In this document: positions 1-64,000 of the stretch, one piece after another | How the letters are laid out: each line of letters opens with the position of its first letter | Numbering within the stretch: position 1 is the stretch's first letter | DNA from: an uncultured Anaerolineales bacterium | Lineage (GTDB): Bacteria > Chloroflexota > Anaerolineae > Anaerolineales > UBA11858 | NCBI GenBank assembly: GCA_964481465.1 | Contig: CAYZTL010000003.1 | Span: forward strand, 65,717-129,716 | Direction of reading: 5' to 3' | DNA length: 64,000 nucleotides | Made by a program: the position numbers and the translations under genes | The notes under the pieces: model-generated | The model's database searches: none | What the model saw: only the letters and a program-made list of their open reading frames with translations | What the model was told of the DNA's origin: nothing

Positions 1-3000
1 ACACCTTCCACTTCCTCCCCTTGATCATCCGTACGAGGGGCCGACCCCACCACGTCCACTTGGAGGTGCAAATTGGGGAGATATCCCTCTTTAATCGGGA
101 CTTGAAGGGTGGTGCTTCCCCCCGTAAAGGAAAAACTCTCCGTCTCGATCATCCCACTGCGAGCTAAAGTCAACAGCCCCTGCCCGGAATCGAACGGCGC
201 CTGGACCAAAATTTCAGCCACATCGCCGGGTTGATAGGTTTCCTTGTCGGGCACCAGGATGACTTCCTCCCTCTCCACCTTGCGTGAGGGGGGACGCTGA
301 CCTCCACTCACCCAACGCATGATGCGGCTCTGGTTCTCACGACCCTTGCTGTCGGTCACTTTGGCCGTGATCTGGTAACGACCACCGGCTGGCGTCTCGA
401 AGGTGCAGGCCACGGGCTCACTTTGCGAACCTTCCGTGCATTCCTGAAGGTCGACTTCCTCTTCCTGCCACTGGCCGTCCTTGTATTTCCATTCCAAACG
501 GGCGGCTTCCACCTGGATGGGCCGGTCCGTGACGGGCTTTCCATCCAGATCAGTGACGATGAGATCCACATCTATGGGGTCCCCCTGCTGGACAAAATAG
601 CGCTCCGTACGCATCCCCACGTAAAGGTCCGCAGGATGGACCATGAGGTCCGTGGTGCTGGCCCAGGCCTGGCGGTTGACATCGATCACGGTGGCTTCCG
701 CCAGTACGCTGTAGGGCCGGGGCACCTCTGCGCTCTCAATATCTACCTTTAAATAATGGTTTCCGGATGCATCAGTCTTGCCAGAGAACGTGTACTGCGC
801 TCCCCCGCCCTGGGGGCCCAGACCACCTCTGAACATCCACCACGGGGTCCACATCCCGAAGCTGAAATCAGGCCAGTTCGGGGGCTGGTAGTTCGTCGGC
901 TGGGTATTCACGCGCCATTCCACATCCGCGTTGGGCAGGGGTCCCCCGGCATAATATTTGCCCTCCACCGCCACCACCGCTTGATCGCCGATGAAATAAG
1001 GCCCGGTGGTTTCATTGCGGGCTTTGACTTCAAATTCAGGGCGGCGGAACTCCTGGATCTGGAACGGATGGACATGACGGTCCGCCCTCATCCCACCCGC
1101 GCTGCCCAGGGGATCTAAAACCACTTGCGCCTGGCCCAGATTGATGTTATCAGGTAAACTGAAAACGAGATCAAATCCGCCCCAGGCGTTTACCTCCACC
1201 TGACCCTGCGCGATCTCATTCCCCTGCGGACCCGTAACTCGATAGCGAACACCCGTGATCGCCTTCCCTACCAATTCCACGTCTCCGGTCTCCGTGTTTC
1301 CGATCCGACGCATCCAGCCTTTGACGTGAACCTCTTCTCCCGGTTTATACATCTGACGGTCGTCAAAGACATACCAGCGTAATTCATCTAAAACGGACCG
1401 CTTTTGCCACCCTCCCTCACCCCATTCGGATAGAGAGGAAGGCAGTAAAGCGCGGTCCTCCCCTTTGGACGCGACCAGGTAAGAGATCCCTCCCGCAGGG
1501 ATCCCAAAATTCGCTGTGCCATCCCGATCGGTGGCATCCAGCACGTCCCCCGACTCATCTCTGACCTTCACATCCGCCAGGGAGGTGCCGTCCCTCAAGG
1601 CCGTCGTCCAAACCACCATCTCGCTGTGATCCACAAAGGCATCCAGGCCGATCTGCGTGACCTGGACCCAGACCTGAACCACTTCCCAATAGCGTTCTTC
1701 TTTGAATAATCTTTTGGGAGGCTTCGCGATGACCAGGAAATGGCCGTAATCACCGGACATCACTTCACTGAGGTCAATCGGGACCTCCGTTAACGTATCC
1801 GCGTCCCCTTCCACAGGCACAAAGGAATCAAATACCAGGTCACCGGGTGGATCCAGATGATCTTCCGTCCGGTGATAATCCTGAAGATATTTTTTGAAAT
1901 CGGGCCAATGGGAGGGTTCCACCTCGTAAATTTTGACATCCAACCGGTCATAATTGATCGCATAAAGCGACAATATAGGTTTCCTGGACGCAGGATCGAG
2001 GGTGACCAGCCTCCGCTGCGGTCCATATAAAAGGGGTTCAGCTGAACCGATCCGAAATTTCAGGGTTTCATCTTTCCCTAACTTCTGCCCAAAAATATCC
2101 TTGATCTCGCCATCCACGGTTACCCGATATGTCGTCCGGGCTTTCGTCGCTCCCCGAATGCTGATCGAATTCCCGTAAATATTTACCGAGGTATTGGGCA
2201 GCTCCGGTTGGATGCGGAGCATGCCTTCCTCAAAGGCGTCCATATCCAGGGGATTGTTAAAGCGGATGAAGAGGGGGGTCAGGGGGCGGCAAGCTTGATC
2301 CCCCCATGAACACCCGTGATCCATAATTTGCAGGGGTGGATAAGTATAAAAACTGAATCCCTGTCCGTTTTCTGTGGCCAGGGGACCTTCCGCAGAAGGG
2401 GTGCCGGGGCCGATATCCACGGTCACCGTGGTGTTGGCGGGGAAAGGTTCCTGCGCCCGGAAGGCCAGCCAGCGCCCTTCCATAGCGTCGTCCGCCATTC
2501 GTTTGATCCTTTTATCCGCTTTGACTTCTTCCTCAGTGGCCAAGCGCACAGGCACTTCCTCTCCCCCGGCAGAGACATGGATCGTCTCCAGGACTGCCTC
2601 CGGATGTATCCTCTGGTCAAAAGCAGCGAACATCAGGGATTCCAGAACATGGGGTCCATTGGACGGATAGTAGGTCTGGAGGGTGGGAGGTGGGGTTTGG
2701 AATGAGAACTGGACCGTGTCTTCCAATACCTGCCCGGACATCGATTCCACTCCCTCCGGGATGGTGACCTGGTACTTGGTGGCCATGGGCAGGCGGTCAA
2801 AATCCTCCGAATCAGACTGGAAATTCAGGGTCTTCGTGCCCAGCCAGCGCCAGCTGCCGGAGACATCCGGGCTGATTTCTACCGGCACATCTTCTTCTGC
2901 TAACCCTTCCAACGTATCCAGCGGCGCCATGGCCTGGTTAAAGGTAACGCTGATGAAAGGGGCAATGGGGACCTTTCCTTCCGGCGCATAGCGCAGCACC

Positions 3001-3464
3001 TTCAAAGGCTGATCCTCTATAGGTCCCGGCCCTTCCGTCTCATCCGGCGAAGGGAAGACCACTTCGATGGTCTGGCCCGTTAGGGGGGGTGGCAGGACTT
3101 CATCTGGGAGGTTAAACTCCACCTGCATTTCCTCCACCTCCGGTAAATCGGGCAATCGGGCTAAAATGGCCTGGATCTGAGCTTCGGAAAGGGGTTCCCC
3201 CTCTACTTCTTCGGGCCCCTCCGTAGGCGTGGGTTGCGCGCTCCCATCGCTCAGTTTGAGGACCAACCCGGGCTCTTCATCTTCCCCGTCTTCAGTCTGA
3301 GATCTGACTTCATCTCCCCCTGAGCCATCCGTATCTAAAGGGATAGCCTGATCATCCGAAAAGTCCACATCGATCACCTGGGTCAACCTGCAGCCCAGCA
3401 CTGCGAATAAAATCAAACCGATCGCGAGATATTTCTGCCAAGACAAATGCTTTTTCTCAGACAT
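1..3464 (-). CDS. alpha-2-macroglobulin family lipoprotein, N-terminal ~1150 codons (3' end runs off the window)
   Basis: Missing from the ORF track because there is no in-window stop. Manual translation from ATG 3464-3462 gives MSEKKHLSWQKYLAIGLILFAVLGC (signal peptide plus lipobox), then LKVLRYAPEGKVPIAPFISVTFNQAMAPL. MG-domain-like repeats follow (YVFDDRQMYKPGEEVHVKGW; FQIQEFRRPEFEVKA; LVPDKETYQPGDVAEILVQAPF). I checked that the frame is open at several points down to nt 3. Confidence 0.8.
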   Translation of the reverse strand, partial: MSEKKHLSWQKYLAIGLILFAVLGCRLTQVIDVDFSDDQAIPLDTDGSGGDEVRSQTEDGEDEEPGLVLKLSDGSAQPTPTEGPEEVEGEPLSEAQIQAILARLPDLPEVEEMQVEFNLPDEVLPPPLTGQTIEVVFPSPDETEGPGPIEDQPLKVLRYAPEGKVPIAPFISVTFNQAMAPLDTLEGLAEEDVPVEISPDVSGSWRWLGTKTLNFQSDSEDFDRLPMATKYQVTIPEGVESMSGQVLEDTVQFSFQTPPPTLQTYYPSNGPHVLESLMFAAFDQRIHPEAVLETIHVSAGGEEVPVRLATEEEVKADKRIKRMADDAMEGRWLAFRAQEPFPANTTVTVDIGPGTPSAEGPLATENGQGFSFYTYPPLQIMDHGCSWGDQACRPLTPLFIRFNNPLDMDAFEEGMLRIQPELPNTSVNIYGNSISIRGATKARTTYRVTVDGEIKDIFGQKLGKDETLKFRIGSAEPLLYGPQRRLVTLDPASRKPILSLYAINYDRLDVKIYEVEPSHWPDFKKYLQDYHRTEDHLDPPGDLVFDSFVPVEGDADTLTEVPIDLSEVMSGDYGHFLVIAKPPKRLFKEERYWEVVQVWVQVTQIGLDAFVDHSEMVVWTTALRDGTSLADVKVRDESGDVLDATDRDGTANFGIPAGGISYLVASKGEDRALLPSSLSEWGEGGWQKRSVLDELRWYVFDDRQMYKPGEEVHVKGWMRRIGNTETGDVELVGKAITGVRYRVTGPQGNEIAQGQVEVNAWGGFDLVFSLPDNINLGQAQVVLDPLGSAGGMRADRHVHPFQIQEFRRPEFEVKARNETTGPYFIGDQAVVAVEGKYYAGGPLPNADVEWRVNTQPTNYQPPNWPDFSFGMWTPWWMFRGGLGPQGGGAQYTFSGKTDASGNHYLKVDIESAEVPRPYSVLAEATVIDVNRQAWASTTDLMVHPADLYVGMRTERYFVQQGDPIDVDLIVTDLDGKPVTDRPIQVEAARLEWKYKDGQWQEEEVDLQECTEGSQSEPVACTFETPAGGRYQITAKVTDSKGRENQSRIMRWVSGGQRPPSRKVEREEVILVPDKETYQPGDVAEILVQAPFDSGQGLLTLARSGMIETESFSFTGGSTTLQVPIKEGYLPNLHLQVDVVGSAPRTDDQGEEVEG

Positions 3465-3711
3465 GACAGCGCTCCTCTGATCTACCTGCTCCCGTTTGCG
3501 TCACTTGGCTCTCCACGGCTAGGTATTCACCCTCCCCCTACCCTTTTGGAGACAGCGATAATCCCATTTCAATCCATGCGCCAAGTCAAGGACGCCAATC
3601 CTGCTTGTAGAGTGTAGACGCATTTAAGGCCCTTTTTGTTCCCGAGATTCTCGCTGAATTGACTCGTCCTTCGATCAAGGGCCCCCTTTACCCTCAATTA
3701 TGAGATACTCC

Positions 3712-4134
3712 TCAGTTTGAGACTTCAGAGAGAAAGCGGGATAACACCTCCAGCGCATCTCCATGGGTTTGGTAATCCTGGACAGTTAACAAGGGATGGG
3801 GATTTCCCAAAATCATCTTGGAAACCTCCCTATCCCCCCGACGAAGGCACAAGACAGGTTTCCCCAAAGACAAGGCATATCCAATTTCATATCCCACCCC
3901 ATGGGATGGGGTGCTGATCTCCGCCACCAGCAGGTCGCTTTCCTCGATCCATTCCACATCCCGATGGTAAATATCCAAAGGATTCTCCCACTTGTCCCTC
4001 TCCTCAACGCCCGATTCAGCAATGTGGGCAGTGGGGACCTCATGACCAGCCTCCGTCAACGCCTGGACCAGGGTCTGGTACACCTTTTCGTCCTTCCTCC
4101 CTCCGATAATAGAACAAGCGAAATAGATCTTCAT
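3712..4134 (-). CDS. nucleoside 2-deoxyribosyltransferase-like / DNPH1 (Rcl)-like deoxynucleoside 5'-monophosphate N-glycosidase
   Basis: 140 aa. MKIYFACSIIGGR...DVEWIEESDLLVAEISTPSHGVGYEIGYA matches the Rcl/DNPH1 pattern (IYFxGSIRGGR ... VVAEVTxPSLGVGYELG). Confidence 0.75.
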   Translation of the reverse strand: MKIYFACSIIGGRKDEKVYQTLVQALTEAGHEVPTAHIAESGVEERDKWENPLDIYHRDVEWIEESDLLVAEISTPSHGVGYEIGYALSLGKPVLCLRRGDREVSKMILGNPHPLLTVQDYQTHGDALEVLSRFLSEVSN

Positions 4135-4290
4135 AAATACTGTCCAATCCTCATCTGCAGAAAGAAGATGAAAAGCGATAAAATATAGGTGTCATAGATG
4201 AATGGTATTATAGATGAAATCTTCCCGAATGGGCCTGAATTCAGCCATAGTACCCCCGATTAATACCCCACAGGGAAGGCCAAGGAACAA

Positions 4291-5361
4291 ATGGTCTTTA
4301 TGAACTCAGAAGAAGTCTTAGAACTCAAGGATATTCACAAATCCTTTGGAGATACCCGGGCTGTCACCGGAGTGTCATTTAAAGTGCACAAAGGGGAAAT
4401 CCTGGGTATCCTGGGGCCCAGCGGAAGTGGCAAAACCACGCTGCTGGAGATCATCGCCGGTTTAATTCAGCCCGACCAGGGGACCTGCACCTGGAACGGG
4501 AAGGACTTGGCCGGCGTTCCTCCTTACCAGCGGGGATTTGGGCTCATGTTTCAAGATTTCGCCCTTTTTCCCCATAAAAACGTCAAGGAGAACGTCGCCT
4601 TTGGTTTGTTGATGCAGGATTGGTCCTCTGAAAGGATCTCCCAACGCGTGGATGAAGTCCTTAACCTGGTGGGGTTACCTGATTTCGGGCGGCGTGAAGT
4701 CGATACCCTATCGGGCGGCGAACAACAACGGGTGGCGCTTGCCCGTTCTTTAGCCCCCCAACCCCGCTTGTTGATGCTCGATGAACCCATTGGATCGTTG
4801 GATCGCACGCTGCGGGAACGGTTGATGGGCGAATTGCGGGAAATCCTCAAGTCAATGGATCAAACCGCCCTCTACGTCACCCACGACCAGGTGGAAGTCT
4901 TTACGGTCGCCGATCGGATCGTGGTCATCAAAGCGGGAAAAGTGGCCCAAATAGGGACCCCACAAGAAATTTACCGCTATCCCAATTCCACCTTTGTCGC
5001 CCAGTTCCTGGGATTGGATAACCTCCTCCAGGGGGAAGCGAAACGGGAGGATGAGAGGACCATGATCGCCACCTCATTGGGAACCTGGCCATACAAAGAG
5101 GAACTGGAGGGGAAGATCACCGTCTTGCTCCGCCCTGATGTCGTAAAGGTGGGCCCGGCTTCCGACGCGAGGGATTGCGAACTGAGAGGGACGCTGTCCA
5201 AAAAAACATTTAGCGGGAAAACCTTCCGGACCGAAGTGGATGTGAAGGGGTCGACCCTCCAATTTAATTTCCCAGCGGCTACCACAGATCTTCCGAATGT
5301 CGGAGAAGAAATCCATCTTCACTTTGATCCTTATCAGGCATTACAAATCTTCCCCGGATAA
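4291..5361 (+). CDS. ABC transporter ATP-binding protein (PotA/FbpC-like, with C-terminal TOBE-like extension)
   Basis: 356 aa. Walker A GPSGSGKTT, signature LSGGEQQRVALAR and Walker B LLMLDEP are present. No permease or binding-protein gene lies next to it. Confidence 0.9.
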   Translation: MVFMNSEEVLELKDIHKSFGDTRAVTGVSFKVHKGEILGILGPSGSGKTTLLEIIAGLIQPDQGTCTWNGKDLAGVPPYQRGFGLMFQDFALFPHKNVKENVAFGLLMQDWSSERISQRVDEVLNLVGLPDFGRREVDTLSGGEQQRVALARSLAPQPRLLMLDEPIGSLDRTLRERLMGELREILKSMDQTALYVTHDQVEVFTVADRIVVIKAGKVAQIGTPQEIYRYPNSTFVAQFLGLDNLLQGEAKREDERTMIATSLGTWPYKEELEGKITVLLRPDVVKVGPASDARDCELRGTLSKKTFSGKTFRTEVDVKGSTLQFNFPAATTDLPNVGEEIHLHFDPYQALQIFPG

Positions 5362-5472
5362 AATTTTTTTATTACCCGCGGTCCATCCCGGAAAGGGAAA
5401 AACTATTTTAGACGGTCCGGAGTCAACCCAGATCCCCCTTCCAAAGCTTTGCCATATCGGTCCAAATCCCTC

Positions 5473-6276
5473 TCAACCGAGGTTAAATCCGCTCCACGTG
5501 CCGGTCAACCAATAACGCAGCAGATCCATACCTGCAATTTGCAGGACAGCGGTGGCGAATCCCCCCACCAAGGGCCAGGTTATCTCGCGGAAATGATCCG
5601 CTTTGTCCTCCAACGCAAAGAAAATGATCCAGATTAATGTATAGAGTACGGTCAATAATCCCAACACCCCCAGGGCGCTGACCAAAGTCATAGGATAGAG
5701 TACCCACGGGTTTCCGGAGAGTATGGCAGCTGCTGCTGCCCCACCGGACAGAAAAAAAACCACCCACTCTCTTAACCCGCGCAGCACAGGTTCGGGGGAA
5801 GTACGTTTCCAGACCGTCCGTTGAAAGAGGACATGCACCAAAACGCTGATCGATAACCCCACTCCCAAGCCAGTGAGAAAGCGAAGCTCATTTCCCGGGG
5901 TATAAAGGGTATACTCTTCCAATTCTGGATAATAATGGATTAGGGAATTCAGGGCATCAACAATGTAGGCCAGAAAGAGGCCCCCCAAAAAGAGGAGGCC
6001 TGACCAATGGGGCACCCCGGCGCGCCGTCCGGCCACCACGCTGAGATAGATCAAACCCACCACCACACCCAGGTACTGACCGGTACAGCGAGCGCACAAC
6101 GACAGGGGGCGGCCATGAACATGGAACGAATGGGACGGCAGGCGATGGCAAACAGCGTATCCAACAGCATCCGCTTTGCCTAAAAGGCCCTCCGGTGTGT
6201 TGACCAACCAGACCCCGGACAGAAAAAGTACACCAAGGACCAAGATAATTTTCCAAAAGGCGCTTTTCCTCATCAT
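5473..6276 (-). CDS. DUF2085 family integral membrane protein
   Basis: 267 aa, multi-TM. Contains the CHRLPSHSF...GRPLSLCARCTGQYLG motif typical of DUF2085. Confidence 0.75.
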   Translation of the reverse strand: MMRKSAFWKIILVLGVLFLSGVWLVNTPEGLLGKADAVGYAVCHRLPSHSFHVHGRPLSLCARCTGQYLGVVVGLIYLSVVAGRRAGVPHWSGLLFLGGLFLAYIVDALNSLIHYYPELEEYTLYTPGNELRFLTGLGVGLSISVLVHVLFQRTVWKRTSPEPVLRGLREWVVFFLSGGAAAAAILSGNPWVLYPMTLVSALGVLGLLTVLYTLIWIIFFALEDKADHFREITWPLVGGFATAVLQIAGMDLLRYWLTGTWSGFNLG

Positions 6277-6358
6277 TCCTCGTTCGTCTTGTTAATGCAC
6301 ACCGGGGTCACTTTGCGTACCCGCGGATCCATGGGTTATTAGGGTGCGGAGAGGTCAG

Positions 6359-8221
6359 TCACTCCGGCAGATATGCATCATTGAGAAGGAAATTAAAATA
6401 GTAATCAGAAAATACTTGAGGATACTCTTTTGAGCGCAGCAGATCAAATCCCATCTGTCCGGTGCGGAACCAACCTTCCTGGAATTGATGGTAAAAGGCA
6501 CCCTGGCCCGGGTCTGTTGGATCATAAAGGAGCATTCTCCATATCGGACAGTCATTTTTATCCAAGCAATAATTGGTCACCGTGTAAACCCGTCCCTGAT
6601 CATCGACCTCGGTGACGACAAATAAATGGGTGCCGCTCCCGCCGTGAGTGTAGATGACATCCCCAGGGAGAAGCGGGAACTTCTGGAAATCGAATTGATT
6701 TAGAGCGTATTCCGGGGACCGAAATCCGAACAGATAAAAATCGTTCAAGTCGAACAACGTCCACGGCCTTCCATTCCGGATGGGATCGGGATACCAAAAC
6801 GAACCCAAATTGATATCCATCGGCAGCAAACCCACGTCACGCAGCATCGCTCCTGTGAGTGGACCGCACATGGTCGATGAATGCTCCGTGTCATGTCCCG
6901 GAATGTAATCAATCTTTCTCGCGACTCGGTTGGCTTCTTCCGCGCTGTTTGCCAGGTAATGGGAAGCGATCTTTTTAAGGCTGGCTGCCCATTTCGGAAT
7001 GGCGATTTGGTTGATCAGATGCGTTTGGGGAAGGTCATTTTCCATACGCACGATTTGCTCAATGCTCTTAAAAAATGAGGACAATAAATCAGAGGAATTG
7101 ATCGTAGCGCTAGCGATCAGATAGGTTTTGCCATCTTCAATGAGGATCAGACCTGAATCAACCCAAACATAGGTGATGTCTTTCCCCCCGAAAATCCCCC
7201 CCTTGCTGATCGATTTCCCCCCTAAACGGACCGCCGTGCTCTCGATAAACCCAGGTTCTTCTTCCACGATACTCAACAACGTAAAGGACAATTCTCTGAC
7301 ATGTTCAGGGGCTTCGTTTACCAGCCAATCATAATACAAACTTAAATCCCGCACAGAATAGGTGTTGTAATAAAAATAGGAACTCCCGCACCGGCCCTGG
7401 ACATTTTTTGGTGGGGACGAGGGATCAGTGACCCCCTCCAGTGGAGGGTGCTGCCATTGATATAAACCGGACCCTTCGCTGGTTTGGATCACTTCCCGGG
7501 ACCAGGCGTTGAATTGTTCCAATGGATTTAAATTATTTTGGCTATGCGAATTCACATAATCCAATACCTGGGCGGTGGCTTTGTTTGAGCTGTGAACGAT
7601 CATGTTGTACAGGCGGGACAGGATCCAATGTTCGCGCAGAAAGGGTAAATACTCTCCCGGGATTTCTCCCTTTTGGGACCAGAACCGGACCGGAACGCTT
7701 TCGATCACTTCACGATCCAGATGGCTGAGCGCGTATAACAAAACCGGTCCTTTGAAAGCGGAAGCAACCGGCATTTGTTCATCCAGACCCATCCCAGCCA
7801 AAGGCCGCTTCCGACTCAGATCATAAAAAAGGAAGGTAGCCCGCCAATCCTCACTCGCTTCTTCCTGACAAGTCCGATACTCATCCACCTCAGCTTGGAA
7901 AATATGGTTGTAAGGAAGGCCCTCCTCCTGGATATCGTGAATGTCGACGGGAGGGAGAGGTGTAGGATCTCCTCCTTCCGGAGTTGATGTCGCGCCAGCA
8001 GGGAATGGGGTTGAAGTTGGCGACGGCTGTGGTTCTGAGATTTCCGCCGCTGCTTTTACTGTGGGGGTTGGCGTCAATGGGAGGACGGTCTGAGATGGGA
8101 AAATAGTCCCCGGGGAAGCGTCCTCCTGTCCATCCATTGGAGCTTGACAAGCCCCAAGAATGAAGACCACTAACAATATCGCTCCACACGTCAAAGCTTT
8201 GGATAAATTCCTAAGGGTCAT
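6359..8221 (-). CDS. secreted lipoprotein: class-A beta-lactamase-like serine hydrolase domain fused to a C-terminal Cys/His papain-like (NlpC/P60-like) domain
   Basis: 620 aa. Lipobox ILGAC, then a Pro/Thr-rich linker. SxxK (ASAFK), SSN (HSSNKAT) and a KGG triad-like motif are present. The C-terminus has MCGPLTGAML...GDVIYTHGGSGTHLFVV. Confidence 0.7.
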   Translation of the reverse strand: MTLRNLSKALTCGAILLVVFILGACQAPMDGQEDASPGTIFPSQTVLPLTPTPTVKAAAEISEPQPSPTSTPFPAGATSTPEGGDPTPLPPVDIHDIQEEGLPYNHIFQAEVDEYRTCQEEASEDWRATFLFYDLSRKRPLAGMGLDEQMPVASAFKGPVLLYALSHLDREVIESVPVRFWSQKGEIPGEYLPFLREHWILSRLYNMIVHSSNKATAQVLDYVNSHSQNNLNPLEQFNAWSREVIQTSEGSGLYQWQHPPLEGVTDPSSPPKNVQGRCGSSYFYYNTYSVRDLSLYYDWLVNEAPEHVRELSFTLLSIVEEEPGFIESTAVRLGGKSISKGGIFGGKDITYVWVDSGLILIEDGKTYLIASATINSSDLLSSFFKSIEQIVRMENDLPQTHLINQIAIPKWAASLKKIASHYLANSAEEANRVARKIDYIPGHDTEHSSTMCGPLTGAMLRDVGLLPMDINLGSFWYPDPIRNGRPWTLFDLNDFYLFGFRSPEYALNQFDFQKFPLLPGDVIYTHGGSGTHLFVVTEVDDQGRVYTVTNYCLDKNDCPIWRMLLYDPTDPGQGAFYHQFQEGWFRTGQMGFDLLRSKEYPQVFSDYYFNFLLNDAYLPE

Positions 8222-8312
8222 GATTTAAGTTCCAAGCATATTTACTGGCAGCCCAAAATGAAAATGGCCGGAGAAAGGGACGCCAAGGCAACTTTTTGAT
8301 CGCGAATGTGAC

Positions 8313-8603
8313 TCATCCTTGCCCTTCAGCCGGGGACTCCGCCACCTTCGCGAAACGGATCTTGTGAGGGAGGAGTTCGGTGATGGCGATATAAATGCAC
8401 AATCCACCGACAGCTACCCATGCTTCAATGGCATAAAGGCGCCGCTTCAAGATCACTTCCATAGGCGTCTCCACTGCCTTTCGAAGCAGGGGCCATTTCC
8501 CACCACCAATCACAAAGAACACCATGTAAAAACTGTAAATGATTTCGAGGACGAAATTGACGATGATCAAACTGTGAATAAAGTTCCAAATCTTCTTTTC
8601 CAT
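8313..8603 (-). CDS. small membrane protein (hypothetical)
   Basis: The track ORF is 8313..8645. An internal ATG at 8603 is preceded by GAGGAAG and avoids overlap with surE. Three hydrophobic helices. Confidence 0.5.
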   Translation of the reverse strand: MEKKIWNFIHSLIIVNFVLEIIYSFYMVFFVIGGGKWPLLRKAVETPMEVILKRRLYAIEAWVAVGGLCIYIAITELLPHKIRFAKVAESPAEGQG

Positions 8604-8631
8604 CTTCCTCACCCTTCTGAGATTGAATGGA

Positions 8632-9426
8632 TTACCACAACTCAAATTTCCCTCGATCCACCTGGTCGCGAACCTTCTCGAATACGCTTTCCGCGGTCAA
8701 ATCAAGATCCAGGGGGGTGAGTGAGGTGTAACCCATGGCCAGGGCGCCGATATCCGTCCCTTTATCCGGCGCGCCGGTGGGCGGCTCACCCCCAATCCAA
8801 TAATAGGGGGTCCCCCGGGGATCTTCTCTGGTCACTAAAACATCCCTGTACTCGCGCAGCCCTTGCCGGGTCACTTGAATTCCCTTGATCTCTTCTCCAG
8901 GAAGGGCCGGGACATTGAGATTATAGACCACGTCCAGCGGCAGTTTCCCCTCCAGCAATAACTTCGCCACCCGATAAGCGATAGCCGCTGAGGGCTGATA
9001 ATTCAATTTGCCAAAATGGTTTTCAGCAGCATCCACCGACACAGCCAGGCCGGGTATTTCCCAGATGACCGCTTCCATGGCAGCGGTTACGGTCCCCGAA
9101 TAGGTGACATCGTGACCGAGATTCGCGTTGGGATTGATCCCAGAAACCACTAAATCCACCTCATCGATCAGGCCCAGGACAGCCAAAGCGACGCAATCGG
9201 AGGGCGCTCCATCGCTGGCCAGCGCCTTTATCCCCTCTTCAAGCTCCACGTCCTTAACCCGAAGCGGCCGATGCAAGGTCTTGACATGGCCGGAAGAGGA
9301 CCAGTTGTGGTCCGGAGCCAGGACACTGACCCGCCCCAGTTTCTTCATTTCCCGCGCCAGGGCCAGCAAACCGGGAGCGTTGATCCCATCATCGTTGGTG
9401 ACCAGGATGTGGGGAGTGTCCGACAT
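8632..9426 (-). CDS. surE: 5'/3'-nucleotidase SurE
   Basis: 264 aa. The N-terminus ILVTNDDGINAPGL and overall length fit SurE. Confidence 0.92.
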   Translation of the reverse strand: MSDTPHILVTNDDGINAPGLLALAREMKKLGRVSVLAPDHNWSSSGHVKTLHRPLRVKDVELEEGIKALASDGAPSDCVALAVLGLIDEVDLVVSGINPNANLGHDVTYSGTVTAAMEAVIWEIPGLAVSVDAAENHFGKLNYQPSAAIAYRVAKLLLEGKLPLDVVYNLNVPALPGEEIKGIQVTRQGLREYRDVLVTREDPRGTPYYWIGGEPPTGAPDKGTDIGALAMGYTSLTPLDLDLTAESVFEKVRDQVDRGKFELW

Positions 9427-9622
9427 AGGTTACCTTCCTTAACTTCTTGCGACAAGAAAATTACACCTCACAATTGCCTGGTGGAACACTCAAGGCCTTT
9501 CATCTGGTAAAAGAAGATGAGAACAGGCCCCATCTTCTCACATCAGCATACCATGAATAGCAGCCAACAAAACAATTCTATTCAGAAGATCATAACACAT
9601 GGATCCTGATAAAGTGCATGCG

Positions 9623-9661
9623 AAAAACCCCCAAATTACCTGTGGAAAATTTGGGGGTTTT
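9623..9661 (-). terminator. rho-independent terminator downstream of the 9684 lipoprotein gene
   Basis: Arms AAAAACCCCCAAATT (9623-9637) and AATTTGGGGGTTTT (9648-9661) pair perfectly around a 10-nt loop. A U-run follows on the minus strand. Confidence 0.8.
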
Positions 9662-9683
9662 AGGAAATCGCTAAATTGGCGAA

Positions 9684-10301
9684 CTATTTACAAAACGAAG
9701 TTAAAAATTGTATGTACCAATTCGAAGTAAGAGGATGAATCCCTTCATCAACTTCGGTACCTCCACAGTGCTTAAATTTATAGCGATATCGACCGGGCCT
9801 CAAAGTAATCCACGCATGCCCTTTAGGTTGAATGGCGAAAAATTTAACCTCACCAGTTTCCAGATACGTCAAGGTGATATTAATCCAATTGGGCTGCTTA
9901 TTCTTAACTTCTAATCTTTCACAGCCATCATGATCCAAACACCATTCCTGCATCACCCAAGGATGCGGATCTGTGGTGGCTGTCGCCGTGTAAAGCGGGG
10001 TTTCTGTCGGCTCCGGGGTATCTGTTGGCATCGGGGTGTCTGTGGCACTCGGCGTGTCCGTAGGAACTGGCGTTGATGTAAAGGTAGCGGTGGGAGGGGG
10101 GGCTTCCTCGGTCAACGCTTTGGCGACGGAGGTTTCAAAGGCTGCCGTGCTGGTTTTCGCCTCTTCCAGTTTTTTCTGGAGTGTCGCTTCCTGTTGAGTC
10201 TCCAACGCCCCTTCATCCTCGGTGGGCAGAATTGAATCGCAGGCGCTGGCTGAAAATAACAATACTAGAATAAATACAAAAAACAATGCTTTGGGCTTCA
10301 T
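9684..10301 (-). CDS. hypothetical lipoprotein with Thr/Pro repeat linker and Cys-containing C-terminal domain
   Basis: The track ORF extends to 10364. MKPKALFFVFILVLLFSASAC (signal peptide plus lipobox) starts at ATG 10301. Confidence 0.65.
   Translation of the reverse strand: MKPKALFFVFILVLLFSASACDSILPTEDEGALETQQEATLQKKLEEAKTSTAAFETSVAKALTEEAPPPTATFTSTPVPTDTPSATDTPMPTDTPEPTETPLYTATATTDPHPWVMQEWCLDHDGCERLEVKNKQPNWINITLTYLETGEVKFFAIQPKGHAWITLRPGRYRYKFKHCGGTEVDEGIHPLTSNWYIQFLTSFCK
10015..10068 (-). repeat. 3 x 18-bp imperfect tandem repeat inside the lipoprotein gene
   Basis: The units are ggggtatctgttggcatc / ggggtgtctgtggcactc / ggcgtgtccgtaggaact. They encode xx-T-D-T-P repeats (PTDTPSATDTPMPTDTP). 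Confidence 0.7.
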
Positions 10302-10573
10302 GGTGCTACTCCTTGGATAAGGGTTTATTTTCAAGGTATTATATGTTAGAAAATGCACAATCATCGGGATCTTTTCCTTAAAATTTTGATAAGTTATCTA
10401 ATTCAAATTGATTCACCGCAACAACTTGGCAAGAATCTGTCCCGAAAATATACATCCAAATTGCCCACCCTGCTCCTCTACCCAAATAGGTCGAGGGTTG
10501 GGAACGACTTATAAGAACTCCATTATCCAGATAGTACAATGGGACATTAACGAACTCAGCCAAGGGCTCTTCA

Positions 10574-11833
10574 ATGCGTAAATTCCCTCTCCCTTCCCAA
10601 CTCCAACAGCGGATCAGCCAATTCCGCCAAGCCTATCCTCCCCAATTCTGGCTTTTGTTTTGGGGGACATTGGTGAGCATGGTAGGCACAAGCATGATCT
10701 GGCCCTATCTGGTGGTCTACATCAGCGAACAACTGGAGCTTCCCCTGGCTTCCATCGGGGGATTGATCACCTTGAACGCAGCCATGAGCCTGCTCGCGTC
10801 CTTCCTCGCTGGCTCCATCGTCGACCGGCTAGGCCGGAAATGGGCCATGGTGATCAGCCTGGCATTCAACGGGATGGCTTATCTGGCCATGATCCCGGCC
10901 CACACGCTGGGTCAATTTGCCCTTTTGATGGCGCTGCGCGGCGCGTTTCAGCCCCTCTACCGGGTAGGGTCGGACGCCATGCTCGCAGACCTCGTCCCAC
11001 CCAGTCAGCGTGCGGACGCGTATGCATTGAACAGACTCAGCAAGAATGTCGGCGTAGCCCTCGGCCCTGCCTTAGGCGGCTTCCTGGCTGCGACTTCTTA
11101 CAGCATTGCCTTTGGGATCGCGGCGATCACTTCGGTCCTTTTCAGTTTGCTGATCGCTTTTTTCGCCCATGAAACCCTTTCCCGAAGCAGCCTGGAAAAG
11201 AAAACCCTCCCCCAAACATTTCAAGGATATGGCGCCATCTTTAAGGATCGTGCCTTCCTGACTTTCATCCTCGGGATCGTCTTACAGCAAATCAGCGCCA
11301 GCATGCTCTGGGTCCTGCTGGCTGCCTACGCGAAGGAAAATTACGGGGTCTCCGAAAGCGTATACGGTCTGATCCCCACCACCAATGCCCTGATGGTCGT
11401 CTTCTTGCAGGTCTTCGTCACCAAACAAGCCCAAAAATATCCCCCTTTGAAAGTGATCACGGTGGGCATCTTTTTATACGCTCTCGGGGTGGGGAGCGTC
11501 TCTTTGGGAAGCGGATTCTGGGGATTCTGGATGAGCATGGTCATTGTCACCATCGGGGAATTGATGGTGGTTCCCACCGCGAGCTCTTACACCGCCAACA
11601 TCGCCCCCGCTGAGATGCGGGGACGATATATGAGCCTTCTGGCTTTGACCTGGGGAGCGGGTTCTTTGGTCGGCCCGATTACAGGAGGCTTCCTCAATGA
11701 TCGCTTCCGCCCGGTATCGATCTGGTACGGCGGAGGACTTGCCGGCTTGCTGGGCACCTTGCCCCTCCTCTTCCTCAGTTTGCGAAATGGCAGACGCTGT
11801 ACAAACCCCCCAAATGGGCGACACCGCCCATAA
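10574..11833 (+). CDS. MFS transporter
   Basis: 419 aa with about 12 hydrophobic segments. The loop motif DRLGRK is typical of MFS TM2-3. Confidence 0.85.
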   Translation: MRKFPLPSQLQQRISQFRQAYPPQFWLLFWGTLVSMVGTSMIWPYLVVYISEQLELPLASIGGLITLNAAMSLLASFLAGSIVDRLGRKWAMVISLAFNGMAYLAMIPAHTLGQFALLMALRGAFQPLYRVGSDAMLADLVPPSQRADAYALNRLSKNVGVALGPALGGFLAATSYSIAFGIAAITSVLFSLLIAFFAHETLSRSSLEKKTLPQTFQGYGAIFKDRAFLTFILGIVLQQISASMLWVLLAAYAKENYGVSESVYGLIPTTNALMVVFLQVFVTKQAQKYPPLKVITVGIFLYALGVGSVSLGSGFWGFWMSMVIVTIGELMVVPTASSYTANIAPAEMRGRYMSLLALTWGAGSLVGPITGGFLNDRFRPVSIWYGGGLAGLLGTLPLLFLSLRNGRRCTNPPNGRHRP

Positions 11834-11861
11834 AAAAAGATGACCGGCACGGCCGGTCATC
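11832..11861 (-). terminator. rho-independent terminator of htpG
   Basis: A perfect 10-bp stem GATGACCGGC/GCCGGTCATC (11839-11861) encloses a 3-nt loop. An A-run at 11832-11838 gives a U-run on the minus strand. Confidence 0.75.
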
Positions 11862-11895
11862 CCAGGTATTTATCCCAATTTCGGCAAGCCATCCT

Positions 11896-13794
11896 TCACT
11901 CTTCTAAGGCCGATTCCATCAATTTCTGGATGCGCGGAATCATGGCTGCTGGATTAGGGTGCAAGCCCTCAATGAGCAGTGCGCTTTCAAAGATTTGCTC
12001 GATGATCGTCTCCCCCATGTCATGGCCATCATCCAACCTGCCCAAACGTTTCACGATGGGATGGTCGGAATTGAGCTCCAGGATCTTTTTGGGAATCTCA
12101 AAATCGCGATCCATCATTTTAAAAACCCGCTGCATCTCCTGCCCCATCGCCCCCTCCGGATCCACCAGGCGAGCCACAGAAGACGTCAAGCGGTTCGTAG
12201 TCCGCACATCTACCACCCGGTCTCCCAGCTGTTCATTAAAGCGGTCCAATAAATGGCTCAATTTTTCATCGGACAATGAGGGTTCTTGATCGGTCTCTTC
12301 TTTGTCCTTCTCCTCGTCACCGCTTGGCGAACTGGGAAGCTCGAGGTCAGAGTCTGCCACGTTTTTGAGGGGATGATCTTCGTATTCCCGAAGCCCCATG
12401 AGCATAAACGAATCCACAGGATCAGCGAGGATCAAGACCTCATAACCGTGGGTTTGAAAGTAATCCAGATGGGGGCTGCGGGTTACCGAGTTTTCGTCAT
12501 CACCCAAAATATAGTAGATTTTATCCTGACCCGCTTTCATGCGCTCAATGTAATCATCCAAGGAAGACCATGCCTCGGGATGGGAGGTAGTCCGGAAGCG
12601 AAGCAGAGGGTAAAGGGAGGCCCGGTCAGACTCATCCGAGGCAACCCCCTCCTTGATAAATTGTCCATATTTCTCCCAAAATTCCTCATATCGATCTTCT
12701 TCCTCAGACGCCATCGAAGTCAACCGCTTGTTCACCTGGTTGGTGAGAATGCGCTTCAGGCGCGCCATGACCGCGGTAGCCTGGACGCTTTCCCGGGAGA
12801 CATTGAGGGGTAAATCTTCAGCATCCACCACACCTTGGATGAAACGATAGTATTGGGGCAGCAGATCCTTCGAATATTCGTCGATCAACACTTTGCGGGC
12901 ATATAATTTCAACCCATTCTCCTCACGGATGGTTAACATGCCCCGTTCGAGCTGAGGAGGGATATACAAGAGGGCGAATATCTTCAAAGGGGCATCCGCT
13001 ACGAAGTGGATTGTCTCCATGGGGGGTTCGAATTCATACGTGAGGTGCTTGTAAAATTCTTTATAATCCTCATCATCCACAGATCGAGGAGATTCCCTCC
13101 AAATCGCTTTCTGGCGGTTGACTTGTTCTTCATCTTCTTCCAGGTAAATGGGATAAGCGACATAATCCGAGTGCTTTTTGATGATTTCCCGCAGCCTGTG
13201 TTTTTGCGTAAACTCTTTGGCATCTTCTTTGAGCTTCACGGTGACCGTAGTCCCCCGCTCTTGCTTCTGAGAGTTTCCAATCGTGAAGGTTTCCGCGCCG
13301 GTAGCGAACCAGCTCGCAGGCTCAGCATCAGGCTGATAAGACCTGCTGGAAACCTTCACCCAATCTGCCACCATAAACACCGAGTAAAACCCCACCCCAA
13401 ATTGACCGATCACGTCCGCCAGATTCGTATCTTCATCCTCAGCCGCTTCTAAAAATGCCCTCGCCCCAGATTGGGCAATGGTCCCCAAGTTGGTCCGGAT
13501 CTCCTCTTGGGTCATGCCGATGCCGGTATCCGTGATCTCCAAGATGTTTTCATCCTCGTCGACGCGGATACGGATCTCAAATTCCGCTTCAGGATCGACA
13601 ACCTCACGCTCCGTTTGCAGGATATACCGCATTTGGGTCAGGGCGTCAGACGCGTTGGAGATCAACTCCCGCAGGAAGATCTCGCGTTCCGTGTATAAAG
13701 AGTGAATCAAGATGTTTAATAACTGCTTGACCTCCGTTTGAAAGGCGATGGGGTCGCTGGGACTGTCAATTTTAGGCTCGAAATCCTCGCTCAT
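11896..13794 (-). CDS. htpG: molecular chaperone HtpG (Hsp90)
   Basis: 632 aa. FQTEVKQLLNILIHSLYTEREIFLRELISNASDAL and GQFGVGFYS are canonical Hsp90 motifs. RBS GGAGG precedes the ATG. Confidence 0.95.
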   Translation of the reverse strand: MSEDFEPKIDSPSDPIAFQTEVKQLLNILIHSLYTEREIFLRELISNASDALTQMRYILQTEREVVDPEAEFEIRIRVDEDENILEITDTGIGMTQEEIRTNLGTIAQSGARAFLEAAEDEDTNLADVIGQFGVGFYSVFMVADWVKVSSRSYQPDAEPASWFATGAETFTIGNSQKQERGTTVTVKLKEDAKEFTQKHRLREIIKKHSDYVAYPIYLEEDEEQVNRQKAIWRESPRSVDDEDYKEFYKHLTYEFEPPMETIHFVADAPLKIFALLYIPPQLERGMLTIREENGLKLYARKVLIDEYSKDLLPQYYRFIQGVVDAEDLPLNVSRESVQATAVMARLKRILTNQVNKRLTSMASEEEDRYEEFWEKYGQFIKEGVASDESDRASLYPLLRFRTTSHPEAWSSLDDYIERMKAGQDKIYYILGDDENSVTRSPHLDYFQTHGYEVLILADPVDSFMLMGLREYEDHPLKNVADSDLELPSSPSGDEEKDKEETDQEPSLSDEKLSHLLDRFNEQLGDRVVDVRTTNRLTSSVARLVDPEGAMGQEMQRVFKMMDRDFEIPKKILELNSDHPIVKRLGRLDDGHDMGETIIEQIFESALLIEGLHPNPAAMIPRIQKLMESALEE

Positions 13795-13880
13795 TCTCTA
13801 CCTCCTGCCAACTTTTCTTGCTCAGTATATCTACTATATCGAATGAGTGTTAAAAAGTTGTAAGAATATGACGTGAGGAT

Positions 13881-13920
13881 AAAAAAGTCCCCTTTGAATG
13901 GTCATCAAAGGGGACTTTTT
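13881..13920. terminator. bidirectional rho-independent terminator (ends the hydantoinase-folP unit)
   Basis: AAAAAAGTCCCCTTTGA...TCAAAGGGGACTTTTT forms a 13-bp perfect stem flanked by A- and T-runs. Confidence 0.8.
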
Positions 13921-13982
13921 CCTTCACAACGAATTTTTTCAGAGAAAATTATCGTCTCCGGTCTTTACATCGCATAAATCCA

Positions 13983-14852
13983 TCAGGTGCGGACAATCGC
14001 GTCCGTCACTTTCACCACCCGGACCATTTCAACCACATCGTGGACCCGCACCACATCCGCTCCCCGGGTAATCGCCACAGAAACCGTGGCTGCGGTCCCC
14101 TCCAAGCGATCCCCCGGCGGGAGATCCAGTGTATAACCGATGAAAGATTTCCGGGATGGGCCCACCAGCACCGGAAAACCCAGGGCCCGTAATTCATCAA
14201 CTCGATTTAACAGTTCCAGGTTTTGTTCCACCGTCTTCCCAAAACCGATCCCAGGGTCAATAAGGATGCTTCCTCGGGGGATGCCCGCAGCGAGGGCAAT
14301 CTCCACGCTCTCCATCAGTTCCCGCTTCACATCTTCCAGCAAATCGTCGTATTCAATCCCCACATATCGGCCCCCAAGCTGTTTCTTGATCTCCGCGTTG
14401 CTGGGATCGCTGCGGTTGTGCATCAAAACCACCGGTACTCCATGCTCAGCGACGACATGTCTCAACGCCGGATCCGCCCTCAGCCCCCAGACATCGTTGA
14501 CCAGATCGGCTCCCTTTGCGAGAGCCTGCTCAGCCACTTTGGCTTTATAGGTGTCAATGGAAATCAAGGTCTCAAACTCCTCGGACAGCCTTTCGACCAC
14601 AGGGATGACGCGGTCTAGCTCCTCTTCCAAAGCTACCGGATCCGCCCCTGGACGGGTGCTCTCCCCGCCCACATCCAGGATATCCACGCCTGCATCCACA
14701 AACTCCCGGGCTTGGGCTACTACCGCTTCCAACCCTTCTCCCACCAAACCATCCCCTGAAAAACTGTCCGGGGTGACGTTGAGAATGCCCATGACATAGG
14801 TCCGTTCCCCCCAACGAAAAGTAACCTGTCCTATCGTTAATTCCTTTTCCAT
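13983..14852 (-). CDS. folP: dihydropteroate synthase
   Basis: The track ORF runs to 15218, but the homologous part starts at MEKELTIG...VMGILNVTPDSFSGDG. ATG 14852 is preceded by GAGGAG. The upstream 122 codons overlap the hydantoinase gene in another frame. Confidence 0.9.
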   Translation of the reverse strand: MEKELTIGQVTFRWGERTYVMGILNVTPDSFSGDGLVGEGLEAVVAQAREFVDAGVDILDVGGESTRPGADPVALEEELDRVIPVVERLSEEFETLISIDTYKAKVAEQALAKGADLVNDVWGLRADPALRHVVAEHGVPVVLMHNRSDPSNAEIKKQLGGRYVGIEYDDLLEDVKRELMESVEIALAAGIPRGSILIDPGIGFGKTVEQNLELLNRVDELRALGFPVLVGPSRKSFIGYTLDLPPGDRLEGTAATVSVAITRGADVVRVHDVVEMVRVVKVTDAIVRT

Positions 14853-14875
14853 CGTTCTCCTCATCTTCCAATCCT

Positions 14876-16297
14876 TTACAGCACTTCTGCATCGGGTTTC
14901 CGCTTCAAGAATTGACCCATACCGGCCTTCCCCAGCCATTCCTCTCCATCCACGATCAACTGTCCCCGCAAAAAGACTTTCACAGGATAGCCCTTCAACT
15001 CCCACCCTTGATAGAGATTGTAATCCGTGCGGTGATGGGCGACCTCGACGCCATAAGTGAGGGTTTTCTCCGGATCCCAAATCACGATATCCGCGTCCGC
15101 CCCAGGCATCAAGGACCCCTTCCGGGGATACAACCCGAAAATTTTGGCAGCGTTCGTGCTCATTTGAGCCACAAATTGGGTGGGCGTCAAAGGTCCCTTG
15201 ACCACCCCTTCTGTCCACAACACAGGCATGCGATCCCCCACTCCGGGCAGCCCGTTGGGGATCTTGGTGAAATCGCCCGCGCCGAGCTCTTTTCCGGGGA
15301 TGGCCACCTTCTCCCCTTCATACTCAATAGGCGTCGTGCCGTCGTAAAAGAAAGGGCAGTGGTCCGTCCCCACGGTTTGAATGACATCATCCCCCAAACC
15401 CAGCCAGATCCGCTCATTGTCGATCTCCGTCCGCATCGGGGGGGAACAAATCCATTTCGCCCCATCCGGCCGGCGCAAGTGATCCACGGTGAAGAACAGG
15501 TACTGGGGACATGTTTCCCCCATCACAGAGATTCCCAAATCGCGGGCATACTGCAATTGGTCCACCCCGCCCGCTGTGTTCATGTGGACGATGTACAGGG
15601 GAGCTTCTGCCTGGGCGGACAAGGCAGCTCCGCGCAGCACCGATTCCACCGCCCCCCAGTCGGGGCGAGTGTGCGCGTGCCACTCCGGTGAGGTGTGTCC
15701 GACAGCTAAAGCCTCCTCCACCAGGACTTCGATCACATCCCCATTTTCGGCATGGAGCATGGTCAGCATACCCTGATCCCGGGCAATCCGCATGACTTGG
15801 AAGATCTCCCCATCTTGCAGGCGAAGGCGGTCGTTATAGGCAGTGAAGACCTTGAGGGTGGTGATGCCCGCAGAGACCAGGTCTGGGATCTGAGCCGCGA
15901 TCTCCTTGTCAAAATGGGTGATGTTCATGTGAAAACCGAAGTCAATCGCCGCTTTAGGATCCGCTTTTTCATGCCAGGCCTGCACGTTTTCAAGCAGCTC
16001 CGGGCTGTCGTCAGGCACGAAATCCATCACGGTCGTCGTCCCCCCAAAGGCAGCCGCTTTGTGTCCGGTGTAGTGGTCATCTGAGGAGACCGTGTCAAAC
16101 ATGGGCAGGTCGAAGTGGGTGTGGGGATCAATCCCCCCCGGCATGACCAAATGACCCTCGGCGTCGACCACACGGCAGTCCGCCTCGTCGAAATTGCGAC
16201 CGACAGCGGCGATCTTTTCGCCCTCAATGAGGATGTCCGCTTCAAAAACTTCTGATGCGGTGATCAACGTCCCATTCTTGATGATTATTTTCACCAT
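14876..16297 (-). CDS. dihydropyrimidinase / D-hydantoinase (cyclic amidohydrolase)
   Basis: MVKIIIKNGTLI... starts at ATG 16297. GGIDPHTHFDLPMFDTVSSDDHYTGHKAAAFGGTTTVMDF matches the hydantoinase/dihydropyrimidinase signature. Confidence 0.9.
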   Translation of the reverse strand: MVKIIIKNGTLITASEVFEADILIEGEKIAAVGRNFDEADCRVVDAEGHLVMPGGIDPHTHFDLPMFDTVSSDDHYTGHKAAAFGGTTTVMDFVPDDSPELLENVQAWHEKADPKAAIDFGFHMNITHFDKEIAAQIPDLVSAGITTLKVFTAYNDRLRLQDGEIFQVMRIARDQGMLTMLHAENGDVIEVLVEEALAVGHTSPEWHAHTRPDWGAVESVLRGAALSAQAEAPLYIVHMNTAGGVDQLQYARDLGISVMGETCPQYLFFTVDHLRRPDGAKWICSPPMRTEIDNERIWLGLGDDVIQTVGTDHCPFFYDGTTPIEYEGEKVAIPGKELGAGDFTKIPNGLPGVGDRMPVLWTEGVVKGPLTPTQFVAQMSTNAAKIFGLYPRKGSLMPGADADIVIWDPEKTLTYGVEVAHHRTDYNLYQGWELKGYPVKVFLRGQLIVDGEEWLGKAGMGQFLKRKPDAEVL

Positions 16298-16506
16298 ATG
16301 TTCATCCTTGGAAACAGATATTTGCAGGTCGTATCCCAAATAGGGGCTATTGCCCATGGGATAAACGCCAATCTAAAATGTGATTATACTGCACATCTCA
16401 GGGAACCACAGGATAGAGCAAGAAGGACCGGGTGTTTAATTCCCCCCTCAAACCGGACCCTTCGGGGTTCGCCCTTCACCGCCCCAGTCCAGAAATGGAT
16501 CTCCGT

Positions 16507-17085
16507 TTAATCCCCCGGGGTCGTGAACTCATCCAGGTCAGACGGAATGCCTAACAAAGCAGCCAAAACCTGAGGGGACAAATCTTCAACACGGTCCCTG
16601 GCTCTGTATTCACCGCTTTGATCTGCCCGGTCTCTGAGCGCCTTCCAGAGCCTTTTGCGCTCGCTGGACCGCACGGTTAGGTCCGTCAATTGATGGGCGT
16701 TTCGCAGGTATTCGCCGGTGGTATACAAAAAAGTAAAGCGCTTCCACCCGCCAGCCAGAATGGGATTAGGTAAAGCGTGTAGAGACCCAATTTGGATCTT
16801 GTAATATTCTTCGTGAGCACGGGGATGGTCAGGCTCTTCGCTGATCAGGTCTATCCGGGTGGTCAACTCATGCCCCAGGACGGGAGCGAGATATTCCACG
16901 CGCCACTTTTGAGCCCCAAAGGTGCCCGGCTGGTAGAAAGCCAGGTAGTCGATATTCAAAACCCGCGGTGCGGTGCGGACCGGGATCCGATACCAGCCCA
17001 AGACGCGAGCGTATTGCATATCCCGGGGATCGGGCATAATGGCCACTAATATCAACGCCGAAGGAGACAGGTACGCCGTATTCAT
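16507..17085 (-). CDS. conserved hypothetical protein (no recognisable domain)
   Basis: 192-aa ORF with coding-like composition (LGWYRIPVRTAP...DYLAFYQP...FLYTTGEYL). I cannot assign a function. Confidence 0.6.
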   Translation of the reverse strand: MNTAYLSPSALILVAIMPDPRDMQYARVLGWYRIPVRTAPRVLNIDYLAFYQPGTFGAQKWRVEYLAPVLGHELTTRIDLISEEPDHPRAHEEYYKIQIGSLHALPNPILAGGWKRFTFLYTTGEYLRNAHQLTDLTVRSSERKRLWKALRDRADQSGEYRARDRVEDLSPQVLAALLGIPSDLDEFTTPGD

Positions 17086-17240
17086 AACATCACCCCCATA
17101 GGCTGTCAGCTGCTGAGTAAACGAAACAGCCGATCCAGCCAGGTTCTCTCACTCACTATTCTACCTCTCATTATACACAAATCCCCCTCCACTTTCCCCT
17201 CTAAGAAATGGGATTCCACCCCAATTTAACCCCCTGAGGT

Positions 17241-17283
17241 GAGAAAAGAAAACGCCGAATTCTTTTTACAAGAATTCGGCGTC
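17241..17283 (-). terminator. rho-independent terminator after the PLP-enzyme gene
   Basis: ACGCCGAATTCT/AGAATTCGGCGT forms a 12-bp perfect stem (17252-17282). TTTTCTTTTC follows on the minus strand. Confidence 0.8.
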
Positions 17284-17308
17284 CATTGGGTGATCTGGTT
17301 CACGAAAG

Positions 17309-18769
17309 TCAGAGCAAGCCGACCCGGTCGTTGAAATCTTCGATCAGCTCGTCCATCTCGTCGATTTGCTGGTGGTACCCATCCCAATACGACCCATCTT
17401 CCCATTGGGCATTGAGCTCTTCCAGCTCTTTGCCCTGCTGTTCGATCCAGGTGTAGTATTTCAAGTTGTGGATCCGCCGCCGGGCTTCATGGTTCAGGTC
17501 CAGCATGTAATTGGGAGTCACCCCTTCCAGATAGCGGGCATGGTGGCGAGCCGCGTCCATTTCCGTGTATTGCCCGACCTCCTCATGCATCTCTCTCAAA
17601 CGGCTTTCGTAGAGTTCCATGGAATCCGTGAAGACAGTCAGGACAATGTCATTTTCGCCCAGCTCGTAGTATTTGGCGTATTTGATGCACATGAGCACAT
17701 TGGCAATGCTGGAGAAGCCCAGCAAATCCAACTGGCAGACAAGGTCTTCGGGTACCCCCTGGTCAATGAGATACTGGCGCCCTGCCGGCTCATTGAAGAG
17801 GCGGGCCAGGTTGACCACCGCATTATCATCAATGGCGATCACCGTATCCGTGTTCTTGACATTATGGATCCAGGGCACGTGTTTGTCGCCGATGCCCTCG
17901 ATGCGGTGGGCGCCGAACCCATTCTCAAGCAAGGTTGGACACTGCAGCGCTTCGCCAACCGCGATCCTGCTGGTGGGGAAGATTTCTTTCATGTAGTCCC
18001 CGCAGCCCAGCGTGCCTGAAGACCCGGAGGTCAAAGCCACGCCGTGGTAGTTGCCATCCGGTCCCATCTCCTGTTCTAAAACCTCTTCCATGGCATGACC
18101 GGTGACGTTGTAGTGCCAGAGGTGATTTCCGAATTCGTCAAACTGGTTGAAGACGAAAACGTTCTCCCGTTCCTCCCGCAGCTCCCAGACTTTGTCATAG
18201 ATCTCCTTGACGTTGGACTCCGAACCCGGGGTGGCGATCACTTCCCCAGCCACTTTGGCCAGCCAGTCAAAGCGCTCCTGGCTCATCCCTTCGGGGAGGA
18301 TGGCGATAGAATCGCAGGCCAGCAAGGCCGCATCGTACGCCCCGCCCCGGCAGTAATTCCCGGTGGAGGGCCAGACCGCTTCGTGAAATGTGGGATCGAA
18401 CTGTCCGGTGACCAGACGGGGGACCAGGCATCCAAAGGTCGCGCCTACTTTGTGCGACCCGGTCGGAAACCATTTCCCTACCAGGGCGATGATCCGCGCA
18501 TCCACGCCCGTGAAGCTATGGGGCAGTTCCAGATAATTGACACCGTTAAAGCCGCCCCCCTTCTCCACAGGCTCATTTTTCCAGGTGATGCGGAATAAAT
18601 TCCGCGGGGTGATGTCCCATAAGCCAATCCCTTTCAGTTCCTCTTTGATCGCATCGGGGATCAGTTCCGGGTTCCTCATCTGCGCATAGGTGGGAATGAT
18701 GATGTCCCGCTCCCGGGCGCGTTTTACGGTTCGCTTTCGCTGTTCTTCGTTAATGGTCAGATCAATCAT
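17309..18769 (-). CDS. PLP-dependent enzyme, tryptophan-synthase-beta/cysteine-synthase (fold type II) superfamily, long form
   Basis: 486 aa. FPTGSHKVGATFGCL holds the putative PLP lysine, and WPSTGNYCRGGA is also present. I do not recognise the specific activity. Confidence 0.75.
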   Translation of the reverse strand: MIDLTINEEQRKRTVKRARERDIIIPTYAQMRNPELIPDAIKEELKGIGLWDITPRNLFRITWKNEPVEKGGGFNGVNYLELPHSFTGVDARIIALVGKWFPTGSHKVGATFGCLVPRLVTGQFDPTFHEAVWPSTGNYCRGGAYDAALLACDSIAILPEGMSQERFDWLAKVAGEVIATPGSESNVKEIYDKVWELREERENVFVFNQFDEFGNHLWHYNVTGHAMEEVLEQEMGPDGNYHGVALTSGSSGTLGCGDYMKEIFPTSRIAVGEALQCPTLLENGFGAHRIEGIGDKHVPWIHNVKNTDTVIAIDDNAVVNLARLFNEPAGRQYLIDQGVPEDLVCQLDLLGFSSIANVLMCIKYAKYYELGENDIVLTVFTDSMELYESRLREMHEEVGQYTEMDAARHHARYLEGVTPNYMLDLNHEARRRIHNLKYYTWIEQQGKELEELNAQWEDGSYWDGYHQQIDEMDELIEDFNDRVGLL

Positions 18770-18831
18770 ACTTTCCTATTCCTTTCTGCAAACTAAATGT
18801 TTAAAATTCCAATCCTCTATCCAGCGCCGCC

Positions 18832-19761
18832 TTAATCGTCTTCCGGCGCTTCCCGTACGATGTAGAGCGGTCTCCCTTTGGCTTCATCATAGATGCGGCC
18901 CACGTATTCCCCCAAAATCCCCAAAAAGATCAACTGCACCCCACCCAGGAATAAAACCACAATCAGGGTCAGGGCCTGGCCAGATAAAGCGCTTGAACCG
19001 GCCAAACGGAAAGCAATCAGGAGTAACAGGGCCAGGAGCCCCACTCCCGCCACCGCAAATCCGAGCACCATCGCCAGCTGGAGGGGGAAATAGGAAAAGC
19101 CAGTGATGGCATCGTTGGCCAGTTTCATCATCTTGCGCAAAGGATACTTGGTTTCCCCTGCGTAGCGTTCTTCACGCCTGTACTCCACGCCGGTTTGTTT
19201 GAAGCCAACCCAGGCCGACATCCCCCGCAAGAAGCGGTGGCGTTCGCGCATTTGTTTCATCACCGAGACCACTTTCCGGTCCAGTAAGCGGAAATCGCCG
19301 GTGTCCAGGGGGATATCGACATCCGTGATCCGCTGGATGAAGCGGTAAAAAGCCGCTGCAGTTGCCAGTTTAAACCAACTTTCACCCTCCCGTTTCTCGC
19401 GGACGGCGTAAACCACCTCAAACCCTTCCTTCCATTTCTCAATCAAGTCTAAGATCACCTCAGGGGGGTCCTGCAAGTCCGCGTCGATCACCACTACGGC
19501 ATCCCCCCGGCTGTAATCCAATCCCGCCGTGACCGCGATCTGATGTCCGAAATTGCGAGCGAAGATCACCGGTCGAACGCGGTCATCGCCTTCGGCAAGC
19601 TCGCGGATGCGTTCCACGGATCCATCCGTGGACCCATCATCCACCATCACGAACTCCCAACTCTCCCCTGTGCTTTCCATGACCTCACTCACCCGGCGGT
19701 AAAGGACGGGGAGGTTTTCCATTTCGTTATAAATAGGAGCGATAATCGAGTATGTGGGCAT
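18832..19761 (-). CDS. family 2 glycosyltransferase (polyprenyl-phosphate glycosyltransferase-like, two C-terminal TM helices)
   Basis: 309 aa. [15 protein letters not shown]...[12 protein letters not shown]...[11 protein letters not shown] is the GtrB/ArnC/DPM1-like pattern. Confidence 0.85.
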
Positions 19762-19803
19762 GTCTGATTAGGGGCAAGCCCCGTTTACCTCCCTGGGGAA
19801 TAG

Positions 19804-21042
19804 CTAACGTAGAAGCTTCTTGACCTCTTCCAAATCGGGTTTGATCACCGGCGCTTTGCCCGCTGCATCCATCGCGGCCTCAACATCTTTCAACCCGCTT
19901 CCCGTGTTCAAGACCAAGATCGGGTCCCGGGCCTCAACCAGGCCCTCCTGGAGGGCTTTTTTCAATCCCGCATAGGAGGTCGCTCCAGCGGGTTCGGCGA
20001 AGATACCCACCTCACCCAAATCCGCCACCGCTCGCAGAATGGCCTGGTCTCTTACAGCCACATAAGCGCCGTCCGTCTCTGTAGCAGCCCGCAAGGCTCG
20101 CAGGCCGTCACTGGGCAGATTCACGGAGATGCTGTCCGCCAGGGTATCCGCAGAGACAGGTTTGATCTCTTCCGTCCCCGCCTGGAAAGCGTTGGCGATC
20201 GCCGCAGATCCCGTGGACTGGCAGCCGAAGATGCGCGGCATCTGCTCAAGCATCCCGATCTTTGCCAGATCTTTAAATCCTTTGTGCAATCCGGAGATAA
20301 TGTTCCCATCTCCGACGGAGATGAAAACGCACAGCGGACGCTGAAAATCGTTCTCTTCGATGAGCATTTCCCAAATTTCAAAAGCTGCGGTCTTCTTTCC
20401 CTCCGCGGTGAAGGGGTTGTAGCCCGTATTCCGGTTATACCAGCCGAATTCCCGGGTCGCCTCCAGCGATAACTGGTAGGCAGCGTCATAATTGTCATCC
20501 ACCAGGATAACCTGCGCACCGTAAATCAACAGCTGGGCGATTTTCGCCGGCGGTGCGTTCTTGGGAGCGAAGATCACGGACCGCTGGCCTACCGCTGCAG
20601 CCATACCCGCCAAAGCCGCCCCGGCGTTTCCCGTCGAGGCGGTGACGATCACTTCCGCGCCAATTTCCCGGGCCCGAGCGATCAAAAGCGCGCTGGCCCG
20701 GTCTTTAAAGGAAGCGGTCGGGTTGCTGCTCTCATCTTTGACCCACAGCTGGGGCAGCCCCAGCTCCGCTTTCAACACGGGGGGGGAATAGGTCGGGGTC
20801 CAGCCCGCCGCCCGGAGGGGCGTGCCCTCCCCAATCCATTCCGCAACCGGCAGGAGGGGGAGATAACGCCATAAGGATTCCTCTGCCCTTAAAATAAGCT
20901 CATTTTTAGGCTTCTCTTTTACAGCTGCATAGTCCAGAAGGACATCCAAAATCCCCTCATCTTGGGGACAGGTATAGGTCACCTCATCCGGGCCGTATTC
21001 CGTGCCGCATACCGAACACCGATAACCGACAAATTTTTGCAT
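19804..21042 (-). CDS. thrC: threonine synthase-family PLP enzyme with N-terminal zinc ribbon
   Basis: 412 aa. The N-terminus has CSVCGTEY...YTCP, and SNPTASFKDRAS carries the PLP-lysine motif. Its ATG lies 1 nt after the stop of the ABC ATPase gene. Confidence 0.8.
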   Translation of the reverse strand: MQKFVGYRCSVCGTEYGPDEVTYTCPQDEGILDVLLDYAAVKEKPKNELILRAEESLWRYLPLLPVAEWIGEGTPLRAAGWTPTYSPPVLKAELGLPQLWVKDESSNPTASFKDRASALLIARAREIGAEVIVTASTGNAGAALAGMAAAVGQRSVIFAPKNAPPAKIAQLLIYGAQVILVDDNYDAAYQLSLEATREFGWYNRNTGYNPFTAEGKKTAAFEIWEMLIEENDFQRPLCVFISVGDGNIISGLHKGFKDLAKIGMLEQMPRIFGCQSTGSAAIANAFQAGTEEIKPVSADTLADSISVNLPSDGLRALRAATETDGAYVAVRDQAILRAVADLGEVGIFAEPAGATSYAGLKKALQEGLVEARDPILVLNTGSGLKDVEAAMDAAGKAPVIKPDLEEVKKLLR

Positions 21043-21043
21043 C

Positions 21044-22600
21044 CTATACCTTTTCCTCCTCTTTCACACCAGCCATCATCAAGCCCAGTTTTTCGGGGGT
21101 GGCTTCATCGCCGGGGACGATGCCCATGATCTGGCCTTCGTAGATCACGGCAATCCGATCCGCCAAAGCTAAGATCTCATCCAGGTCCTCGGAAATGAGC
21201 AGGATGGCTGTGCCTTGCTTTCTTTGGGATAACAGTTGCTCGCGGACGTACTCCATAGCACCCACATCCAACCCGCGAGTGGGCTGGGACGCCACGATCA
21301 CCCGGGGTTCCCGGGAAAGTTCCCGGGCCACGACCACTTTCTGAATGTTCCCTCCAGAGAGGCTTTTTGCCAGGGTCTCCCGCGAAGGGGTTTTAATCTG
21401 GTAGTTTTCAATCAACCGGTCGCTGTTTTCCCTGATCGCCTTCAGATTTAAAAAACCAGATTGGGAGAAGGGTTTCTTATGGTGTTCGCGGAGGATCAAG
21501 TTCTCCGCCACCGTAAACTCCTTGATCATCCCATCCCGCATGCGTTCCTCCGGGATGTAGGCAAGTTTACGATCCGTGCGTGCAATGGGTGGATAATGGG
21601 TGATATTCTCTCCATCCAGGAAAATCTTCCCCCTCTCCACCTCCCTTAACCCGGTAATCACCTCGGCCAACTCAAGCTGACCGTTCCCGGAAACCCCAGC
21701 TACACCCAGGATTTCACCCGACCTGACTGCCAAATCAACCCCTCGCAGCCCGGGCGTGCCGCGGTCGCTCTTACAGGATACGCCATCAACCTCTAAACGG
21801 ACCTCGCCGGGTTGGATCTCTTCAATATCGGGACGGAAATCAACCTCACGCCCCACCATCCACCTCGCTAAATCAGATTTGGTCGCATCTACGGTTTGAT
21901 ACGTCCCGACTTTGCGCCCCCCCCGCAAGACCGTCACCCGATCACTGATGTCGATCACCTCATGCAATTTATGTGAGATAAAAATGAGTGCATGTCCATC
22001 TTCTGCCATCTCGTGGATGATCTGGAACAACTCATCCACTTCCTGAGGCGTTAAAACCGCCGTGGGCTCATCGAGGATCAGCAGCGCGGCGCCCCGGTAA
22101 AGGGCTTTCATGATCTCCACCCGCTGCCGCTGTCCAACGGATAACTGCCAAATATACGCGTCCGGATCCATTTCCAGACCATATAAACCCGCCAGCTCCA
22201 GAATGCGCTCGGAGACGCGATCCAGATCCGTCAATGGTTCCCGGGAGGATTCCAGGCCCAAGGCCACATTTTCAGCCACCGTCAAGGTCTCTACCAGCAT
22301 GAAGTGCTGGTGGATCATCCCGATCCCATTCTTGATGGCATCGGTGGGGGATTGGATCTTGACTTGTTTCCCATTCAGGAAGATTTGCCCCTCATCAGCC
22401 TGGTACAAGCCGTAAAGGATATTCATCAAGGTGCTTTTACCAGCCCCATTTTCTCCCAGCAGGGCATGGATTTCCCCGGATCTGACTTCAAAATCGACGC
22501 GGTCATTGGCTAAAACCCCTGGAAAGCGTTTAGTTACCGACCGCATTTCCATGTGGTCAATTCTGACTTCGCCGGTGGGAAGCAAATTATCTTCAGCCAT
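21044..22600 (-). CDS. ABC transporter ATP-binding protein, duplicated ATPase (nucleoside/sugar CUT2 type)
   Basis: 518 aa. Two ABC cassettes are present (GENGAGKST, LSVGQRQRVEI, LLILDEPT; second signature LSGGNIQKVVVAR). Confidence 0.92.
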   Translation of the reverse strand: MAEDNLLPTGEVRIDHMEMRSVTKRFPGVLANDRVDFEVRSGEIHALLGENGAGKSTLMNILYGLYQADEGQIFLNGKQVKIQSPTDAIKNGIGMIHQHFMLVETLTVAENVALGLESSREPLTDLDRVSERILELAGLYGLEMDPDAYIWQLSVGQRQRVEIMKALYRGAALLILDEPTAVLTPQEVDELFQIIHEMAEDGHALIFISHKLHEVIDISDRVTVLRGGRKVGTYQTVDATKSDLARWMVGREVDFRPDIEEIQPGEVRLEVDGVSCKSDRGTPGLRGVDLAVRSGEILGVAGVSGNGQLELAEVITGLREVERGKIFLDGENITHYPPIARTDRKLAYIPEERMRDGMIKEFTVAENLILREHHKKPFSQSGFLNLKAIRENSDRLIENYQIKTPSRETLAKSLSGGNIQKVVVARELSREPRVIVASQPTRGLDVGAMEYVREQLLSQRKQGTAILLISEDLDEILALADRIAVIYEGQIMGIVPGDEATPEKLGLMMAGVKEEEKV

Positions 22601-22631
22601 CTCTCGTCCTTCCTATCCTATGGTACAGGAT

Positions 22632-22670
22632 GGGGGGGAAGGTCGGGGGAACGACCCCCTCGACCTTCCC
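22632..22670 (-). promoter_or_regulatory. GC-rich intercistronic stem-loop between the binding-protein and ATPase genes
   Basis: GGGAAGGTCGGGGG (22636-22649) pairs with CCCCCTCGACCTTCCC (22655-22670), with one bulge. No U-run follows, so it looks like an mRNA stabiliser or attenuator rather than a full terminator. Confidence 0.6.
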
Positions 22671-22687
22671 ATACTTCCCTTATCCAT

Positions 22688-23689
22688 CTACTCTACATCA
22701 ACCGTTATTTCACCGTCAATGATCCCTTGGATGGTCTCATCTGCCAGGGATTTCACGTCCTCCGGCAAATCAAAGTCGGGGTTGAATTCGATCTCCAAAC
22801 CGTCATTCGCCAAGGTGATGGCATAGGCTTTTCCGCCTAAGGTCCCGTTTTGGATGCTGTCAATCATATCCCGGAGGATGACCTCCCAGTGATACACCTG
22901 ACTGGCAACCACGATGCTGGGGGCTAGTTCCGTCTGATTGGCCTGGGTGCCAAACCAGAGGACATCGTTCTCCTCTGCGACGCCGATCGCCCCGGTCACC
23001 ATCTGTGCGGTCCCGGTCAGCACATCCGCGCCTGCGGAAACGTGGGTATTGGCAGCCTCAGATGCCAATGCCACATCCGAGAAGGAACCGATATAGTTCA
23101 CATTGACCCGCACATCCGGGCTGTTAGCTTTCGCTCCCGCTTTGAAACCATCGATGTACAGTTTGGCATCTCCGGTCTCAATGGGACCGACAACACCCAA
23201 GATATTGCTTTCGGAAAGCGTGGCCGCCAAGACGCCGTTGACATACCCGCCCTCTTCCGCCCGAGCCTCATAGGCATAGACGTTGTCAATGCCCTGATCC
23301 TTGAAGGTGTCCACCGTCGTCCCCCAGGCAAAGGCCGTGTCGGGGAAGTCAGGCGCAATTTCCTGTATCGACGACCCATATTGGGACCCATGGCCGATGA
23401 CCAGGTCATAACCCTGGGAGGCGTAGTCCCGGATGGCGGCGGCAGCGTCATCGACGACGAACATGTTCTCTGAATAGTCCAAGGTCATCGCTTCTTCGCC
23501 GCCCATTTCCTCCTGGATGACCATCAACGCGTCATACATGCTCTGGCTGAAAGCCAGGTCATTGATAGGGCTGGGCATGACCAGGGCGACTTTAAACACG
23601 TCATCCTCACCTCCACCAACTCCACCGCCACAGGATGCAAGGACAATGGTCAAGATCAAAAACAAAACGGTTAAACTTTTCTTCCTCAT
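22688..23689 (-). CDS. BMP-family (Med/PnrA-like) ABC substrate-binding lipoprotein, probable nucleoside binding
   Basis: 333 aa. Lipobox LASCGG. FKVALVMPSPINDLAFSQ...GHGSQYG is typical of basic membrane protein (BMP) family binding proteins. Confidence 0.88.
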   Translation of the reverse strand: MRKKSLTVLFLILTIVLASCGGGVGGGEDDVFKVALVMPSPINDLAFSQSMYDALMVIQEEMGGEEAMTLDYSENMFVVDDAAAAIRDYASQGYDLVIGHGSQYGSSIQEIAPDFPDTAFAWGTTVDTFKDQGIDNVYAYEARAEEGGYVNGVLAATLSESNILGVVGPIETGDAKLYIDGFKAGAKANSPDVRVNVNYIGSFSDVALASEAANTHVSAGADVLTGTAQMVTGAIGVAEENDVLWFGTQANQTELAPSIVVASQVYHWEVILRDMIDSIQNGTLGGKAYAITLANDGLEIEFNPDFDLPEDVKSLADETIQGIIDGEITVDVE

Positions 23690-23792
23690 TTCACGCTCCT
23701 TTCACTAAAGCGACTACGGGTAACTTGCCTGCGAAAAATGATTTTTAGACGAGAGGAAAACACCTCCTTTTTTCATAGATCTCCACTGATGA

Positions 23793-24725
23793 TCATTCTT
23801 CCCGTTCAAAAGGCTTTGTTAGAGCGGATGGTGAGCGGACACCCGAAGCTGAGGCCATCAAAACCAAGATGGTCAACACATAGGGCATCATCACAGCGAT
23901 GTCGGAGGGGATGGGGATGCCTAAAACCTGGATCCACAACTGCAGGGAGTTGACCATGCTGAAGATCAACGCCCCTAACATCACACCCACCGGGCGCCAG
24001 CTGCCAAAGTACACCAATGCCACGGCAATAAATCCCAAACCGCTGGTCATGTTCTGTTGAAACACGTTCAACAAAGCGATGGATTGGGAAGCCCCGGCGA
24101 TTCCGGACATGGCACCACCCAGGATCACAGTGAAATACCGGATCCCCGCCACGCTCACCCCTAATGAATCCGCTGCTTCGGGGTTTTCACCAACCGACCT
24201 GATCTTCAATCCCAACGTGGTCTTATTAATCACAAACCAGCTGATGGGGACGAGGGCAAAAGCGATATACACCAAAATGTTGTGTTGAAAGAAAATCTTG
24301 CCCAATACAGGGAGATCACTCAGGTAGGGGATGTCTATTTTGGGGAACCCTTTCACGGTTTCCACCGTCCCTAAGATCTTCTGGAACAGCAAATCGCTCA
24401 GCCCCAGACCAAAAAGGTAAAACCCGATCCCGCTGATCCCCTGCTCCGCCTGGAGATTCACGGTCACAAATGCCATCGCCAACCCCATAATGGCGCCGAC
24501 AATCAAGGCTGCCAGCATGCCCAACCACAGGTTTCCCGTGGTGAATGCCACATAGAAGGCAGCGAAGGCCCCCAAAAGCATTTGCCCTTCCACGCCCAGA
24601 TTAAGGACCCCGCTGCGCTGGCTGAACGTTTCTCCAATCGCGGCATATAAATATGGCGTGGCCAAACGGATCCCAGAGGCGAGTATACCGAACACGACCG
24701 TCGCTGAGAACAAATCCGAGATCAT
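23793..24725 (-). CDS. ABC transporter permease (BMP/nucleoside system, second permease)
   Basis: 310 aa, multi-TM. It overlaps the upstream permease gene by 4 nt. Confidence 0.88.
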   Translation of the reverse strand: MISDLFSATVVFGILASGIRLATPYLYAAIGETFSQRSGVLNLGVEGQMLLGAFAAFYVAFTTGNLWLGMLAALIVGAIMGLAMAFVTVNLQAEQGISGIGFYLFGLGLSDLLFQKILGTVETVKGFPKIDIPYLSDLPVLGKIFFQHNILVYIAFALVPISWFVINKTTLGLKIRSVGENPEAADSLGVSVAGIRYFTVILGGAMSGIAGASQSIALLNVFQQNMTSGLGFIAVALVYFGSWRPVGVMLGALIFSMVNSLQLWIQVLGIPIPSDIAVMMPYVLTILVLMASASGVRSPSALTKPFEREE

Positions 24726-25876
24726 TCCTCCACCTCCTGGCTTCCATCATCCGGAGAATCCTCCTCGCCTGAGGTTGTTTCTCTCATCTTTTGCGCCAAC
24801 CTCCGCCTTTGCCGCTTTTGACGCAAGATTTCGCTGCTGACCACAAAAACCACCACCAGACCATTGAGGGCAGTGATCAAAGCGGAAGGGATTTGCATCA
24901 CCCGCTGCATTTTGTTAGCGCCCACCAGTAATCCTCCAAATAAGATGGAAGCCGGAATGGTGCCCAGGGGATGGAGCTGACCAAATAAGGCAGCCACTAT
25001 ACCGTTGAAGCCCGCACTCCCCGTGAATCCAGAAGCAGAGCCATCCGTGATCATCCGGTAATTGACCCCGTATACCTTGGCAACCCCTGCGAGACCGGCA
25101 AAAGCGCCGCTCAACAAGAGCGCCAGAACCACGTTTCGTTTCACCTTGATCCCGGCATATCTGGCAGCATGGGGACTTTGACCTACAGCCCGGATGCGAT
25201 AACCCACCACCGTTCGCCAGAGGAGGATATACACCAAAACAGCCAGGACCACAGCGATCAAGGCTCCCAGATGCAAACGCGTGGGCACCCAGCGGGGCAG
25301 GTGGAAGGCGTCCTGTAAACGGGCGGTCTGGGGGATCTTGGAGGCCAGTTCCGCCTGGGCGGGGTCAATCATCGGTCCCCGGAGTAGAAAATTCATCAAT
25401 TGCACAGCAATGGCATTCATCATCACCGTGCTGAGGATCTCATTGACGTTGAAATAGGCCTTTAAGGCACCTGGAATCCCTCCCCAGATCGCGCCGCCAA
25501 TGAAACCACCCAAGAACGCCATAATAATCACTAACCAGCCAGGAAAGTTGGTCAAGTTCAGTCCCACCAAAGTCCCCAAGATGGCACCGACGATCATCTG
25601 GCCCTCGCCGCCGATGTTGATCACATCCCCGCGAAAGGAGATGCAGATCCCGAGCCCGACCAGCAGTAACGGAGTCGCTTTCACCAGTGTCTCGGCTACC
25701 GAATTCCAGCTCCCGAATGCGCCGTTGACCAGCGCACCATACGCTCTAAAGGGATTGACGTTGAAAAACAAGAGCATGATTGCCCCCAACGCGAACGCTC
25801 CCAAGGCGGCAACCATGGGCAGGGAAGTATCAATCACCTGTGAGACCCATTCGGCTTTGACCCACTTTTTCATCAT
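24722..25876 (-). CDS. ABC transporter permease (BMP/nucleoside system, first permease)
   Basis: 384 aa, multi-TM, with INIGGEGQM motifs typical of branched-chain/sugar-type permeases. It has a charged C-terminal tail. Confidence 0.88.
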   Translation of the reverse strand: MMKKWVKAEWVSQVIDTSLPMVAALGAFALGAIMLLFFNVNPFRAYGALVNGAFGSWNSVAETLVKATPLLLVGLGICISFRGDVINIGGEGQMIVGAILGTLVGLNLTNFPGWLVIIMAFLGGFIGGAIWGGIPGALKAYFNVNEILSTVMMNAIAVQLMNFLLRGPMIDPAQAELASKIPQTARLQDAFHLPRWVPTRLHLGALIAVVLAVLVYILLWRTVVGYRIRAVGQSPHAARYAGIKVKRNVVLALLLSGAFAGLAGVAKVYGVNYRMITDGSASGFTGSAGFNGIVAALFGQLHPLGTIPASILFGGLLVGANKMQRVMQIPSALITALNGLVVVFVVSSEILRQKRQRRRLAQKMRETTSGEEDSPDDGSQEVEE

Positions 25877-26100
25877 CTGTGTCCTTTCGATATCCTCATC
25901 CTGCGTCCGGCAGCGAGCCTTTGCATCCCCCGTAAAGGAGCGGGGGGATGGTTGATAGGGAAGGCCACTCTTCCCCTTGAATTCCGCTAAAGAGCCGGCA
26001 AGGTTTTCCTCTTCACAAACGCCGGCACCATCCTACCCATCTGAGAGCCTACTATCCGGATTTCCTCTCCCGGATACTGGCTGGACTCCCTCTCTCCTTT

Positions 26101-26128
26101 AGTATAACTGACGACTCGTGAAACCCAA
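26101..26128 (-). promoter_or_regulatory. candidate sigma70-type promoter for the ABC operon
   Basis: On the minus strand: TTGGGT-N16-TATACT. This would give a leader of about 215 nt. Confidence 0.25.
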
Positions 26129-26189
26129 TCCATGAATGACGGCGAAAGCCCAATTTAGTCCCGGAAAACCTCAAGGGATCTTCACTTAA

Positions 26190-27146
26190 TTATGGGACAA
26201 TGTGCGTACCGGTCTCCCCTTTCAAGGCCCGTCCGATGTTTTCCGGGTTGGTGACGATGGCCTTTTTACCGCCGCTCTCCAGAAAGCGGACGATGGCTTT
26301 GATCTTCGGTTCCATGGAACCTTTGGCGAAGTGCGTGCCTTCCTCCAGATACCGCTTCGCCTCAGCGACGGTCATGGTGTCGATCCATTCTTGATCAGGC
26401 TTCCCGAAGTTTAAGGCCACTTTTTCCACTGCAGTGGAAATCAAATACAAATCGGCGTTGATCTCATTGGCCAACAAACCGGAAGCGAAATCTTTGTCGA
26501 TCACCGCCGCGGTCCCCCGCACTTCGTCCCCATCGCGGATGACCGGGATTCCGCCGCCACCCACGGTGATCGTGATCGTCCCCATGTCGATCAAGGCTTT
26601 CACCGCCTCCAACTCCATGATCTCCTGGGGTAAAGGGGAAGGGACTACCCGCCGCCAACCCCGCCCGGCATCCTCGACCACATCCCAGCCGTCTTCTCTT
26701 TGCCTGCGCTGGGCTTCGTCCTCCTCCATGAAACTGCCAATGGGTTTGGAAGGCTCCTGGAATGCAGGGTCATCCGGATCCACCCGAACCTGGGTGATCA
26801 CGGTGGCTGCTCCCTTGTCAATGCCCCGTTTCCGCAGATCATTCTGGATGTTTTGCTGCAGGGCGTAGCCAATCGCGCCCTGGCTGTCTGCGCCGCACAC
26901 ATCGAGGGGCAGTTCATGCATCCCTTCCACACGAGCGGCGATCTCCGAGCGGCGGAGGATGAACCCCACCTGGGGCCCATTTCCGTGCCCAATGGCGATG
27001 TCCCAGCCCTGCTCAATCATGTCCACCAGGTGTTTGGCAGTCTCCTTTGCCGCCTGGTACTGATCTTCTACGGTCTGGTGATCCTTGCTCTTGATCAATG
27101 AGTTGCCGCCGATGGCGACAACGGCTACTTTTCGTTCCTCACTCAT
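26190..27146 (-). CDS. arcC: carbamate kinase
   Basis: 318 aa. VVAIGGNSL...IGHGNGPQVG and length match carbamate kinase. Confidence 0.92.
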   Translation of the reverse strand: MSEERKVAVVAIGGNSLIKSKDHQTVEDQYQAAKETAKHLVDMIEQGWDIAIGHGNGPQVGFILRRSEIAARVEGMHELPLDVCGADSQGAIGYALQQNIQNDLRKRGIDKGAATVITQVRVDPDDPAFQEPSKPIGSFMEEDEAQRRQREDGWDVVEDAGRGWRRVVPSPLPQEIMELEAVKALIDMGTITITVGGGGIPVIRDGDEVRGTAAVIDKDFASGLLANEINADLYLISTAVEKVALNFGKPDQEWIDTMTVAEAKRYLEEGTHFAKGSMEPKIKAIVRFLESGGKKAIVTNPENIGRALKGETGTHIVP

Positions 27147-27154
27147 ACCTTCTC

Positions 27155-28135
27155 CTAACGCATGCTCAAAGCCATGACGGCTTTTTGTGCATGCAATCGA
27201 TTCTCAGCCTGGTCGTAGACTACGGACTGCGGTCCATCCATCACTTCACTGGTCACCTCCACATCCCGATCCGCCGGGAGGGGGTGCATGTAAATGGCAT
27301 CCTTGTCAGCTAGCGCCATCTTGCGGGCGTCCGTGATCCAATCCTTGTACTGATCCTGAATGCGTTTGCCTTCCTCCTGGTCCCGGGTCGTCAGCAGCGG
27401 ACCCCAAGATTTGGCATAGACGATATCCGCCCCTTCAAAACCCTCTTCCATGTCATGGACGACTTCGAACTGGGTGTCGTAATTCTCTGCCTGTTCCCGC
27501 GCTTGTTCCATGATCTCCGGCATGAGCTCAAACTCCGGGGGATGGGATAAGGTGACGTCCAATCCAAAGCGGGGCATCTGCAAGATCAAGGACTGGGGGA
27601 CGGAGATCGGTTTCAGGTACGAAGAAGCATAGGCCCAGGAAACGACGATCTTCTTTCCCCGCAAATCCTTCCCTTTCTTTTCCTGGATGGTCATCAAATC
27701 CGCCAGGCATTGATGGGGGTGGTAAAACTCATCCTGCATGTTGAGCACGGGGACGCGGGACGCGGAGGCGACGTTATTGAGATAGTTATTGCCAATCCCC
27801 CAATCCACATGGCGGATGGCAATGCCATCGAAATAGCGCCCCAATATCTCTCCCAGCTCTTTTTCTGTATCTCCATGGGAGACCTGGGTGGTGCGGCTCT
27901 CGATGAAGGCCGCATGCCCGCCTAACTGCGCCATCCCGGCTTCAAAGGATGACCTCGTCCGGGTGCTGGAAAAGAAGAACAGCATCCCCAGGGTCTTATC
28001 CCGCAAATAGGCGTGGGGCTGGCCCAAAGCCCGCTTCTTTTTCAAGTCCCAGGCCACATCCAGGACCGTTTCCACTTCTTCTTTGCTGAAATCAAGGTCG
28101 CTGATCAGATCTCGATTTCTCAAATCCGTAATCAT
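27155..28135 (-). CDS. carbamoyltransferase of the AOTCase/SOTCase/YgeW-like (knotted) group, substrate unknown
   Basis: 326 aa. It has SSTRTRSSFE (carbamoyl-P site), HPHQCLADL, VVSWAY...P..VPQS, YAKSWGPL and MHPLPADRDVEVTSEVMDGPQSVV. These parallel B. fragilis/Xanthomonas ArgF' motifs recalled from memory, not classical OTC (DxxxSMG/HCLP). Confidence 0.8.
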   Translation of the reverse strand: MITDLRNRDLISDLDFSKEEVETVLDVAWDLKKKRALGQPHAYLRDKTLGMLFFFSSTRTRSSFEAGMAQLGGHAAFIESRTTQVSHGDTEKELGEILGRYFDGIAIRHVDWGIGNNYLNNVASASRVPVLNMQDEFYHPHQCLADLMTIQEKKGKDLRGKKIVVSWAYASSYLKPISVPQSLILQMPRFGLDVTLSHPPEFELMPEIMEQAREQAENYDTQFEVVHDMEEGFEGADIVYAKSWGPLLTTRDQEEGKRIQDQYKDWITDARKMALADKDAIYMHPLPADRDVEVTSEVMDGPQSVVYDQAENRLHAQKAVMALSMR

Positions 28136-28237
28136 CTTTCAAACTCCTTCTATAAAATTCTAGGGTATCATGGGGGCAGAACTGTGGGGGATCCCCCCGC
28201 TCTGTCCCCCATTTGTATGATCGGTTTCCAAACCACC

Positions 28238-29191
28238 TCACTCTTTAGCGCCTAACACCAAAGCCAGAAGCGCCATGCGCATGACCACACCGTTGAAGCC
28301 CTCCTCCCAATAGCGTGACCAGCGGGTGTGGTCCACGTCCGGGGGAATCTCATCCATGCGGGGCAGGGAGTGGAGCAGGATGGCGTCAGATTTGGCCTTG
28401 GTTTCCAGCAACTCTTTGGTGATTTTGAATTGGGGGGGAGTCTGGGCCACTTCACCCTTCCGTTCATCGCGGGATTTGGTGTAATCCGGCTGGACCACCG
28501 GCTCGACCAGGATGACATCCGCCTCTCCAATTACTTCTCGCACATCATCGCCTTCCGTGAAGTCCAGGCTGCCGGCTTTGAAGTCTTCCCTGTACTCATC
28601 CGGGAGGGACATGTCGTCCGGGGAAATCAAGGTCAGGGGGCAGTCAAACTGGGTCAGGGCATGGCCCAGGGAATGCATGGTGCGCATGCGCATGTCGCCC
28701 ACAGCGACCCAATTCAAGCCATCGATGGTCCCTTTTTCCTTCAAGACGGTGTAGAGATCGGTCAGAATCTGCGTGGGATGTTCCCCCCACCCGTCCCCAC
28801 CGTTGATCACCGGCACGCTGACCCATTTGGCCGCTTCATGAGGCGCGCCTTTCTGGAAGTGGCGGGTGACGATCACATCCCCATAATGCTCCAACATCTT
28901 GAACGTGTCTTTGATGGACTCCTGGTAGAAGTCGCCCGCGCGGGTCACGCTGGCATCCGCAAAACCGGTCACCTTCCCCCCCAAGCGCAGCATAGCGGAC
29001 TCATGCGCCAATCGGGTTCGGGTGGAGGGCTGATAGAAAGCCGTCACCAGCGTCTTTTCTTTGAGCAGGTCGACATTTTTCCGATTGTGCGCGATGGGCG
29101 CCAGTTCGTCAGCGACCTCAAAGACCCGCAGAAATTCGCGGCGCTCAAAATCCTTCAAAGATAAAATGTCTCGTCCTAAAAAACTTCGCAT
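28238..29191 (-). CDS. aspartate carbamoyltransferase-like paralogue (non-canonical second-substrate site)
   Basis: 317 aa. STRTRLAHESAMLRLGG, HPTQILTDL, LHSLPRMDEI and NGVVMRMALLALVLG align with PyrB. The conserved TR(V/I)Q segment reads EPVVQ instead. Confidence 0.8.
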   Translation of the reverse strand: MRSFLGRDILSLKDFERREFLRVFEVADELAPIAHNRKNVDLLKEKTLVTAFYQPSTRTRLAHESAMLRLGGKVTGFADASVTRAGDFYQESIKDTFKMLEHYGDVIVTRHFQKGAPHEAAKWVSVPVINGGDGWGEHPTQILTDLYTVLKEKGTIDGLNWVAVGDMRMRTMHSLGHALTQFDCPLTLISPDDMSLPDEYREDFKAGSLDFTEGDDVREVIGEADVILVEPVVQPDYTKSRDERKGEVAQTPPQFKITKELLETKAKSDAILLHSLPRMDEIPPDVDHTRWSRYWEEGFNGVVMRMALLALVLGAKE

Positions 29192-29224
29192 GTCCTTTAC
29201 TCCTTTTCATATAAATTGAATGCT

Positions 29225-30001
29225 CTATAGGTTTATGTCTTCCTGTCCCTCACCTCTTGCCCACGAAGATGAACCTGAAATCTCGTTCCCTACATGGCGC
29301 ACGATATGAAAACGGAAGTAGCCCGGCAAGAAATAGCTGAATGAATAATCCACCACCCGTCCCCTGGTGGAGTACAACTGGGAGCGGAACATCAAGATGG
29401 GTGCGTGGCGTTGGATATCCAGCGCGCTGGCAATTTCTGGCGAAGCGCCGGTGGCGTTGATATCCGTGCGCGAACTTGCCAGGGGAGGTTGATTCTTTTC
29501 TAATAACAGATCCAAAATGGAGCCCGTGAAGTCAGACGGGATTTCATCCGCTGTCAAGACATCAGTGGGTAATATGTCAACCAAATAGGCAACCGGCCGG
29601 TTCTCCGCCATGATGACCCTTGACACGCGGACGATGTCTACATCCAAATCCAAATCCAATGCTTCCGCTTCCTCTTCGCTGGGAAAACCCCGGACAACTT
29701 CCAGTTCCCCCATTGACACGGAAAGGCCAATCCTCTCCGCCAACGTGTCCAAACTGACCAGATGTTCCAACCCGCTCTCGAAAACCTCGGTGGGGTGGAT
29801 CACAAACGTACCCACGCCCTGTTTTCTGCGCAGTAAACCCCTCGTTTCAAAAGTCCTCATCACTTCCCGAAGGGTAGCCCGGGACACACCAAGCTGATCA
29901 GCAAGCTTGGGTTCCGAGGGCAGCCGTTCCCCGGTTTGCATGTCGGCGATGATCGCGCTTAATTTTTCCCGGACTGTCTCTGAAACTCCCTGGGTACCCA
30001 T
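29225..30001 (-). CDS. GntR-family transcriptional regulator, HutC subfamily (winged HTH + UTRA domain)
   Basis: 258 aa. LPSEPKLADQLGVSRATLREVMRTFETRGLLRRKQGVGTFV is the GntR HTH signature. The length fits a UTRA effector domain. Confidence 0.9.
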   Translation of the reverse strand: MGTQGVSETVREKLSAIIADMQTGERLPSEPKLADQLGVSRATLREVMRTFETRGLLRRKQGVGTFVIHPTEVFESGLEHLVSLDTLAERIGLSVSMGELEVVRGFPSEEEAEALDLDLDVDIVRVSRVIMAENRPVAYLVDILPTDVLTADEIPSDFTGSILDLLLEKNQPPLASSRTDINATGASPEIASALDIQRHAPILMFRSQLYSTRGRVVDYSFSYFLPGYFRFHIVRHVGNEISGSSSWARGEGQEDINL

Positions 30002-30003
30002 GG

Positions 30004-31806
30004 CTATACTTCTTCAACTACGGGGATAAGTTCAAATTTATCAGCATCCACCAATCCCAAATCTGAAATCCGCAAGGCGGGAATGACCACCAAAGCCAAA
30101 AGGCTGAGCTGCATATTGGGATTCTTAATCGTGCACCCGCACTCCCGGAACCCTTCTAACACCGACGCGGCTTCTTCCGCCACGATCTCAGCCCGCTTAT
30201 CGGACATCAAACCAGCGATCGGCAAGGGGACTTTCCCGATCACTTCCCCCCCTTTGACCACTACCTGCCCCCCCTGCATATCCACCAACTCATTGGCGGC
30301 CTGGGCCATTTGGGCTTCATCCGTCCCCACCACGATCATGTGATGTGAGTCGTGAGCAACCGTACTGGCAATGGCGCAATCCGGGCCAAGTTCAAAGCCC
30401 TGCACCAAACCCACTTGCACACCTCCGGTGGCATTGTGCCGCTCTACCAAGGCAATTTTCGCTAAATCGCGCGCCAAATCCACCTTGACTTCGCCGCCTT
30501 CCGCCTCTACGGGAATCCGCAAGTGCTTCGTGGGCGCCTGCCCTTCGATGACGCCGATGACATGGGCTTCCAGTTCCGCACCGGACAGCTCTTCCGGGAC
30601 CTGCAAGCGGAAATCATCCGCTTTCAGAGGGCGTTTGACGTTGACGGAATGGGTCGCCCAGCGGGGATACGCCACCTCCGGCATATCGACCTCCCAGCCC
30701 CCTTTTTCGGCAATCACCTGGCCTTTGGCGATCACCACTTCCGCGCGGAAATCATCCAAATCCGGAACCAGGAGGATGTCTGCATAGCGCCCGGGGGCAA
30801 TTTGTCCCATATCCCGCGCCACCCCGAAGTGCTCCGCGGTGTTCAAGGTCGCCATTTGGATCACAGTTAGAGGATCGACGCCCAAACCAATAGTATGGCG
30901 GACCACGCGGTCCATATGTCCCTCGTTGACCAGAGTCTCAGAATGGGTGTCATCCGTGCAGAGCAGGAAATGCCGGGAATCCAATCCCTCTTCGGTGACC
31001 GCTCTGATCTGGGCTTCGACATCCAGCCAGCCGGATCCGTAACGGAGCATGGCTTTCATTCCCTGCCGGACACGCGCCAGCGCGTCTTCCTTGCGGGTCC
31101 CCTCGTGATCGTCCTCAGGGCCGCCCGCTGCGTAGCCATGAAAAGGCATTCCCAGATCGGGGGACGCATAATGCCCCCCTACCACTTTCCCTGCACTCCT
31201 GGTGGCTGCCATTTCATCGTGCATTTTCTGGTCATTGTTAAACACGCCGGGGAAATTCATCATTTCCCCCAGCCCGATAATCCGTTCCCAGGACATGGCT
31301 TCCGTGACTTCTTCCGGACCAATGCTGGACCCCGGTGTCTCCAAGCCCGGGGCGGAGGGGACACAGGAGGGCACCTGCACCCAGACGTGGATGGGCTGCT
31401 TTTCGGCTTCTTCAGCCATCAAACGTACGCCCTTCAACCCAAAGACATTGGCGATCTCATGGGGATCGACGAACATGCCCGTCGTCCCATGGGGAGCTAC
31501 GGCGCGGACGAATTCGGTGATGGTGACCATGCCGGATTCAATGTGCATGTGGGCGTCCAATAAGCCGGGCACTAGATAACAGCCCTCAGCCCGGATGACC
31601 TCCGTCCCGTCGCCAATGGTGTGAGAAGCGTCTTCTCCCACGAAAGCGATCCGCTCCCCTACCACAGCGATATCGATGTCAGGGATGATCTCTCCCGACT
31701 GGACGTTCACCCACTGCCCGCCCTTTATCACCACATTGGCGGGCGCTCTCCCCATCGCCACATCCACTAACTTCTGCGTTCGTTCACGAATGGTTTTCAT
31801 GTTCAT
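30004..31806 (-). CDS. ade: adenine deaminase-family amidohydrolase
   Basis: The track ORF runs to 31851. ATG 31806 follows AGGAG. GLLDAHMHIESGMVT...GTTGMFVDPHEIANVFG is the COG1001 adenine deaminase pattern. About 600 aa. Confidence 0.85.
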   Translation of the reverse strand: MNMKTIRERTQKLVDVAMGRAPANVVIKGGQWVNVQSGEIIPDIDIAVVGERIAFVGEDASHTIGDGTEVIRAEGCYLVPGLLDAHMHIESGMVTITEFVRAVAPHGTTGMFVDPHEIANVFGLKGVRLMAEEAEKQPIHVWVQVPSCVPSAPGLETPGSSIGPEEVTEAMSWERIIGLGEMMNFPGVFNNDQKMHDEMAATRSAGKVVGGHYASPDLGMPFHGYAAGGPEDDHEGTRKEDALARVRQGMKAMLRYGSGWLDVEAQIRAVTEEGLDSRHFLLCTDDTHSETLVNEGHMDRVVRHTIGLGVDPLTVIQMATLNTAEHFGVARDMGQIAPGRYADILLVPDLDDFRAEVVIAKGQVIAEKGGWEVDMPEVAYPRWATHSVNVKRPLKADDFRLQVPEELSGAELEAHVIGVIEGQAPTKHLRIPVEAEGGEVKVDLARDLAKIALVERHNATGGVQVGLVQGFELGPDCAIASTVAHDSHHMIVVGTDEAQMAQAANELVDMQGGQVVVKGGEVIGKVPLPIAGLMSDKRAEIVAEEAASVLEGFRECGCTIKNPNMQLSLLALVVIPALRISDLGLVDADKFELIPVVEEV

Positions 31807-31857
31807 GGGGAACACTCCTGAGAAGATTATTATCGAATAAAACCTTTCCAAAACAAT

Positions 31858-33240
31858 TCAGCGAACCAGTTTCCTTGCCAATTGGTTGTGGGTTTCCATG
31901 AGCTGGTTGACATCTGCGGTAACCAGTTCTCCTTCCTTGACGACAAATTTCCCGCCCACCACGTTGTAAGCAACAGCGCTTGGAGCGCAAAAAGGCACGG
32001 CAGCGACCGGATCATGCAGGGCGCCAGCATATCCTAACTGCTGTAAATCGAGGGCGATGAAATCCCCCACTTTCCCCTTTTCCAACGATCCGATGTCTGG
32101 ACGACCTAACACCGCTGCACCGCCCCGCGTACCCATCTCCAGCGCCTGGCGGGCAGACATGATCGGCAGGGCATTTTCTCCCGAGCGAGAAGCCCCCAAC
32201 ATCCCCGCTCTCAAACGAGCCAAAAGCATGGCCCGCCGGACCTCTTCGATCATATGCGAACTGTCATTGCTGGCTGAGCCGTCGACACCGACGCCCACAT
32301 GGATCCCGGCCTTCAACATATCCAGGATGGGCGCTGCACCGGACGCCAGGCGCATGTTTGAACCGGGGCAGTGAGCGACGCCGCACTCGTGCTTTGCATA
32401 CTTGGCCAATTCCTGATCATTGACATGCACCGAATGGGCAAACCAGACATCCGACCCCATCCAATCCACCTCTTCCATGTAAGCAACGGGACGTTTCCCA
32501 AATTGCTCCAAGCAGAAATCAACTTCATCTTCCGTCTCTGCCAGATGGGTATGCAGCCGGACACCGTACTCCCGGGCCAAGGCAGCGCTTTCCCGCATCA
32601 AATCTCCCGTGACGCTGAACGGCGAGCAGGGAGCGAGGGCAATTTGCAGGAAGGATCCCGGGTCGGGGTCATGGTATTCCTCAATCACCCGCTGGGAATC
32701 GCGCAGGATCTCGTCTTCATCCTCCACCACACTATCTGGGGGAAGCCCCCCCTTGCTCTCCCCTAAGCTCATCGAACCCCGGGAAGCATGCAAACGCAAG
32801 CCGATCTCTCTGGCTGCCTGGATTTCGTCATCCAATCGGGAGCCGTTGGGAAAGAGATAGAGGTGATCTAAGGCTGTCGTGCATCCGGAAAGGGCCAATT
32901 CAGCCAAGGCGGTCTTCGTGGACACCCGGATTTCCTCAGGGCCCATTCTGGCCCAAATGGGATAGAGCGTCTTCAGCCAGTGGAACAGGTTTACATCCTG
33001 CGCCTCCGGAACCACCCTGGTCAAGGTTTGATAAAAGTGGTGGTGCGTGTTCACCAGCCCAGGGAGGACGATATGCCCTGAACCATCCAGCACCTCGTCT
33101 GCCTGGTCTGGCAAGGAAGCGGTGGGTCCAACCGCTTCAATGAATCCGTCTTTAATGAAAATACCACCGCCCTTAATCTCTCGACGGTGGTCATCCATGG
33201 TCACCAATATTTCCGCGTTTTTAACCAATAATGTGCTCAT
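31858..33240 (-). CDS. COG0402 amidohydrolase (8-oxoguanine/guanine/SsnA-type deaminase-like)
   Basis: 460 aa. LPGLVNTHHHFYQTLTR and HLAET...E are typical of the 8-oxoguanine deaminase/chlorohydrolase subgroup. Confidence 0.85.
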   Translation of the reverse strand: MSTLLVKNAEILVTMDDHRREIKGGGIFIKDGFIEAVGPTASLPDQADEVLDGSGHIVLPGLVNTHHHFYQTLTRVVPEAQDVNLFHWLKTLYPIWARMGPEEIRVSTKTALAELALSGCTTALDHLYLFPNGSRLDDEIQAAREIGLRLHASRGSMSLGESKGGLPPDSVVEDEDEILRDSQRVIEEYHDPDPGSFLQIALAPCSPFSVTGDLMRESAALAREYGVRLHTHLAETEDEVDFCLEQFGKRPVAYMEEVDWMGSDVWFAHSVHVNDQELAKYAKHECGVAHCPGSNMRLASGAAPILDMLKAGIHVGVGVDGSASNDSSHMIEEVRRAMLLARLRAGMLGASRSGENALPIMSARQALEMGTRGGAAVLGRPDIGSLEKGKVGDFIALDLQQLGYAGALHDPVAAVPFCAPSAVAYNVVGGKFVVKEGELVTADVNQLMETHNQLARKLVR

Positions 33241-33275
33241 TCGCCCTACCTGGTTTTCAAGCTGGACATCCTAAG

Positions 33276-33286
33276 TTGTCTGACAA
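33276..33286. promoter_or_regulatory. palindromic operator candidate O1 (TTGTC-N-GACAA), over the predicted transcription start
   Basis: TTGTCTGACAA lies within AGTTGTCTGACAATTAAA, immediately downstream of the -10 element on the minus strand. Confidence 0.6.
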
Positions 33287-33291
33287 TTAAA

Positions 33292-33320
33292 AGTTTAACA
33301 AAAAGGGGGCAATTTGTCAA
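33292..33320 (-). promoter_or_regulatory. sigma70-type promoter of the deaminase-transcarbamylase operon
   Basis: On the minus strand: TTGACA (33320-33315)-N17-TAAACT (33297-33292), about 50 nt upstream of ATG 33240. Confidence 0.55.
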
Positions 33321-33331
33321 TTGTCAGACAA
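33321..33331. promoter_or_regulatory. palindromic operator candidate O2 (TTGTC-N-GACAA), abutting the -35 box
   Basis: TTGTCAGACAA lies within CAATTGTCAGACAATTAAA. It is the exact reverse complement of O1, centre-to-centre 45 bp. Confidence 0.6.
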
Positions 33332-33446
33332 TTAAATTCCCATGAGAAGTGACCCTGTTGACGGATTGATCCACCCTGCCTCGGACTGCTCGACATACAG
33401 GGCGGATGGGATCGTTCGAGTCCCCCTCTCTCTGCGAGGTTGCGGG

Positions 33447-34556
33447 CTAGAATATATTCAGGCCAAAGAGATGATTCGCCAAGGAAGGATACAGCAAACA
33501 GAACACCGCCAGGGCCAAAATCAGGATTAACCCGACAAGGGCCAGCAAGGAAAGGCATCCGCCCCGAAATCTTTCCGCCCTGGAAGGGGTTTGCTCCTTC
33601 TCGTCAAAGAAAGAAGATACTTTTTCCTTTGTCCCTTCATCCAGATCTTTGGTGATAATCCGTTCTCCCTCGGATTCCTGGTCTTCTTTTGCATCCCCCG
33701 CATCTGACGCTCCCGCACGATCCATACCGAAGCTGAACGCAAACCGCCCACTCTGGGCTTTTAGCAGTTCATTTTTAAACTCCGCAGCCATCTGAAAGCG
33801 GTTGCTGGGATGCACTTCAAGGGCCTTCTCGATGGCATCCGCAACTCTCCGGGACACTTTCGGATTTCGCTCTCGAACGGGCGTCAATTCCTCCTGATCC
33901 ATCGTCCGCGCCAGACTGTCTTCCGGAGTGATCCCCGTCAGGGCGGTGTACAGGGTGGCCCCCAAAGAGTAAATATCCGTCCTGGGATCCGTTCGAGCAG
34001 CGCCATATTGTTCGGGAGGGGAGAAACCCATCGTCATCGCCCTGGCGCCCGTGGAAGTCGTTTGATCTCCCCGGATGATCTTCGCCAATCCGAAATCCAC
34101 CAAGTAGATTTCCTCTCGGGGCGTGATCCGCACGTTGCCCGGCTTGATATCCCGGTGCAAAACGACCGGATCATGGGAGTGCATGTAGGCGAGCGCATCA
34201 CAAATGGTCGCCCCGATCACGATTACCTCTTCCTCCGGAATGACCTTGATGCGCTCCATCCTCTCCTGAAGGTCTTCCCCCTCCACATAATCCATGATCA
34301 AGTATTGCCCTTGATCGGCAATGGAAAAGTGGTCTGTGACACGAGGTAAGTTGGGATGGCGGAGGCTGGCTAAGATGACCGCTTCCCGCTTGAATTGCCG
34401 TGTGTAATCCTCAATGGTGAATAGGTTTTCTTTGACCGCTACCTCAACCCCCAGGTTCTCATCCACTGCCCGGTATATGGATCCCATTCCTCCTTGGCCG
34501 AGGACTTCGATAATCCGATATCTATCTTTGAGGAGAGAACCCTGTTTGAGTGGCAT
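33447..34556 (-). CDS. Hanks-type Ser/Thr protein kinase with C-terminal membrane anchor
   Basis: 369 aa. GQGGMGSIYRAVD, VAVK, HRDIKPGN, DFGLA and SPPE are present, with a TM helix near the C-terminus. Confidence 0.9.
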   Translation of the reverse strand: MPLKQGSLLKDRYRIIEVLGQGGMGSIYRAVDENLGVEVAVKENLFTIEDYTRQFKREAVILASLRHPNLPRVTDHFSIADQGQYLIMDYVEGEDLQERMERIKVIPEEEVIVIGATICDALAYMHSHDPVVLHRDIKPGNVRITPREEIYLVDFGLAKIIRGDQTTSTGARAMTMGFSPPEQYGAARTDPRTDIYSLGATLYTALTGITPEDSLARTMDQEELTPVRERNPKVSRRVADAIEKALEVHPSNRFQMAAEFKNELLKAQSGRFAFSFGMDRAGASDAGDAKEDQESEGERIITKDLDEGTKEKVSSFFDEKEQTPSRAERFRGGCLSLLALVGLILILALAVFCLLYPSLANHLFGLNIF

Positions 34557-34650
34557 ATGGATCGCTCATCGTCTCCAAATACTCAAACTCACGTTTCCAA
34601 CCCGTGCTGGTGAATACGTATTCCCCTGAGCATAGGCAATTCAAGGTTTA

Positions 34651-36588
<1,938 letters not shown>

Positions 36589-36620
36589 TTACTATGAATA
36601 ACGAAGATAACTGCTTTTAA

Positions 36621-37637
36621 TCATTCCGCTGATTGCCTTTTTTCTAAGGCCTCTTCTCTTTTTTGCCAAAGGACGATCCCTTTGATCCAGCGGTTCATAT
36701 CTCGATAATAAACGAAACTTGCTGCCAAGACTCCCGTGGTCACGAAAGCATGGCCGGCAATGCTGATCAACATCAACCAAGAATCCTCAGGAGGAACTTG
36801 CCAAATCACATCCAATCCCTGGGTGATCAACATGGCCAGAATGATGAAAAATCCCGTCTGTAAAAAGGACAGGCTCGTCATGCGGATGCTTTCATACACC
36901 GAGCGCCACGCCTTTTTCTTGCTCACAAAAATGCCGTGGGGGGAGAAGAAAAGCGGGAAGAGCATCCAAATGTAAACCATGCTGAAGAGCAAAAACGCCA
37001 CTTGGGCGAAGGAGATATTGATGAAAGCCAGCCCGGTAATGAAACAACCTCCCAAGAAAGAGACAGCAACAAATAAAGCAAACCAAATCAAACTGAGCAG
37101 TAAGGTGTGTTTGATCAACCACGGCCATTGGGTCAGTATCTCATGCCAGCGAACCTCATCATAAAGGACAGCTCGATTGACTCCAGCATAATAAAAGGCT
37201 CCCACCACCATGCCGATGAGCAGAAAAAAGAGGACGATGAGGAAGGCGCTTCCGGGATCGTTCACCTCGACAACGAGGGGGTCGCCGAAAGGGGTTGTCA
37301 CAGGCAGTAATGAGCTCAATAAACTAAATATCCCCACCGGAAAGGACCGCAGCGCAATGACTAAATTCAACCGTTCTGCAAAGACCGTCCACACCTCTCG
37401 ACTGGCTTGCAGGAGTTCATTCAACTCGGGGTTATCGAGAGCTGAAAACGAGAAAAACCCGCTGATCAGCCCTTCAATTTGCCTCTTTACCCGAATATGT
37501 GGCGCAAGCCAGATGATTAAATCCAAGATGAGAGGGAATAAAATCAATCCAACGTGCTGTGTGATCGCATCAAACCCGATTCGTATTGATTTCAGCGTTT
37601 TTGGGGGCTCTGGAATGCTGTTTTCTCGGCTCATCAT
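36621..37637 (-). CDS. polytopic membrane protein (hypothetical)
   Basis: 338 aa with about 7-8 hydrophobic helices. I recognise no motif. Confidence 0.6.
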   Translation of the reverse strand: MMSRENSIPEPPKTLKSIRIGFDAITQHVGLILFPLILDLIIWLAPHIRVKRQIEGLISGFFSFSALDNPELNELLQASREVWTVFAERLNLVIALRSFPVGIFSLLSSLLPVTTPFGDPLVVEVNDPGSAFLIVLFFLLIGMVVGAFYYAGVNRAVLYDEVRWHEILTQWPWLIKHTLLLSLIWFALFVAVSFLGGCFITGLAFINISFAQVAFLLFSMVYIWMLFPLFFSPHGIFVSKKKAWRSVYESIRMTSLSFLQTGFFIILAMLITQGLDVIWQVPPEDSWLMLISIAGHAFVTTGVLAASFVYYRDMNRWIKGIVLWQKREEALEKRQSAE

Positions 37638-37772
37638 CGAACATATATTTTACCATACATCTGCTATACTTTGGTCACTCTCCCCCCTCGCTCAGGGCCT
37701 TTTCGGCGTGAAAAATCACCCTGATTAAGCCGTATTTCCATGCCCTCTGTAAAGGGCTTCCCGGACACCATC

Positions 37773-37802
37773 TTGTGAATCGGATTGAAACGGTGTTACA
37801 AT
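37773..37802 (+). promoter_or_regulatory. candidate promoter of the mtaD-CYTH operon
   Basis: TTGTGA-N18-TACAAT with an extended -10 (TGT-TACAAT), about 60 nt upstream of ATG 37861. Confidence 0.4.
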
Positions 37803-37860
37803 CACAGCTTAAATAAGTTATCGTATTAAGCAAGACCTATGATCTAGGTAAGGAAGGAAA

Positions 37861-39846
37861 ATGAAAACCAAGGTCGATATACTGCTAACCAATGCCATCG
37901 TCCTCACCCTTGACGAAGCATATAAAAAATATGACCATGGCGCCGTCGCCATCCAAGGGGATCATATTTACGCGGTGGGTCCCGCTGAGAAAATGGAAGA
38001 GGAAATCGAAGCGGATTCGGTCCTGGATTGCCAAGGAAAAGTGGTCATGCCGGGCTTGATCAACACCCACACTCATATGGCCATGAACCTGCTTCGAGGG
38101 TTAGCTGATGATCTCCGTTTGGATGTCTGGCTGTTGGGATATGTGATGCCCGTGGAGCGGGAATTTGTCTCTCCAGAATTTGTCAGGTTAGGGACGACCC
38201 TCGCCTGTGCCGAATTGATCCGATCGGGGGTGACCGCCTTTGCAGATATGTACTATTTCGAAGACCAAGTTGCTCAGGCTGCGGCGGAGGCTGGTTTACG
38301 GGGGATTTGTTCACAGACCATCCTCAAATTCAAAGGGCCGGATGCCGACACTTACGAACAAGCCCTCAAATCCGCGGAAGCGCTGATTAATAAATGGAAA
38401 GGGCACCCCCTCATCATCCCCGGTGTCGCCCCCCATGCTGCCTATACATCCACGGAAGACATCTTAACCTCTGCCACGGAGCTGGCTGTGTCCCACGATG
38501 TACCTCTCCTCATTCATATCGCGGAGACAAGCAGCGAAGTCGAAGAATGTATCGAGAATTTCGAGATGCGGGTCGTCCATTATCTGGAAAAACAGGGGGT
38601 ATTCTCCGCGAAAACGATCTCTGCCCACTGTGTCCATATCGATGAAAGCGAGATGCACACCCTTCATCACCACCAGGTAGGCATTGCCCACAATCCCACC
38701 TCAAACCTAAAACTCGGCTCCGGCATCGCCCCTGTGCCGTCCATGCTGGATGTTGGGTTGGATGTCGGGATTGGCACGGATGGGGTTTCCTCCAACAACG
38801 ACCTGGATATGTTCGAGGAAATGCGTTTGACAGCGCTTCTCGCCAAGGGAAGCACAGGGGATCCAACGACCATCCCTGCCAAAGCGGCCCTCGCCATGGC
38901 GACCAGGATGGGCGCTGAGGCGATCCATATCGCCGACCAGACCGGCTCATTGACCCCGGATAAAAAAGCGGATCTGATCGTGGTTGATATCTCAACCCTG
39001 CACAATTCACCGCGCTTCCGGAATGACCCGGATGGCGTCTACGCTCAACTGGTATATGCGGCGAAATCAACGGATGTCCAGGATGTAATGGTCGATGGAA
39101 AGTGGCTCATGCGCTCCCGGGAATTATTAACCGTTGAGGTAGAGGAGCTCCTTCTCCAGGCCCAAAAGATGGCTGACCAGATCGATCAATTCGTCTCGAA
39201 ACGCGAACAGTCCGTATACTCGAAACTGATTGCCATAGGCGGCGCGGTTGAACAGGAAAGCTATGAAGTGCAAGCGAAGGTTAAGGTAGATGATCCCCAA
39301 GCCGTCATTGAAGCTCTGAAAGATTCCGACTTGGAGATCATTTATGATCGACACTATCATGAGTATGACACCTACTTTGAGTTTGCAGACTCAAATGAAG
39401 GTTGGCTGCGGTACCGCGAAGACGAGTTCATCAATGACCGGGGGGATGTTTATGACATCCGGTACCGTTTGACGCTCATTGGACCAACACGAGAACGGAA
39501 GTTCCCCCAAGAAGTCCTCCTTTCGCGAAGCCGTTTTCTCGCCCCCGCCACTCACAGCCTTCGTTTCTACCGGGAATACTTCCAGCCCACCGGGGAGACA
39601 TTCATCGAAAAAGACCGCCTGCGCTGGAAAGTCAGCTACCACGGGATCGAATTCTACATCAATGTCGATCGCCTGGACGATCCCGATTTGGGCACTTTCC
39701 TGGAAGTGAAAAGCCGCACCTGGAGCCTGGAAGACGCGGAGAAAAAGGCGGAATTAGCGGATGATCTCCTCCAAGTCCTCGGCGTTTCCCCCCAAGAGCG
39801 CAGGACGGATGACTACGTCTTTATCGTTGAATCAGAGTCAGGATGA
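37861..39846 (+). CDS. mtaD: fusion protein: MtaD-like 5'-methylthioadenosine/S-adenosylhomocysteine deaminase (aa 1-~440) + CYTH / class IV adenylate-cyclase-like domain (aa ~467-661)
   Basis: 661 aa. The N-terminal part has PGLINTHTHMAMNLLRGLADDLRLDVWL. The C-terminal part has YEVQAKVKVDD...WLRYRED...YRLTLIGP...IEFYINVDRLDDPDLGTFLEVK, a CyaB/CYTH topology. Confidence 0.85.
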   Translation: MKTKVDILLTNAIVLTLDEAYKKYDHGAVAIQGDHIYAVGPAEKMEEEIEADSVLDCQGKVVMPGLINTHTHMAMNLLRGLADDLRLDVWLLGYVMPVEREFVSPEFVRLGTTLACAELIRSGVTAFADMYYFEDQVAQAAAEAGLRGICSQTILKFKGPDADTYEQALKSAEALINKWKGHPLIIPGVAPHAAYTSTEDILTSATELAVSHDVPLLIHIAETSSEVEECIENFEMRVVHYLEKQGVFSAKTISAHCVHIDESEMHTLHHHQVGIAHNPTSNLKLGSGIAPVPSMLDVGLDVGIGTDGVSSNNDLDMFEEMRLTALLAKGSTGDPTTIPAKAALAMATRMGAEAIHIADQTGSLTPDKKADLIVVDISTLHNSPRFRNDPDGVYAQLVYAAKSTDVQDVMVDGKWLMRSRELLTVEVEELLLQAQKMADQIDQFVSKREQSVYSKLIAIGGAVEQESYEVQAKVKVDDPQAVIEALKDSDLEIIYDRHYHEYDTYFEFADSNEGWLRYREDEFINDRGDVYDIRYRLTLIGPTRERKFPQEVLLSRSRFLAPATHSLRFYREYFQPTGETFIEKDRLRWKVSYHGIEFYINVDRLDDPDLGTFLEVKSRTWSLEDAEKKAELADDLLQVLGVSPQERRTDDYVFIVESESG

Positions 39847-40706
39847 TCAAAATCGCCCTCCTGGCGGATATCCATGCCAATTTCCCCGCCCTCTTATCTG
39901 CCTCAGAAGAAGTAAAGAGCTGGAAACCAGACGCTGTCTTCGTGTTGGGAGACGCCATCAATCGGGGTCCTCGGCCCCGGGAGTGTCTGCAGCACCTGCT
40001 CAATAAAGGCAGAGAAGAAAACTGGCAGATGCTCTTTGGCAATCACGAAGATTATGTCCTCCAGTTTGAAGCGGAAGATGCCCCCCGATCAGGTCCTCGC
40101 TTCGAAATCCTCCAATTCGTGTATTGGACACACCAAAAGTTGAGCCGGGAAGAGCTCCGCGCAATCAAAAATTTGCCCCGCCAGATTGACGAAAGGCTGG
40201 CTACCGGACAACATTTAAGGGCGGTTCATGCCTCCATGGCGGGTTTGAGAGCGGGAATCTATCCGCATACCCCTCTGGAGAAATTACGCGACATGATCCA
40301 ACCCGCCCCCGACATCCTCTGCGTGGGCCATACCCACAAACCGCTCATCCGCAATGTGAAGGATACCAAGATCATCAACGCTGGGTCAGTCGGGCTGCCC
40401 TTTGATGGCAATCCCAAGCCGAGTTATGCGCGAATCCAGGTGACACCGGACGAAGTTGCGGTCGATATACGCCGTTTCGATTATGACCGTGAGCAAGCCA
40501 TCCAAGATTTCCATGACACGAACTTCTTGGAGGAGGGAGGCCCGATGGTCAAGATCGTCTTGCAAGAATTGTTATCAGCGCGGCCCCTGATCAACCGCTG
40601 GAACAGGGAATATGAACAGGATGTGCTGAGCGGTGAATGCTCCCTTGCAGAATCTGTACAAGCTTTTCTCCACAACACCCACCCATCAAGCGCTTTTGAT
40701 CATTGA
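39843..40706 (+). CDS. metallophosphoesterase (calcineurin-like phosphoesterase family)
   Basis: 287 aa. DIHANFPAL, GDAINRGP, GNHE and GHTH motifs are present. There is an ATGA start/stop overlap with the upstream gene. Confidence 0.85.
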   Translation: MIKIALLADIHANFPALLSASEEVKSWKPDAVFVLGDAINRGPRPRECLQHLLNKGREENWQMLFGNHEDYVLQFEAEDAPRSGPRFEILQFVYWTHQKLSREELRAIKNLPRQIDERLATGQHLRAVHASMAGLRAGIYPHTPLEKLRDMIQPAPDILCVGHTHKPLIRNVKDTKIINAGSVGLPFDGNPKPSYARIQVTPDEVAVDIRRFDYDREQAIQDFHDTNFLEEGGPMVKIVLQELLSARPLINRWNREYEQDVLSGECSLAESVQAFLHNTHPSSAFDH

Positions 40707-40741
40707 GGAAGAGGGAAAATTGGGGATGGTATACTGGTTCT

Positions 40742-41539
40742 ATGGATAACGAGATTCTCACCTTCGCCATTGATCTGGCAAAAGAGACGGGGGCCCTCTT
40801 GCGAGAATACTTTGAAGTGGACGGTGTCCCGGGCAGATTAAAAGAGGACCAAACATTGGTGACCAGAGCAGATCTGGAAGCGGACGAGTTGATCCGCAAA
40901 GCCATCCAAAAGAAATATCCTCAAGATGGGATCCTCAGCGAAGAGGGTGACACGTCTTATCCAAAGGGGCATTCCCATGTTTGGGTCGTAGACCCTTTGG
41001 ACGGCACAACCAATTTCAGCCTTGGATTGCACTATTGGGGTGTATCCCTGGCTCGTTTTGAAGGCGGTCATCCCCACACAGCGGCCGTCTACTTTCCCAT
41101 TGTGGACGAATTGTACGCTGCCCAACGGGGAGGAGGTTTGGAACTCAACGGGGAAAAGCATCGCATCCCCAATCCGAAACAAAACAACCCCAAATCTTTT
41201 TTCGCACACTGTTCAAGGACCTACAACTGCTACCAAGTCAATCTCCCTTATAAATCGCGCTCTTTAGGCGCGGCAGCTTATCATCTCTGCACCGTGGCAA
41301 AGGGCTCTGCCATCATTGCTTTGGAAACCACCCCAAAAATCTGGGATATCGCCGGGGCTTGGCTTGTGGTGCAAGAAGCGGGAGGATGTATCTCCACCCT
41401 GAAAGGGGGAAAACCATTTCCCGCCCTTTCCGGGATCGATTATCAAGATAAACCTTTCACTACCTTAGCTACTGCAAGCCCAACTTTATTGAAACGAGCA
41501 CAAAAAGGACTTATCCCGAAAGTATCATATAAACCATAA
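40742..41539 (+). CDS. inositol monophosphatase family protein (SuhB/CysQ-like)
   Basis: LSEEGD...[12 protein letters not shown] and WDIAGA motifs are present. The track start TTG 40703 is possible, but ATG 40742 (MDNEILTF) is preferred. Confidence 0.85.
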
Positions 41540-41553
41540 TTATGGAGGTAAAA

Positions 41554-42546
41554 ATGGAGTACCGATTTTTGGGAAAATCAGGTTTAAAGGTTTCCGCGTT
41601 ATCTTACGGTTCATGGGTCACCTTCGGAACCCAGATCGGCGTCGAAGAAGCGTATGAGTTGATGAACATCGCCTACAAAGCCGGGGTGAATTTTTTCGAT
41701 AACGCTGAGGCGTACAGCGGCGGGGAATCGGAAATCATCATGGGGAAGGTGATTAAAAAAGCGGGGTGGAAACGCTCTGACCTCGTCCTCTCCACCAAGA
41801 TTTTCTGGGGTGGGGAAGGTCCGAACGACCGTGGGCTGTCACGAAAGCACCTCATTGAAGGGGTGGATGCTTCTCTGGAACGCATGCAGCTCGATTACGT
41901 GGATCTGTTATTCGCCCACCGACCGGATAAATACACCCCCGTCGAAGAGACCGTACGGGCCATGAATCACATTATCGACCAAGGGAAAGCCTTCTACTGG
42001 GGAACCAGCATGTGGTCTGCCCAGGAAATCATGGAAGCCTATGCCGTGGCGCGAAGAGAGCACTTGATCCCGCCTTTGATGGAACAACCCCGCTACAATA
42101 TGTTCCACCGGGAACGCGTCGAAAAAGAGTACCACCGCTTGTATAGGGAGATTGGGTTAGGGACGACGATATGGAGTCCCTTGGCCAGCGGTCTGTTAAC
42201 CGGGAAATACAACGAAGGCATTCCAGAGGACTCCCGGGCCAACTTGGAAGAATACGAGTGGCTGCGGAAGCGTTTCACCAGTGAAACCGCCCAAAAGCAA
42301 ATTGAGAAGGTGAAGAAGATGATGCCCATCGCGGAGGAAGTGGGCTGCAGCATGGCCCAACTCGCCCTGGCCTGGTGCCTGACCAATCCCCATGTCAGCA
42401 CCGTGATCACCGGCGCGTCAAAGCCCTCTCAAGTCGAAGAGAACATGAAAGCGCTGCAAGTCGTTGACAAGCTGACGCCTGACATCCTGGACCGCATAGA
42501 GGAGATTTTAGACAACAAACCAGAATTGCCCGGCGACTTTCGCTAA
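41554..42546 (+). CDS. aldo/keto reductase (Kv-beta/Tas-like)
   Basis: [21 protein letters not shown]... ATG 41554 lies 5 nt after GGAGG. The family pattern runs throughout. Confidence 0.88.
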
Positions 42547-42564
42547 TCGTGACACCTGGAAATG

Positions 42565-42613
42565 AAAAGCTCCAGGAGGGTGTAGGCATCATCCGCCCTT
42601 CTGGAGCTTTTTT
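42565..42613. terminator. rho-independent terminator shared by the convergent AKR and purB genes
   Basis: A roughly 14-bp imperfect stem GCTCCAGGAGGGTG/CGCCCTTCTGGAGC is followed by TTTTTT and preceded by GAAAA. Confidence 0.75.
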
Positions 42614-42632
42614 GACTTAACTTCGGAAGGAA

Positions 42633-44033
42633 TTAAGCCTTGCTTGTTTTCATCCCCTCCCGAATCATATCCACCAGCTTCAATGCCCGTTGGGGAGCAT
42701 CGCCGAGATAGCCTTCCGCCTCCATGATCTCCCGTATCTCCCCTTTGGAGAGATAGGAAAGCACTTCCGCATCCTCCATAATCAACCCTTTCAACGGGTT
42801 AGGACCCCCGTTTTGGACAGCAGACCAGGCAGAGAGCGCATGGTCTCGCAAACGCCCATGCATTTTCTGGCGATCAGCCCCCCGTTTGCTCAATTCCATG
42901 AGAAGCGGCTCTGTAGCCGCAAAGGGACCGTACGCTTTAAGATTGCTGGAAATCCCCTGGAGATAAATTTCCAAACCCCCAATTACCTTCTTGCTTACCG
43001 TCAACAATTCATCTGCGATCAGAAATGCCTCCGGCAGGACAGAACGGCGGTTGGCGCTGTCATCCAGCGTCCTCTCTAAAAGGGACAAGGCAGCGTTATC
43101 CCAGGCTACGCGAGGAAATTGTGCTAACAACCGGGCGATCGAATCCATTTTTTCAGCCTGAATGGGGTTGCGCTTGAACGGCATCGCGGAAGAGCCAATT
43201 TGATCCTCACCAAACGGTTCTGACCATTCTCCCAGGGGCGGGGCCTGCAAAATGCGGAGATCGAAGGCGAACTTATGGATTGTCGCGCCGATGCCCGCCA
43301 GCGTGGTTAGTACCCGATAATCCTGGCGCCGGGGATAGGTTTGGGTGACCACCGGATGGAATGGTAAATCCAGTTTCTCCGAAAGGCGGTGCTGAAAATC
43401 GTCCAACTGGTCCGGTCCCAGCAAAGTCAGGTATGAGGCGCTGGTTCCCACCGCTCCTGTAAAGCCTTTCCCCTGGATCTCCTTCCGCAGGCGACCTACA
43501 TCCCGCTCATCCCTCCACAAATCTTGGGCGTACCCCGCAAAACGATACCCCAGGCTGGTCGGTTCCGCGGGTTGCAGGTGCGTGAAGCCCAGAGTGGGCG
43601 TGCTTGCATATCGCTCTACCAAATCAAGGAGAGGGTTTAAGACCTCCCGCAACCTGTGTTGAATGAGATCCAGCCCTTCGCGGGTCAGGAGGACCACGGC
43701 GTTATCTTTAATATCCATCGATGTGGCGCCCAGATGCAGGATCCCCCCTGCCTGCGAACACTGTGCGGCATACACTTCGAGTTCAGCCATCAAATCGTGG
43801 TGGATCCGGCGTTCAACCTCGAGGGATCTTTGCACATCCACCTCAGCCACGTGATCCCGCAAATCCTCAACCTGGGCATCGGTCACCAACCCAAACCTGG
43901 ATTGGACTTCCGCCAGCGCCACCCAGATCTGCCTCCATACCCGCCGTTTGTTGACTTCGCTCCAGATCTCCCTCATCTCTGGCGTCCCGTAACGCCAGCT
44001 GTACGGCGAACGATATTCTCCGTATGTGTTCAT
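42633..44033 (-). CDS. purB: adenylosuccinate lyase
   Basis: YRSPYSWRYGTPEM..., HLGATSMDI and GSSAMPFKRNP (fumarate-lyase signature) are present. ATG 44033 is preceded by AGGAAGG. Confidence 0.92.
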   Translation of the reverse strand: MNTYGEYRSPYSWRYGTPEMREIWSEVNKRRVWRQIWVALAEVQSRFGLVTDAQVEDLRDHVAEVDVQRSLEVERRIHHDLMAELEVYAAQCSQAGGILHLGATSMDIKDNAVVLLTREGLDLIQHRLREVLNPLLDLVERYASTPTLGFTHLQPAEPTSLGYRFAGYAQDLWRDERDVGRLRKEIQGKGFTGAVGTSASYLTLLGPDQLDDFQHRLSEKLDLPFHPVVTQTYPRRQDYRVLTTLAGIGATIHKFAFDLRILQAPPLGEWSEPFGEDQIGSSAMPFKRNPIQAEKMDSIARLLAQFPRVAWDNAALSLLERTLDDSANRRSVLPEAFLIADELLTVSKKVIGGLEIYLQGISSNLKAYGPFAATEPLLMELSKRGADRQKMHGRLRDHALSAWSAVQNGGPNPLKGLIMEDAEVLSYLSKGEIREIMEAEGYLGDAPQRALKLVDMIREGMKTSKA

Positions 44034-44241
44034 CTTCCCTTCCTTTGGCAGCGATTGATACACCCTGGGATACTCAGATCCAAAAATCGTCCATAGAATT
44101 GAAACTTCACATTATAATATTACCAAGACTTTCCAATTCTGTTGTGAAACACGCGGAATAGATGTTGAAAATCTCTCTTGCATATATATCTGACGAGAAA
44201 GGTTCTCAATACCTCAGATTGCGGTTAACAAATAAACAAAC

Positions 44242-44269
44242 TTTACTCTCACCCATCTGACGGTATAAT
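44242..44269 (+). promoter_or_regulatory. candidate promoter of the kinase/PP2C/vWA/FHA operon
   Basis: TTTACT-N16-TATAAT, about 35 nt upstream of the proposed start at 44302. Confidence 0.4.
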
Positions 44270-44301
44270 AAGGAGAAGGTAAACAGAGAGGGGAGGTCAC
44301 T

Positions 44302-46185
44302 CTGGAAACAAGGAAGATCACCGGAAAACTTGAGGAAACCGCCAAATCGAAGGAATACCTCAAGCCTGGTACCAAATTAGAAGGACGATATAAGATCATA
44401 TCCACCGTTGGCCGGGGTGGGATGGGGGCTGTTTACCGTGCTCAAGATCTCCGTTTTTCAGTAAGCAAGATCGTGGCGGTCAAGGAGATGATCAACCAAG
44501 CCTCTGATCCTGAGATCCGGTCCACGATCGTGGATAATTTTGAGCGGGAAGCAAACATCTTGGCCACGGTGAATCACCCGGCCATCCCCACCATCTACGA
44601 TTATTTCACCCTGGGAACCCGGTCTTACCTGGTGATGGAGTTCATTCACGGGAAAAACATGGAAGCCATGCTCCAAGAGCGTGGAGCCCCATTTCCTGAG
44701 GAAAAAGTGATCACCTGGGCTGTCTCGGTCTGCGATGTGCTCCATTACCTGCATACCCATGAACCGGAACCGATCATTTTCAGGGACGTAAAACCAGCCA
44801 ACATCCTCATCGACAGGGATAATCGAGTCAACCTGGTCGATTTCGGCATCGCCAAGACATTCCAGGCGGGCGTAAAAGGGACCATGATCGGCACGGAAGG
44901 CTACTCCCCGCCCGAACAATATCGTGGGGAAGCCTCACCGAAAGTGGATATTTACGCGCTGGGAGCCACGCTCCACCACCTGCTCACCGATAAAGATCCC
45001 AGGACAGAACCCCCCTTTACTTTCGAAGAGCGACCCATCAAAGAACACAACCCCAAAGTGTCTTCAGCTTTAGAAACGATCGTTAATACTGCGCTGCAGT
45101 ACAACCCGCAGGATCGTTTTGACAGCGCGGCCACCATGAAAAAAGCCTTGATCGGCGTGGCTCAACAAACCGGCATGCTCACCGAGGATCTGTCTGTTTC
45201 TCAAGCCACACAATTTTTCCAGGATCAAACCCACGCACCGCTCTGGACTTTCAAATGCGAGGATGAAATCCGCGGCACTCCGACGTTCCACGATGGAGTG
45301 CTTTACATCGGGTCTTATGATCACAATCTCTACGCACTCAACGCGTCCAGCGGCGAGTTCATCTGGAAATATGCCGCAAATGGGGGTATTGTCACCAAAC
45401 CCGCCATTCATGAAAGCAAAGTCTGTTTCGGGTCCACGGACCAGTACGTATACTGCGTCAGCACGCGAACCGGAAAGATGGTCTGGAAGCAATCTACGGA
45501 GGGTGCCATTTACTCTTCTCCATACATCGCAGAAGGGCACCTGTTTATCGGATCAGATGACGAATACCTTCATGTCCTCAACATCCTCACCGGAAGGGAA
45601 GCCTGGAGGACAAATCTCGGATCCAGGGTGAGATCCAGCCCGATCGTGGTCAATGACAAGGTCTATATCGGAAATGAAGGGGGAGATATCCAGTGTTATG
45701 ACTTTAGCGGAAACATCAAATGGCGTACGTCCGCAAAACGAGCTGTGATGGCTTCCCCTCACTACAAAGAAAACATCATCTATATCACCTCCCTCGATTC
45801 TGTCCTCTATGCGATTGATGCCAATTCGGGATGGGTCGTGTGGCGCTTCCGAATGGATAACGGTTCCATCTCCACTCCCACCACCAATGAAAACCATGTC
45901 TACGTGGGTTCGACGGATGGGAAACTGTACTGCATCAACTTAAAATCAAGCAAAAAAGTGTGGGATTATCAAACCGACAACCAGGTCAACAGCTCCCCCG
46001 TTCATTACAAAGGCGCGATTTATTTCTGCAATACAGATGGGATCATATACAGCCTTGACGCGCAAAACGGACGTCTGCGCTGGAAATTCTCAACCAAAGG
46101 ACCCATCACAGGATCCCCCCAGATCGTCAACGACATAGTATATGTGGGATCGACGGACCAGCACATTTATGCTTTGCCTGCCTAG
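44302..46185 (+). CDS. Ser/Thr protein kinase fused to an 8-bladed PQQ-like beta-propeller, no TM segment
   Basis: The track ORF starts at ATG 44422, inside the Gly-loop (GRGGMGAVYRA). The same frame is open from 44272 and encodes conserved LKPGTKLEGRYKIISTVGRGG. It contains no ATG/GTG/TTG, and CTG 44302 lies 5 nt after GGGGAGG. The C-terminal half carries repeated xxVYxGSxDxxLYAL motifs. Confidence 0.85.
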   Translation: METRKITGKLEETAKSKEYLKPGTKLEGRYKIISTVGRGGMGAVYRAQDLRFSVSKIVAVKEMINQASDPEIRSTIVDNFEREANILATVNHPAIPTIYDYFTLGTRSYLVMEFIHGKNMEAMLQERGAPFPEEKVITWAVSVCDVLHYLHTHEPEPIIFRDVKPANILIDRDNRVNLVDFGIAKTFQAGVKGTMIGTEGYSPPEQYRGEASPKVDIYALGATLHHLLTDKDPRTEPPFTFEERPIKEHNPKVSSALETIVNTALQYNPQDRFDSAATMKKALIGVAQQTGMLTEDLSVSQATQFFQDQTHAPLWTFKCEDEIRGTPTFHDGVLYIGSYDHNLYALNASSGEFIWKYAANGGIVTKPAIHESKVCFGSTDQYVYCVSTRTGKMVWKQSTEGAIYSSPYIAEGHLFIGSDDEYLHVLNILTGREAWRTNLGSRVRSSPIVVNDKVYIGNEGGDIQCYDFSGNIKWRTSAKRAVMASPHYKENIIYITSLDSVLYAIDANSGWVVWRFRMDNGSISTPTTNENHVYVGSTDGKLYCINLKSSKKVWDYQTDNQVNSSPVHYKGAIYFCNTDGIIYSLDAQNGRLRWKFSTKGPITGSPQIVNDIVYVGSTDQHIYALPA

Positions 46186-46218
46186 CCCCTAACCCCTCCA
46201 CCTAGCGTATGACCCCTT

Positions 46219-47136
46219 GTGAACATGTTCAGAAAAATCCTCCAAACAATAAAAGAAATTTCTACCCCCCAAGAAACACCAACCCAAACTGAGAACGAAG
46301 CTTTGCAGGTGGAAGAGAAACCTTTCCCAGCAACAAAACTCGTAAAACAGAAGACATATCAACTAAACGTCGGACATGGACAATCCGTTGGACGCCAACG
46401 GAATCATAACGAAGACGCATTTTTCACCTTGACATCCATGTTAGCCTACAATGACACGGAACTCCCCGTCGGATTCTATATTGTGGCGGACGGCATGGGG
46501 GGACACCAAAACGGGGAGGTCGCCAGCGAACTGGCGATCCGTTCCATCGTCGAGCATGTCTTTCATGAAATCCTCACCCCACTGTTGAGCTTAAACCCGC
46601 AACCGCAAGAATCCTCATTTCAGGAAGTCTTCCAGACCGGCATCGAACAGGCAAATTCAGAAATCGTCCGCAGTTCGTATGGGGGAGGTACCACGGTAAC
46701 CACGGTTCTCATCATTGGCGAACAAATGACCATCGCTCATGTGGGGGATAGCCGGGTGTATGCTGTCGATACTGCGGGCAAATTAGATCCGCTAACAAGG
46801 GATCACTCGCTTGTGAAACGCCTTCAAGAATTAGGGCAAATCAGCTCTGAAGAGGCAGCCATCCACCCCCAAAGGAATGTCCTCTACCGGGCCCTCGGGC
46901 AAGGTGAACCTTTTGAACCTGAGATCATGTCCATGAAACGACCCGATGAAGGTTATTTACTCATCTGTTCAGATGGATTATGGAGTATCGTCGAAGAAGG
47001 AAAAATAAGCGAGATCATCATCAACAGCCCATCTCCACAAGAAGCGGTAAACCGCCTGATCGATGCTGCCAATGAGGCCGGAGGGCCGGACAACATCTCC
47101 GTGATCCTGGTTGACCTCCCCGACCTGGCAGCCTAA
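46219..47136 (+). CDS. PP2C-family Ser/Thr protein phosphatase
   Basis: 305 aa. NEDAF, VADGMGGH, GGTT, VGDSR, SDGL and DNISV motifs are present. The start is GTG 46219 or ATG 46225. Confidence 0.9.
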   Translation: MNMFRKILQTIKEISTPQETPTQTENEALQVEEKPFPATKLVKQKTYQLNVGHGQSVGRQRNHNEDAFFTLTSMLAYNDTELPVGFYIVADGMGGHQNGEVASELAIRSIVEHVFHEILTPLLSLNPQPQESSFQEVFQTGIEQANSEIVRSSYGGGTTVTTVLIIGEQMTIAHVGDSRVYAVDTAGKLDPLTRDHSLVKRLQELGQISSEEAAIHPQRNVLYRALGQGEPFEPEIMSMKRPDEGYLLICSDGLWSIVEEGKISEIIINSPSPQEAVNRLIDAANEAGGPDNISVILVDLPDLAA

Positions 47137-47143
47137 TCTTCCC

Positions 47144-48613
47144 ATGTCCGATAAAACTGGTTTTTACGATCGATTAAACCTTTCCCCGAATGCCTCTGAG
47201 AGTGAGATAAGAAGAGCGTACCGCCGGGCTGTGAAAAGGACGCACCCGGATGTCAACAAACGGGATGGAGCAACGAGATTATTCCTGGACATCCAGGAAG
47301 CATATAAGATCTTATCCGATCCCGAACTGAAAAGAGCATATGACGAAGGGAGGGAACCCACGGAGCCCTCCCGGGTCAAAACAGCAGTGACCTACAGCAG
47401 GCCCACCCTGTACAGGATGGATGAGCCGCAAATCATTTACGCCCTGCTGCACATCATCACCACCCAAAAACAAGAGGAAAACCCTGAACTCCCCATTAAC
47501 ATTGCCATCGTCCTCGATACCTCCACTTCCATGCAGGGGAGGCGCCTGCAGCTTTTAAAAGCAGCGACGAGAGAGATTACCAGGGACCTTAACGAAGAAG
47601 ACCGGTTTTCCATTATCACCTTTAATGACCGTGCCAACGTCCTCATCCCCAGTTACCATGAACGAAACACCTCCCAAATCGAGGCGAAAATCAACAGCCT
47701 GATCGCGGAAGGGGGAACGGAGATCTTTCAAGGGCTGGAAGCTGGATTCCATGAGATCAGGAAAGCGATCACCAGTAATTATGTCAACCACATCATTCTG
47801 ATCACTGATGGCCATACATATGGCGACGAGGGAAAATGCAGGGACTTAGCTGAAAGGGCTGCTGACCTGGACATCGGCGTGAGCGGGTTGGGCATCGGCA
47901 GCGAATGGAACGATGAGCTCATAGACGAGATCACAGCCACGGCAGGCGGTCAAAGCGTTTACATCGAACGCCCAAAAGAGGTCAAGGATTTTTTAGAGGG
48001 CACGATCGCAAACCTCAAAAAATCGTATTCAAGGAACATCACCTTGAACGTCAATGAATCCTCCGGGGTAAATGTGCTCTCCGTGTTCCGTCTTCTACCC
48101 GAAGCGCTTCCCCTCTCCCCTCAACCCCAAATTCGACTCGGGACATTGAAGTACGATAAACCGCACCAATTGCTGTTAGAGTTATTGGTGAAACCTCTCC
48201 CCGATCAAATCGAGACTTTCTTAATTGCCGATACCAGTTTACGCGTCAAGTGCAGGAATTCATCCTTCAATATCCCCATCGCCCTCAACCGTCCCATTAC
48301 CTCTCAAAAGGAGGATATGAAACCTCCTCCCGAAATGCTTTACCGGGCCATTTCCCGGCTCACGCTTTATCGACTGCAAGAAAAGGCGAAAGATGATCTC
48401 GAGAAAGGGAAGCCGGATGTCGCCTACCAGCGCATGATCAACCTCGCCTCGCATCTGATGTCAAAGGGTGAAGACAACCTTGCCAGGGTAGCCATGAAAG
48501 AAGCGGATCATATCAAATCACACCACACATTCAGCCCGGATGGGAAAAAACAAATCAAATACGGCACCAGGAGAATGATGTTGCCCAGGAATGTTTCCTC
48601 AGAGCAGCCATGA
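47144..48613 (+). CDS. J-domain (DnaJ-like) - von Willebrand factor A domain fusion protein
   Basis: The J domain reads FYDRLNLSPNASESEIRRAYRRAVKRTHPDVN...AYKILSDPELKRAYD (HPD motif). The vWA MIDAS reads VLDTSTSM...GGTEI...ILITDG. ATG 47144 lies 7 nt after the PP2C stop. Confidence 0.88.
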   Translation: MSDKTGFYDRLNLSPNASESEIRRAYRRAVKRTHPDVNKRDGATRLFLDIQEAYKILSDPELKRAYDEGREPTEPSRVKTAVTYSRPTLYRMDEPQIIYALLHIITTQKQEENPELPINIAIVLDTSTSMQGRRLQLLKAATREITRDLNEEDRFSIITFNDRANVLIPSYHERNTSQIEAKINSLIAEGGTEIFQGLEAGFHEIRKAITSNYVNHIILITDGHTYGDEGKCRDLAERAADLDIGVSGLGIGSEWNDELIDEITATAGGQSVYIERPKEVKDFLEGTIANLKKSYSRNITLNVNESSGVNVLSVFRLLPEALPLSPQPQIRLGTLKYDKPHQLLLELLVKPLPDQIETFLIADTSLRVKCRNSSFNIPIALNRPITSQKEDMKPPPEMLYRAISRLTLYRLQEKAKDDLEKGKPDVAYQRMINLASHLMSKGEDNLARVAMKEADHIKSHHTFSPDGKKQIKYGTRRMMLPRNVSSEQP

Positions 48614-49131
48614 TCACTTGCAAAGTCTGTAAAAACCAAGAATACACCGGCGCCATTTTTTGCAGCGAATGTGGTTCTTCCCTGCTTGCGGATTTCCATC
48701 TTGATGAAGACACGATCGTTTATCCCCGCAAAGAGGGAGAACCCAAATATATAACCATCTCCCATCCTGAAGATTCAGTCCCGGAAGGAAATATCGCCTT
48801 ATACCTGCCTGATTACGAGACTTATTTGGATATTCCAGAACAGGATGAATTCACTTTGGGGCGTTTGATTGAGGGGCAAGTGATCACTCCGGACGTCGAT
48901 TTGAACCCGTATGATGCATACGAAAACGGCATCTCCAGATTACACGCCACGATTAGAATGAATCCCAAGAAGGGCTCCATTCAGGTATTAGACTTGGGTT
49001 CCGCAAACGGTACCAGCGTGAACGGCTATGAAATCCCAGCCAACTCAGAAGTCCCCCTTTCAAATGGAGATATTTTAACCTTGGGTACACTGCATTGCAA
49101 AGTCATCATCCCCGACCAGATAGAATCTTAA
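48610..49131 (+). CDS. zinc-ribbon + FHA domain protein
   Basis: 173 aa. CKVCKNQ...CSECG is followed by an FHA core (FTLGR...ISRLHATI...VLDLGSANGTSVNG...L.NGDILTLG). There is an ATGA overlap with the upstream gene. Confidence 0.88.
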   Translation: MITCKVCKNQEYTGAIFCSECGSSLLADFHLDEDTIVYPRKEGEPKYITISHPEDSVPEGNIALYLPDYETYLDIPEQDEFTLGRLIEGQVITPDVDLNPYDAYENGISRLHATIRMNPKKGSIQVLDLGSANGTSVNGYEIPANSEVPLSNGDILTLGTLHCKVIIPDQIES

Positions 49132-49144
49132 TGGGAAGAAAACT

Positions 49145-49387
49145 ATGTCCACATCCATCATCCTGCATATTCAAAATACCGAACCGGTCTTGGGAGAAGT
49201 TGAAGAACTCCCCGAACCAACCGACACCATGGTGAAAGTCAGCAATCCTCGCCAGCGCGACGGCAAAGACCTGATCTTTCTAGAACATAACGTGGTCACC
49301 GTTTATTGGCCGATTGCCCGGATCAACTTCATTGAAATCCTGCCAGGAGAAGAGGAAGAAGAAGTGATTAGCTTCGTAAGAGAGTAA
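49145..49387 (+). CDS. small acidic hypothetical protein (80 aa)
   Basis: It sits 13 nt after the FHA gene and 5 nt before the response-regulator gene. Composition is coding-like, but I recognise no domain. Confidence 0.6.
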
Positions 49388-49392
49388 AACGT

Positions 49393-50148
49393 ATGTCACC
49401 CAATTTGTCAAAATACAAGATCCTCGTCGTTGATGATGAAAAACGGATGGTTCGTTTCATTCAGTTGAATTTGGAACAAGACGGTTTCCAGGTGGTCACA
49501 GCCTATAACGGGAAGGAAGCCTTAGATCAAGTGCGGACGCAATTACCAGACTTGGTGTTATTAGATATTATGATGCCCGATATCGACGGGTTCGAGGTCC
49601 TGAAGAAAATTCGCGAGGTGAGTGAAGTCCCAGTGATCATGCTCACCGCAAAGGGGGAAGAAGATGATCGCGTGAAAGGTCTCGAATTGGGCGCTGACGA
49701 CTACATCACGAAACCTTTCAGCCCCCGAGAATTGGTGAGCAGGATCAAAGCTGTCCTCCGACGAACGAAAACTTTTCAAGAGGACCAAGTCGATATCGTC
49801 GAAGTGGATGACCGTTTGAAAATCGACTTCTCCCGCCGGGAAGTGTGGGTGGAGGGGGAAAAAGTCGATCTCCGCCCTACAGAATACAGGCTGCTGTACC
49901 ACTTGGTTAAAAATGCCGGATGGGTGAATACGCATGAGCAGTTGTTAACCAAAGTGTGGGGATTTGAATACCGCGACGAACCTCATTATGTCCGGCTTTA
50001 CGTCAACTATCTGAGGAAAAAACTCGAAAAAGATCCCTCTAATCCCGAATACATCCTCACGGAAAGGGGCGTGGGGTACCGCTTTGTTGATTTCCGCAGG
50101 GAGGATGAGGGCGAAAAGAAGGACCAAGAGAACGAAAAAGCCGGCTAA
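49393..50148 (+). CDS. OmpR/PhoB-family response regulator (receiver + winged helix)
   Basis: 251 aa. ILVVDDE...[11 protein letters not shown]...MLTAKG...[10 protein letters not shown], with a C-terminal LTxxEYRLL...GVGYRF. No histidine kinase gene is nearby. Confidence 0.92.
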
Positions 50149-50399
50149 GGGATTGTGACCTTAGCACACCTCAGCACCCTTAACCAAGGCCTCTTAATCC
50201 GTTTATATATTTCATAGATTCATCGGTTATCATTGTGTATGAGTGAAGAAAATGAAGGTGAATGAATGATTTGCGATATAATGGATAGCGAAAGACGGTA
50301 AGAATAACTCACCTTTCATTCGCTTTATGAGTTAACAAAAAACCTTGTCTGTTTGGCACTCTGGGGGATTTCAATCCAGAGTCCGCAGGGAGATAAAAA

Positions 50400-51071
50400 A
50401 TGACCATACAAAGGATTTTATTAGTTGATGATCACGAGGTCGTGCGCTTGGGGTTAAAATCCCTTCTCAATCGACACACCAAATTCCAAGTCGTCGCGGA
50501 AGCCAAAACCGGTTCCGAAGCTGTAGCGAAAGTAGAACAGTACAATCCGGATATCGTGATTATGGATATCCGGTTGCCTGGTGGATCCGGTATTGAAGCC
50601 TGTGAAGAGATCACGGAAAAATACCCCGATACCAGAGTGATCATGTTGACTTCCTATGCGGAAGATGAAATGCTTTTCTCATCCATCCGTGCAGGAGCCT
50701 CAGGATACGTGTTAAAGCAAGTGGGGAATGAAGAGTTAGTGGACAAAATTGAAGCGGTAGGACGGGGAGAAGCGATCCTGGATCCGGCCGTTACCCAGCG
50801 GGTTTTCAAAGAAGTCAGAAAAGCCGCTCGTGAGGAAGAAGCCTCCGCTTTTTCTGATCTCACAGACCAAGAGAAACATGTCCTGATCCATGTTTCAGAA
50901 GGGAAAACCAACCGGGAAATCGCCAAAACCCTTTACCTAGGCGAAGGGACAGTCCGGAATTATGTCAGCAGCATCTTATCCAAACTGGATGTCAGCAACC
51001 GAGCGGAAGCTGCTGCATACGCGGTGAAGCACAACCTCCGCAACCACTTGGTCCATCTGACGAAGGACTAA
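50400..51071 (+). CDS. NarL/LuxR-family response regulator
   Basis: 223 aa. [11 protein letters not shown]...[10 protein letters not shown]...LTS, plus the [46 protein letters not shown]. Confidence 0.92.
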
Positions 51072-51094
51072 GCTCGATCAAGAACACAATATCG

Positions 51095-51129
51095 ATGAAG
51101 AATGGCGACGTGCCATTCTTCATTTTTTC
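51095..51129 (+). terminator. rho-independent terminator after the NarL-type regulator gene
   Basis: ATGAAGAATGGC/GCCATTCTTCAT forms a 12-bp perfect stem with a 5-nt loop, followed by TTTTTT. Confidence 0.85.
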
Positions 51130-51595
51130 ATTCCTGGGGAGGTTGGTCCACTTTCAGGTAATTCGACACCGCCCAACCATTTCTACCTGGGTTTGCAGGG
51201 GCTTCTAAATACCACCACTGGTATCCATCTTCTTCCACCGGCCCATCCTGGACGTGAAAGACCTCGTCTTCTAATCCCAGGTAATTGATCTCCGCATTCA
51301 AGGAGGGCTGAACCCGGAGGCGAAGGCCTTTCCCCCCTGTGCCTTCGATCTTCACATATCCACCTAACGCAATCTTTCCACTGGGAACAGGGGATGGGGC
51401 CTGCTCCTTTTCCGGAAGGGATGGTGTGGGAGTTTCCGTGGGACGTGGAATCACCGTTAATTCCGCCTTTCCCCGAAATTGATCCTGTGCAGGTGCTGGT
51501 AAACCTTCGACCCACAAGAACAATCCCAAAAGAAGAAGGGAACTGACTACAATTGATCCGAAAATCACCCAGGGGTTCAAATACTCCTTGATCAT
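51128..51595 (-). CDS. membrane-anchored bacterial SH3-domain protein
   Basis: 155 aa. An N-terminal TM helix and Pro-rich linker precede the SH3b-like GGYVKIEGTGGKGLRLRVQPS...GWAVSNYLKV. There is an ATGA overlap with the upstream lipid-kinase gene. Confidence 0.7.
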   Translation of the reverse strand: MIKEYLNPWVIFGSIVVSSLLLLGLFLWVEGLPAPAQDQFRGKAELTVIPRPTETPTPSLPEKEQAPSPVPSGKIALGGYVKIEGTGGKGLRLRVQPSLNAEINYLGLEDEVFHVQDGPVEEDGYQWWYLEAPANPGRNGWAVSNYLKVDQPPQE

Positions 51596-52533
51596 CCTTC
51601 CTCACTAAATAATTCGTGAGTGTATTTTTGGGGGACCAACACTTGCAGCCCGTGGGGGTTAATCTCTACCACCGCGTCCTCACTCTCAGGCAGCGGTTCG
51701 CCATCTACCTGCAGGTACAAAGGGGTGTTGGAATGAAATTCCACCTTTGTACAGGAGAAATGTTTCACTTTTTTGGCATCAAAATGCTGCCCGGAGTACA
51801 ACATCCACATGTGCCGCACGGTCTCCGCAAGCGTTTTTCCTGCAAAAAGCCATAAGTCCATTTTGCCGTCGTCGATTTTCGCACCCGGGCTGATTTCCGC
51901 AATGCCCCCAGCGTAAAGGCGGACATTGGTTATCAGAGCAAGCAGGTATGTCCCTTCAATCACCTGACCTTCAATGATGATCTGGATCTCCATCCCCGGC
52001 CATTTGCGGGCAAACCAAGCTGCATTTGCCGCATATTGCGGGATCGCAAAATTTTTTTCCCACCGCGTCCTGGGTTCGATGTGGTGGACCACAAAAGCAT
52101 CAAACCCCACACCTGCCCACAGTAAATAAGGGGTTCCCCGGCACAAGCCCACATCCACCGAGCGCGTTTGCCCTTCCGCGAGCATCCTCGCGCTTCTCTC
52201 CAAAGCCGTCAAATTCGTCCATGACAGGATAGGAAGACCAAGTTCCTGGGCCCAGACATTGGCAGTTCCAGCTGGCAGGACCCCCAAGGCCGTGTCTCCC
52301 CCCATCAAGCCTGCAACGGTTTGGTTTATGGAGCCATCTCCTCCCGCAACAAATAGGGCATCTAAGCGGTCCTTCACCGCTTGTTCAGCCAGAGATGTCG
52401 TGTGATCTGCTCCATGGGTTCGTTCTATGTTGATCTCCCACCCTTTATCCCGCAGCACGTTCGCAGCCCGTTCCACCATGGGTTTTGAAGGAAAACGACC
52501 TGCCATTGGATTGTATACGACCATTCCGCGCAT
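51592..52533 (-). CDS. YegS/BmrU/DagK-family lipid kinase
   Basis: MRGMVVYNPMAGRF..., FVAGGDGSINQ and LGVLPAGTANVWA are present. ATG 52533 follows GGGGAGGG. The track ORF extends to 52608. Confidence 0.85.
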   Translation of the reverse strand: MRGMVVYNPMAGRFPSKPMVERAANVLRDKGWEINIERTHGADHTTSLAEQAVKDRLDALFVAGGDGSINQTVAGLMGGDTALGVLPAGTANVWAQELGLPILSWTNLTALERSARMLAEGQTRSVDVGLCRGTPYLLWAGVGFDAFVVHHIEPRTRWEKNFAIPQYAANAAWFARKWPGMEIQIIIEGQVIEGTYLLALITNVRLYAGGIAEISPGAKIDDGKMDLWLFAGKTLAETVRHMWMLYSGQHFDAKKVKHFSCTKVEFHSNTPLYLQVDGEPLPESEDAVVEINPHGLQVLVPQKYTHELFSEEG

Positions 52534-52657
52534 GGCAAAAATGCCCTCCCCACCTTCCCATAAACGATGCCAATACTCAAGTTTACTGTAACACACCAAC
52601 ACCGTCAATCAGGTAGTGGTACAATCCAATCAGATTCAAAGACAGAGGACAAGGCAC

Positions 52658-53662
52658 ATGGAAAACGTGTTAAATGAACGCTACCGGATGGAAAAACAAT
52701 TGGGATCCGGGGGGATGGCCATTGTCTACCAGGCGACGGATCTCATGCTCGAGCGCACCATCGCCATTAAGGTCTTAAAAGAAAATTTCTCAAGCTCTCC
52801 CGCCTTCCAAGAACGTTTCAAACAGGAAGCGAAAGCCGCCGCAAACCTATCTCATCCTAACATCGTCACCGTCCATGATTTCGGATTGGACCAGAATCGT
52901 CTGTTCATTGTCATGGAATTCGTGCCGGGAACGGACCTAAAGCAGCTCATCAAAGAATCCGAAGGCGGACTGCCCATCGAAAAGACCTCCCGCTTGTTCA
53001 TTCAAGCCTGTGCTGGTGTAGGGTACGCCCACCGCGCAGGCCTCATCCACTGTGACATCAAACCGCATAACATGTTGATCACACCGGACAACCGCTTGAA
53101 AGTCACCGACTTTGGTATCGCACGCGCGTTAGCATCCATAAATCCAGAAGAACGCACCAATGCCATTTGGGGTTCCCCCTCCTACTTCTCCCCAGAGCAG
53201 GCTGCCGGGGCGCCACCCTCCCCAGCCTCTGACGTGTACAGCCTGGGTATTGTGCTGTACGAAATGGTCACAGGAAGGCTCCCTTTTCCTCCCACAAATC
53301 CAGAGCAAGCGGCCCTTGATCACCGCTTGAAAGACCCCCCTTCCCCCCGAGAATTCAACCCCCAGATCTCTGAGGAGTTGGAAAAAATCATCCTCAAAGT
53401 CCTCTCCAAAGAACCCAGCGCTCGCTATCGCACGGCAGACCAGCTGGGGCGGATTATGATCAACTTCACCCAAGCCGAGCAGAAAAAACCCGGCGCCTAT
53501 CACATGCCAGCTCGCTCTGAAGGGGAACCATGGGTTCTGGAACGAAAGGAAAAGGATGCCAGCATTAATTGGGTCACCATCCTGGTTGGCCTCCTGGCTC
53601 TCATCGCCGTAGGAGGGCTGATCCCTTTCTGGATGTGGGTATATTTTACGATCAATCCCTGA
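52658..53662 (+). CDS. Hanks-type Ser/Thr protein kinase with C-terminal TM anchor
   Basis: MENVLNERYRMEKQLGSGGMAIVYQATD, AIKV, HCDIKPHN, DFGIA and SPEQ are present, with a TM helix at the C-terminus. ATG 52658 is preferred over the track GTG 52616. Confidence 0.9.
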   Translation: MENVLNERYRMEKQLGSGGMAIVYQATDLMLERTIAIKVLKENFSSSPAFQERFKQEAKAAANLSHPNIVTVHDFGLDQNRLFIVMEFVPGTDLKQLIKESEGGLPIEKTSRLFIQACAGVGYAHRAGLIHCDIKPHNMLITPDNRLKVTDFGIARALASINPEERTNAIWGSPSYFSPEQAAGAPPSPASDVYSLGIVLYEMVTGRLPFPPTNPEQAALDHRLKDPPSPREFNPQISEELEKIILKVLSKEPSARYRTADQLGRIMINFTQAEQKKPGAYHMPARSEGEPWVLERKEKDASINWVTILVGLLALIAVGGLIPFWMWVYFTINP

Positions 53663-53962
53663 CCTCACAACCCGGCAGGCGAAAACAAAGTCCACCTAAA
53701 AGCCAAGCTCAGGGGTGAAACGATTCCCCTCCGAATGGTAATATCCTCTGAATCAGGTAAGGCTTGTATCCCTTCCTTAGAAAATGGCAAATGAACCTCT
53801 CCAATAGGAGGGAAATCCACCTGGACTCCGTGCCCCCCGATAGGGAAAACCTCTCTGATGCGCGCTTCACCGCCCTCCCGAAAAGAAGACCCACCTCAAA
53901 AGAGCCTGAAAATGATATAGTATAATGTGGCTTTGCATGAGAAAACGAGGAAGATAGGAATC

Positions 53963-54628
53963 ATGAAGGAAGGATACCTTATTGCCCCATCCATCTTATC
54001 CGCAGATTTTACCCACCTTGGCTCCCAGATCACAGAAGCTGAAGGAGGCGGAGCGGATTGGATTCACATCGATGTCATGGACGGTCATTTCGTGCCCAAT
54101 TTGACCATGGGACCATTTATCGTCGAGACATGCGCGGAGATCACCTCTCTCCCCCTGGATGTTCACCTCATGGTCGAAAACCCGGAGTCTTTACTTTCCG
54201 ATTTTTCCCAGGCCGGAGCAGACACCCTCACCGTCCACATCGAGGCCTGCCCTCACATTCACCGCACCCTGCAGACCATCCATGATCTCGGGTGCAACGC
54301 AGGGATCACGCTCAATCCCGGCACACCTGCAAACAGCCTTGAAGCCGTGTTACCTTTTGTGGACCTGGTGTTAGTCATGACCGTCAATCCAGGCTACTCA
54401 GGACAATCTTTCATCCCAGAGATGATCCCCAAAATCGCCCAGATCCGGAATATGCTTGATGAGGTCAACCCGGCTGCGAAAATCGAAGTAGATGGCGGGA
54501 TAAACCCCCAAACCATGCCCAAAACGATAGACGCGGGGGCAGAGGTCTTCGTCGCCGCCAGCGCCATTTTTGATCACCCCCAAGGAATCCAGGTGGGGAT
54601 TGCTGCTATGCGTGATGTGCTGCCTTAG
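53963..54628 (+). CDS. rpe: ribulose-phosphate 3-epimerase
   Basis: MKEGYLIAPSILSADF...IHIDVMDGHFVPNLT...DVHLMV...VNPGYSGQ is canonical Rpe. Confidence 0.93.
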   Translation: MKEGYLIAPSILSADFTHLGSQITEAEGGGADWIHIDVMDGHFVPNLTMGPFIVETCAEITSLPLDVHLMVENPESLLSDFSQAGADTLTVHIEACPHIHRTLQTIHDLGCNAGITLNPGTPANSLEAVLPFVDLVLVMTVNPGYSGQSFIPEMIPKIAQIRNMLDEVNPAAKIEVDGGINPQTMPKTIDAGAEVFVAASAIFDHPQGIQVGIAAMRDVLP

Positions 54629-54647
54629 ATGGGTAATTAAAAAGAAG

Positions 54648-54688
54648 GATGGGTTACAATACACAAAAGCTGTCGTTTGTAACCCATC
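54648..54688. terminator. hairpin between convergent rpe and rpmB (terminator, U-run on the rpmB side)
   Basis: GATGGGTTACAA/TTGTAACCCATC forms a perfect 12-bp stem with a 17-nt loop. CCTTCTTTTT follows on the minus strand. Confidence 0.7.
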
Positions 54689-54718
54689 GAATGCGGTAAT
54701 GTATGTCGTTCTACGTGA

Positions 54719-54898
54719 TTATACTTTGGTCAGCGTCCGAATACAACGCGTGCATAAAGTTTTCCGAACCTTCTTCCCATCTTCATAGACGGTCACTTTC
54801 TGCAGATTCGGTTTGAACTTTCGCTTCGTCGCTTTTTTCGACCAAGGACGATTTTGCCCAAACTGTGTTGTTTTTCCACAATGCTCGCATTTAGCCAT
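54719..54898 (-). CDS. rpmB: 50S ribosomal protein L28
   Basis: [35 protein letters not shown]... is classic L28. The start is ATG 54898. Confidence 0.92.
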
Positions 54899-55151
54899 AC
54901 TAATTCCTCGCAATACCTATGAGAAAAATTTCTCCTTACGGTTACCCACAGCAAATGAGTCACGAATTTTCACAAAACTCATTATAACAAACAGGGGTTT
55001 CCCCTTGTCAAGCCCGCCCATCATACCATAAAGGCAACGAACTTACAAGAACGCCCCTACGTCTGACGTGTTATCATCTTTGGAGAAAGGCTAAAATAGA
55101 CACAATGTATTCGATCAGGAAACCAATCATCATTAGGACGGAGAAAATTGC

Positions 55152-55508
55152 ATGAATAATGAAACTACAACCCTTGGTGAAATTCACATTACCCCCCAAG
55201 CGATTGCGTCCATTGCTTATCAGGCTGTTCAACGCTCCTATGGTGTGGTCGGTTTAGCCTCTAAAAACATCGCTGATGGTTTGGCCCATGCCCTTGTGCA
55301 TGACCCCACCCACGGCATTGATGTTGAATATAAGGACAACGTGATTAACATCGATGTCTACATCATCATCGAATACGGCACAAGGATCAAATCCGTTGCG
55401 GCCAGCGTTGCCAATACGGTGCGATACCAAGTTGAGAAATCTCTTGGATTGCCTGTCAACGAAATAAACGTCCATGTGCAGGGTTTGAGAATCAGTAACG
55501 ACGAGTGA
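55152..55508 (+). CDS. Asp23/Gls24 family envelope stress protein (YloU-like)
   Basis: 118 aa. ITPQAIASIAYQAV...GVVGL...INIDVYIIIEYG..I..VA..V...V is the Asp23 pattern. Confidence 0.88.
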   Translation: MNNETTTLGEIHITPQAIASIAYQAVQRSYGVVGLASKNIADGLAHALVHDPTHGIDVEYKDNVINIDVYIIIEYGTRIKSVAASVANTVRYQVEKSLGLPVNEINVHVQGLRISNDE

Positions 55509-55555
55509 CCCATGGAAAAGTCAAGCTTGGGCAAGGATACCAGGAGCGTTTTTTG

Positions 55556-57214
55556 ATGGATAACGGTAAAGCGGACGAAGCCCGTCATATTGACGGCGCC
55601 TATTTCAAGCAATTAATCAAAGCTGCCTTGACTTGGTTGAGGACGAATCAAGAAACCGTGAACGCTTTAAATGTCTTCCCCGTTCCGGATGGCGATACGG
55701 GAACGAACATGGTACTCACCCTGCAGGCAGCATACGACGAGATTCAAACATCAAACGATACCAATGTTGGGAAATTGGCAGGACATCTGGCGCATGGTGC
55801 TTTGATGGGCGCCCGTGGAAACTCCGGCGTGATCTTATCCCAGATCTGGCGTGGTTTTGCAAAAGCCGTTGACAATGCTGAGGTCCTTGACGCTCAAAAC
55901 CTCGTCAAAGGCCTGGTGCAGGCCAAAGAGACCGCGTACAAAGGGGTGGTAAGGCCCGTGGAGGGCACCATTCTCACCGTCAGCAAAGACACAGCAAACG
56001 CGGCCAAGAAGGCTCTGGAAGAAACCAATAATCCTTTTCGCATTTTAGAGATCGTCAAGGATGCAGCTCACGAGTCCGTAGAAAGGACACCGGAATTATT
56101 AGATGTTTTAAAAGATGCGGGGGTCGTGGACGCAGGGGGAAAAGGATTATTTTACATTTATGAGGGAATGGTCCGCTTTATGCACAAAGAACCTTTGGAT
56201 GTTGAGCCTGTGAGCGTGCAAGCCCTCTCAGCAATTGGTCGACAAGAAGCTCGCCAAGCGTCTGAACCGGGGCAAGACTATGAAGTTATCGTGGATTTCC
56301 GCCCCCATCAACCCCTGGAATTGAATGAATTTTGTGATCGGCTGGAGGAAATCGGTACGTCCATTCAGGTAGGAGAAGGGGACGGATTGTACCGCATGCA
56401 CATCCACGTCCCAACCGAGAAACGCTATGATCCTATTGAATACACGATGTCTTTGGGTACGGTATCCAAAGTACACATCGAAAATCTCATGGAACAGGTC
56501 GATGGTGCTGGATATCAAGAAGACGAAGACAATCTCAAACTCTCCGCTGTTGAACCTGGAGACATCGCTGTGGTCGCCGTCTCTCCAGGGATAGGGTTTT
56601 CCAGGATTTTCGCCAGTTTGGGCGCCGCCGCCATCATCAAAGGCGGGCAAACCATGAATCCCAGCACCCAAGAGATATTGGATGCCTTTGAAAACCTGCC
56701 GACCAATAAAGTGATCATCCTCCCCAACAACAAAAACATCCTCATGGCCGCGGAATCCGCCACGGAAATGACGGTCAAAGACGCAGAAGTGGTCCCGACG
56801 CGGACCTTGCCGGAAGGGCTGGCTGCTATGCTGCGGCTGATGCCGGGGCAGGAATTAAGTCAGGTTGTTGAGGAAATGAAATCCGCGATGAAAGAAGTGA
56901 AAACGGGAGAAATAACCACAGCGGTGCGGAGCGTTGAGATTCAGGGTCAACAGGTATCAGAGGGTGAGATCATCGCCCTCTACGACGATCAATTGATCAC
57001 CTCCTCAGAAAACCTGGAAGAGGGCTGCCTGCGATTCCTGGATGAAGCCAATGCTGATTCCTATGAGTTGATCACCCTTTATTATGGGGAAAATATATCC
57101 AAACAAAAAGCCGTTGAGATCGCAGATGTCATTCGGGAAGCTTATCCCGAGCAAATCGTCGAACTACAATATGGTGGACAACCGCATTACCAATTCATCC
57201 TCTCTGTCGAATGA
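55556..57214 (+). CDS. yloV: DAK2 domain fusion protein YloV
   Basis: LNVFPVPDGDTGTNM...ARGNSGVILSQ is the DAK2 signature. ATG 55556 follows AGGAG. Placement after the Asp23 gene matches Firmicutes. Confidence 0.9.
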   Translation: MDNGKADEARHIDGAYFKQLIKAALTWLRTNQETVNALNVFPVPDGDTGTNMVLTLQAAYDEIQTSNDTNVGKLAGHLAHGALMGARGNSGVILSQIWRGFAKAVDNAEVLDAQNLVKGLVQAKETAYKGVVRPVEGTILTVSKDTANAAKKALEETNNPFRILEIVKDAAHESVERTPELLDVLKDAGVVDAGGKGLFYIYEGMVRFMHKEPLDVEPVSVQALSAIGRQEARQASEPGQDYEVIVDFRPHQPLELNEFCDRLEEIGTSIQVGEGDGLYRMHIHVPTEKRYDPIEYTMSLGTVSKVHIENLMEQVDGAGYQEDEDNLKLSAVEPGDIAVVAVSPGIGFSRIFASLGAAAIIKGGQTMNPSTQEILDAFENLPTNKVIILPNNKNILMAAESATEMTVKDAEVVPTRTLPEGLAAMLRLMPGQELSQVVEEMKSAMKEVKTGEITTAVRSVEIQGQQVSEGEIIALYDDQLITSSENLEEGCLRFLDEANADSYELITLYYGENISKQKAVEIADVIREAYPEQIVELQYGGQPHYQFILSVE

Positions 57215-57336
57215 TTTAGATTTCATAAACCCCCAAATTCATCATGAAACCGTAGATCACACCCGAAAACCTTATCTCCCGGCGTTTTATTAACGATCTT
57301 TTCCCCTCTACTCACCCAGAAGAGAAGGAATCCACC

Positions 57337-58167
57337 TTGTCCCTTGCCATCGTCACTGACAGCACATCAGATATCCCCCACCATATACGGGAAGCGTTCA
57401 ACATCTTCCAAATACCCGCTTTGATCATTATCGAAGGTCAAGTTTTCCAAGATGGGATTGATATCTCACGGGAAGAGTATTACCAAAAACTACCCACCTA
57501 TCAGGAACTGCCCACCACCTCCTCCCCTTCCTCGGGCGAGTTTCAAGCCCTCTACAGGGAGGTTTTATCGCTCGGATTTACAGATATCCTTTCCATCCAT
57601 CTGGCCAGCGAGTTAAGCGGGGTAACCAATGTCGCCCGCTTAGCTGCGGAAGAAATTGGATCCAACATCAGAATATTCGATTCCGGACAAGTCTCTCTGG
57701 GCCTCGGGTTCCAAGTCATCGAAGCCGCAAAGGCAGCAGCGAAAGCCGTACCCCTGAATGAGATCATCAGCATGCTGAGAGCCCTGCAGGAAAAAATATT
57801 CGTTTTCGCCATGCTTGACACCCTGGCATACATCCTTAAAAGCGGGAGGATCCCCTGGGTAAAAGCTAGTCTGGGGTCATTTCTCAACCTGAAACCGATG
57901 ATTCAATTGAAGAAAGGGGAGGTGATCAATGTGGGCCTTGCTCGAGCCCGGAAGCGAGCCATCTCCCGCTTGCATCAAATTCTCCAAGAGCTGGGGCCGT
58001 TGGAATATCTGGCTGTCTTGCACACGAACGCGAAAAGAGAGGGAAAGGAATTCCTAACCCGTTATCAAAATCCCCTTCCCCAACGTTCTTTTTTAGTAAA
58101 TGTGACCACAAGCATCGGTACTCATGTAGGCCCAAATGGATTAGGCTTCGCAGCAGTGGTAAAATAA
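57337..58167 (+). CDS. degV: DegV family fatty-acid-binding protein
   Basis: 276 aa. LAIVTDSTSDIP...TSSPSSGEF... The start is TTG, preceded by GAAGGA. Confidence 0.88.
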   Translation: MSLAIVTDSTSDIPHHIREAFNIFQIPALIIIEGQVFQDGIDISREEYYQKLPTYQELPTTSSPSSGEFQALYREVLSLGFTDILSIHLASELSGVTNVARLAAEEIGSNIRIFDSGQVSLGLGFQVIEAAKAAAKAVPLNEIISMLRALQEKIFVFAMLDTLAYILKSGRIPWVKASLGSFLNLKPMIQLKKGEVINVGLARARKRAISRLHQILQELGPLEYLAVLHTNAKREGKEFLTRYQNPLPQRSFLVNVTTSIGTHVGPNGLGFAAVVK

Positions 58168-58173
58168 ATCACA

Positions 58174-60651
58174 ATGAAAAAATCCATCAAAAAACTACGG
58201 AAATTCTTCAGGCTGGAAGCAAAACGCGGGTACGACAATAAAGCGGTAATGGGGGGATTAGCGAATATCTTATCTTCCTGGGAAATTGAAGCCCGTGAAG
58301 ATGGGCTTCCGGAACACCTCATTCAAGCCGTCAGCAGTCGCCTACGCGATTATCACCAACTCAGCGAGGAGTCCCGAAAAACCGCCCTGCAGGGAATCTG
58401 GCAGAGGGTGCAAAATGCGACCGACAAGACCATTAAACCACCCCTAAAAACCACCCCTCAAGCGCAAGCGGAACGGGTGTCAGAGGTAGAAGAGCCCAGG
58501 GAAGAAAGACCAGAAACACCTGAACCCAAGGAACCACAAGAGAGTCCCTCTTCGCAACCCATTCCCAAAAAGGCCCCAGAAATCGATCTAGAAGAACCCG
58601 TTACGAAAATCAAGGGGATTGGCCCTAAACGATCCCAGGCATTGGAACGCCTTGGGGTCCAGACATTGAAGGACTTATTGTTCTTATTCCCCCGCCGCCA
58701 TGATGACTATTCGAAATTGAAGACCATTGATAAGCTCTGGTATGGAGAGGAAGTGACCGTCATCGGCTCCGTCAAAGATGTCTCTACCCGGACGGCGCGA
58801 AGTGGGAAAATGAAAATTGTCGAGGCCGTGATCTCAGATAAAAGCGGGTCCTTGCGTGTGACCTGGTTCAATCAACCCTGGATCGCCAATCAACTCTCCC
58901 AAACCCGGCAAGTGGTACTCTCAGGAGAAATCGATCAATACCTGGGTCGCTTGACCATGAACAATCCTGATTGGGAACCGCTCAGCGCGGATCTCCTGCA
59001 CACAAACCGGATCGTGCCGGTCTATCCCCTCACCCAAGATTTATCGCAAAAATGGCTGCGGGCCAAGATATACAAGGCGGTCCAAACCCTCAGCCCCGTC
59101 TTGGAAGACCCCTTACCGGAGGCGCTAAGGGGTAAAGCAGGATTGGCCGATCTCACCACAGCCATCCAGAATATTCACTTTCCCGTTTCAGAAGAGGCTT
59201 TACGGGCTGCCAAAGAACGCCTGGCATTTGAGGAGATCTTCCTGCTCCAGATGGGTGTGCTCCGCCAAAAAATGGCTTGGGAAAGCCGGCGCGGACGGGT
59301 TTTCACCGTCTCCGAGGAGTGGTTGGATAGGCAGCTGGCTGCATTGCCCTACCAGCTGACCGGAGCGCAAGAAAAAGCGCTCCGCCACATTCGCCAAGAT
59401 CTTGCCTCCGGCGTTCCCATGAACCGCTTATTACAGGGTGACGTCGGCTCCGGGAAAACGGTATTGGCCGCGATGGCCACCCTCATCGTCACCCGGGACA
59501 GCGCGCAAGCAGCGCTCATGGCCCCGACCAGCATCCTCGCCGAACAACACCTCCAAAGCCTGAAAGGGATTTTGCTGTCAGATGTCAGCCACTTGTCGGA
59601 AGGGGAAGTCCGGCTGCTAATCGGTTCCACGCCGGAGGGAGAAAAAAGTGCCATCAGGGAGGGATTAGAACGGGGAGAGATCAAAGTTGTCATCGGCACC
59701 CACGCTCTCCTGGAGGATCCGGTTCAGTTCAGGGACCTTCAACTGGCGATCATCGATGAGCAGCACCGCTTTGGAGTTGAACAACGGGGGACGCTCCGAA
59801 ATAAAGGGGAAAACCCTCACCTCATGGTCATGACCGCCACGCCCATCCCCAGGTCGTTGGCTCTGACCATATACGGTGATCTTGATATTTCCGTGATTGA
59901 TGAGATGCCTCCCGGCCGACAACCGGTGGAAACCCACATCCTTTACCCCCAAGAACGGGAAAGGGCATACACCATGATCCGGACCCAATTAGAAGAAGGC
60001 AATCAAGCGTTCATCGTCTATCCCTTGGTAGAAGAAAGCGATAAAAGTGAAGAGAAAGCAGCCGTGGAAGAACACGCTCTCTTATCCGAGGAAGTCTTCC
60101 CTCAATATGAAGTCGGACTCCTGCACGGCAGGCTTCTCCCCCATGAGAAGGAAGAAGTGATGGAGAAGTTTCGGAGGAGAGAAATCCAAATCTTGGTCTC
60201 CACCACCGTGGTAGAGGTGGGAGTGGACATCCCCAACGCTACCATCATGCTCGTAGAAGGGGCGCATCGTTTTGGCCTGGCGCAACTTCATCAATTACGC
60301 GGTCGCGTGGGGCGAGGAGAAGAAAAAGCGTACTGCTTGTTGATCCCGGGCAGCAAAGAGGGCATCGAAAACGAACGCCTGCAGGCGATGGAAAAAACCA
60401 ATGATGGATTTGAGCTTGCGGAAAGAGACTTAGAACAACGAGGGCCTGGACAATTCCTAGGGACAAGGCAATCCGGATATTCGGAATTACAAATGGCCAA
60501 GATCACAGATGTGCGCTTGATCGAAAAAGCACGCCATTTTGCGGAAGAAGTCTTCCAGGAAGATCCCCATTTAAACCAAGAAAAGCACGCTGCATTGAAA
60601 GAAGCCATGGCTAAATTCTGGACAAAGGAAACGTTGGCGGATATTAGCTAG
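58174..60651 (+). CDS. recG: ATP-dependent DNA helicase RecG (with Pro/Glu-rich N-terminal insert)
   Basis: 825 aa. GDVGSGKT, DEQHRFGV, MTATPIPRS and QLHQLRGRVGRG are present, along with the wedge-domain region. Confidence 0.93.
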   Translation: MKKSIKKLRKFFRLEAKRGYDNKAVMGGLANILSSWEIEAREDGLPEHLIQAVSSRLRDYHQLSEESRKTALQGIWQRVQNATDKTIKPPLKTTPQAQAERVSEVEEPREERPETPEPKEPQESPSSQPIPKKAPEIDLEEPVTKIKGIGPKRSQALERLGVQTLKDLLFLFPRRHDDYSKLKTIDKLWYGEEVTVIGSVKDVSTRTARSGKMKIVEAVISDKSGSLRVTWFNQPWIANQLSQTRQVVLSGEIDQYLGRLTMNNPDWEPLSADLLHTNRIVPVYPLTQDLSQKWLRAKIYKAVQTLSPVLEDPLPEALRGKAGLADLTTAIQNIHFPVSEEALRAAKERLAFEEIFLLQMGVLRQKMAWESRRGRVFTVSEEWLDRQLAALPYQLTGAQEKALRHIRQDLASGVPMNRLLQGDVGSGKTVLAAMATLIVTRDSAQAALMAPTSILAEQHLQSLKGILLSDVSHLSEGEVRLLIGSTPEGEKSAIREGLERGEIKVVIGTHALLEDPVQFRDLQLAIIDEQHRFGVEQRGTLRNKGENPHLMVMTATPIPRSLALTIYGDLDISVIDEMPPGRQPVETHILYPQERERAYTMIRTQLEEGNQAFIVYPLVEESDKSEEKAAVEEHALLSEEVFPQYEVGLLHGRLLPHEKEEVMEKFRRREIQILVSTTVVEVGVDIPNATIMLVEGAHRFGLAQLHQLRGRVGRGEEKAYCLLIPGSKEGIENERLQAMEKTNDGFELAERDLEQRGPGQFLGTRQSGYSELQMAKITDVRLIEKARHFAEEVFQEDPHLNQEKHAALKEAMAKFWTKETLADIS

Positions 60652-60693
60652 CCCCATCTATCAGACAAGAGAATTGTCTAAACGGAGATAATC

Positions 60694-61218
60694 ATGATAC
60701 GTGCAGTGTTTCCCGGAACATTCGATCCCATCCATTACGGGCATATCGACATCGCCAGACGAGCCGCCCGTCTTTTCGATGAAGTGGTCGTAGCGGTGTA
60801 CGATCAACCTCTCAAAAGACTGCTTTTCTCTCCCGAAGAACGCATCGAACTCGTCGAGAAATCGCTGAATTCAACCCCCAACCTCAAAGTTCGCGGTTAC
60901 AGCGGGTTAACGGTCGATTTTTGCCATGAAATCGACGCCCAGGTGATTGTCCGGGGATTGAGGGTCTTCTCTGATTTTGAATACGAATTCCGGATGGCCC
61001 TTACCAATGAGCGCCTGGCACCAGACATTGAGGTGGTGGCCTTCATAACCAACAAGGACCATACCTTCCTCAGCGGTTCCACGGTGAGGGAAGTGGCCGC
61101 TCTAAACGGGGATGTGAGCTCTTTCGTACCAGAGGTCGTGGAAAAAGCGCTTAAAAAACGCTTCCAGGAGCTGGGCAGTGATCAAAATGTAGTCCCCCAA
61201 ACCTCGCTCAGAGATTGA
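60694..61218 (+). CDS. coaD: pantetheine-phosphate adenylyltransferase
   Basis: The N-terminus reads AVFPGTFDPIHYGHIDI, and the 174-aa length fits CoaD. Confidence 0.93.
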   Translation: MIRAVFPGTFDPIHYGHIDIARRAARLFDEVVVAVYDQPLKRLLFSPEERIELVEKSLNSTPNLKVRGYSGLTVDFCHEIDAQVIVRGLRVFSDFEYEFRMALTNERLAPDIEVVAFITNKDHTFLSGSTVREVAALNGDVSSFVPEVVEKALKKRFQELGSDQNVVPQTSLRD

Positions 61219-61281
61219 AGAGATTGATTTGTCTCGATTCATGATATACTTAGGTAATAAAAATGTTGGGGAGGACGATTC

Positions 61282-61752
61282 ATGGATATCCTTCATCTCG
61301 TCGATCGATTAGAAGAGTTATTCAACCGCAGCCGATCTATCCCTTTCACCCATAATGTCATCGTGGACGAAGATAAAATGCTGGATATCATCGATCAAAT
61401 GCGGGTCGCGATCCCGGAAGAAGTTAAAAAATCCCAGCAGGTGTTATCCCAACGAGACCGGATCATCGCCCAGGCCAAAGAAGAAGCCAACCGGACCCTC
61501 AGCATCGCCCAAGAAAAGAGTGAAAAAATCGTCGATCGAGACAGCATCGTCCAAGATGCGAGGAAAAAAGCCCAACAAATCAAGAACGAAGCGGAAGTGC
61601 AAGCGGAAGCGACCCGAAAAGACGCCGATGAGTATGTGGCAGAGACTTTGACGAACCTGGAAATCGCCCTGGAAAGGGTGATCAACCAGGTGCGGAACGG
61701 GATCCAGATTTTAGAAGAGGAACAAATCGGAGCCCAGGAAAAACAGGAATAA
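61282..61752 (+). CDS. coiled-coil protein (ATP-synthase-b / V-ATPase-subunit-H-like low-complexity helix), function unknown
   Basis: 156 aa. The helical sequence is rich in Lys, Glu, Ala and Gln. A strong terminator follows. Confidence 0.65.
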   Translation: MDILHLVDRLEELFNRSRSIPFTHNVIVDEDKMLDIIDQMRVAIPEEVKKSQQVLSQRDRIIAQAKEEANRTLSIAQEKSEKIVDRDSIVQDARKKAQQIKNEAEVQAEATRKDADEYVAETLTNLEIALERVINQVRNGIQILEEEQIGAQEKQE

Positions 61753-61782
61753 GCCTCACCTTCTGACAAATAGTATGATCAC

Positions 61783-61810
61783 AAGCCTGGGAGAAAACCC
61801 AGGCTTTTTT
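61783..61810 (+). terminator. rho-independent terminator (shared end with the convergent SDR gene)
   Basis: AAGCCTGGG-agaaaa-CCCAGGCTT followed by TTTTTT. Confidence 0.85.
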
Positions 61811-62627
61811 ATTGGCGCTGCCCCCAAGTCATGGAAGGACCCCCCTTACGGCTGAAATATTTGGATAATACCCAGTCCACGAACCCGGGTAAGAGCATGT
61901 TGGCCCAAACGGCGATTTTCATCACGCCTGGGATGACCATCCGCCGTTTTTTATTTCTCACCATGCGGTAAATAGCCCGGGCCACATCCTCGGCTTCCAA
62001 CAACATCCAGGGTGGCGTGGTGGCTTCCGTCTCCCAACTTACCCCTGCATGCTGGTCGAATTCAGTGGCGACCGGCCCCGGATATATCGTGCCCACATGG
62101 ATCCCCATCTCCTGAACTTCTCTGCGCAAGCTTTCCGAGAACCCTTTCATGCCAAATTTCGTGGCTGTATAGATGGTATACGTGGGAGGCGCGATCCAGG
62201 CAGCAACTGAAGAGATGTTGATGATCTGCCCCTCTTCCCGCTCCAGCATATGGGGAAGGACAAGCCGCGTCGTATAAATGGCCCCGGAAAGGTTGACCGC
62301 AATCTGATAAGCGATATCCTGGAGAGGATCAAGTTCATCCAACCATTTTAGACGCCCCACGCCGGCATTATTGATCAAAATGTCGATTTGTCCAAACGAC
62401 TCCAAGGTCCGCTCAACCAGCCGTTCGATGTGGGATAATTCAGATAGATCCGTCTGGACAGCCAATGCGGACCCCCCTTGTGTCCGGATCTCCTCCGCCA
62501 GCTCTTCCAAGCGGTCGATCCGTCTGGCTGCCAAGGCGATACGGAAACCTTTGCCGCTCAGGAAACGGGCGGCCGCTGCGCCGATCCCTGAGGACGCGCC
62601 GGTAATGAGTGCCACAGGTTGAGTCAC
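61809..62627 (-). CDS. SDR-family oxidoreductase
   Basis: 272 aa. ALITGASSGIGAAAA (TGxxxGxG), NNAG and YxxxK (YTATK) are present. Confidence 0.9.
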   Translation of the reverse strand: MTQPVALITGASSGIGAAAARFLSGKGFRIALAARRIDRLEELAEEIRTQGGSALAVQTDLSELSHIERLVERTLESFGQIDILINNAGVGRLKWLDELDPLQDIAYQIAVNLSGAIYTTRLVLPHMLEREEGQIINISSVAAWIAPPTYTIYTATKFGMKGFSESLRREVQEMGIHVGTIYPGPVATEFDQHAGVSWETEATTPPWMLLEAEDVARAIYRMVRNKKRRMVIPGVMKIAVWANMLLPGFVDWVLSKYFSRKGGPSMTWGQRQ

Positions 62628-62871
62628 GGAATCTCCTTTCCCCTTACGCGGTCGATCTGGGCACCCCTCTCCCAGTCGAATCTACCTAATTCTACCAAAG
62701 CAAATCGATCTTGGAAAACTCGGACCTTGATTTCCCTTGAGCTCTCATTGTCCGACCGCCCAGAAACGGTTAGAATACATGCAAAGTGGGAAACCACGGC
62801 GCACCTCTCCCGGGTTTTCCCCTTCACATCTTCGTCCTTCCTTCTAACACCTACCGCCTGAGGAGGTCATC

Positions 62872-64000
62872 ATGAATTTCCAGTTGAACGAAGACCAGCG
62901 CATGTGGCGCGACGTCGTTCATGATTTCGTGGCTTCGGAATTGAAACCTCGCTCCGAAGAGATCGATGAAAGCGGCGAATTGCCCTGGGACCTCTTTCCC
63001 CAGATGGGGGCCATGGGGTTGTTGGGGATGAGTGTGCCGGTAGCATACGGGGGTTCCGAACTGGATGCGATCAGCTCCGCCATCGCCATTGAAGAGATCG
63101 CCTGGGGGGACGGCGGATTCGCCCTGACCATGGAAGCGCACAACGAGTTGGGATGCGCTTCCGTTGCCGCTTTCGGTTCTGAGGAACAAAAGGAAAAATA
63201 CCTCCCCTCTGTGACCTCCGGGAATGGAAAACTGACCTCCTTGGCCCTGACTGAACCTCAAGCGGGGTCCGACCTGAGGAACATCCAGACCAAAGCCCGC
63301 CGGGAGAACGGAAATTGGGTCATCAATGGCTCAAAAGCCTGGATCACCAACGCGGGTTATGCGGAGTTCATCGTCACCCTGGTTAAAACAAATCCTGAAA
63401 AAGGGTACCACGGCATGAGCATGATCCTCGTCCCCACCGATGCGCCCGGGCTGCATATCGCACCTCCCGAGGTAAAAATGGGTGCGGGGGGTACGCACAG
63501 CCACGAGGTGAGGTTTGAAAACACGGTCGTCCCCCAGGAAAACTTGATCGGAGAGGAAGGCAGAGGATACCATCAAACCCTACATATTTTAGATGGGGGC
63601 CGGATCAGCATCGGCGCGCTTTCCATCGGCATCGCCCAAGCCGCTTTCGAAGAGGCTGTCCAGTACGCGCAAGAACGGGAAGCATTCGGAAAACCCATCT
63701 CCCACCATCAAGCCATCCAGTGGATGATCGCGGACGCTGCCACCGAAATCCACGCCGCCCGGCTCATGATCTACCACGCAGCCTGGCTGAAAGACCAGAA
63801 CCAACCTTTTACCAAAGCGGGGGCGATGGCCAAACTCCATGCCACGGAAATGGCCGAGCGGGTATGCCGTAACGCCATGCAAATTCATGGCGCTTACGGT
63901 TACAGCCGGGAATATCCTTTAGAACGTAAGTACCGCGCCGCGCGGTTGATGACGATCGGGGAAGGGACCAGTGAGATCCAACGTTTGGTGATCGCCCGCC
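62872..64000 (+). CDS. acyl-CoA dehydrogenase (3' end just beyond the window)
   Basis: Not in the track because there is no in-window stop. ATG 62872 lies 5 nt after AGGAGG. Manual translation gives MNFQLNEDQRMWRDVVHDFVASELKPRSEEIDESGELPWDLFPQMGAMGLLGM... and ends ...GAYGYSREYPLERKYRAARLMTIGEGTSEIQRLVIAR. Confidence 0.88.
   Translation, partial: MNFQLNEDQRMWRDVVHDFVASELKPRSEEIDESGELPWDLFPQMGAMGLLGMSVPVAYGGSELDAISSAIAIEEIAWGDGGFALTMEAHNELGCASVAAFGSEEQKEKYLPSVTSGNGKLTSLALTEPQAGSDLRNIQTKARRENGNWVINGSKAWITNAGYAEFIVTLVKTNPEKGYHGMSMILVPTDAPGLHIAPPEVKMGAGGTHSHEVRFENTVVPQENLIGEEGRGYHQTLHILDGGRISIGALSIGIAQAAFEEAVQYAQEREAFGKPISHHQAIQWMIADAATEIHAARLMIYHAAWLKDQNQPFTKAGAMAKLHATEMAERVCRNAMQIHGAYGYSREYPLERKYRAARLMTIGEGTSEIQRLVIAR

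Follow-up and report, generated by a model that had tools for sequence, protein, structure and literature searches.

What could a cluster that joins two purine-type amidohydrolases to two carbamoyltransferases and a carbamate kinase (CK) do for an Anaerolineales bacterium? A first-pass annotation of this DNA had suggested, by analogy with the ygeW neighbourhood of E. coli, that ring-opened ureido intermediates are phosphorolysed to carbamoyl phosphate, which CK then converts to ATP. This core idea was supported by comparative genomics, as one of the carbamoyltransferases (TC2) carries the substrate-side blocks of YgeW, CK is 55% identical to YqeA, and the module is joined in other genomes to SsnA, YgfK, YgeY and XDH genes. 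We consider it probable that this cluster encodes feeder steps and the regulated lower half of the reductive uric-acid (2,8-dioxopurine) pathway in an Anaerolineae version.

In the window, by which we mean the whole 64-kb stretch of DNA that was analysed, six co-directional ORFs run on the minus strand from 33240 to 26190. All six had been placed at the correct coordinates and strand by the earlier annotation, and its family assignments were backed by profile searches (Pfam-type domains, NCBIfam). The first gene (31858-33240) encodes an Amidohydro_1 protein of COG0402 type, placed in the 8-oxoguanine deaminase family by NF006055 (680 bits; cut-off 532) and presumed to be a funnel deaminase yielding an oxopurine. 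Orthology with SsnA was rejected, as it scored 148 with the SsnA model (cut-off 444) and is 24% identical to E. coli SsnA; in one related locus, L051, its homologue adjoins a true SsnA. The second is an adenine deaminase with an Adenine_deam_C domain (TIGR01178, 507 against 472.5), spanning 30004-31851 from a TTG or 30004-31806 from an ATG. The ATG appears the more likely start; the gene call on an identical Logan contig also begins there, giving 600 aa, and with it the intergenic gaps reported earlier (about 51, 2, 33, 102 and 8 nt) are correct. It is followed by a HutC-type GntR regulator (29225-30001), the ATCase-like pseudo-ATCase pATC (28238-29191), TC2 (27155-28135, 326 aa) and a YqeA-like CK (26190-27146; TIGR00746, 392 against 358). 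The cluster sits among housekeeping genes (gyrB, folP).

The single promoter/operator region that had been proposed for these genes was found on the minus strand at 33276-33331. It contains one promoter-like site (33320-33292), with a -35 hexamer TTGACA at 33320-33315, a 17-nt spacer and a -10 hexamer TAAACT at 33297-33292 with an extended TG, bracketed by two palindromes: TTGTCAGACAA at 33321-33331, abutting the -35 hexamer, and TTGTCTGACAA at 33276-33286, immediately 3' of the -10. The 11-mer TTGTCWGACAA has no other exact copy in the window. About 45 related loci have it ahead of their first cluster gene, and L016 and L057 have it before the gene for a 486-aa PLP enzyme (PALP486) as well. 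The regulator combines a winged-helix GntR domain (57.5 bits) with a UTRA effector domain (80 bits), and in the majority of related loci its gene immediately precedes pATC or YgeY. The palindrome pair is described here as a probable HutC/GntR operator. In E. coli, by contrast, the corresponding regulator is the sigma-54 activator YgeV.

The E. coli neighbourhood, regarded as only partly understood in the first-pass annotation, was solved in 2025, when the 2,8-dioxopurine pathway was described in gut bacteria (bioRxiv 10.1101/2025.04.24.650524; PMC12507026). YgeW cleaves 2,3-diureidopropionate and, with YqeA, gives ATP (bioRxiv 10.1101/2025.04.24.650524); phosphorolysis dependent on YgeW was likewise reported (PMC12507026), and the papers conflict over which ureido group YgeW takes off (bioRxiv 10.1101/2025.04.24.650524; PMC12507026; PMC12990295). 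As this cleavage has been worked out, substrates can now be proposed for the two enzymes here, which supersedes the earlier view that neither had an assignable one.

TC2 has the OTCace_N and OTCace domains and falls under all NCBIfam cut-offs (best: AOTCase 265.8/288, OTCase 262.8/306, YgeW 194.7/453). By raw score it is as near to archaeal OTCase and to AOTCase as to YgeW, and its clade with YgeW has a bootstrap of only about 40% in a neighbour-joining tree. It carries the motifs STRTR, HPHQ and HPLP and is 35% identical to YgeW, with near-identical SWAYxxSYxKPxSVPQ and ADIVYxKSWxP stretches, the YgeW-like blocks SWAYASSYLKPISVPQ and YAKSWGP, and counterparts of YgeW Q160, S200, K203 and K270. 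A Q occupies the AOTCase E144 position, and both the AOTCase 80s loop and DxxxSMG are missing. Unlike E. coli YgeW, it is short, without the three YgeW insertions. Two proteins that carry the label YTC (YgeW clade) in Barba's tree (PMC4016543) are close to it: A. thermophila E8MZ16, at 74.8% identity, and Nocardioides A1SH60, at 66.1%. On these alignments, TC2 is assigned as a short YgeW-type carbamoyltransferase.

The other enzyme, pATC, also has the OTCace_N and OTCace domains; it passes TIGR00670 (253.7 against 236.95) and scores under the cut-off of NF002032 (221 against 263). In alignments it carries HSLP rather than HPLP, lacks the RxQ motif of ATCase, does not conserve E. coli ATCase K84, R229 and Q231, and carries eight extra residues, EPVVQPDY, in the 240s region. 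Neither pATC nor TC2 carries the aspartate or ornithine motif, so the description of both as non-canonical was apt. In one alignment, the pATC residues opposite ATCase positions 229 and 231 are K and R, so that the substrate could also be an acidic one, for instance carbamoyl-aspartate. The carbamoyl-phosphate-binding residues (STRTR, R105, H134, Q137) are intact, as is R167, and the gene is under strong purifying selection. With 61.8% identity, pATC is assigned by sequence as an orthologue of the Nocardioides A1SH59-type pseudo-ATCase, and the two have GDMRM-RTMHS, EPVVQxDYT and HSLPRMDE in common. We propose that pATC is a second catabolic carbamoyltransferase.

The neighbourhood proved to be conserved across Chloroflexota, a point that the earlier annotation had left to be checked: the gene order is repeated in dozens of species-level genomes. 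Both pATC and TC2 are as slow-evolving as GyrB, with 76-89% identity across orders. The slot upstream of TC2 could be assessed in 64 loci, where it holds pATC alone (47), YgeY alone (9), both (5) or neither (3); the M20-type gene found there is the YgeY hydrolase. From these comparisons the conserved core is taken to be pATC-TC2-CK-ThrC-like-PALP, with both deaminases and the regulator as variable accessories. The five loci with both genes mean that strict equivalence of YgeY and pATC is not required, and together with the uncharacterised state of the Nocardioides-type pseudo-ATCases they leave room for a reading in which TC2 and CK alone conserve energy, pATC is a regulatory or non-catalytic paralogue or acts on an SsnA side product, and the second ureido group is hydrolysed elsewhere. 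We regard this as unlikely, given the intact carbamoyl-phosphate-binding residues and R167 of pATC, its strong purifying selection, and the retention of pATC and/or YgeY in 61 of the 64 loci.

The functional unit is larger than the six genes annotated earlier, continuing for about 11 kb more on the minus strand to 14876 through an ABC importer, two PLP enzymes and a D-hydantoinase; of these, the importer and the more distant hydantoinase had already been pointed out. The BMP-family importer (21044-25876) comprises two permeases (24722-25876 and 23793-24725), a binding protein (22688-23689) and a double ATPase (21044-22600). This cassette is variable: many relatives lack it or have a different BMP system in its place. 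One nucleotide past the ATPase stop codon begins a ThrC-like PLP enzyme (ThrCl, 19804-21042), which has NPFTAEGKKT where threonine synthase has the invariant NPxRxEGQKT, having lost the Arg and the Gln. It comes after CK or TC2 in most relatives, and the partnership extends to distant TC2 relatives. Next is a family-2 glycosyltransferase (18832-19761), found between the PLP genes in Anaerolineales loci only and probably an unrelated insertion. PALP486 (17309-18769), a CysK/CBS-like PLP enzyme extended at its C-terminus, is both divergent and highly conserved; it is 54-55% identical to the product of the PALP gene located ahead of YgeY and a TC2 relative in L086 and L091. Between it and the hydantoinase, here and in 9 related loci, lies the gene for a conserved 192-aa protein without a family match (16507-17085). 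The HyuA-like D-hydantoinase/dihydropyrimidinase (14876-16357; TIGR02033, 512 against 393) is 37% identical to E. coli HyuA, stays below the threshold of the allantoinase model (246 against 358) and recurs at the equivalent position in L014, L016, L070 and L074.

No XDH, SsnA or YgfK/UacX-type reductase gene lies within the 64-kb window, and the upper pathway is therefore assumed for the host. In relatives these genes adjoin the module. The order in L073 is XDH-YgeY-pATC-TC2-CK-ThrCl-PALP486-YgfK-SsnA, and L051 has a Se-dependent XDH, SsnA and an F420 reductase, all of which score above NCBIfam cut-offs. XDH genes follow the transporter in at least 8 loci. In another lineage, L091 and L092 carry YgfK-SsnA-YgfM-XdhD-PALP498-YgeY-TC-CK-ThrC-like. 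A core module of, in order, PALP486, YgeY or pATC, a short YgeW-like TC2, CK and a ThrC-like enzyme is found across phyla beside SsnA, YgfK and XDH genes.

In the pathway that we propose, purines would be imported, aminopurines deaminated, and the ureido-hydantoin made by gene products encoded outside the window (xanthine dehydrogenase, yanthine reductase, SsnA). The hydantoinase would open its ring to give 2,3-diureidopropionate, from which TC2 would phosphorolyse one ureido group in the manner of YgeW. The remaining group, taken as N-alpha-carbamoyl, would be phosphorolysed by pATC, in a counterpart of the hydrolytic YgeY step of E. coli. These substrates of TC2 and pATC are inferred. CK would then convert each carbamoyl phosphate, with ADP, to ATP, NH3 and CO2, and if both ureido groups are phosphorolysed, up to two ATP could be obtained per purine instead of one. 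Finally, the two PLP enzymes, in place of YgeX, might turn the diaminopropionate-type product into pyruvate and ammonia, although the roles given to both are guesses.

An allantoin-type oxidative route, in which pATC acts on allantoate like the ureidoglycine carbamoyltransferase (UGTCase) of Rubrobacter, TC2 acts on an oxalurate- or ureidoglycolate-like ureide and both feed CK, is similarly improbable. Allantoate likewise has two ureido groups, pATC and UGTCase are members of one broad pseudo-ATCase group with an H(S/T)LP motif, and the hydantoinase has its sub-threshold allantoinase score. However, pATC shares only 35.6% identity with UGTCase and has another 240s loop; neither the window nor the 80 loci yielded a uricase, an HIU hydrolase or an allantoinase in family scans and cluster analysis; the co-located genes belong to the reductive pathway (SsnA, YgfK, Se-dependent XDH, YgeY); and cultured Anaerolineae are anaerobes. 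Still less likely is a pyrimidine or orotate fermentation, with the hydantoinase as a dihydropyrimidinase or dihydroorotase and phosphorolysis of N-carbamoyl-beta-alanine, N-carbamoyl-beta-aminoisobutyrate or N-carbamoyl-aspartate by the carbamoyltransferases. The possible existence of such catabolic enzymes was predicted by Shi et al. 2015, the best hydantoinase model is named dihydropyrimidinase, and basic residues occur at ATCase 229 and 231 in the one pATC alignment; against this, the window has no dihydropyrimidine dehydrogenase, purine deaminases, XDH, SsnA and YgfK are the partners, the substrate-side blocks of TC2 match YgeW, and pATC lacks K84. Least credible is an anabolic metabolon in which CK, as a Pyrococcus-style carbamoyl-phosphate synthetase, feeds an ATCase for pyrimidines and an OTCase/AOTCase for arginine: the top solved-structure matches (Pyrococcus OTCase and ATCase), the TIGR00670 score of pATC, the GyrB-like slow evolution of both enzymes and their housekeeping neighbours would suit it, but RxQ, K84 and HPLP are missing from pATC, and DxxxSMG and the AOTCase-specific residues from TC2, the YgeY ureido-hydrolase alternates with pATC in the same slot, the module is joined to SsnA, YgfK and XDH genes, a HutC-type repressor would control it jointly with the purine deaminases through the putative operator, and Barba's tree shows, for A. 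thermophila, an OTC (E8N5X1) distinct from its TC2 orthologue.

Returning to the reductive purine pathway, its genes in E. coli and Clostridium sporogenes are xdhD-ygfM, ygfK, ssnA, hyuA, ygeW, ygeY, ygeX and yqeA (bioRxiv 10.1101/2025.04.24.650524; PMC12507026). The Anaerolineales locus resembles them in the adjoining YgeW-related carbamoyltransferase and YqeA-like CK, in its HyuA-like hydantoinase, in the linkage of its relatives to true SsnA, YgfK, YgeY and XDH genes, and in the logic of ureido phosphorolysis giving carbamoyl phosphate and then ATP. It differs in having pATC in YgeY's stead, ThrC-like and CysK-like PLP enzymes instead of the missing YgeX, a BMP ABC importer, and no XDH, SsnA or YgfK gene within the window. 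As judged from gene content, it is most likely a variant of the 2025 pathway with a second carbamoyltransferase where others carry a hydrolase.

Other systems also use carbamoyl phosphate and CK for substrate-level phosphorylation. The arginine and agmatine deiminase pathways do so with just one carbamoyltransferase, a catabolic OTCase or PTCase, which is accompanied by deiminases and antiporters and has DxxxSMG or PTCase motifs that are missing here. The E. coli AllFGH oxamate carbamoyltransferase, with the carbamate kinase AllK/YbcF, also yields ATP anaerobically from purine-derived oxalurate, but its fold differs from that of ATCase/OTCase, and allFGH-like genes are missing here (PMC11326118, PMC9843812). 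UGTCase Rxyl_2847 of Rubrobacter xylanophilus is, like pATC, ATCase-derived, catabolic, of H(T/S)LP type and paired with CK in purine catabolism; it differs in its GxS/C-type 240s loop and in its oxidative context of uricase and allantoinase (PMC4016543). A precedent for the pATC/TC2 pair is Nocardioides sp. JS614, where the pseudo-ATCase A1SH59 ('ATC_III_HSLP') and the YTC A1SH60 lie beside xdhABC and hyuA (Barba et al. 2013, PMC4016543). That orthologous adjacent pair, likewise in a purine-catabolic context, was noticed as a single-organism subgroup and given no function (PMC4016543). Nocardioides belongs to a different phylum. Here the pair occurs in dozens of Chloroflexota species together with the kinase, regulator, operator and PLP partners.

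The six minus-strand open reading frames that the first-pass annotation had reported between 26190 and 33240 were all found at those positions, and the family of each was borne out by profile searches. The first gene (31858-33240; oxoGD) encodes a COG0402-type amidohydrolase that matches the 8-oxoguanine deaminase model NF006055 (680 against a cut-off of 532). It is followed by an adenine deaminase gene at 30004-31851 (TIGR01178, 507 against 472.5), for which the 51-nt gap quoted earlier agrees with the ATG start at 31806 called on the identical public contig. Next come the genes for a predicted HutC-type regulator (29225-30001), with an N-terminal GntR winged helix, a C-terminal UTRA domain and a palindrome, its predicted operator, at its own operon; for two carbamoyltransferases, the ATCase-like pATC (28238-29191) and the short YgeW-like TC2 (27155-28135); and for a carbamate kinase (CK, 26190-27146). 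The kinase has the AA_kinase fold, passes the TIGR00746 equivalog cut-off (391.9 against 358.25) and is 55% identical to E. coli YqeA. The BMP-family ABC importer expected downstream and the hydantoinase some 10 kb further on were also present on the same strand, at 21044-25876 and 14876-16357 respectively, the latter being a D-hydantoinase by TIGR02033 (512 against 393) with 37% identity to E. coli HyuA. The 3' end of the hydantoinase gene is overlapped by a dihydropteroate synthase ORF (13983-15218, minus strand; best model Sul4, 400 bits against a cut-off of 600), in which homology begins only at residue 136; therefore, its true start is probably near 14813.

The best sigma-70-like site of the region (TTGACA, 17 nt, TAAACT with a TG) lies at 33320-33292, 5' of the first gene. 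The palindrome TTGTCWGACAA has only two exact copies in the window and these bracket the promoter-like site, one abutting the -35 element and the other just past the -10. In about 45 related loci from other genomes the palindrome precedes whichever gene heads the cluster. It is also found before the gene for a 486-aa CysK/CBS-like PLP enzyme (PALP486; 17309-18769, minus strand, in the window) in L016 and L057, which ties PALP486 to the same regulon. Another related locus carries a second HutC/GntR paralogue (L018:16901-17668) before a second BMP transporter of the same type as the window importer, with a one-mismatch copy of the palindrome 30 nt upstream of the paralogue. Scans for internal terminators and promoters gave no excess over chance and are silent either way on co-transcription. 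The stretch that separates the kinase gene from the first ABC permease gene (25877-26189) is unusually long at 313 nt; a riboswitch or other RNA within it was considered and dropped, as a search at E<=1 matched no Rfam family and the sequence is not conserved across 80 related loci.

Upstream of the operon, the window carries three Ser/Thr kinase genes (33447-34556, 44422-49131 and 52616-53662), one of them fused to a PQQ-type beta-propeller, with genes for a PP2C phosphatase, a DnaJ-VWA protein and an FHA protein nearby. In many loci from Anaerolineales, the kinase gene found here at 33447-34556 lies shortly before the operon.

The conservation of the gene neighbourhood across Chloroflexota was assessed by scanning species-representative genomes for TC2 relatives and examining +/-10 kb around each locus. 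TC2 relatives were found in at least 573 species-level genomes; the best 80 of these all belong to Chloroflexota (Anaerolineales, Caldilineae and Ardenticatenaceae, 76-89% identity), and the gene order recurs. The conserved core consists of pATC-TC2-CK, then a ThrC-like PLP enzyme (19804-21042, minus strand), then PALP486, after which Anaerolineales loci carry a 192-aa protein and the hydantoinase. This order is interrupted after the kinase by the ABC importer, a cassette that varies between loci, and between the PLP enzymes by a glycosyltransferase. Among related loci, those of Anaerolineales commonly have the two deaminases and the regulator, which are absent from the other orders. Seven loci (L006, L010, L011, L021, L025, L037 and L040) have, 3' of the ABC transporter and often just before xanthine dehydrogenase (XDH) genes, a second adenine-deaminase-like paralogue that is divergent, with 35-41% identity to the enzyme of the window. 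A small gene (cluster c27; L027:146-550 and 9 other loci) that encodes a 23S rRNA-intervening-sequence protein (PF05635, 116 bits) is absent from the window and is placed variably between pATC, TC2 and CK in these 10 related genomes.

By its residue patterns, TC2 is best described as a short-form relative of YgeW, neither an ArgF' nor an OTCase. It falls under every curated HMM cut-off, including those for YgeW-type carbamoyltransferases (YTCases; NF005538, 194.7 against 453; TIGR03316, 184.3 against 500). Identity to E. coli YgeW is 35% overall, with the blocks lining the second-substrate side of YgeW nearly identical: SWAYASSYLKPISVPQS in TC2 corresponds to TWAYSPSYGKPLSVPQG in YgeW, and ADIVYAKSWGP to ADIVYPKSWAP. 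For the YTCase second substrate, Shi et al. (2015) proposed residues Q160, S200, K203, K270 and D124, of which the first four are identical in the TC2 alignment (blocks NMQ, SSYLKP and AKSW) and the conservation of D124 is not clear. The carbamoyl-phosphate motifs STRTR and HPHQ are present, and the third YTCase motif, H[AVC]LP, appears as HPLP, with P for A, V or C; the orthologue from Anaerolinea thermophila carries HCLP. YgeW has three insertions and a length of about 396 aa, whereas all three are missing from TC2, which has 326 aa.

An exact-sequence cluster look-up of TC2 gave no UniProt accession, and the link to published sequences was made through the alignment in supplementary file 5 of Barba et al. 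(2013; PMC4016543), in which TC2 is 74.8% identical to A. thermophila E8MZ16 and 66.1% to A1SH60 of Nocardioides sp. JS614. In the tree of that study (PMC4016543) both are labelled YTC and are sisters at 99%, joined by Moorella and Spirochaeta at 79%, and A. thermophila has a separate OTC, E8N5X1. A phylogenetic placement of TC2 had been suggested in the first-pass annotation; through these two orthologues it falls in the YTC clade, and our own neighbour-joining trees agree, grouping TC2 with YgeW and YgeW-like representatives at weak bootstrap. Exact-clade support was 2-17% with 98 sequences, weak partly through fragments, and about 40% for TC2, YgeW and the distant relative P0245 in a cleaned 23-taxon set. 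As this support is weak, the identity of TC2 leans on its residues, on the genes around it and on the tree of Barba et al.

TC2 had initially been described as AOTCase/SOTCase/YgeW-like, and only the last part of that description stood. Against an ArgF' (AOTCase/SOTCase) assignment, TC2 has STRT and HPLP instead of S[LM]RT and HCLP, Q at the position of AOTCase E144 and SOTCase E142, and E at that of AOTCase K302; the AOTCase 80s-loop insertion with E92 is missing from TC2, and the NF003384 score is 265.8 against a cut-off of 288. An OTCase is disfavoured by KSWGPLL where DxxxSMG (DVWASMG) is expected, by the lack of HCLP and by every OTCase model scoring under its cut-off. The contigs of the nearest AOTCase-like (P0256) and OTCase-like (P0254) relatives were too short for their gene context to inform.

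The other carbamoyltransferase, pATC, fits the type of Nocardioides A1SH59, with HSLP, a 240s region without RxQ and an adjoining YTC gene, here TC2. It is 61.8% identical to A1SH59, and GDMRM-RTMHS, EPVVQxDYT and HSLPRMDE are common to both. Barba et al. (2013; PMC4016543) reported A1SH59 as a 'pseudo-ATCase' whose neighbours are xdhABC, hyuA and a homologue of ygeW, and gave it no function. pATC and TC2 are thus a neighbouring pair kept in both Actinomycetota and Chloroflexota. In our alignments of pATC with PyrB, R229 is replaced by K or P, Q231 by R or V and K84 by Y or Q, with the Barba alignment of the pATC orthologue consulted as well. HSLP replaces the PyrB motif HP[LG]P, and eight extra residues, EPVVQPDY, are inserted in the 240s region; R167 and the site for carbamoyl phosphate are kept. 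The curated PyrB models divide, with TIGR00670 at 253.7 (over 236.95) and NF002032 at 221.1 (under 263). The earlier description of both enzymes as non-canonical is upheld by the motif alignments, in which neither has the standard ATCase RxQ/K84 features or the ornithine DxxxSMG feature.

An anabolic role, in which pATC and TC2 would use carbamoyl phosphate for pyrimidine or arginine synthesis, could draw on the slow evolution of both enzymes, which matches that of GyrB and is notable for catabolic enzymes. It was nevertheless rejected on residues and context; neither pyrC nor pyrI was found adjoining pATC in the window gene annotation. Assignment of pATC as a ureidoglycine carbamoyltransferase (Rubrobacter Q1AS69) is disfavoured, given 35.6% identity, a different loop at the RxQ position, where GX[SC] is expected, and no allantoin genes nearby.

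In the 2,8-dioxopurine (reductive uric-acid) route of E. coli and Clostridium sporogenes, ring opening by SsnA and HyuA gives 2,3-diureidopropionate. One of its ureido groups is phosphorolysed by YgeW, with ATP made by YqeA; the other is removed hydrolytically by YgeY, and diaminopropionate is deaminated by YgeX (bioRxiv 10.1101/2025.04.24.650524; PMC12507026). The window holds HyuA-like, YgeW-like and YqeA-like genes of this set; XdhD, YgfK, SsnA, YgeY and YgeX were not found in the 64 kb, nor was any XDH or reductase. Elsewhere the module is joined to such genes. The order XDH-YgeY-pATC-TC2-CK-ThrC-like-PALP486-YgfK-SsnA occurs in L073, and L051 combines XDH and CK-pATC-TC2-ThrC-like-PALP486 with an F420 reductase, a selenium-dependent XDH, SsnA and an 8-oxoguanine-deaminase homologue. 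XDH genes are found 3' of the transporter in at least eight further loci. The distant relative P0245 (54% identity to TC2) sits behind XDH, a PALP486 homologue (55%) and YgeY (52%), and in P0250 (49%) a ThrC-like gene comes next. All calls of YgfK, SsnA, selenium-dependent XDH and YgeY in related loci were over curated cut-offs, and by these assignments the module's neighbours YgfK, SsnA, XDH and YgeY are genes of the 2,8-dioxopurine pathway.

The slot directly upstream of TC2 could be assessed in 64 loci and was occupied by pATC alone in 47, by an M20 peptidase alone in nine, by both in five and by neither in three. This peptidase is YgeY (37-43% identity to E. coli YgeY; TIGR03526, 445 against 321). 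In three Brevefilum-type loci (L022, L035 and L057, e.g. L057:5120-6590), the operon is directly preceded by a weak DHO_dh-like gene (21 bits, under the cut-off) and a PyrK-like Fe-S gene, which could encode a yanthine reductase like UacX or be no more than pyrD/pyrK.

No YgeX orthologue was found in any of the 80 related loci, and the two PLP enzymes appear to stand in its place. The ThrC-like protein lacks the Arg and Gln of NPxRxEGQKT and has ASTGNAGA in place of the threonine-synthase ASTGNTSA. As NPxRxEGQKT is invariant in five solved threonine synthases and altered in all 43 homologues of the ThrC-like protein, the latter is unlikely to be a threonine synthase; a literature search on the phosphate-binding arginine of threonine synthase found nothing usable. 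Replacing YgeX may be too simple a description of what the PLP enzymes do, because the compact nine-gene clusters of L091 (1665-15960) and L092 (1404-15984), ordered YgfK-SsnA-YgfM-XdhD-PALP498-YgeY-TC-CK-ThrC-like, have neither a hydantoinase nor YgeX within +/-10 kb. These clusters, from a non-Chloroflexota lineage whose related proteins are named in NCBI as Xanthomonadales or Gammaproteobacteria MAGs, lead one to ask how the hydantoin ring is opened in them and which reactions the two PLP enzymes in fact catalyse.

The comparisons show which genes are present, which motifs have been lost or kept, that the putative operator is conserved, that pATC and YgeY alternate and that the module is physically linked to the upper pathway in other genomes. 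The most likely mechanism is as follows. The HutC repressor would keep the operon off until a purine-derived ligand appears, and the BMP transporter would bring in purines or nucleosides. Deamination would act on adenine and on an amino-oxopurine, and XDH, reductase and SsnA, taken as encoded elsewhere in the genome, would yield ureido-hydantoin, which the hydantoinase would convert to 2,3-diureidopropionate. TC2 and pATC would each release carbamoyl phosphate for ATP formation by the kinase, and the PLP enzymes would finish the C3 skeleton. It is plausible, if somewhat short of probable, that pATC is an ATCase-derived replacement of YgeY with a new specificity, phosphorolysing the N-carbamoyl group of 2-ureido-3-aminopropionate or 2,3-diureidopropionate, so that both purine ureido groups are harvested in Anaerolineae (and Nocardioides) and substrate-level ATP is doubled, with the ThrC-like protein and PALP486 as new PLP enzymes replacing diaminopropionate ammonia-lyase. 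The coexistence of pATC and YgeY in five loci is a weak point of this replacement model, as is one alignment in which the pATC residues at ATCase 229 and 231 stay basic. We assign the 2-ureido group to pATC because of its ancestry in an enzyme for N-alpha-carbamoyl amino acids and the slot it has in common with YgeY. The bioRxiv and Life Metabolism papers disagree on the order of steps (PMC12990295), and this assignment would fit the bioRxiv order (10.1101/2025.04.24.650524) better.

The pathway type is already known (2025), and the pATC/YTC pair has been seen once before (2013), without a function. The searched literature appears not to describe how widely the pair occurs in Anaerolineae or how it alternates with YgeY. 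The same holds for the five-gene module that spans phyla and has two PLP enzymes other than YgeX, for the HutC operator, and for a second substrate-level phosphorylation such as the variant implies. Anaerolineae abound in anaerobic digesters, sediments and wastewater, yet to our knowledge their proven energy sources are few. If the proposal is true, a repressor-controlled, widely conserved route from purines to ATP belongs to their niche, and a concrete, testable substrate is gained for the short YgeW-like family and for a subgroup of carbamoyltransferases orphaned since 2013. The lower half of the gut uric-acid pathway appears to come in at least two forms, YgeW/YgeY/YgeX and a short TC with YgeY or pATC plus PALP486 and the ThrC-like enzyme, which may differ in energy yield. 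For the annotation of uricolytic capacity in metagenomes, identity cut-offs for YgeW and YgeX would miss the variant, and the finding is relevant to the engineering of urate-degrading strains too.

Two amidohydrolases of the window were considered as the SsnA of the locus and rejected: oxoGD and a 661-aa TRZ/ATZ-type enzyme (37861-39846, plus strand) are both about 24% identical to SsnA and far under its cut-off, and oxoGD is further countered by L051, where a true SsnA coexists with an oxoGD homologue. The last 220 or so residues of the TRZ/ATZ-type enzyme have no Pfam match, and 3' of its gene lie genes for a phosphodiesterase, a HisN/inositol-phosphatase-like protein and an aldo-keto reductase. 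Finally, six related proteins (P0057, P0059, P0065, P0067, P0104 and P0148), 83-86% identical to TC2 or pATC, are named in NCBI as from 'Candidatus Heimdallarchaeaceae archaeon' MAGs; these most likely come from Chloroflexota contigs placed in the wrong bin.

Follow-up and report, generated by a model that had tools for sequence, protein, structure and literature searches.

A probable catabolic pseudo-ATCase-type transcarbamylase in the lower half of the reductive uric-acid pathway of Anaerolineae

The window analysed in the present study is a stretch of 64,000 nucleotides from an uncultured Anaerolineales bacterium, and it carries a purine-catabolic operon whose genes all lie on one strand (Table 1). 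The transcarbamylase gene under study (pATC, a putative pseudo-ATCase gene) is flanked by a GntR/HutC-type regulator and by a second transcarbamylase gene (TC2), which is followed by a carbamate kinase gene (CK). A search for RNA runs covering 26190-29191 gave no entry, which speaks neither for nor against expression. The first-pass annotation had described a catabolic context with no pyrI or pyrC neighbours, and these flanking genes bear it out. TC2, the partner gene, stays under every NCBIfam cut-off (AOTCase 265.8 against 288, OTCase 262.8 against 306, YgeW 194.7 against 453), and its sequence matches in the PDB are OTCase, AOTCase and YgeW (3Q98). Two genes for fold-type-II or threonine-synthase-like PLP enzymes and a hydantoinase gene lie beyond the importer genes. 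The threonine-synthase-like gene is found directly after CK in compact loci and also in clusters with SsnA, and its product is a candidate for the diaminopropionate-removing step. The CysK-like gene is syntenic beside SsnA in related loci (L100-L105, L113-L117), and the hydantoinase gene comes after the CysK-like gene in four others (L041, L061, L062, L111).

Table 1. Features of the operon and its surroundings in the window, in the direction of transcription, and the two altered loops of pATC
Feature	Position	Strand	Evidence or remark
Best sigma-70-like promoter match, ahead of operon	33292..33320	-	TTGACA-17-TAAACT, 10/12; consensus match only
8-oxoguanine-deaminase-like amidohydrolase, first gene of operon	31858..33240	-	NF006055 680 bits, over cut-off 532
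Adenine-deaminase-family amidohydrolase	30004..31851	-	TIGR01178 507.2 bits, over cut-off 472.5
GntR/HutC-type regulator with UTRA domain, immediately upstream of pATC	29225..30001	-	Pfam GntR + UTRA
pATC (putative pseudo-ATCase)	28238..29191	-	317 aa; Pfam OTCace_N + OTCace
80s-loop segment T83-E91 of pATC, TRAGDFYQE, in place of S-x-K-K-G-E (carries Lys84)	28919..28945	-	translation
240s-loop segment E230-R244 of pATC, EPVVQPDYTKSRDER, in place of RxQxER	28460..28504	-	translation and alignments
TC2, AOTCase/YgeW-like knotted-type transcarbamylase	27155..28135	-	326 aa; HPLP, AKSWG
Carbamate kinase (CK)	26190..27146	-	TIGR00746 391.9 bits, over cut-off 358.25
BMP/PnrA-type ABC importer (two permeases, binding protein, ATPase)	21044..25876	-	Pfam BPD_transp_2 x2, Bmp, ABC_tran
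Threonine-synthase-like PLP enzyme	19804..21042	-	PALP 241.8 bits
Long CysK-like fold-type-II PLP enzyme	17309..18769	-	486 aa; PALP
D-hydantoinase/dihydropyrimidinase (HyuA-type family)	14876..16357	-	TIGR02033 511.9 bits, over cut-off 393.25

The orthologues of pATC carry the database name ATCase. With 253.7 bits, pATC scores just over the TIGR00670 cut-off of 236.95, and with 221.1 it falls under the NF002032 cut-off of 263. The structure prediction that had been proposed as a check was run, and the AF2 model (pLDDT 94.1) has the fold of an ATCase catalytic chain. Its best Foldseek match is the P. abyssi ATCase 1ML4 (TM 0.88-0.91), which is also the closest solved relative by HMMER, and TM is about 0.9 against PALA-bound ATCases. 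The model bears out the fold and the mobile loops, and the side-chain pocket was read from the alignment. The carbamoyl-phosphate site is complete and invariant (STRTR, S56-R60; R110, which is E. coli R105; HPTQ, H138-Q141). In addition, R170 (E. coli R167), LPR (L276-R278) and the C-terminal helix are kept, so that all the PyrB features listed in the first-pass annotation are present in the translation.

In E. coli ATCase, Arg229 and Gln231 contact the beta-carboxylate of aspartate. The whole beta-carboxylate site is made up of Arg229, Gln231, Lys84 and Arg234, and the alpha-carboxylate site of Arg167 and Arg105. The motif RxQxER (Arg229, Gln231, Glu233, Arg234) served as the ATCase discriminator in Shi et al. 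2015. We checked the 240s loop of pATC in three independent alignments (HMMER to 1ML4; MAFFT with the genome's own PyrB; MAFFT with 57 and 97 sequences). The T-R-x-Q-x-E-R-F of ATCase pairs with E230-P231-V232-V233-Q234-P235-D236-Y237 of pATC, and in none of the three does an Arg stand at the 229-equivalent position, even after gap adjustment in the multiple alignment. The closest Arg, R241, comes ten residues later, and one alignment (MAFFT with the genome's own PyrB) pairs it with R234 and not with R229. The earlier reading of the segment as VEPVVQPDY, without Arg-x-Gln, holds in all alignments tried. The R, E and R of RxQxER are present in 16/16 aligned true ATCases, and the pATC residues that replace them are fixed in 21/21 orthologues. 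The whole segment from E230 to R244 is invariant or nearly so across the clade, and it has the lowest confidence of the model (pLDDT 67-71), as is expected of a mobile loop.

The 80s loop was also rightly described as altered and longer. It has a two-residue insertion, and by MAFFT Lys84 pairs with Tyr89 and Ser80 with Arg84. R84, G86, D87 and Y89 are fixed in all 21 orthologues, and the canonical ATCases have S, gap, gap and K at these positions (16/16). Further changes, which the first-pass annotation had missed, are Glu50 to Gln54, Pro266 to Ser275 and a one-residue deletion ahead of Arg167. Since each of the listed substitutions is fixed in 21/21 aligned orthologues, with the canonical residue in at least 15 of the 16 true ATCases (16/16 at most positions), these changes are not decay. 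PyrB (P. abyssi 1ML4, E. coli 1D09) thus shares with pATC the fold, the carbamoyl-phosphate site, Arg105, Arg167 and Leu267, at 34-42% identity, whereas pATC is without Glu50, Lys84, Arg229, Gln231, Glu233, Arg234, Pro266 and the pyrimidine-gene context. Read from the alignments, pATC appears to be an ATCase look-alike without any aspartate side-chain contact.

A search of the genome found a canonical pyrB on another contig (G000:C4:177636-178535; TIGR00670 368.9 bits), beside a pyrF/pyrE fusion, and pATC is therefore not the only pyrB of the genome. With the residues lost in every alignment, a canonical pyrB elsewhere and a purine-catabolic operon with carbamate kinase, the suggestion that the second substrate is not aspartate is upheld. 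Pseudo-ATCases have been divided into subgroups 1-3 (Barba et al. 2013, BMC Syst Biol 7:99, PMC4016543). Judged by its motifs, pATC belongs with them, with STRT and HPTQ kept, RxQ lost, HPLP changed to HSLP and a genuine pyrB in the genome. Like the proteins of that study, it is an ATCase-branch paralogue that is annotated as ATCase and is closest to P. abyssi ATCase. Compared by motif and context only, its HSLP and V-Q-P match the signature of subgroup 3 (HSLP, VxP), but around pATC there is no sign of the subgroup 3 context (Na+ symporter, asparaginase, marine bacteria). The context resembles that of subgroup 2 (Nocardioides sp. JS614), with an adjacent YgeW-like transcarbamylase, XDH genes and hydantoinase, but the GX[SC] motif of subgroup 2 is not seen.

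The pATC clade is almost wholly from Anaerolineae and stands as a separate branch with good support (SH-aLRT 99) in a quick IQ-TREE tree with SH-aLRT support, which was built without Q1AS69, Q7UHC6 and the Nocardioides JS614 pseudo-ATCase. Across hundreds of species the orthologues are 62-96% identical. For synteny we sampled 80 related loci from at least 585 matching stretches, almost all of Anaerolineae. The order GntR-pATC-TC2-CK recurs among them, with TC2 after pATC in 71/80, CK after TC2 in 67 and GntR upstream of pATC in 56. The nearest 50%-cluster relatives (41-52% identity) lie in unrelated gene contexts. Neither TC2 nor CK was found near the nearest non-Anaerolineae relatives in six representatives (P0127, P0129, P0132, P0140, P0143, P0190), and therefore no function can be transferred from them to pATC.

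The reductive uric-acid (2,8-dioxopurine) pathway, published in 2025, has SsnA, YgfK, F420 genes and XDH as its markers. On the contig of pATC, about 57 kb away, there is an SsnA gene (488.9 bits, cut-off 455.5), and the same region holds two XDH-type Mo enzymes, XdhC, a luciferase-like F420 enzyme and the F420 biosynthesis genes CofC/D/E. This set agrees with the Chloroflexota variant in PMC12507026. The ORFs scanned around this SsnA gave no match to a transcarbamylase, carbamate kinase or hydantoinase, and the M20 peptidase beside it was rejected as a YgeY, being a PRK08201-type dipeptidase. The distance of 57 kb between module and SsnA in this genome counts against the pathway link. In seven other genomes pATC, TC2, CK and the PLP enzymes form one contiguous cluster with SsnA, which is 6-14 kb from pATC. 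YgfK is present in three of these seven loci (in L104, TIGR03315 921.9 bits, cut-off 835.3), and XDH or F420 genes are present in others. DHO_dh genes share a cluster with YgfK in relatives. SsnA scored above its cut-off in 45 of the 49 class genomes with pATC, but as it is common in the class (185/251), this co-occurrence is weak evidence, and the argument rests instead on synteny and on the alternation with YgeY. In this genome no orthologue of YgeW, YgeY or YgeX scored above its cut-off (179.8 against 500, 222.5 against 321.5 and 87 against 276). By synteny, TC2, pATC and the ThrC-like or CysK-like PLP enzymes are the candidate substitutes for them.

All seven loci without pATC have a true YgeY, either immediately ahead of TC2 or immediately past its GntR gene, and the two that were scanned score 467-477 bits with TIGR03526 (cut-off 321.5). 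One locus, from a genome of the same order, reads oxoG-deaminase, ade, GntR, YgeY, TC2, CK, which is the order of the window with YgeY replacing pATC. We then counted both genes in 251 class genomes, of which 120 were TC2-positive. YgeY alone was found in 66 of the latter, pATC alone in 30, both in 18 and neither in 6. The odds ratio is 0.055, and the Fisher p-value overstates the significance because the genomes are related. At least nine families, by inspection of the family labels by hand, contain more than one YgeY/pATC state. A clean one-for-one displacement of YgeY by pATC was rejected in view of the 18 sampled genomes with both genes, and the two stand side by side in 17 of the 80 loci. 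YgeY and pATC thus do not strictly exclude each other, and their substrates could differ. No YgeY orthologue of the cluster type turned up in the present genome. Its contig C1 carries a distant YgeY-family protein, two genes from an arcB-type OTCase, which is about 30% identical to the cluster YgeY and scores over the cut-off of NF009555 (343 bits, cut-off 321) and under that of TIGR03526.

From these observations, pATC is probably a catabolic transcarbamylase of the pseudo-ATCase type that serves the lower part of the reductive uric-acid pathway in Anaerolineae. In the proposed route, XDH-type enzymes, an F420- or YgfK-type reductase, SsnA and hydantoinase would convert urate to 2,3-diureidopropionate, which has two ureido groups. 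The YgeW-like TC2 would remove one of these by phosphorolysis, and pATC would remove the second in the same way, a step that YgeY carries out hydrolytically in E. coli. Each cleavage would give carbamoyl phosphate, from which the adjacent carbamate kinase would make ATP. With both ureido groups phosphorolysed, genomes that have only pATC could gain two ATP per urate and not one.

The proposal has counterparts in the known pathway. YgeY, known from the pathway of E. coli and C. sporogenes, occupies the same cluster slot beside a YgeW-like transcarbamylase, and like YgeY, pATC is proposed to take off the second ureido group, with 2,3-diaminopropionate as the product. The two differ in fold and chemistry, YgeY being an M20 metallo-hydrolase that releases CO2 and NH3 irreversibly, whereas the reaction of pATC, a transcarbamylase, would be reversible and would supply carbamate kinase with carbamoyl phosphate. 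Together with the carbamate kinase YqeA, YgeW (YTCase, 3Q98) conserves a ureido group of 2,3-diureidopropionate as ATP, and this pathway and logic would be common to pATC. However, YgeW has about 396 aa and is a knotted enzyme of the OTCase branch, and pATC is an unknotted ATCase-branch protein; the counterpart of YgeW in the operon is TC2, which is far under the YgeW cut-offs (also 184.3 against 500).

In the pATC pocket, Arg229, Gln231, Lys84 and Arg234 of the beta-carboxylate site have become Pro, Val, Tyr and Asp, and E230, D87 and E91 are additional conserved acidic or polar residues. Since the alpha-carboxylate site is kept and the beta-carboxylate site replaced, the likeliest substrate would be an alpha-ureido acid whose side chain is neutral or cationic. 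In this pathway, 3-amino-2-ureidopropanoate or the 2-ureido group of diureidopropionate would fit best. The pathway intermediates are reported to be R (D-configured) (bioRxiv 10.1101/2025.04.24.650524), and this counts against the proposal, as the substrate of ATCase is L-aspartate. On the ureido group that YgeW cuts, the two pathway papers of 2025 differ, and PMC12990295 flags the order as unresolved, so that the group left for pATC is uncertain. We put forward tentatively the more specific idea that pATC is an undescribed N-alpha-carbamoyl-2,3-diaminopropionate:phosphate carbamoyltransferase, which has repeatedly displaced YgeY within Anaerolineae and turns the ureido groups of urate into two ATP.

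The kept alpha-carboxylate site suits either substrate, and pATC might instead act first, taking the 2-ureido group off 2,3-diureidopropionate and leaving the 3-ureido group to TC2 or YgeY. Genomes with YgeY, pATC and TC2 would fit three enzymes of overlapping but not identical substrates, and Li et al. (PMC12507026) place the 2-ureido cleavage first. We regard this order as unlikely, since it does not by itself account for the presence of YgeY or pATC in nearly all TC2 genomes or for their negative association, and a free amine would probably match the acidic pocket residues better than an uncharged ureido side chain would. It is hardly credible that pATC is an inactive pseudoenzyme, or that it has remained an aspartate carbamoyltransferase as a second or catabolic isozyme. 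The TIGR00670 score and the database names speak for the isozyme, but the entire RxQxER and Lys84 are absent in all alignments, NF002032 is under its cut-off and a canonical pyrB is present. Against a pseudoenzyme, every residue of the carbamoyl-phosphate site is kept, and the orthologues are conserved over hundreds of species.

Two other catabolic routes were weighed. The only assayed pseudo-ATCase, UGTCase Rxyl_2847 of Rubrobacter xylanophilus, phosphorolyses the alpha-ureido acid allantoate in an allantoin-type route and, as in the present operon, adjoins carbamate kinase in a purine-catabolic cluster (PMC4016543); allantoate and diureidopropionate are also structurally similar (PMC12990295). 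A ureidoglycine/allantoate carbamoyltransferase of this kind is nevertheless improbable here. Its signature is that of another subgroup (HPLA and AIA/AIS/SIA, against HSLP and V-Q-P), its context is oxidative (uricase/allantoinase) and its substrate is one carbon shorter. The hydantoinase of the window is under the allantoinase cut-off (246 against 357.85) and over that of D-hydantoinase, no uricase or HIU-hydrolase match was found among the neighbouring ORFs scanned, and the cluster partners SsnA, YgfK and F420 enzymes belong to the reductive route. It is very improbable that pATC acts on beta-alanine or another beta-ureido acid in reductive pyrimidine degradation, with N-carbamoyl-beta-alanine supplied by the nearby dihydropyrimidinase. 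Such an enzyme was proposed, as unproven, by Shi et al. 2015, the dihydropyrimidinase-family gene is syntenic and one related cluster has PydA-like DHO_dh genes. However, the carboxylate of N-carbamoyl-beta-alanine corresponds to the beta-carboxylate of aspartate, whose site is lost in pATC while Arg167 of the alpha site is kept, and the cluster markers are purine-specific (SsnA, YgfK, XDH, adenine deaminase).

The label 'aspartate carbamoyltransferase' on this gene in hundreds of Anaerolineae genomes is almost certainly wrong, and it conceals a step of anaerobic purine fermentation. If the role in the reductive uric-acid pathway holds, pATC fills the YgeY step in genomes with SsnA but without YgeY. 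The proposed reaction, if true, would be a new substrate specificity within the transcarbamylase family and a swap of hydrolase for phosphorylase at one step of a pathway, by which the substrate-level ATP from urate is doubled. As pATC has the scaffold of an enzyme of alpha-ureido acids (ATCase), its pairing with a YgeW-like enzyme would mean that the 3-ureido group is the one cut by YgeW-type enzymes, which bears on the cleavage order left open between the 2025 papers. pATC gives separate access to the question, raised in PMC12990295, of which of the two ureido groups in 2,3-diureidopropionate goes first. Furthermore, the energy-conserving variant may be of interest to engineers of urate-degrading probiotics.

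The ATCase look-alike pATC carries both transcarbamylase Pfam domains, and among solved structures its best relative is 1ML4, a PALA-bound ATCase from Pyrococcus abyssi (240.9 bits). In the HMMER alignment to this structure, V-E-P-V-V-Q-P-D-Y of pATC stands opposite V-T-R-I-Q-K-E-R-F. For this 240s segment, MAFFT alignments with the genome's own PyrB (the true ATCase catalytic chain), with 97 representatives and with 57 selected sequences either agree with that pairing or differ from it by a gap shift, and under none of these alignments does an Arg fall at position 229. With residues numbered as in E. coli, Glu50 is replaced by Gln54, Ser80 by Arg84, Lys84 by Tyr89 (past a two-residue insertion, G86 and D87), Thr228 by Glu230, Arg229 by Pro231, Gln231 by Val233, Glu233 by Pro235, Arg234 by Asp236 and Pro266 by Ser275. 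All nine substitutions are invariant in 21/21 aligned orthologues, and among 16 true ATCases the canonical residue is present in at least 15, and in all 16 at most positions. STRTR, Arg105, HPTQ, Arg167 and L-P-R are kept. The altered RxQ-type segment, the changed and lengthened Lys84 loop and the intact carbamoyl-phosphate motifs described by the first-pass annotation were borne out by the multiple alignment that it had proposed. The structure prediction, also proposed there, was made with AlphaFold2 (mean pLDDT 94.1, pTM 0.92, lower certainty only in the 80s and 240s loops) and has the ATCase fold, its top Foldseek matches being PALA-bound ATCases (TM 0.88-0.91). Because the changes are invariant in orthologues, the carbamoyl-phosphate motifs are kept and the fold is confident, the differences from ATCase are a conserved design and not decay.

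Five transcarbamylase genes are present in the source genome, which is 93.8% complete at 3.19 Mb in 31 contigs. The canonical pyrB, for which a search had been advised, was found on contig C4 (TIGR00670, 368.9 bits), where it overlaps a gene matching a bifunctional UMP synthase (pyrF/pyrE fusion); two ordinary OTCases lie on contigs C1 and C2, and the others are pATC and the adjoining TC2, an AOTCase/YgeW-like enzyme under every curated cut-off. The TIGR00670 score of pATC, 253.7, is slightly above the cut-off of 236.95, which explains the label 'aspartate carbamoyltransferase' on its orthologues in public records; its NF002032 score is below the cut-off. pATC does not serve as the cell's ATCase. 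On C1, outside the window, another gene set that may cleave ureido groups holds an arcB-type OTCase (NF003286, 570 bits), two genes from it a distant YgeY-family M20 protein (NF009555 343 bits, cut-off 321; TIGR03526 only 222.9), two unassigned ORFs (384 aa, 447 aa) and a PLP dehydratase resembling EutB.

In the window, pATC belongs to a minus-strand gene run preceded by a promoter-like site (one good match). An 8-oxoguanine-deaminase-like amidohydrolase, an adenine-deaminase-family enzyme and a GntR/HutC regulator are followed by pATC, TC2 and a carbamate kinase (CK), then by a BMP-type ABC importer, a threonine-synthase-like (ThrC-like) PLP enzyme, a GT2 glycosyltransferase, a long CysK-like PLP enzyme and a D-hydantoinase/dihydropyrimidinase. 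The GT2 gene (PgfS/ArnC-like) keeps its place between the two PLP genes in many genomes, among them loci L032, L033, L035, L039, L041, L061, L062, L105 and L111. Both PLP genes are syntenic with TC2 and SsnA, with or without pATC, and one of the two products may substitute for diaminopropionate ammonia-lyase, YgeX being below its cut-off in this genome. In three related clusters, the interval from the CysK-like gene to SsnA or YgfK contains a gene for an alpha/beta hydrolase (Pfam Hydrolase_4, 237-265 bits); no homologue was found at the matching place in the window, which holds instead an ORF without a Pfam match.

Coordinates of the features discussed (window positions unless a contig or locus is named)
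Feature	Coordinates	Strand	Length
pATC	28238-29191	-	317 aa
ThrC-like PLP enzyme	19804-21042	-	
GT2 glycosyltransferase	18832-19761	-	
CysK-like PLP enzyme	17309-18769	-	486 aa
ORF without Pfam match	16507-17085	-	192 aa
Hydrolase_4 gene	L100:7443-8339		
Hydrolase_4 gene	L103:5754-6737		
Hydrolase_4 gene	L104:8560-9438		
Second possible ureido-cleaving set	C1:24001-42000 (L107)		
M20 peptidase beside SsnA	C3:37931-39307 (L098:5931-7307)		

The reductive urate pathway was established by two 2025 studies (PMC12507026; bioRxiv 10.1101/2025.04.24.650524). In this route 2,8-dioxopurine is made by XdhD and reduced by YgfK (or UacX), HyuA opens the hydantoin to 2,3-diureidopropionate, one ureido group is phosphorolysed by YgeW with ATP formed via YqeA, the other is hydrolysed by YgeY, and YgeX converts diaminopropionate to pyruvate. 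A Chloroflexota variant uses an F420-dependent luciferase-like reductase (Li et al., PMC12507026). About 57 kb upstream on the window's own contig, a further cluster encodes XdhC and a pair of XDH-type molybdoenzymes with FAD/FeS subunits, an SsnA whose scores exceed both curated cut-offs, a luciferase-like enzyme, and CofC, CofD, CofE and an F420:NADP oxidoreductase. No transcarbamylase, CK, hydantoinase or PLP lyase was found among its scanned ORFs, and these missing functions are those carried by the window cluster. The two halves are joined in seven other genomes of at least three families, where GntR (in three), pATC, TC2, CK, ThrC-like and CysK-like genes are followed by SsnA within a few kb. 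YgfK is present in three of the seven (TIGR03315, 921.9 bits in L104, cut-off 835.3), DHO_dh genes in one, XDH subunits in one and F420 genes in four. The M20 peptidase divergent beside SsnA in the source genome was rejected as YgeY, being a PRK08201-type dipeptidase (511.9 bits).

Among 251 sampled Anaerolineae genomes, TC2 (at least 65% identity) was found in 120, more than twice the frequency of pATC, and in 48 of the 49 pATC genomes. Seven TC2 loci from genomes without pATC were retrieved, and at each an M20 hydrolase lies directly upstream of TC2 or just past its GntR gene; all seven share 69-77% identity with the G078 protein, and both that were scanned are true YgeY (TIGR03526, 467-477 bits, cut-off 321.5). 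One such locus, belonging to the source genome's own taxonomic order and arranged oxoG-deaminase, ade, GntR, YgeY, TC2 and CK, repeats the window gene order with YgeY standing at the pATC position. With cluster-type YgeY set at 49% identity or more to the G078 protein and the states tallied by hand from search matches, 66 of the 120 TC2 genomes had YgeY only, 30 pATC only, 18 both and 6 neither (odds ratio 0.055; Fisher p = 3e-10, a value that overstates significance because the genomes are related). More than one of these states occurs within at least nine families; near-complete examples are G129 and G183 (pATC only), G204 and G013 (YgeY only) and G118 (both). YgeY, pATC and TC2 stand in a row at 17 of 80 pATC loci. 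The source genome has no cluster-type YgeY, and no YgeW or YgeX above cut-off.

A scan of species-representative genomes gave at least 585 stretches encoding pATC relatives. The 80 top-scoring ones have 77-96% identity and come almost entirely from Anaerolineae MAGs; TC2 follows pATC in 71 of them, CK follows in 67 and GntR precedes pATC in 56, the exceptions being mostly contig ends, and compact loci run pATC, TC2, CK, ThrC-like, GT2, CysK-like, hydantoinase. Matches in the class sample were bimodal, with canonical PyrB at 38-44% identity versus pATC orthologues at 62-81% (47 genomes, plus two contig-end fragments). Compared with the window, loci L100-L106 retain 63-77% identity in pATC and 65-78% in TC2, with 52-63% in SsnA and 44% in GntR, which reflects either unusually strong constraint on the pair or its lateral spread within the class. 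Copies of pATC-TC2-CK at 77-86% identity to the Anaerolineae genes on contigs labelled Heimdallarchaeota/Eisenbacteria (L013, JABCTC010000003.1; L054, CAWANH010000028.1) are probably due to mis-binning or recent transfer. A search of 1.84 billion representatives at 50% identity gave only two full-length members of the clade (68% and 65%), and next-nearest are other RxQ-less proteins (41-52%), most with a T-R-A-G-D-type 80s loop and many with the Glu50-to-Gln change. In a quick maximum-likelihood tree, the Anaerolineae clade is its own branch (SH-aLRT 99), nested in a supported group made only of RxQ-less proteins. Six such relatives that were looked up have unrelated gene contexts. Contexts of RxQ-less paralogues (L120/L121, L122, L123/L124 and the contig of P0127) are of four types: a creatininase gene overlapped by the paralogue, with SHMT; an Asp/Glu-racemase-like gene with DHO_dh and an aminotransferase; a nearby PEP mutase; and an adjoining IPMS-like gene with an aminotransferase.

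In the simplest account, TC2 would be the local counterpart of YgeW, pATC would stand in for YgeY and remove the second ureido group from 2,3-diureidopropionate by phosphorolysis, and CK would harvest both carbamoyl phosphates. Since the alpha-carboxylate ligands Arg167 and Arg105 are kept and the cationic beta-carboxylate site is lost (Arg229, Lys84 and Arg234 to Pro, Tyr and Asp), the pocket, judged from its residues, may fit an alpha-ureido acid with a non-carboxylate side chain; with conserved acidic residues in both loops, the beta-ammonium of 3-amino-2-ureidopropanoate would suit it. The earlier suggestion of a second substrate other than aspartate is supported. Two points are not squared with this scheme, namely the presence of YgeY and pATC together in some genomes and the reported R configuration of the pathway intermediates. 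That pATC instead acts first, on diureidopropionate, seems unlikely. The two 2025 studies differ as to the ureido group cleaved by YgeW, a point that a commentary flags as unsettled. Rxyl_2847 of Rubrobacter is a UGTCase that cleaves allantoate with phosphate or arsenate (PMC4016543), and a similar role for pATC, with allantoate as substrate, conflicts with a tested feature and is improbable. The same kind of conflict makes a beta-alanine transcarbamylase very improbable, and a residual ATCase or pseudoenzyme, also at odds with a tested feature, is the reading to which we give least credence.

RxQxER is the motif separating ATCases from the rest of the family (Shi et al. 2015). Pseudo-ATCases were named by Barba et al. 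in 2013, with three subgroups set by the HPLP and RxQ positions (PMC4016543). The pATC motifs match the subgroup 3 signature (HSLP, V-x-P), and its neighbourhood resembles subgroup 2, in which a Nocardioides gene adjoins a YgeW homologue, xdhABC and hyuA (PMC4016543). pATC is therefore not a new kind of protein, its class having been known since 2013. As a group, pseudo-ATCases look like a radiation into diverse functions that is still largely unexplored. In the literature searched, we found no paper linking an ATCase-like enzyme to the reductive urate pathway, nor this specific clade, its place in that pathway or its apparent exchange with YgeY; all three are directly testable.

Follow-up and report, generated by a model that had tools for sequence, protein, structure and literature searches.

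An operon conserved across Anaerolineae encodes a predicted ArnA/ArnB-type phosphothreonine module with its own kinase, phosphatase, and response regulator

The archaellum regulatory network of Sulfolobus acidocaldarius, which comprises ArnA and ArnB, the kinases ArnC and ArnD, and the phosphatase PP2A, is the comparison system for the locus described here (PMC6509490, PMC12852372). For ArnB and ArnA, crystal structures, the kinase ArnC, mapped phosphosites, and phenotypes are on record; a loose complex held by the zinc ribbon is replaced by a tight FHA-phosphothreonine complex, and the state of the complex tracks nutrient availability in the starvation response of Sulfolobus (PMC6509490, PMC12852372). 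In bacteria, the Deinococcus radiodurans operon DRA0331-DRA0334 encodes a vWA protein, a Ser/Thr kinase, an FHA protein, and an FHA-PP2C, with FHA/phosphatase antagonism shown experimentally, and FraH of Anabaena is a double zinc ribbon and FHA protein (bioRxiv 10.64898/2026.01.23.701218). Finally, PrkC and PrpC of Bacillus subtilis modulate WalR by Thr phosphorylation at the receiver dimer interface, WalR Thr101 being a proven PrkC site (PMC4478028).

The locus lies in a 64-kb window (the whole stretch of DNA that was analyzed), in which the first-pass annotation had described six co-directional phospho-signaling genes (Table 1). All six open reading frames were verified on the + strand, and the proposed spacings proved exact: 33 nt (46185 to 46219), 7 nt (47136 to 47144), -4 nt (an ATGA overlap at 48610-48613), 13 nt (49131 to 49145), and 5 nt (49387 to 49393). 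The corresponding medians over ~78 loci are 27.5, 5, -4, 12.5, and 3 nt. The predicted promoter is the top sigma70-like site within 43500-51500, matching at 10 of 12 positions; in 62 of 77 related loci an exact TATAAT precedes the kinase start by 14-64 nt (mostly 31-37 nt), and a GGAGG-like element lies 3-12 nt ahead of that start in 61 of 77. Altogether, these results support a single, tightly coupled, co-transcribed unit of writer, eraser, and reader behind one predicted near-consensus promoter, as had been proposed. The position previously given as the start of the operon, 44242, is not a coding start; it belongs to the -35 hexamer.

Table 1. Features of the operon and its downstream neighbor, in window coordinates
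Feature	Position	Strand	Evidence or detail
Predicted operon promoter: -35 TTTACT, 16-nt spacer, -10 TATAAT	44242..44269	+	sigma70-like motif match
Shine-Dalgarno GGGGAGG	44290..44296	+	read from sequence; 5 nt ahead of the CTG start
Gene 1: Hanks-type Ser/Thr kinase with 8-bladed PQQ/BamB-like propeller, 627 aa, soluble, CTG start	44302..46185	+	Pfam Pkinase 6.9e-44, Beta-prop_ACSF4 6.7e-78, PQQ_2 1.4e-48
Gene 2: PP2C (Stp1/IreP-like) Ser/Thr phosphatase, 305 aa, GTG start	46219..47136	+	Pfam PP2C 5.3e-17
Gene 3: J-domain-vWA protein, predicted ArnB-like module	47144..48613	+	Pfam DnaJ 7.9e-20, VWA 2.4e-22
Gene 4: ArnA-like protein, C4 zinc ribbon (C4, C7, C18, C21) and C-terminal FHA	48610..49131	+	Pfam FHA 7.8e-13, weak DZR (double-zinc-ribbon)
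Gene 5: p80, 80 aa, predicted five-stranded Sm/LSm-like barrel, acidic disordered tail, invariant C-terminal F-x-R-E	49145..49387	+	AF2, Foldseek
Gene 6: OmpR/PhoB-type response regulator, 251 aa	49393..50148	+	Pfam Response_reg 7.6e-36, Trans_reg_C 1e-24
NarL/GerE-type response regulator, conserved neighbor	50400..51071	+	Pfam Response_reg 4.5e-31, GerE 7.8e-15
Intrinsic terminator, strong: 14-bp stem then T run	51094..51124	+	terminator scan

The kinase frame opens past a TAA at 44269-44271 and contains no in-frame ATG, GTG, or TTG before 44422, where the ATG falls within the glycine loop GRGGMGAVY. Therefore, we assign the start to the CTG, a codon that at least 65 of 79 related loci share at this position. 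The protein consists of a kinase domain (residues ~30-280) followed by the propeller (residues ~305-627), whose eight blades are spaced ~40 residues apart; five were matched by a regular expression and the other three were read by eye. No transmembrane segment is present in it, in agreement with the soluble, eight-bladed kinase annotated earlier, and all proteins of the locus are predicted to be soluble, with 19-residue Kyte-Doolittle windows never exceeding 1.11. The VAVK motif, the alphaC Glu, RD..KP.N, DFG, and the activation loop KGTMIGTEGYSPPE are kept in at least 80% of 77 kinase orthologues, and for most of these motifs the share is 97% or more. Likewise, the metal-binding motifs of the phosphatase (NED, ADGMGGH, CSDGLW, and GGPDN) are invariant among orthologues, and the protein scores 221 bits against the NCBIfam model Stp1_PP2C_phos, whose cut-off is 230.

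The J-domain-vWA (J-vWA) protein is made up of a J domain (residues 1-67), a split beta-sandwich (78-106 and 298-386), a vWA domain with its MIDAS (118-292), and a C-terminal helical bundle (397-478). Across orthologues, HPD (34-36) and the complete MIDAS (D125/S127/S129/T192/D222) are invariant, in support of the first-pass annotation. Searching PDB with the non-J part gives ArnB as the top sequence match (profile E 2.3e-19), and with a single sequence ArnB scores 5.4e-11 versus 2.7e-06 for the next vWA; this similarity is confined to the vWA domain and the beginning of the beta-sandwich, and Pfam finds no ArnB_C family in the protein. An AF2 model (pLDDT 82.4, pTM 0.76) compared with PDB by Foldseek matches 4fx5, a structural-genomics vWA, first (E 1.4e-26), along with ArnB (8s05_A/B, E ~1e-24, target-normalized TM 0.75-0.76 over ~420 aligned columns) and the ArnB paralogue 5a8j (E 3.6e-20). 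Three-domain ArnB-like vWA proteins are widespread (4fx5, YfbK, Sec23/24), and the same switch mechanism is not proven by the fold alone.

The next gene, which overlaps the J-vWA gene by 4 nt as the median over 79 loci, encodes a zinc ribbon of the form CxxC-x10-CxxC, with spacing equal to that of ArnA C21/C24/C35/C38 (PMC12852372). Its four cysteines and the phosphothreonine-binding residues of its FHA domain (GR, SRLH, and NG) are invariant among 73 orthologues, and ArnA itself is only a marginal FHA match (E 0.78). All of the catalytic and binding sites are complete and conserved: those of the kinase and the PP2C, the FHA pocket, the HPD of the J domain, and the MIDAS of the vWA domain. Our main new result is that, among solved structures, the non-J part of the J-vWA protein best matches Sulfolobus ArnB, by fold as well as by sequence, and that its neighbor has the ArnA architecture. 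The model shows the three-domain ArnB fold in the former, as predicted, and the translationally coupled partner shows the zinc-ribbon-FHA order; because of these two matches, the pair looks like a bacterial counterpart of a studied phosphothreonine switch, that of archaeal ArnA and ArnB. As such, the earlier statement that no experimental characterization exists fails for the core of the operon, whose vWA/FHA pair has the ArnB/ArnA architecture, and the Deinococcus operon has been studied as well (PMC6509490, PMC12852372, bioRxiv 10.64898/2026.01.23.701218).

The two systems share neighboring genes for a zinc-ribbon-FHA protein and a vWA protein with split beta-sandwich, MIDAS, and helical bundle. 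By analogy, they would also share a Hanks-type kinase and a Ser/Thr phosphatase acting on the pair, and a transcriptional output. Unlike the archaeal Arn system, the present one is found in a bacterial host, carries an N-terminal J domain on its vWA protein, and encodes kinase and phosphatase within the operon; the kinase bears a PQQ propeller, whereas ArnC has OB and TPR-like regions, and the phosphatase is a PP2C rather than a PP2A. An Sm-like 80-aa protein (as predicted) and a response regulator are co-encoded here, whereas for ArnAB no path to DNA-binding factors is known. The operon resembles DRA0331-DRA0334 in gene content, joining vWA, Hanks kinase, FHA protein, and PP2C, but the Deinococcus kinase is membrane-anchored by three transmembrane helices, its PP2C bears its own KI-FHA domain, and a J domain, propeller, 80-aa protein, and response regulator are lacking. 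The zinc-ribbon-FHA protein is like FraH, from a filamentous bacterium, in architecture (N-terminal zinc ribbon, C-terminal FHA), although FraH has a long proline-rich linker and no known vWA partner. In the type VI secretion circuit PpkA-PppA-Fha1, a Hanks kinase, a PP2C, an FHA protein, and a vWA domain (in PpkA) control complex assembly. However, the vWA domain of PpkA lies in the periplasm and belongs to the kinase itself, the circuit activates a secretion machine post-translationally, and no secretion genes occur at the present locus.

The neighborhood survey that the first-pass annotation had suggested was run on 80 fetched Chloroflexota genomes, nearly all labeled Anaerolineae or Anaerolineales and including an Anaerolinea thermophila MAG. 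The set is conserved as a unit in all of them, down to 37% J-vWA identity. With gene order, strand, and nearly identical spacings repeated in all 80 loci, the arrangement far exceeds what chance would produce. A J-vWA relative occurs in 570 GTDB species representatives, while flanking synteny decays, individual flank genes being kept in 2-37 of the 80 loci. This distribution bears on the association with vWA-centered conflict systems mentioned in the annotation, which would make the operon a defense system of the vWA-MoxR ternary or a related type, with kinase, PP2C, and FHA regulating an immune response. Neighborhoods of vWA, kinase, and PP2C genes and FHA-containing vWA proteins have been described by Kaur et al. 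2020 (PMC7159879), and two kinase models of PADLOC, PD-T4-6 and mad6, match the kinase domain. However, the operon and its flanks encode no MoxR, other NTPase, or effector domain, PADLOC has no match for the J-vWA, FHA, or p80 proteins, and its kinase and PP2C matches are generic domain ones. Moreover, the proteins are strongly conserved in a fixed order class-wide, the context is a housekeeping one (purB, rpe, fakA, and recG), and no plasmid with a full-length protein was found, all of which makes a conflict system highly improbable.

The last two genes of the operon form an inseparable pair in the contexts examined. The p80 gene lies directly upstream of the orthologous OmpR-type gene in every one of them (median gap 3 nt), including five distant contexts, one of which has no kinase module upstream; since distant p80 relatives adjoin topA in Limnocylindria, p80 is not solely a regulator partner. 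It has no family in Pfam, NCBIfam, or PADLOC and no invariant Ser or Thr across orthologues. Foldseek comparison of its AF2 model (pLDDT 77.5) with PDB weakly suggests an Sm-like fold, with Sm/LSm domains making up all but one of the top matches listed (E ~0.03-0.09, TM 0.44-0.73). The OmpR-type regulator keeps D14/D15, D58, T85, and K107, and its T106, within a GADDY-x-T-KPFS context shared with WalR, aligns with WalR Thr101 (PMC4478028).

Downstream, a NarL-type orthologue (at least 71% identity, 62% of positions invariant) follows the operon in 72 of 80 loci; of the remaining eight contigs, most stop short of it, and the gene is absent downstream in L081 and L082. It is probably a separate transcription unit, with its own promoter, TTGYCA-N16-18-TAYACT, in 53 of the 72 loci; no + strand terminator comparable to the one in Table 1 separates the OmpR-type gene from the NarL-type gene. 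The first-pass annotation contained neither this second regulator nor the CTG start nor the relationship to ArnAB. The whole window lacks a histidine kinase gene, as had been noted, and none lies within ~8-10 kb of the locus in three Pfam-annotated relatives (less where a contig ends). The term "orphan" thus holds for the OmpR-type regulator by location only, as both regulators retain all residues required for Asp phosphorylation. Given these canonical residues, unlinked histidine kinases may exert the main control over both, in which case operon membership would mean co-expression only.

The regulator also bears on a possible, though rather unlikely, reading as a module for control of growth, the envelope, or the cell cycle, in which one or both response regulators would be direct targets of the kinase, with FHA, J-vWA, and p80 as secondary scaffolds or substrates, resembling PrkC-PrpC on WalR, PknB on MtrA, and AfsK on AfsR and DivIVA. 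Its top NCBIfam models, RpaB, MtrA, and YycF/WalR, are conserved master regulators of other phyla, the protein is 70-96% identical class-wide with 53% of positions invariant, and T106 matches WalR Thr101. Anaerolineae are, in addition, filamentous bacteria. AfsK of Streptomyces, the top NCBIfam model for the kinase, shares its cytoplasmic architecture with a C-terminal PQQ beta-propeller, and AfsR, a transcription factor with an OmpR-like DNA-binding domain, is under AfsK control. AfsK controls polar growth via DivIVA (bioRxiv 10.1101/2021.03.01.433328). However, since its score of 209.8 bits is far under the 1300-bit equivalog cut-off, the operon kinase is not an AfsK orthologue, and AfsK is not encoded alongside PP2C, FHA, vWA, or a response regulator. 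Similarly, the Hanks kinase/PP2C pair with an OmpR-family regulator recalls PrkC/PrpC and WalR, but PrkC is a PASTA kinase of the membrane, the gene for WalR is accompanied by that of a dedicated histidine kinase and not by that of the Ser/Thr kinase, and FHA, vWA, and J components are lacking. The regulator matches all fall under their equivalog cut-offs, a PASTA domain is missing from the operon kinase, and the operon neither contains nor adjoins any gene for the cell wall or for division. This reading also leaves unexplained the invariant retention and translational coupling of the ArnAB-like pair and the J domain, and it overlaps with, rather than excludes, an ArnAB-type switch.

PhoB is likewise among the best models of the regulator (226 bits), which would fit a nutrient or phosphate-starvation regulator, with the OmpR-type protein as a PhoB/PhoP equivalent tuned by the kinase module according to nutrient state. 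The operon lies directly 3' of pstSCAB-phoU in two loci (L087 and L028), and the ArnAB complex is itself nutrient-responsive (PMC6509490, PMC12852372). However, these are only 2 of 88 loci, PhoB scores under RpaB, MtrA, and WalR and under its own cut-off, and no PhoR-like kinase is encoded nearby, so that we consider this role improbable.

We favor, with moderate confidence, a cytoplasmic ArnA/ArnB-type phosphothreonine switch feeding response-regulator-dependent transcription and vertically inherited in the Anaerolineae core genome. Beyond the anatomy, each of its steps (phosphorylation, complex formation, DnaK recruitment, and DNA binding) is proposed by analogy. Translation from the weak CTG start would hold the kinase at low levels compared with its partners, and the propeller would bind a cytoplasmic ligand or protein and thereby control kinase activity, as proposed for AfsK. 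The kinase would phosphorylate threonines in the J-vWA helical bundle, the top candidate being the invariant T475 (KYGT-R-R-[L/M], giving a pT+3 hydrophobic FHA motif). Phosphorylation would then turn a loose zinc-ribbon-held complex into a tight FHA-phosphothreonine one, as in ArnAB, and PP2C would undo this, while the J domain would recruit DnaK-ATP, which would remodel or dissolve either the FHA-vWA complex or a client bound at the MIDAS. The activity of the OmpR-type regulator would follow from the state of the FHA-vWA complex, through Thr phosphorylation at T106, through tethering or release via p80, or through both; a histidine kinase from another locus probably continues to phosphorylate this regulator at Asp as well. 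Growth, nutrient, or envelope state would be the most plausible input.

Altogether, the operon looks like a vertically inherited core regulator of Anaerolineae rather than a conflict system, one in which an ArnAB-like pair, as judged from sequence and structure models, is combined with a DNA-binding regulator and with a J domain that would recruit a chaperone.

In a scan of one genome per GTDB species, 570 genomes encode a relative of J-vWA, the gene 3 protein of the operon, and the best 80 of these 570 were fetched. Their labels read Chloroflexota, Chloroflexi, Chloroflexia or Anaerolineae/Anaerolineales in 79/80 cases, including a metagenome-assembled genome (MAG) of Anaerolinea thermophila. 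The remaining genome is labeled “uncultured Nitrosomonadaceae bacterium” (CAXMRF010000007.1) and carries a complete Anaerolineae-type operon with 58-87% identity; this label is probably a binning or labeling error of the source MAG. Using tblastn with the window proteins, we found seven genes whose order and orientation are unchanged in every fetched locus, as far as the contig extends, and the fixed order persists down to 37% J-vWA identity among these best 80 of 570 genomes. The first-pass annotation had considered that the gene set might not be conserved as a unit in relatives, which is contradicted by the retention of gene order in 80/80 fetched loci. By comparison, the flanking genes (purB-like, DAG kinase, rpe, fakA, and others) are kept in 2-37 of 80 loci, mostly those of closer relatives. 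Since the flanks are kept in at most 37/80 loci, the cluster is conserved beyond background synteny.

A search of plasmids with J-vWA returned no full-length match, and the best matches were vWA-only proteins with 24-31% identity. On plasmid 2 of Deinococcus deserti (L091), a MerR-family regulator gene shares 4 nt with the downstream gene of an ArnB-like vWA protein (28% identity in the vWA region), and no kinase cluster adjoins; this is another coupling of a vWA protein to a transcription factor, here without a kinase.

Neighborhoods of this kind have been linked to conflict systems, and the first-pass annotation had named this association. However, the operon lacks the features that define vWA-MoxR/ternary systems, i.e., an NTPase and effector domains associated with the vWA protein. 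A role in conflict or defense is therefore very improbable: neither the operon nor its flanks contain a MoxR AAA+, another NTPase, or effector domains; the gene order is fixed class-wide in a housekeeping context; the full-length protein is absent from plasmids; and PADLOC gives no match for the vWA, FHA, or 80-aa (p80) proteins. The kinase and PP2C give generic domain matches only, so the operon is not a catalogued defense system.

The six plus-strand open reading frames predicted between 44.2 and 50.2 kb were all recovered, and their junctions of 33, 7, -4 (ATGA), 13, and 5 nt are exactly those first proposed. The corresponding medians over approximately 78 loci are 27.5, 5, -4, 12.5, and 3 nt, followed by 195 nt ahead of a seventh gene, which encodes a NarL-type regulator and begins 251 nt beyond the OmpR gene in the window. 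The original six-gene list omitted this conserved neighbor and placed the operon start at 44242, which is the first base of the promoter and not the coding start. No membrane helix was found in the kinase, as expected, or in any other operon protein (top 19-residue Kyte-Doolittle mean, 1.11), and an Rfam scan of the whole window matched no RNA family, hence no riboswitch or leader was found.

Features of the operon, its surroundings, and related loci. Positions are those of the window unless a locus (L number) is named; invariant positions are at least 97% conserved.
Feature	Position	Strand	Family match or remark	Invariant positions
Sigma70-like promoter, TTTACT-16-TATAAT	44242-44269	+	Best such site in region	
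Kinase start codon, CTG	44302-44304	+	GGGGAGG precedes, 5-nt spacer	
Gene 1, kinase-propeller	44302-46185	+	Pkinase 6.9e-44; PQQ/BamB-type propeller (Beta-prop_ACSF4 6.7e-78, PQQ_2 1.4e-48)	28%
Gene 2, PP2C	46219-47136	+	PP2C	24%
Gene 3, J-vWA	47144-48613	+	DnaJ 7.9e-20; VWA 2.4e-22	14%
J domain of J-vWA	Residues 1-67		AlphaFold2 model	
Two strands joining beta-sandwich 298-386 of J-vWA	Residues 78-106		AlphaFold2 model	
vWA domain of J-vWA	Residues 118-292		AlphaFold2 model; inserted between sandwich parts	
C-terminal helical bundle of J-vWA	Residues 397-478		AlphaFold2 model	
Gene 4, Zn-ribbon-FHA	48610-49131	+	FHA 7.8e-13; weak double-zinc-ribbon match	15%
Gene 5, p80	49145-49387	+	No Pfam match	17%
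Gene 6, OmpR-type regulator	49393-50148	+	Response_reg; Trans_reg_C	53%
NarL promoter region	50330-50399			
NarL-type regulator	50400-51071			62%
Terminator	51094-51124	+	Sole strong plus-strand terminator; downstream of NarL gene	
155-aa ORF	51128-51595	-	No Pfam/NCBIfam family	
Small soluble Hanks-type kinase, 369 aa	33447-34556	-	Kinase domain only	
Small soluble Hanks-type kinase, 348 aa	52616-53662	+	Kinase domain only	
Extra ORF space between OmpR and NarL genes	L060 11053-11493			
p80-OmpR pair	L083 4331-5401		GCA_020630805.1	
Limnocylindrales-type p80 relative	L085 9001-9396			
Limnocylindrales-type p80 relative	L086 9001-9429			
pstSCAB-phoU	L087 1679-6877			
pstSCAB-phoU	L028 60-3049			
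ArnB-like vWA gene	L091 5306-7158			

The kinase frame opens after a TAA at 44269-44271 and contains no ATG, GTG, or TTG before position 44422. Since the ATG at 44422 encodes the Met inside the ATP-binding loop GRGGMGAVY, it cannot be the kinase start, and the start is assigned to a CTG. Across 79 related loci, the equivalent codon is CTG in at least 65, TTG in 8, ATG in 4, and GTG in 2. In 61/77 loci the codon is preceded by a GGAGG-like element, and the protein sequence of the first 40 residues is conserved among related genomes. In 62/77 loci, the start has an exact TATAAT upstream at 14-64 nt (mostly 31-37 nt), which in more distant lineages is paired with TTGCAA, TTGCCA, or TTGTCA at 17-nt spacing. 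The operon would thus combine a near-consensus promoter, a short leader, and an apparently deliberately weak start codon on its first gene. Because the CTG is conserved, ORF callers limited to ATG/GTG/TTG truncate the kinase inside its glycine (ATP-binding) loop, which makes this start an annotation hazard as well as a possible example of start-codon-level expression control.

The operon is surrounded by housekeeping genes (purB-like lyase, rpe, fakA/degV, recG, gyrB, and htpG). Two more Hanks-type kinases lie in the window, and the 348-aa one belongs to a conserved downstream neighborhood (NarL regulator, 155-aa ORF, DAG kinase, kinase, and rpe) that recurs in L087 and L088. The 155-aa ORF stands beside a DAG-kinase-like gene in approximately 30 related loci. 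The long stretch at 1-4290 that seems free of ORFs in fact holds one on the minus strand, which is at least 1166 aa long and continues past the edge of the window.

The AlphaFold2 model of J-vWA (pLDDT 82.4, pTM 0.76) predicts the tripartite architecture of ArnB, the vWA component of the ArnAB phospho-switch of Sulfolobus acidocaldarius, in which a beta-sandwich is interrupted by the vWA domain and then followed by a helical bundle. Foldseek matches in the PDB were led by 4fx5, a Catenulispora vWA protein (E 1.4e-26), ArnB in the ArnAB complex (8s05_A/B, E 6.5e-25 and 6.7e-24, TM 0.75-0.76 over approximately 420 columns), and the ArnB paralogue 5a8j (E 3.6e-20), with inter-alpha-inhibitor heavy chain and Sec24 next. 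At the sequence level, disregarding the J domain, no PDB entry matches better than ArnB (8s05_A), with a profile E of 2.3e-19, and a single-sequence search gives 5.4e-11 for ArnB versus 2.7e-06 for the next vWA protein. This match is confined to the vWA domain and the first part of the beta-sandwich, ending near residue 310. No Pfam family other than those of DnaJ and VWA matched J-vWA at E <= 0.01, and the ArnB_C/RHB domain is matched by the predicted fold alone.

The first-pass annotation had also allowed for inactivating substitutions in the J and vWA domains, whereas the motifs of both domains and of the partner proteins are intact and conserved. Specifically, the predicted MIDAS is complete (D125, S127, S129, T192, and D222, invariant in orthologues), and its residues align with the ArnB motifs LDTSGSM, GGQT, and LLTDG. 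The J domain (Pfam DnaJ 7.9e-20) keeps an invariant H34-P35-D36; the HPD lies between helices II and III as in Hsp70 co-chaperones, and a co-chaperone function is predicted. In addition, the C-terminal bundle contains an invariant KYGT(475)-R-R-[L/M], making T475 a candidate phosphosite that would provide a hydrophobic pT+3 residue, a feature favored by many FHA domains. Further candidates are S464 and S404, which at least 80% of orthologues keep.

In the FHA protein of gene 4, C4/C7/C18/C21 and the pThr-pocket motifs GR, SRLH, and NG are invariant in 73 orthologues, and the ATGA overlap of its gene with that of the vWA protein equals the median gap over 79 loci; as judged from the sequence, genes 3 and 4 are translationally coupled. 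ArnA, the Zn-ribbon-FHA partner of ArnB, has ribbon cysteines C21, C24, C35, and C38 (PMC12852372), and the resulting CxxC-x10-CxxC spacing is that of the gene 4 cysteines. Searches by sequence gave a marginal match of the FHA protein to ArnA (E 0.78) and no ArnA match for the Zn ribbon alone against the PDB, as this segment is too short and divergent; the ArnA likeness of gene 4 is thus one of architecture and Cys spacing only. We conclude that genes 3 and 4 appear to encode a bacterial counterpart of the ArnAB module, with the qualification that sequence likeness stops near residue 310 and that ArnB-like three-domain vWA proteins are widespread.

The ArnAB switch is already well characterized and structurally well described. 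In Sulfolobus, the Zn ribbon of ArnA contacts unphosphorylated ArnB at its beta-sandwich/helical-bundle junction, which gives a loose complex; the Hanks kinase ArnC then phosphorylates several helical-bundle threonines of ArnB in sequence, after which the ArnA FHA domain binds tightly, and PP2A reverses this binding (PMC6509490, PMC12852372). The state of the complex tracks nutrient supply and controls archaellum expression (PMC6509490, PMC12852372), while the DNA-binding factors linking ArnAB to gene expression are not known in archaea (PMC12852372). By analogy, the operon could encode a phosphate or nutrient regulator, for which adjacency to pst-phoU would also speak, albeit in only 2/88 loci; we consider this reading improbable. 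The pstSCAB-phoU genes lie directly upstream of the operon in one lineage (L087 and L028). A conserved phosphate link was rejected, since tblastn detected the adjacency in none of the other 86 loci.

The kinase motifs GRGGMG, VAVKE, FEREAN, FRDVKPAN, and DFG and the activation loop KGTMIGTEGYSPPE are kept in at least 80% of 77 orthologues, and most of them in at least 97%; the HRD His is Phe (FRD). This is the motif complement of a catalytically active Hanks-type Ser/Thr kinase, and activity is predicted. The 8-bladed propeller proposed earlier is borne out by eight h-Y-x-h-D/N...G...W repeats approximately 40 residues apart, five found by regular expression and three read from the sequence by eye. 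As in the window kinase, a cytoplasmic kinase is joined to a PQQ propeller in AfsK of Streptomyces, which is also the best NCBIfam model (NF053615 equivalog), but the score of 209.8 bits is far under the cut-off of 1300, so that only the architecture is common to both. The PP2C, with intact and conserved metal-binding motifs, falls just below the Stp1/IreP cut-off (221 versus 230 bits).

The OmpR-type regulator matches the Pfam receiver and winged-helix families, with DD14-15, D58, T85, and K107 conserved, and both regulators retain an intact receiver site (acidic pocket, phospho-Asp, Thr, and Lys); identities of the two across genomes span 70-99%. The best NCBIfam scores of the OmpR-type regulator, to the RpaB, MtrA, WalR, and PhoB equivalogs, are all below cut-off (239.7 versus 330, 235.8 versus 300, 235.0 versus 340 for YycF/WalR, and 226.3 versus 296.2 bits, respectively). 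A 13-residue segment aligns with the WalR peptide GADDYVTKPFSTR, which includes Thr101, a residue that PrkC phosphorylates in vitro and in vivo (PMC4478028). In line with the first-pass annotation, which had noted no cognate histidine kinase, the window contains no histidine kinase at all (Pfam, all ORFs of at least 150 aa), since the sole HATPase_c matches are HtpG and GyrB. With the full set of Asp-phosphorylation residues in place, both regulators are probably targets of an unlinked histidine kinase as well.

In 53/72 loci, the NarL gene is preceded by a conserved promoter of its own, TTGYCA-N16-18-TAYACT, and one more distant lineage (L081/L082) lacks the gene downstream; we treat it as a conserved neighbor, putatively outside the core of the operon. 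An ACTCTAG-like spacer element accompanies this promoter and is likewise conserved among L005-L080. In the window's subclade (window and L001-L003), the -35 element is kept (TTGTCT) and the -10 is degenerate. The OmpR-NarL gap reaches 600-950 nt in L048-L080, including the Anaerolinea thermophila lineage, leaving room for an extra ORF of approximately 146 aa, for example in L060.

For p80, no sequence family was matched in Pfam or NCBIfam. AlphaFold2 models it (pLDDT 77.5) as a barrel of five strands plus an acidic, disordered tail, and all but one of the top Foldseek PDB matches listed are Sm/LSm proteins, weakly matched (E 0.03-0.09, TM 0.44-0.73), the best being the Edc3 LSm domain. Its invariant features include His8, an N-P-R-x-R-D-G-K-D loop, and a C-terminal F-x-R-E, whereas none of its Ser or Thr residues is invariant. 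Among 1.84 billion representative proteins, a profile search identified 223 p80 relatives at E <= 1e-3, mostly of 80 aa. In five distant contexts, p80 is directly followed by an orthologous OmpR-type regulator (60-69% identity), and an FHA gene is visible just upstream in 3/5. In L083, the pair (regulator 69% identity) stands downstream of a polyprenyl synthase gene with no kinase, PP2C, J-vWA, or FHA genes upstream. Judging by these five contexts, including the lone L083 pair, no other genes of the system are linked as tightly as p80 and the regulator. In Candidatus Limnocylindrales, also Chloroflexota, a homology search detected more distant relatives, 120-180 aa long. These keep the N-terminal domain, have a low-complexity linker and a similar C-terminal motif, F/L-x-R-V-R/K-D/E, and are flanked by a Big_5 gene and topA (dprA-...-topA-xerC-murJ context). 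His8, which sits in strand 1, is also kept in the distant Limnocylindria forms.

Building on the documented anatomy, conservation, intact motifs, and ArnAB-like architecture, we think it somewhat probable that an ArnAB-type kinase/FHA/J-vWA switch feeds the OmpR-type regulator, with any single step much less likely than the general scheme. The propeller would sense a cytoplasmic ligand or partner, and the CTG start would keep the kinase scarce. The kinase would phosphorylate the helical bundle of J-vWA, upon which the FHA protein would shift from loose Zn-ribbon binding to tight pThr binding, to be reset by PP2C, and the J domain could recruit DnaK, which would remodel either the complex or a client bound at the MIDAS. 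Depending on its state, the complex may then control the regulator through Thr phosphorylation at T106 or via p80, whose acidic tail or terminal Glu could serve as a MIDAS ligand. A direct kinase-to-regulator module for growth or the envelope, which overlaps with this scheme, is possible but unlikely, as it leaves the invariant ArnAB-like pair and the J domain unexplained. Extending the ArnAB-type scheme, we propose, tentatively and with considerable doubt, that Anaerolineae possess a hard-wired Ser/Thr-kinase-to-response-regulator pathway, in which the ArnAB-like complex would gate a class-wide master OmpR regulator via Hsp70, recruited by its own J domain, and via p80 as a new Sm-like adaptor. 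This pathway would stand in, partly or entirely, for a cognate histidine kinase and supply the link from ArnAB to DNA-binding output that is missing in archaea, while the CTG would fix the stoichiometry of the kinase or tie its synthesis to the status of initiation factors.

Kinase-PP2C-FHA-vWA clusters are common among bacteria and poorly understood. Kinase-PP2C-vWA(-FHA) neighborhoods have been noted before (Kaur et al. 2020, PMC7159879), as the first-pass annotation had also mentioned, and one kinase-PP2C-vWA-FHA neighborhood has been studied in Deinococcus (bioRxiv 10.64898/2026.01.23.701218). The literature searched does not report a fusion between a J domain and a vWA or ArnB-like protein, and it contains no description of a co-operonic PQQ-propeller kinase, an Sm-like p80/response-regulator output pair, the conserved CTG start of the kinase gene, or the operon in Anaerolineae or Chloroflexi and its class-wide conservation. 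With its ArnAB-like pair, kinase, phosphatase, and DNA-binding regulator all in a single conserved transcription unit, the operon offers a concrete candidate for the output step of ArnAB, and the J-vWA fusion predicts a role for Hsp70 in a phospho-switch. Anaerolineae are abundant, filamentous, and the subject of few experimental studies; given its class-wide conservation and the 70-99% identity of its regulators, the system is likely a central regulator of this under-studied group.
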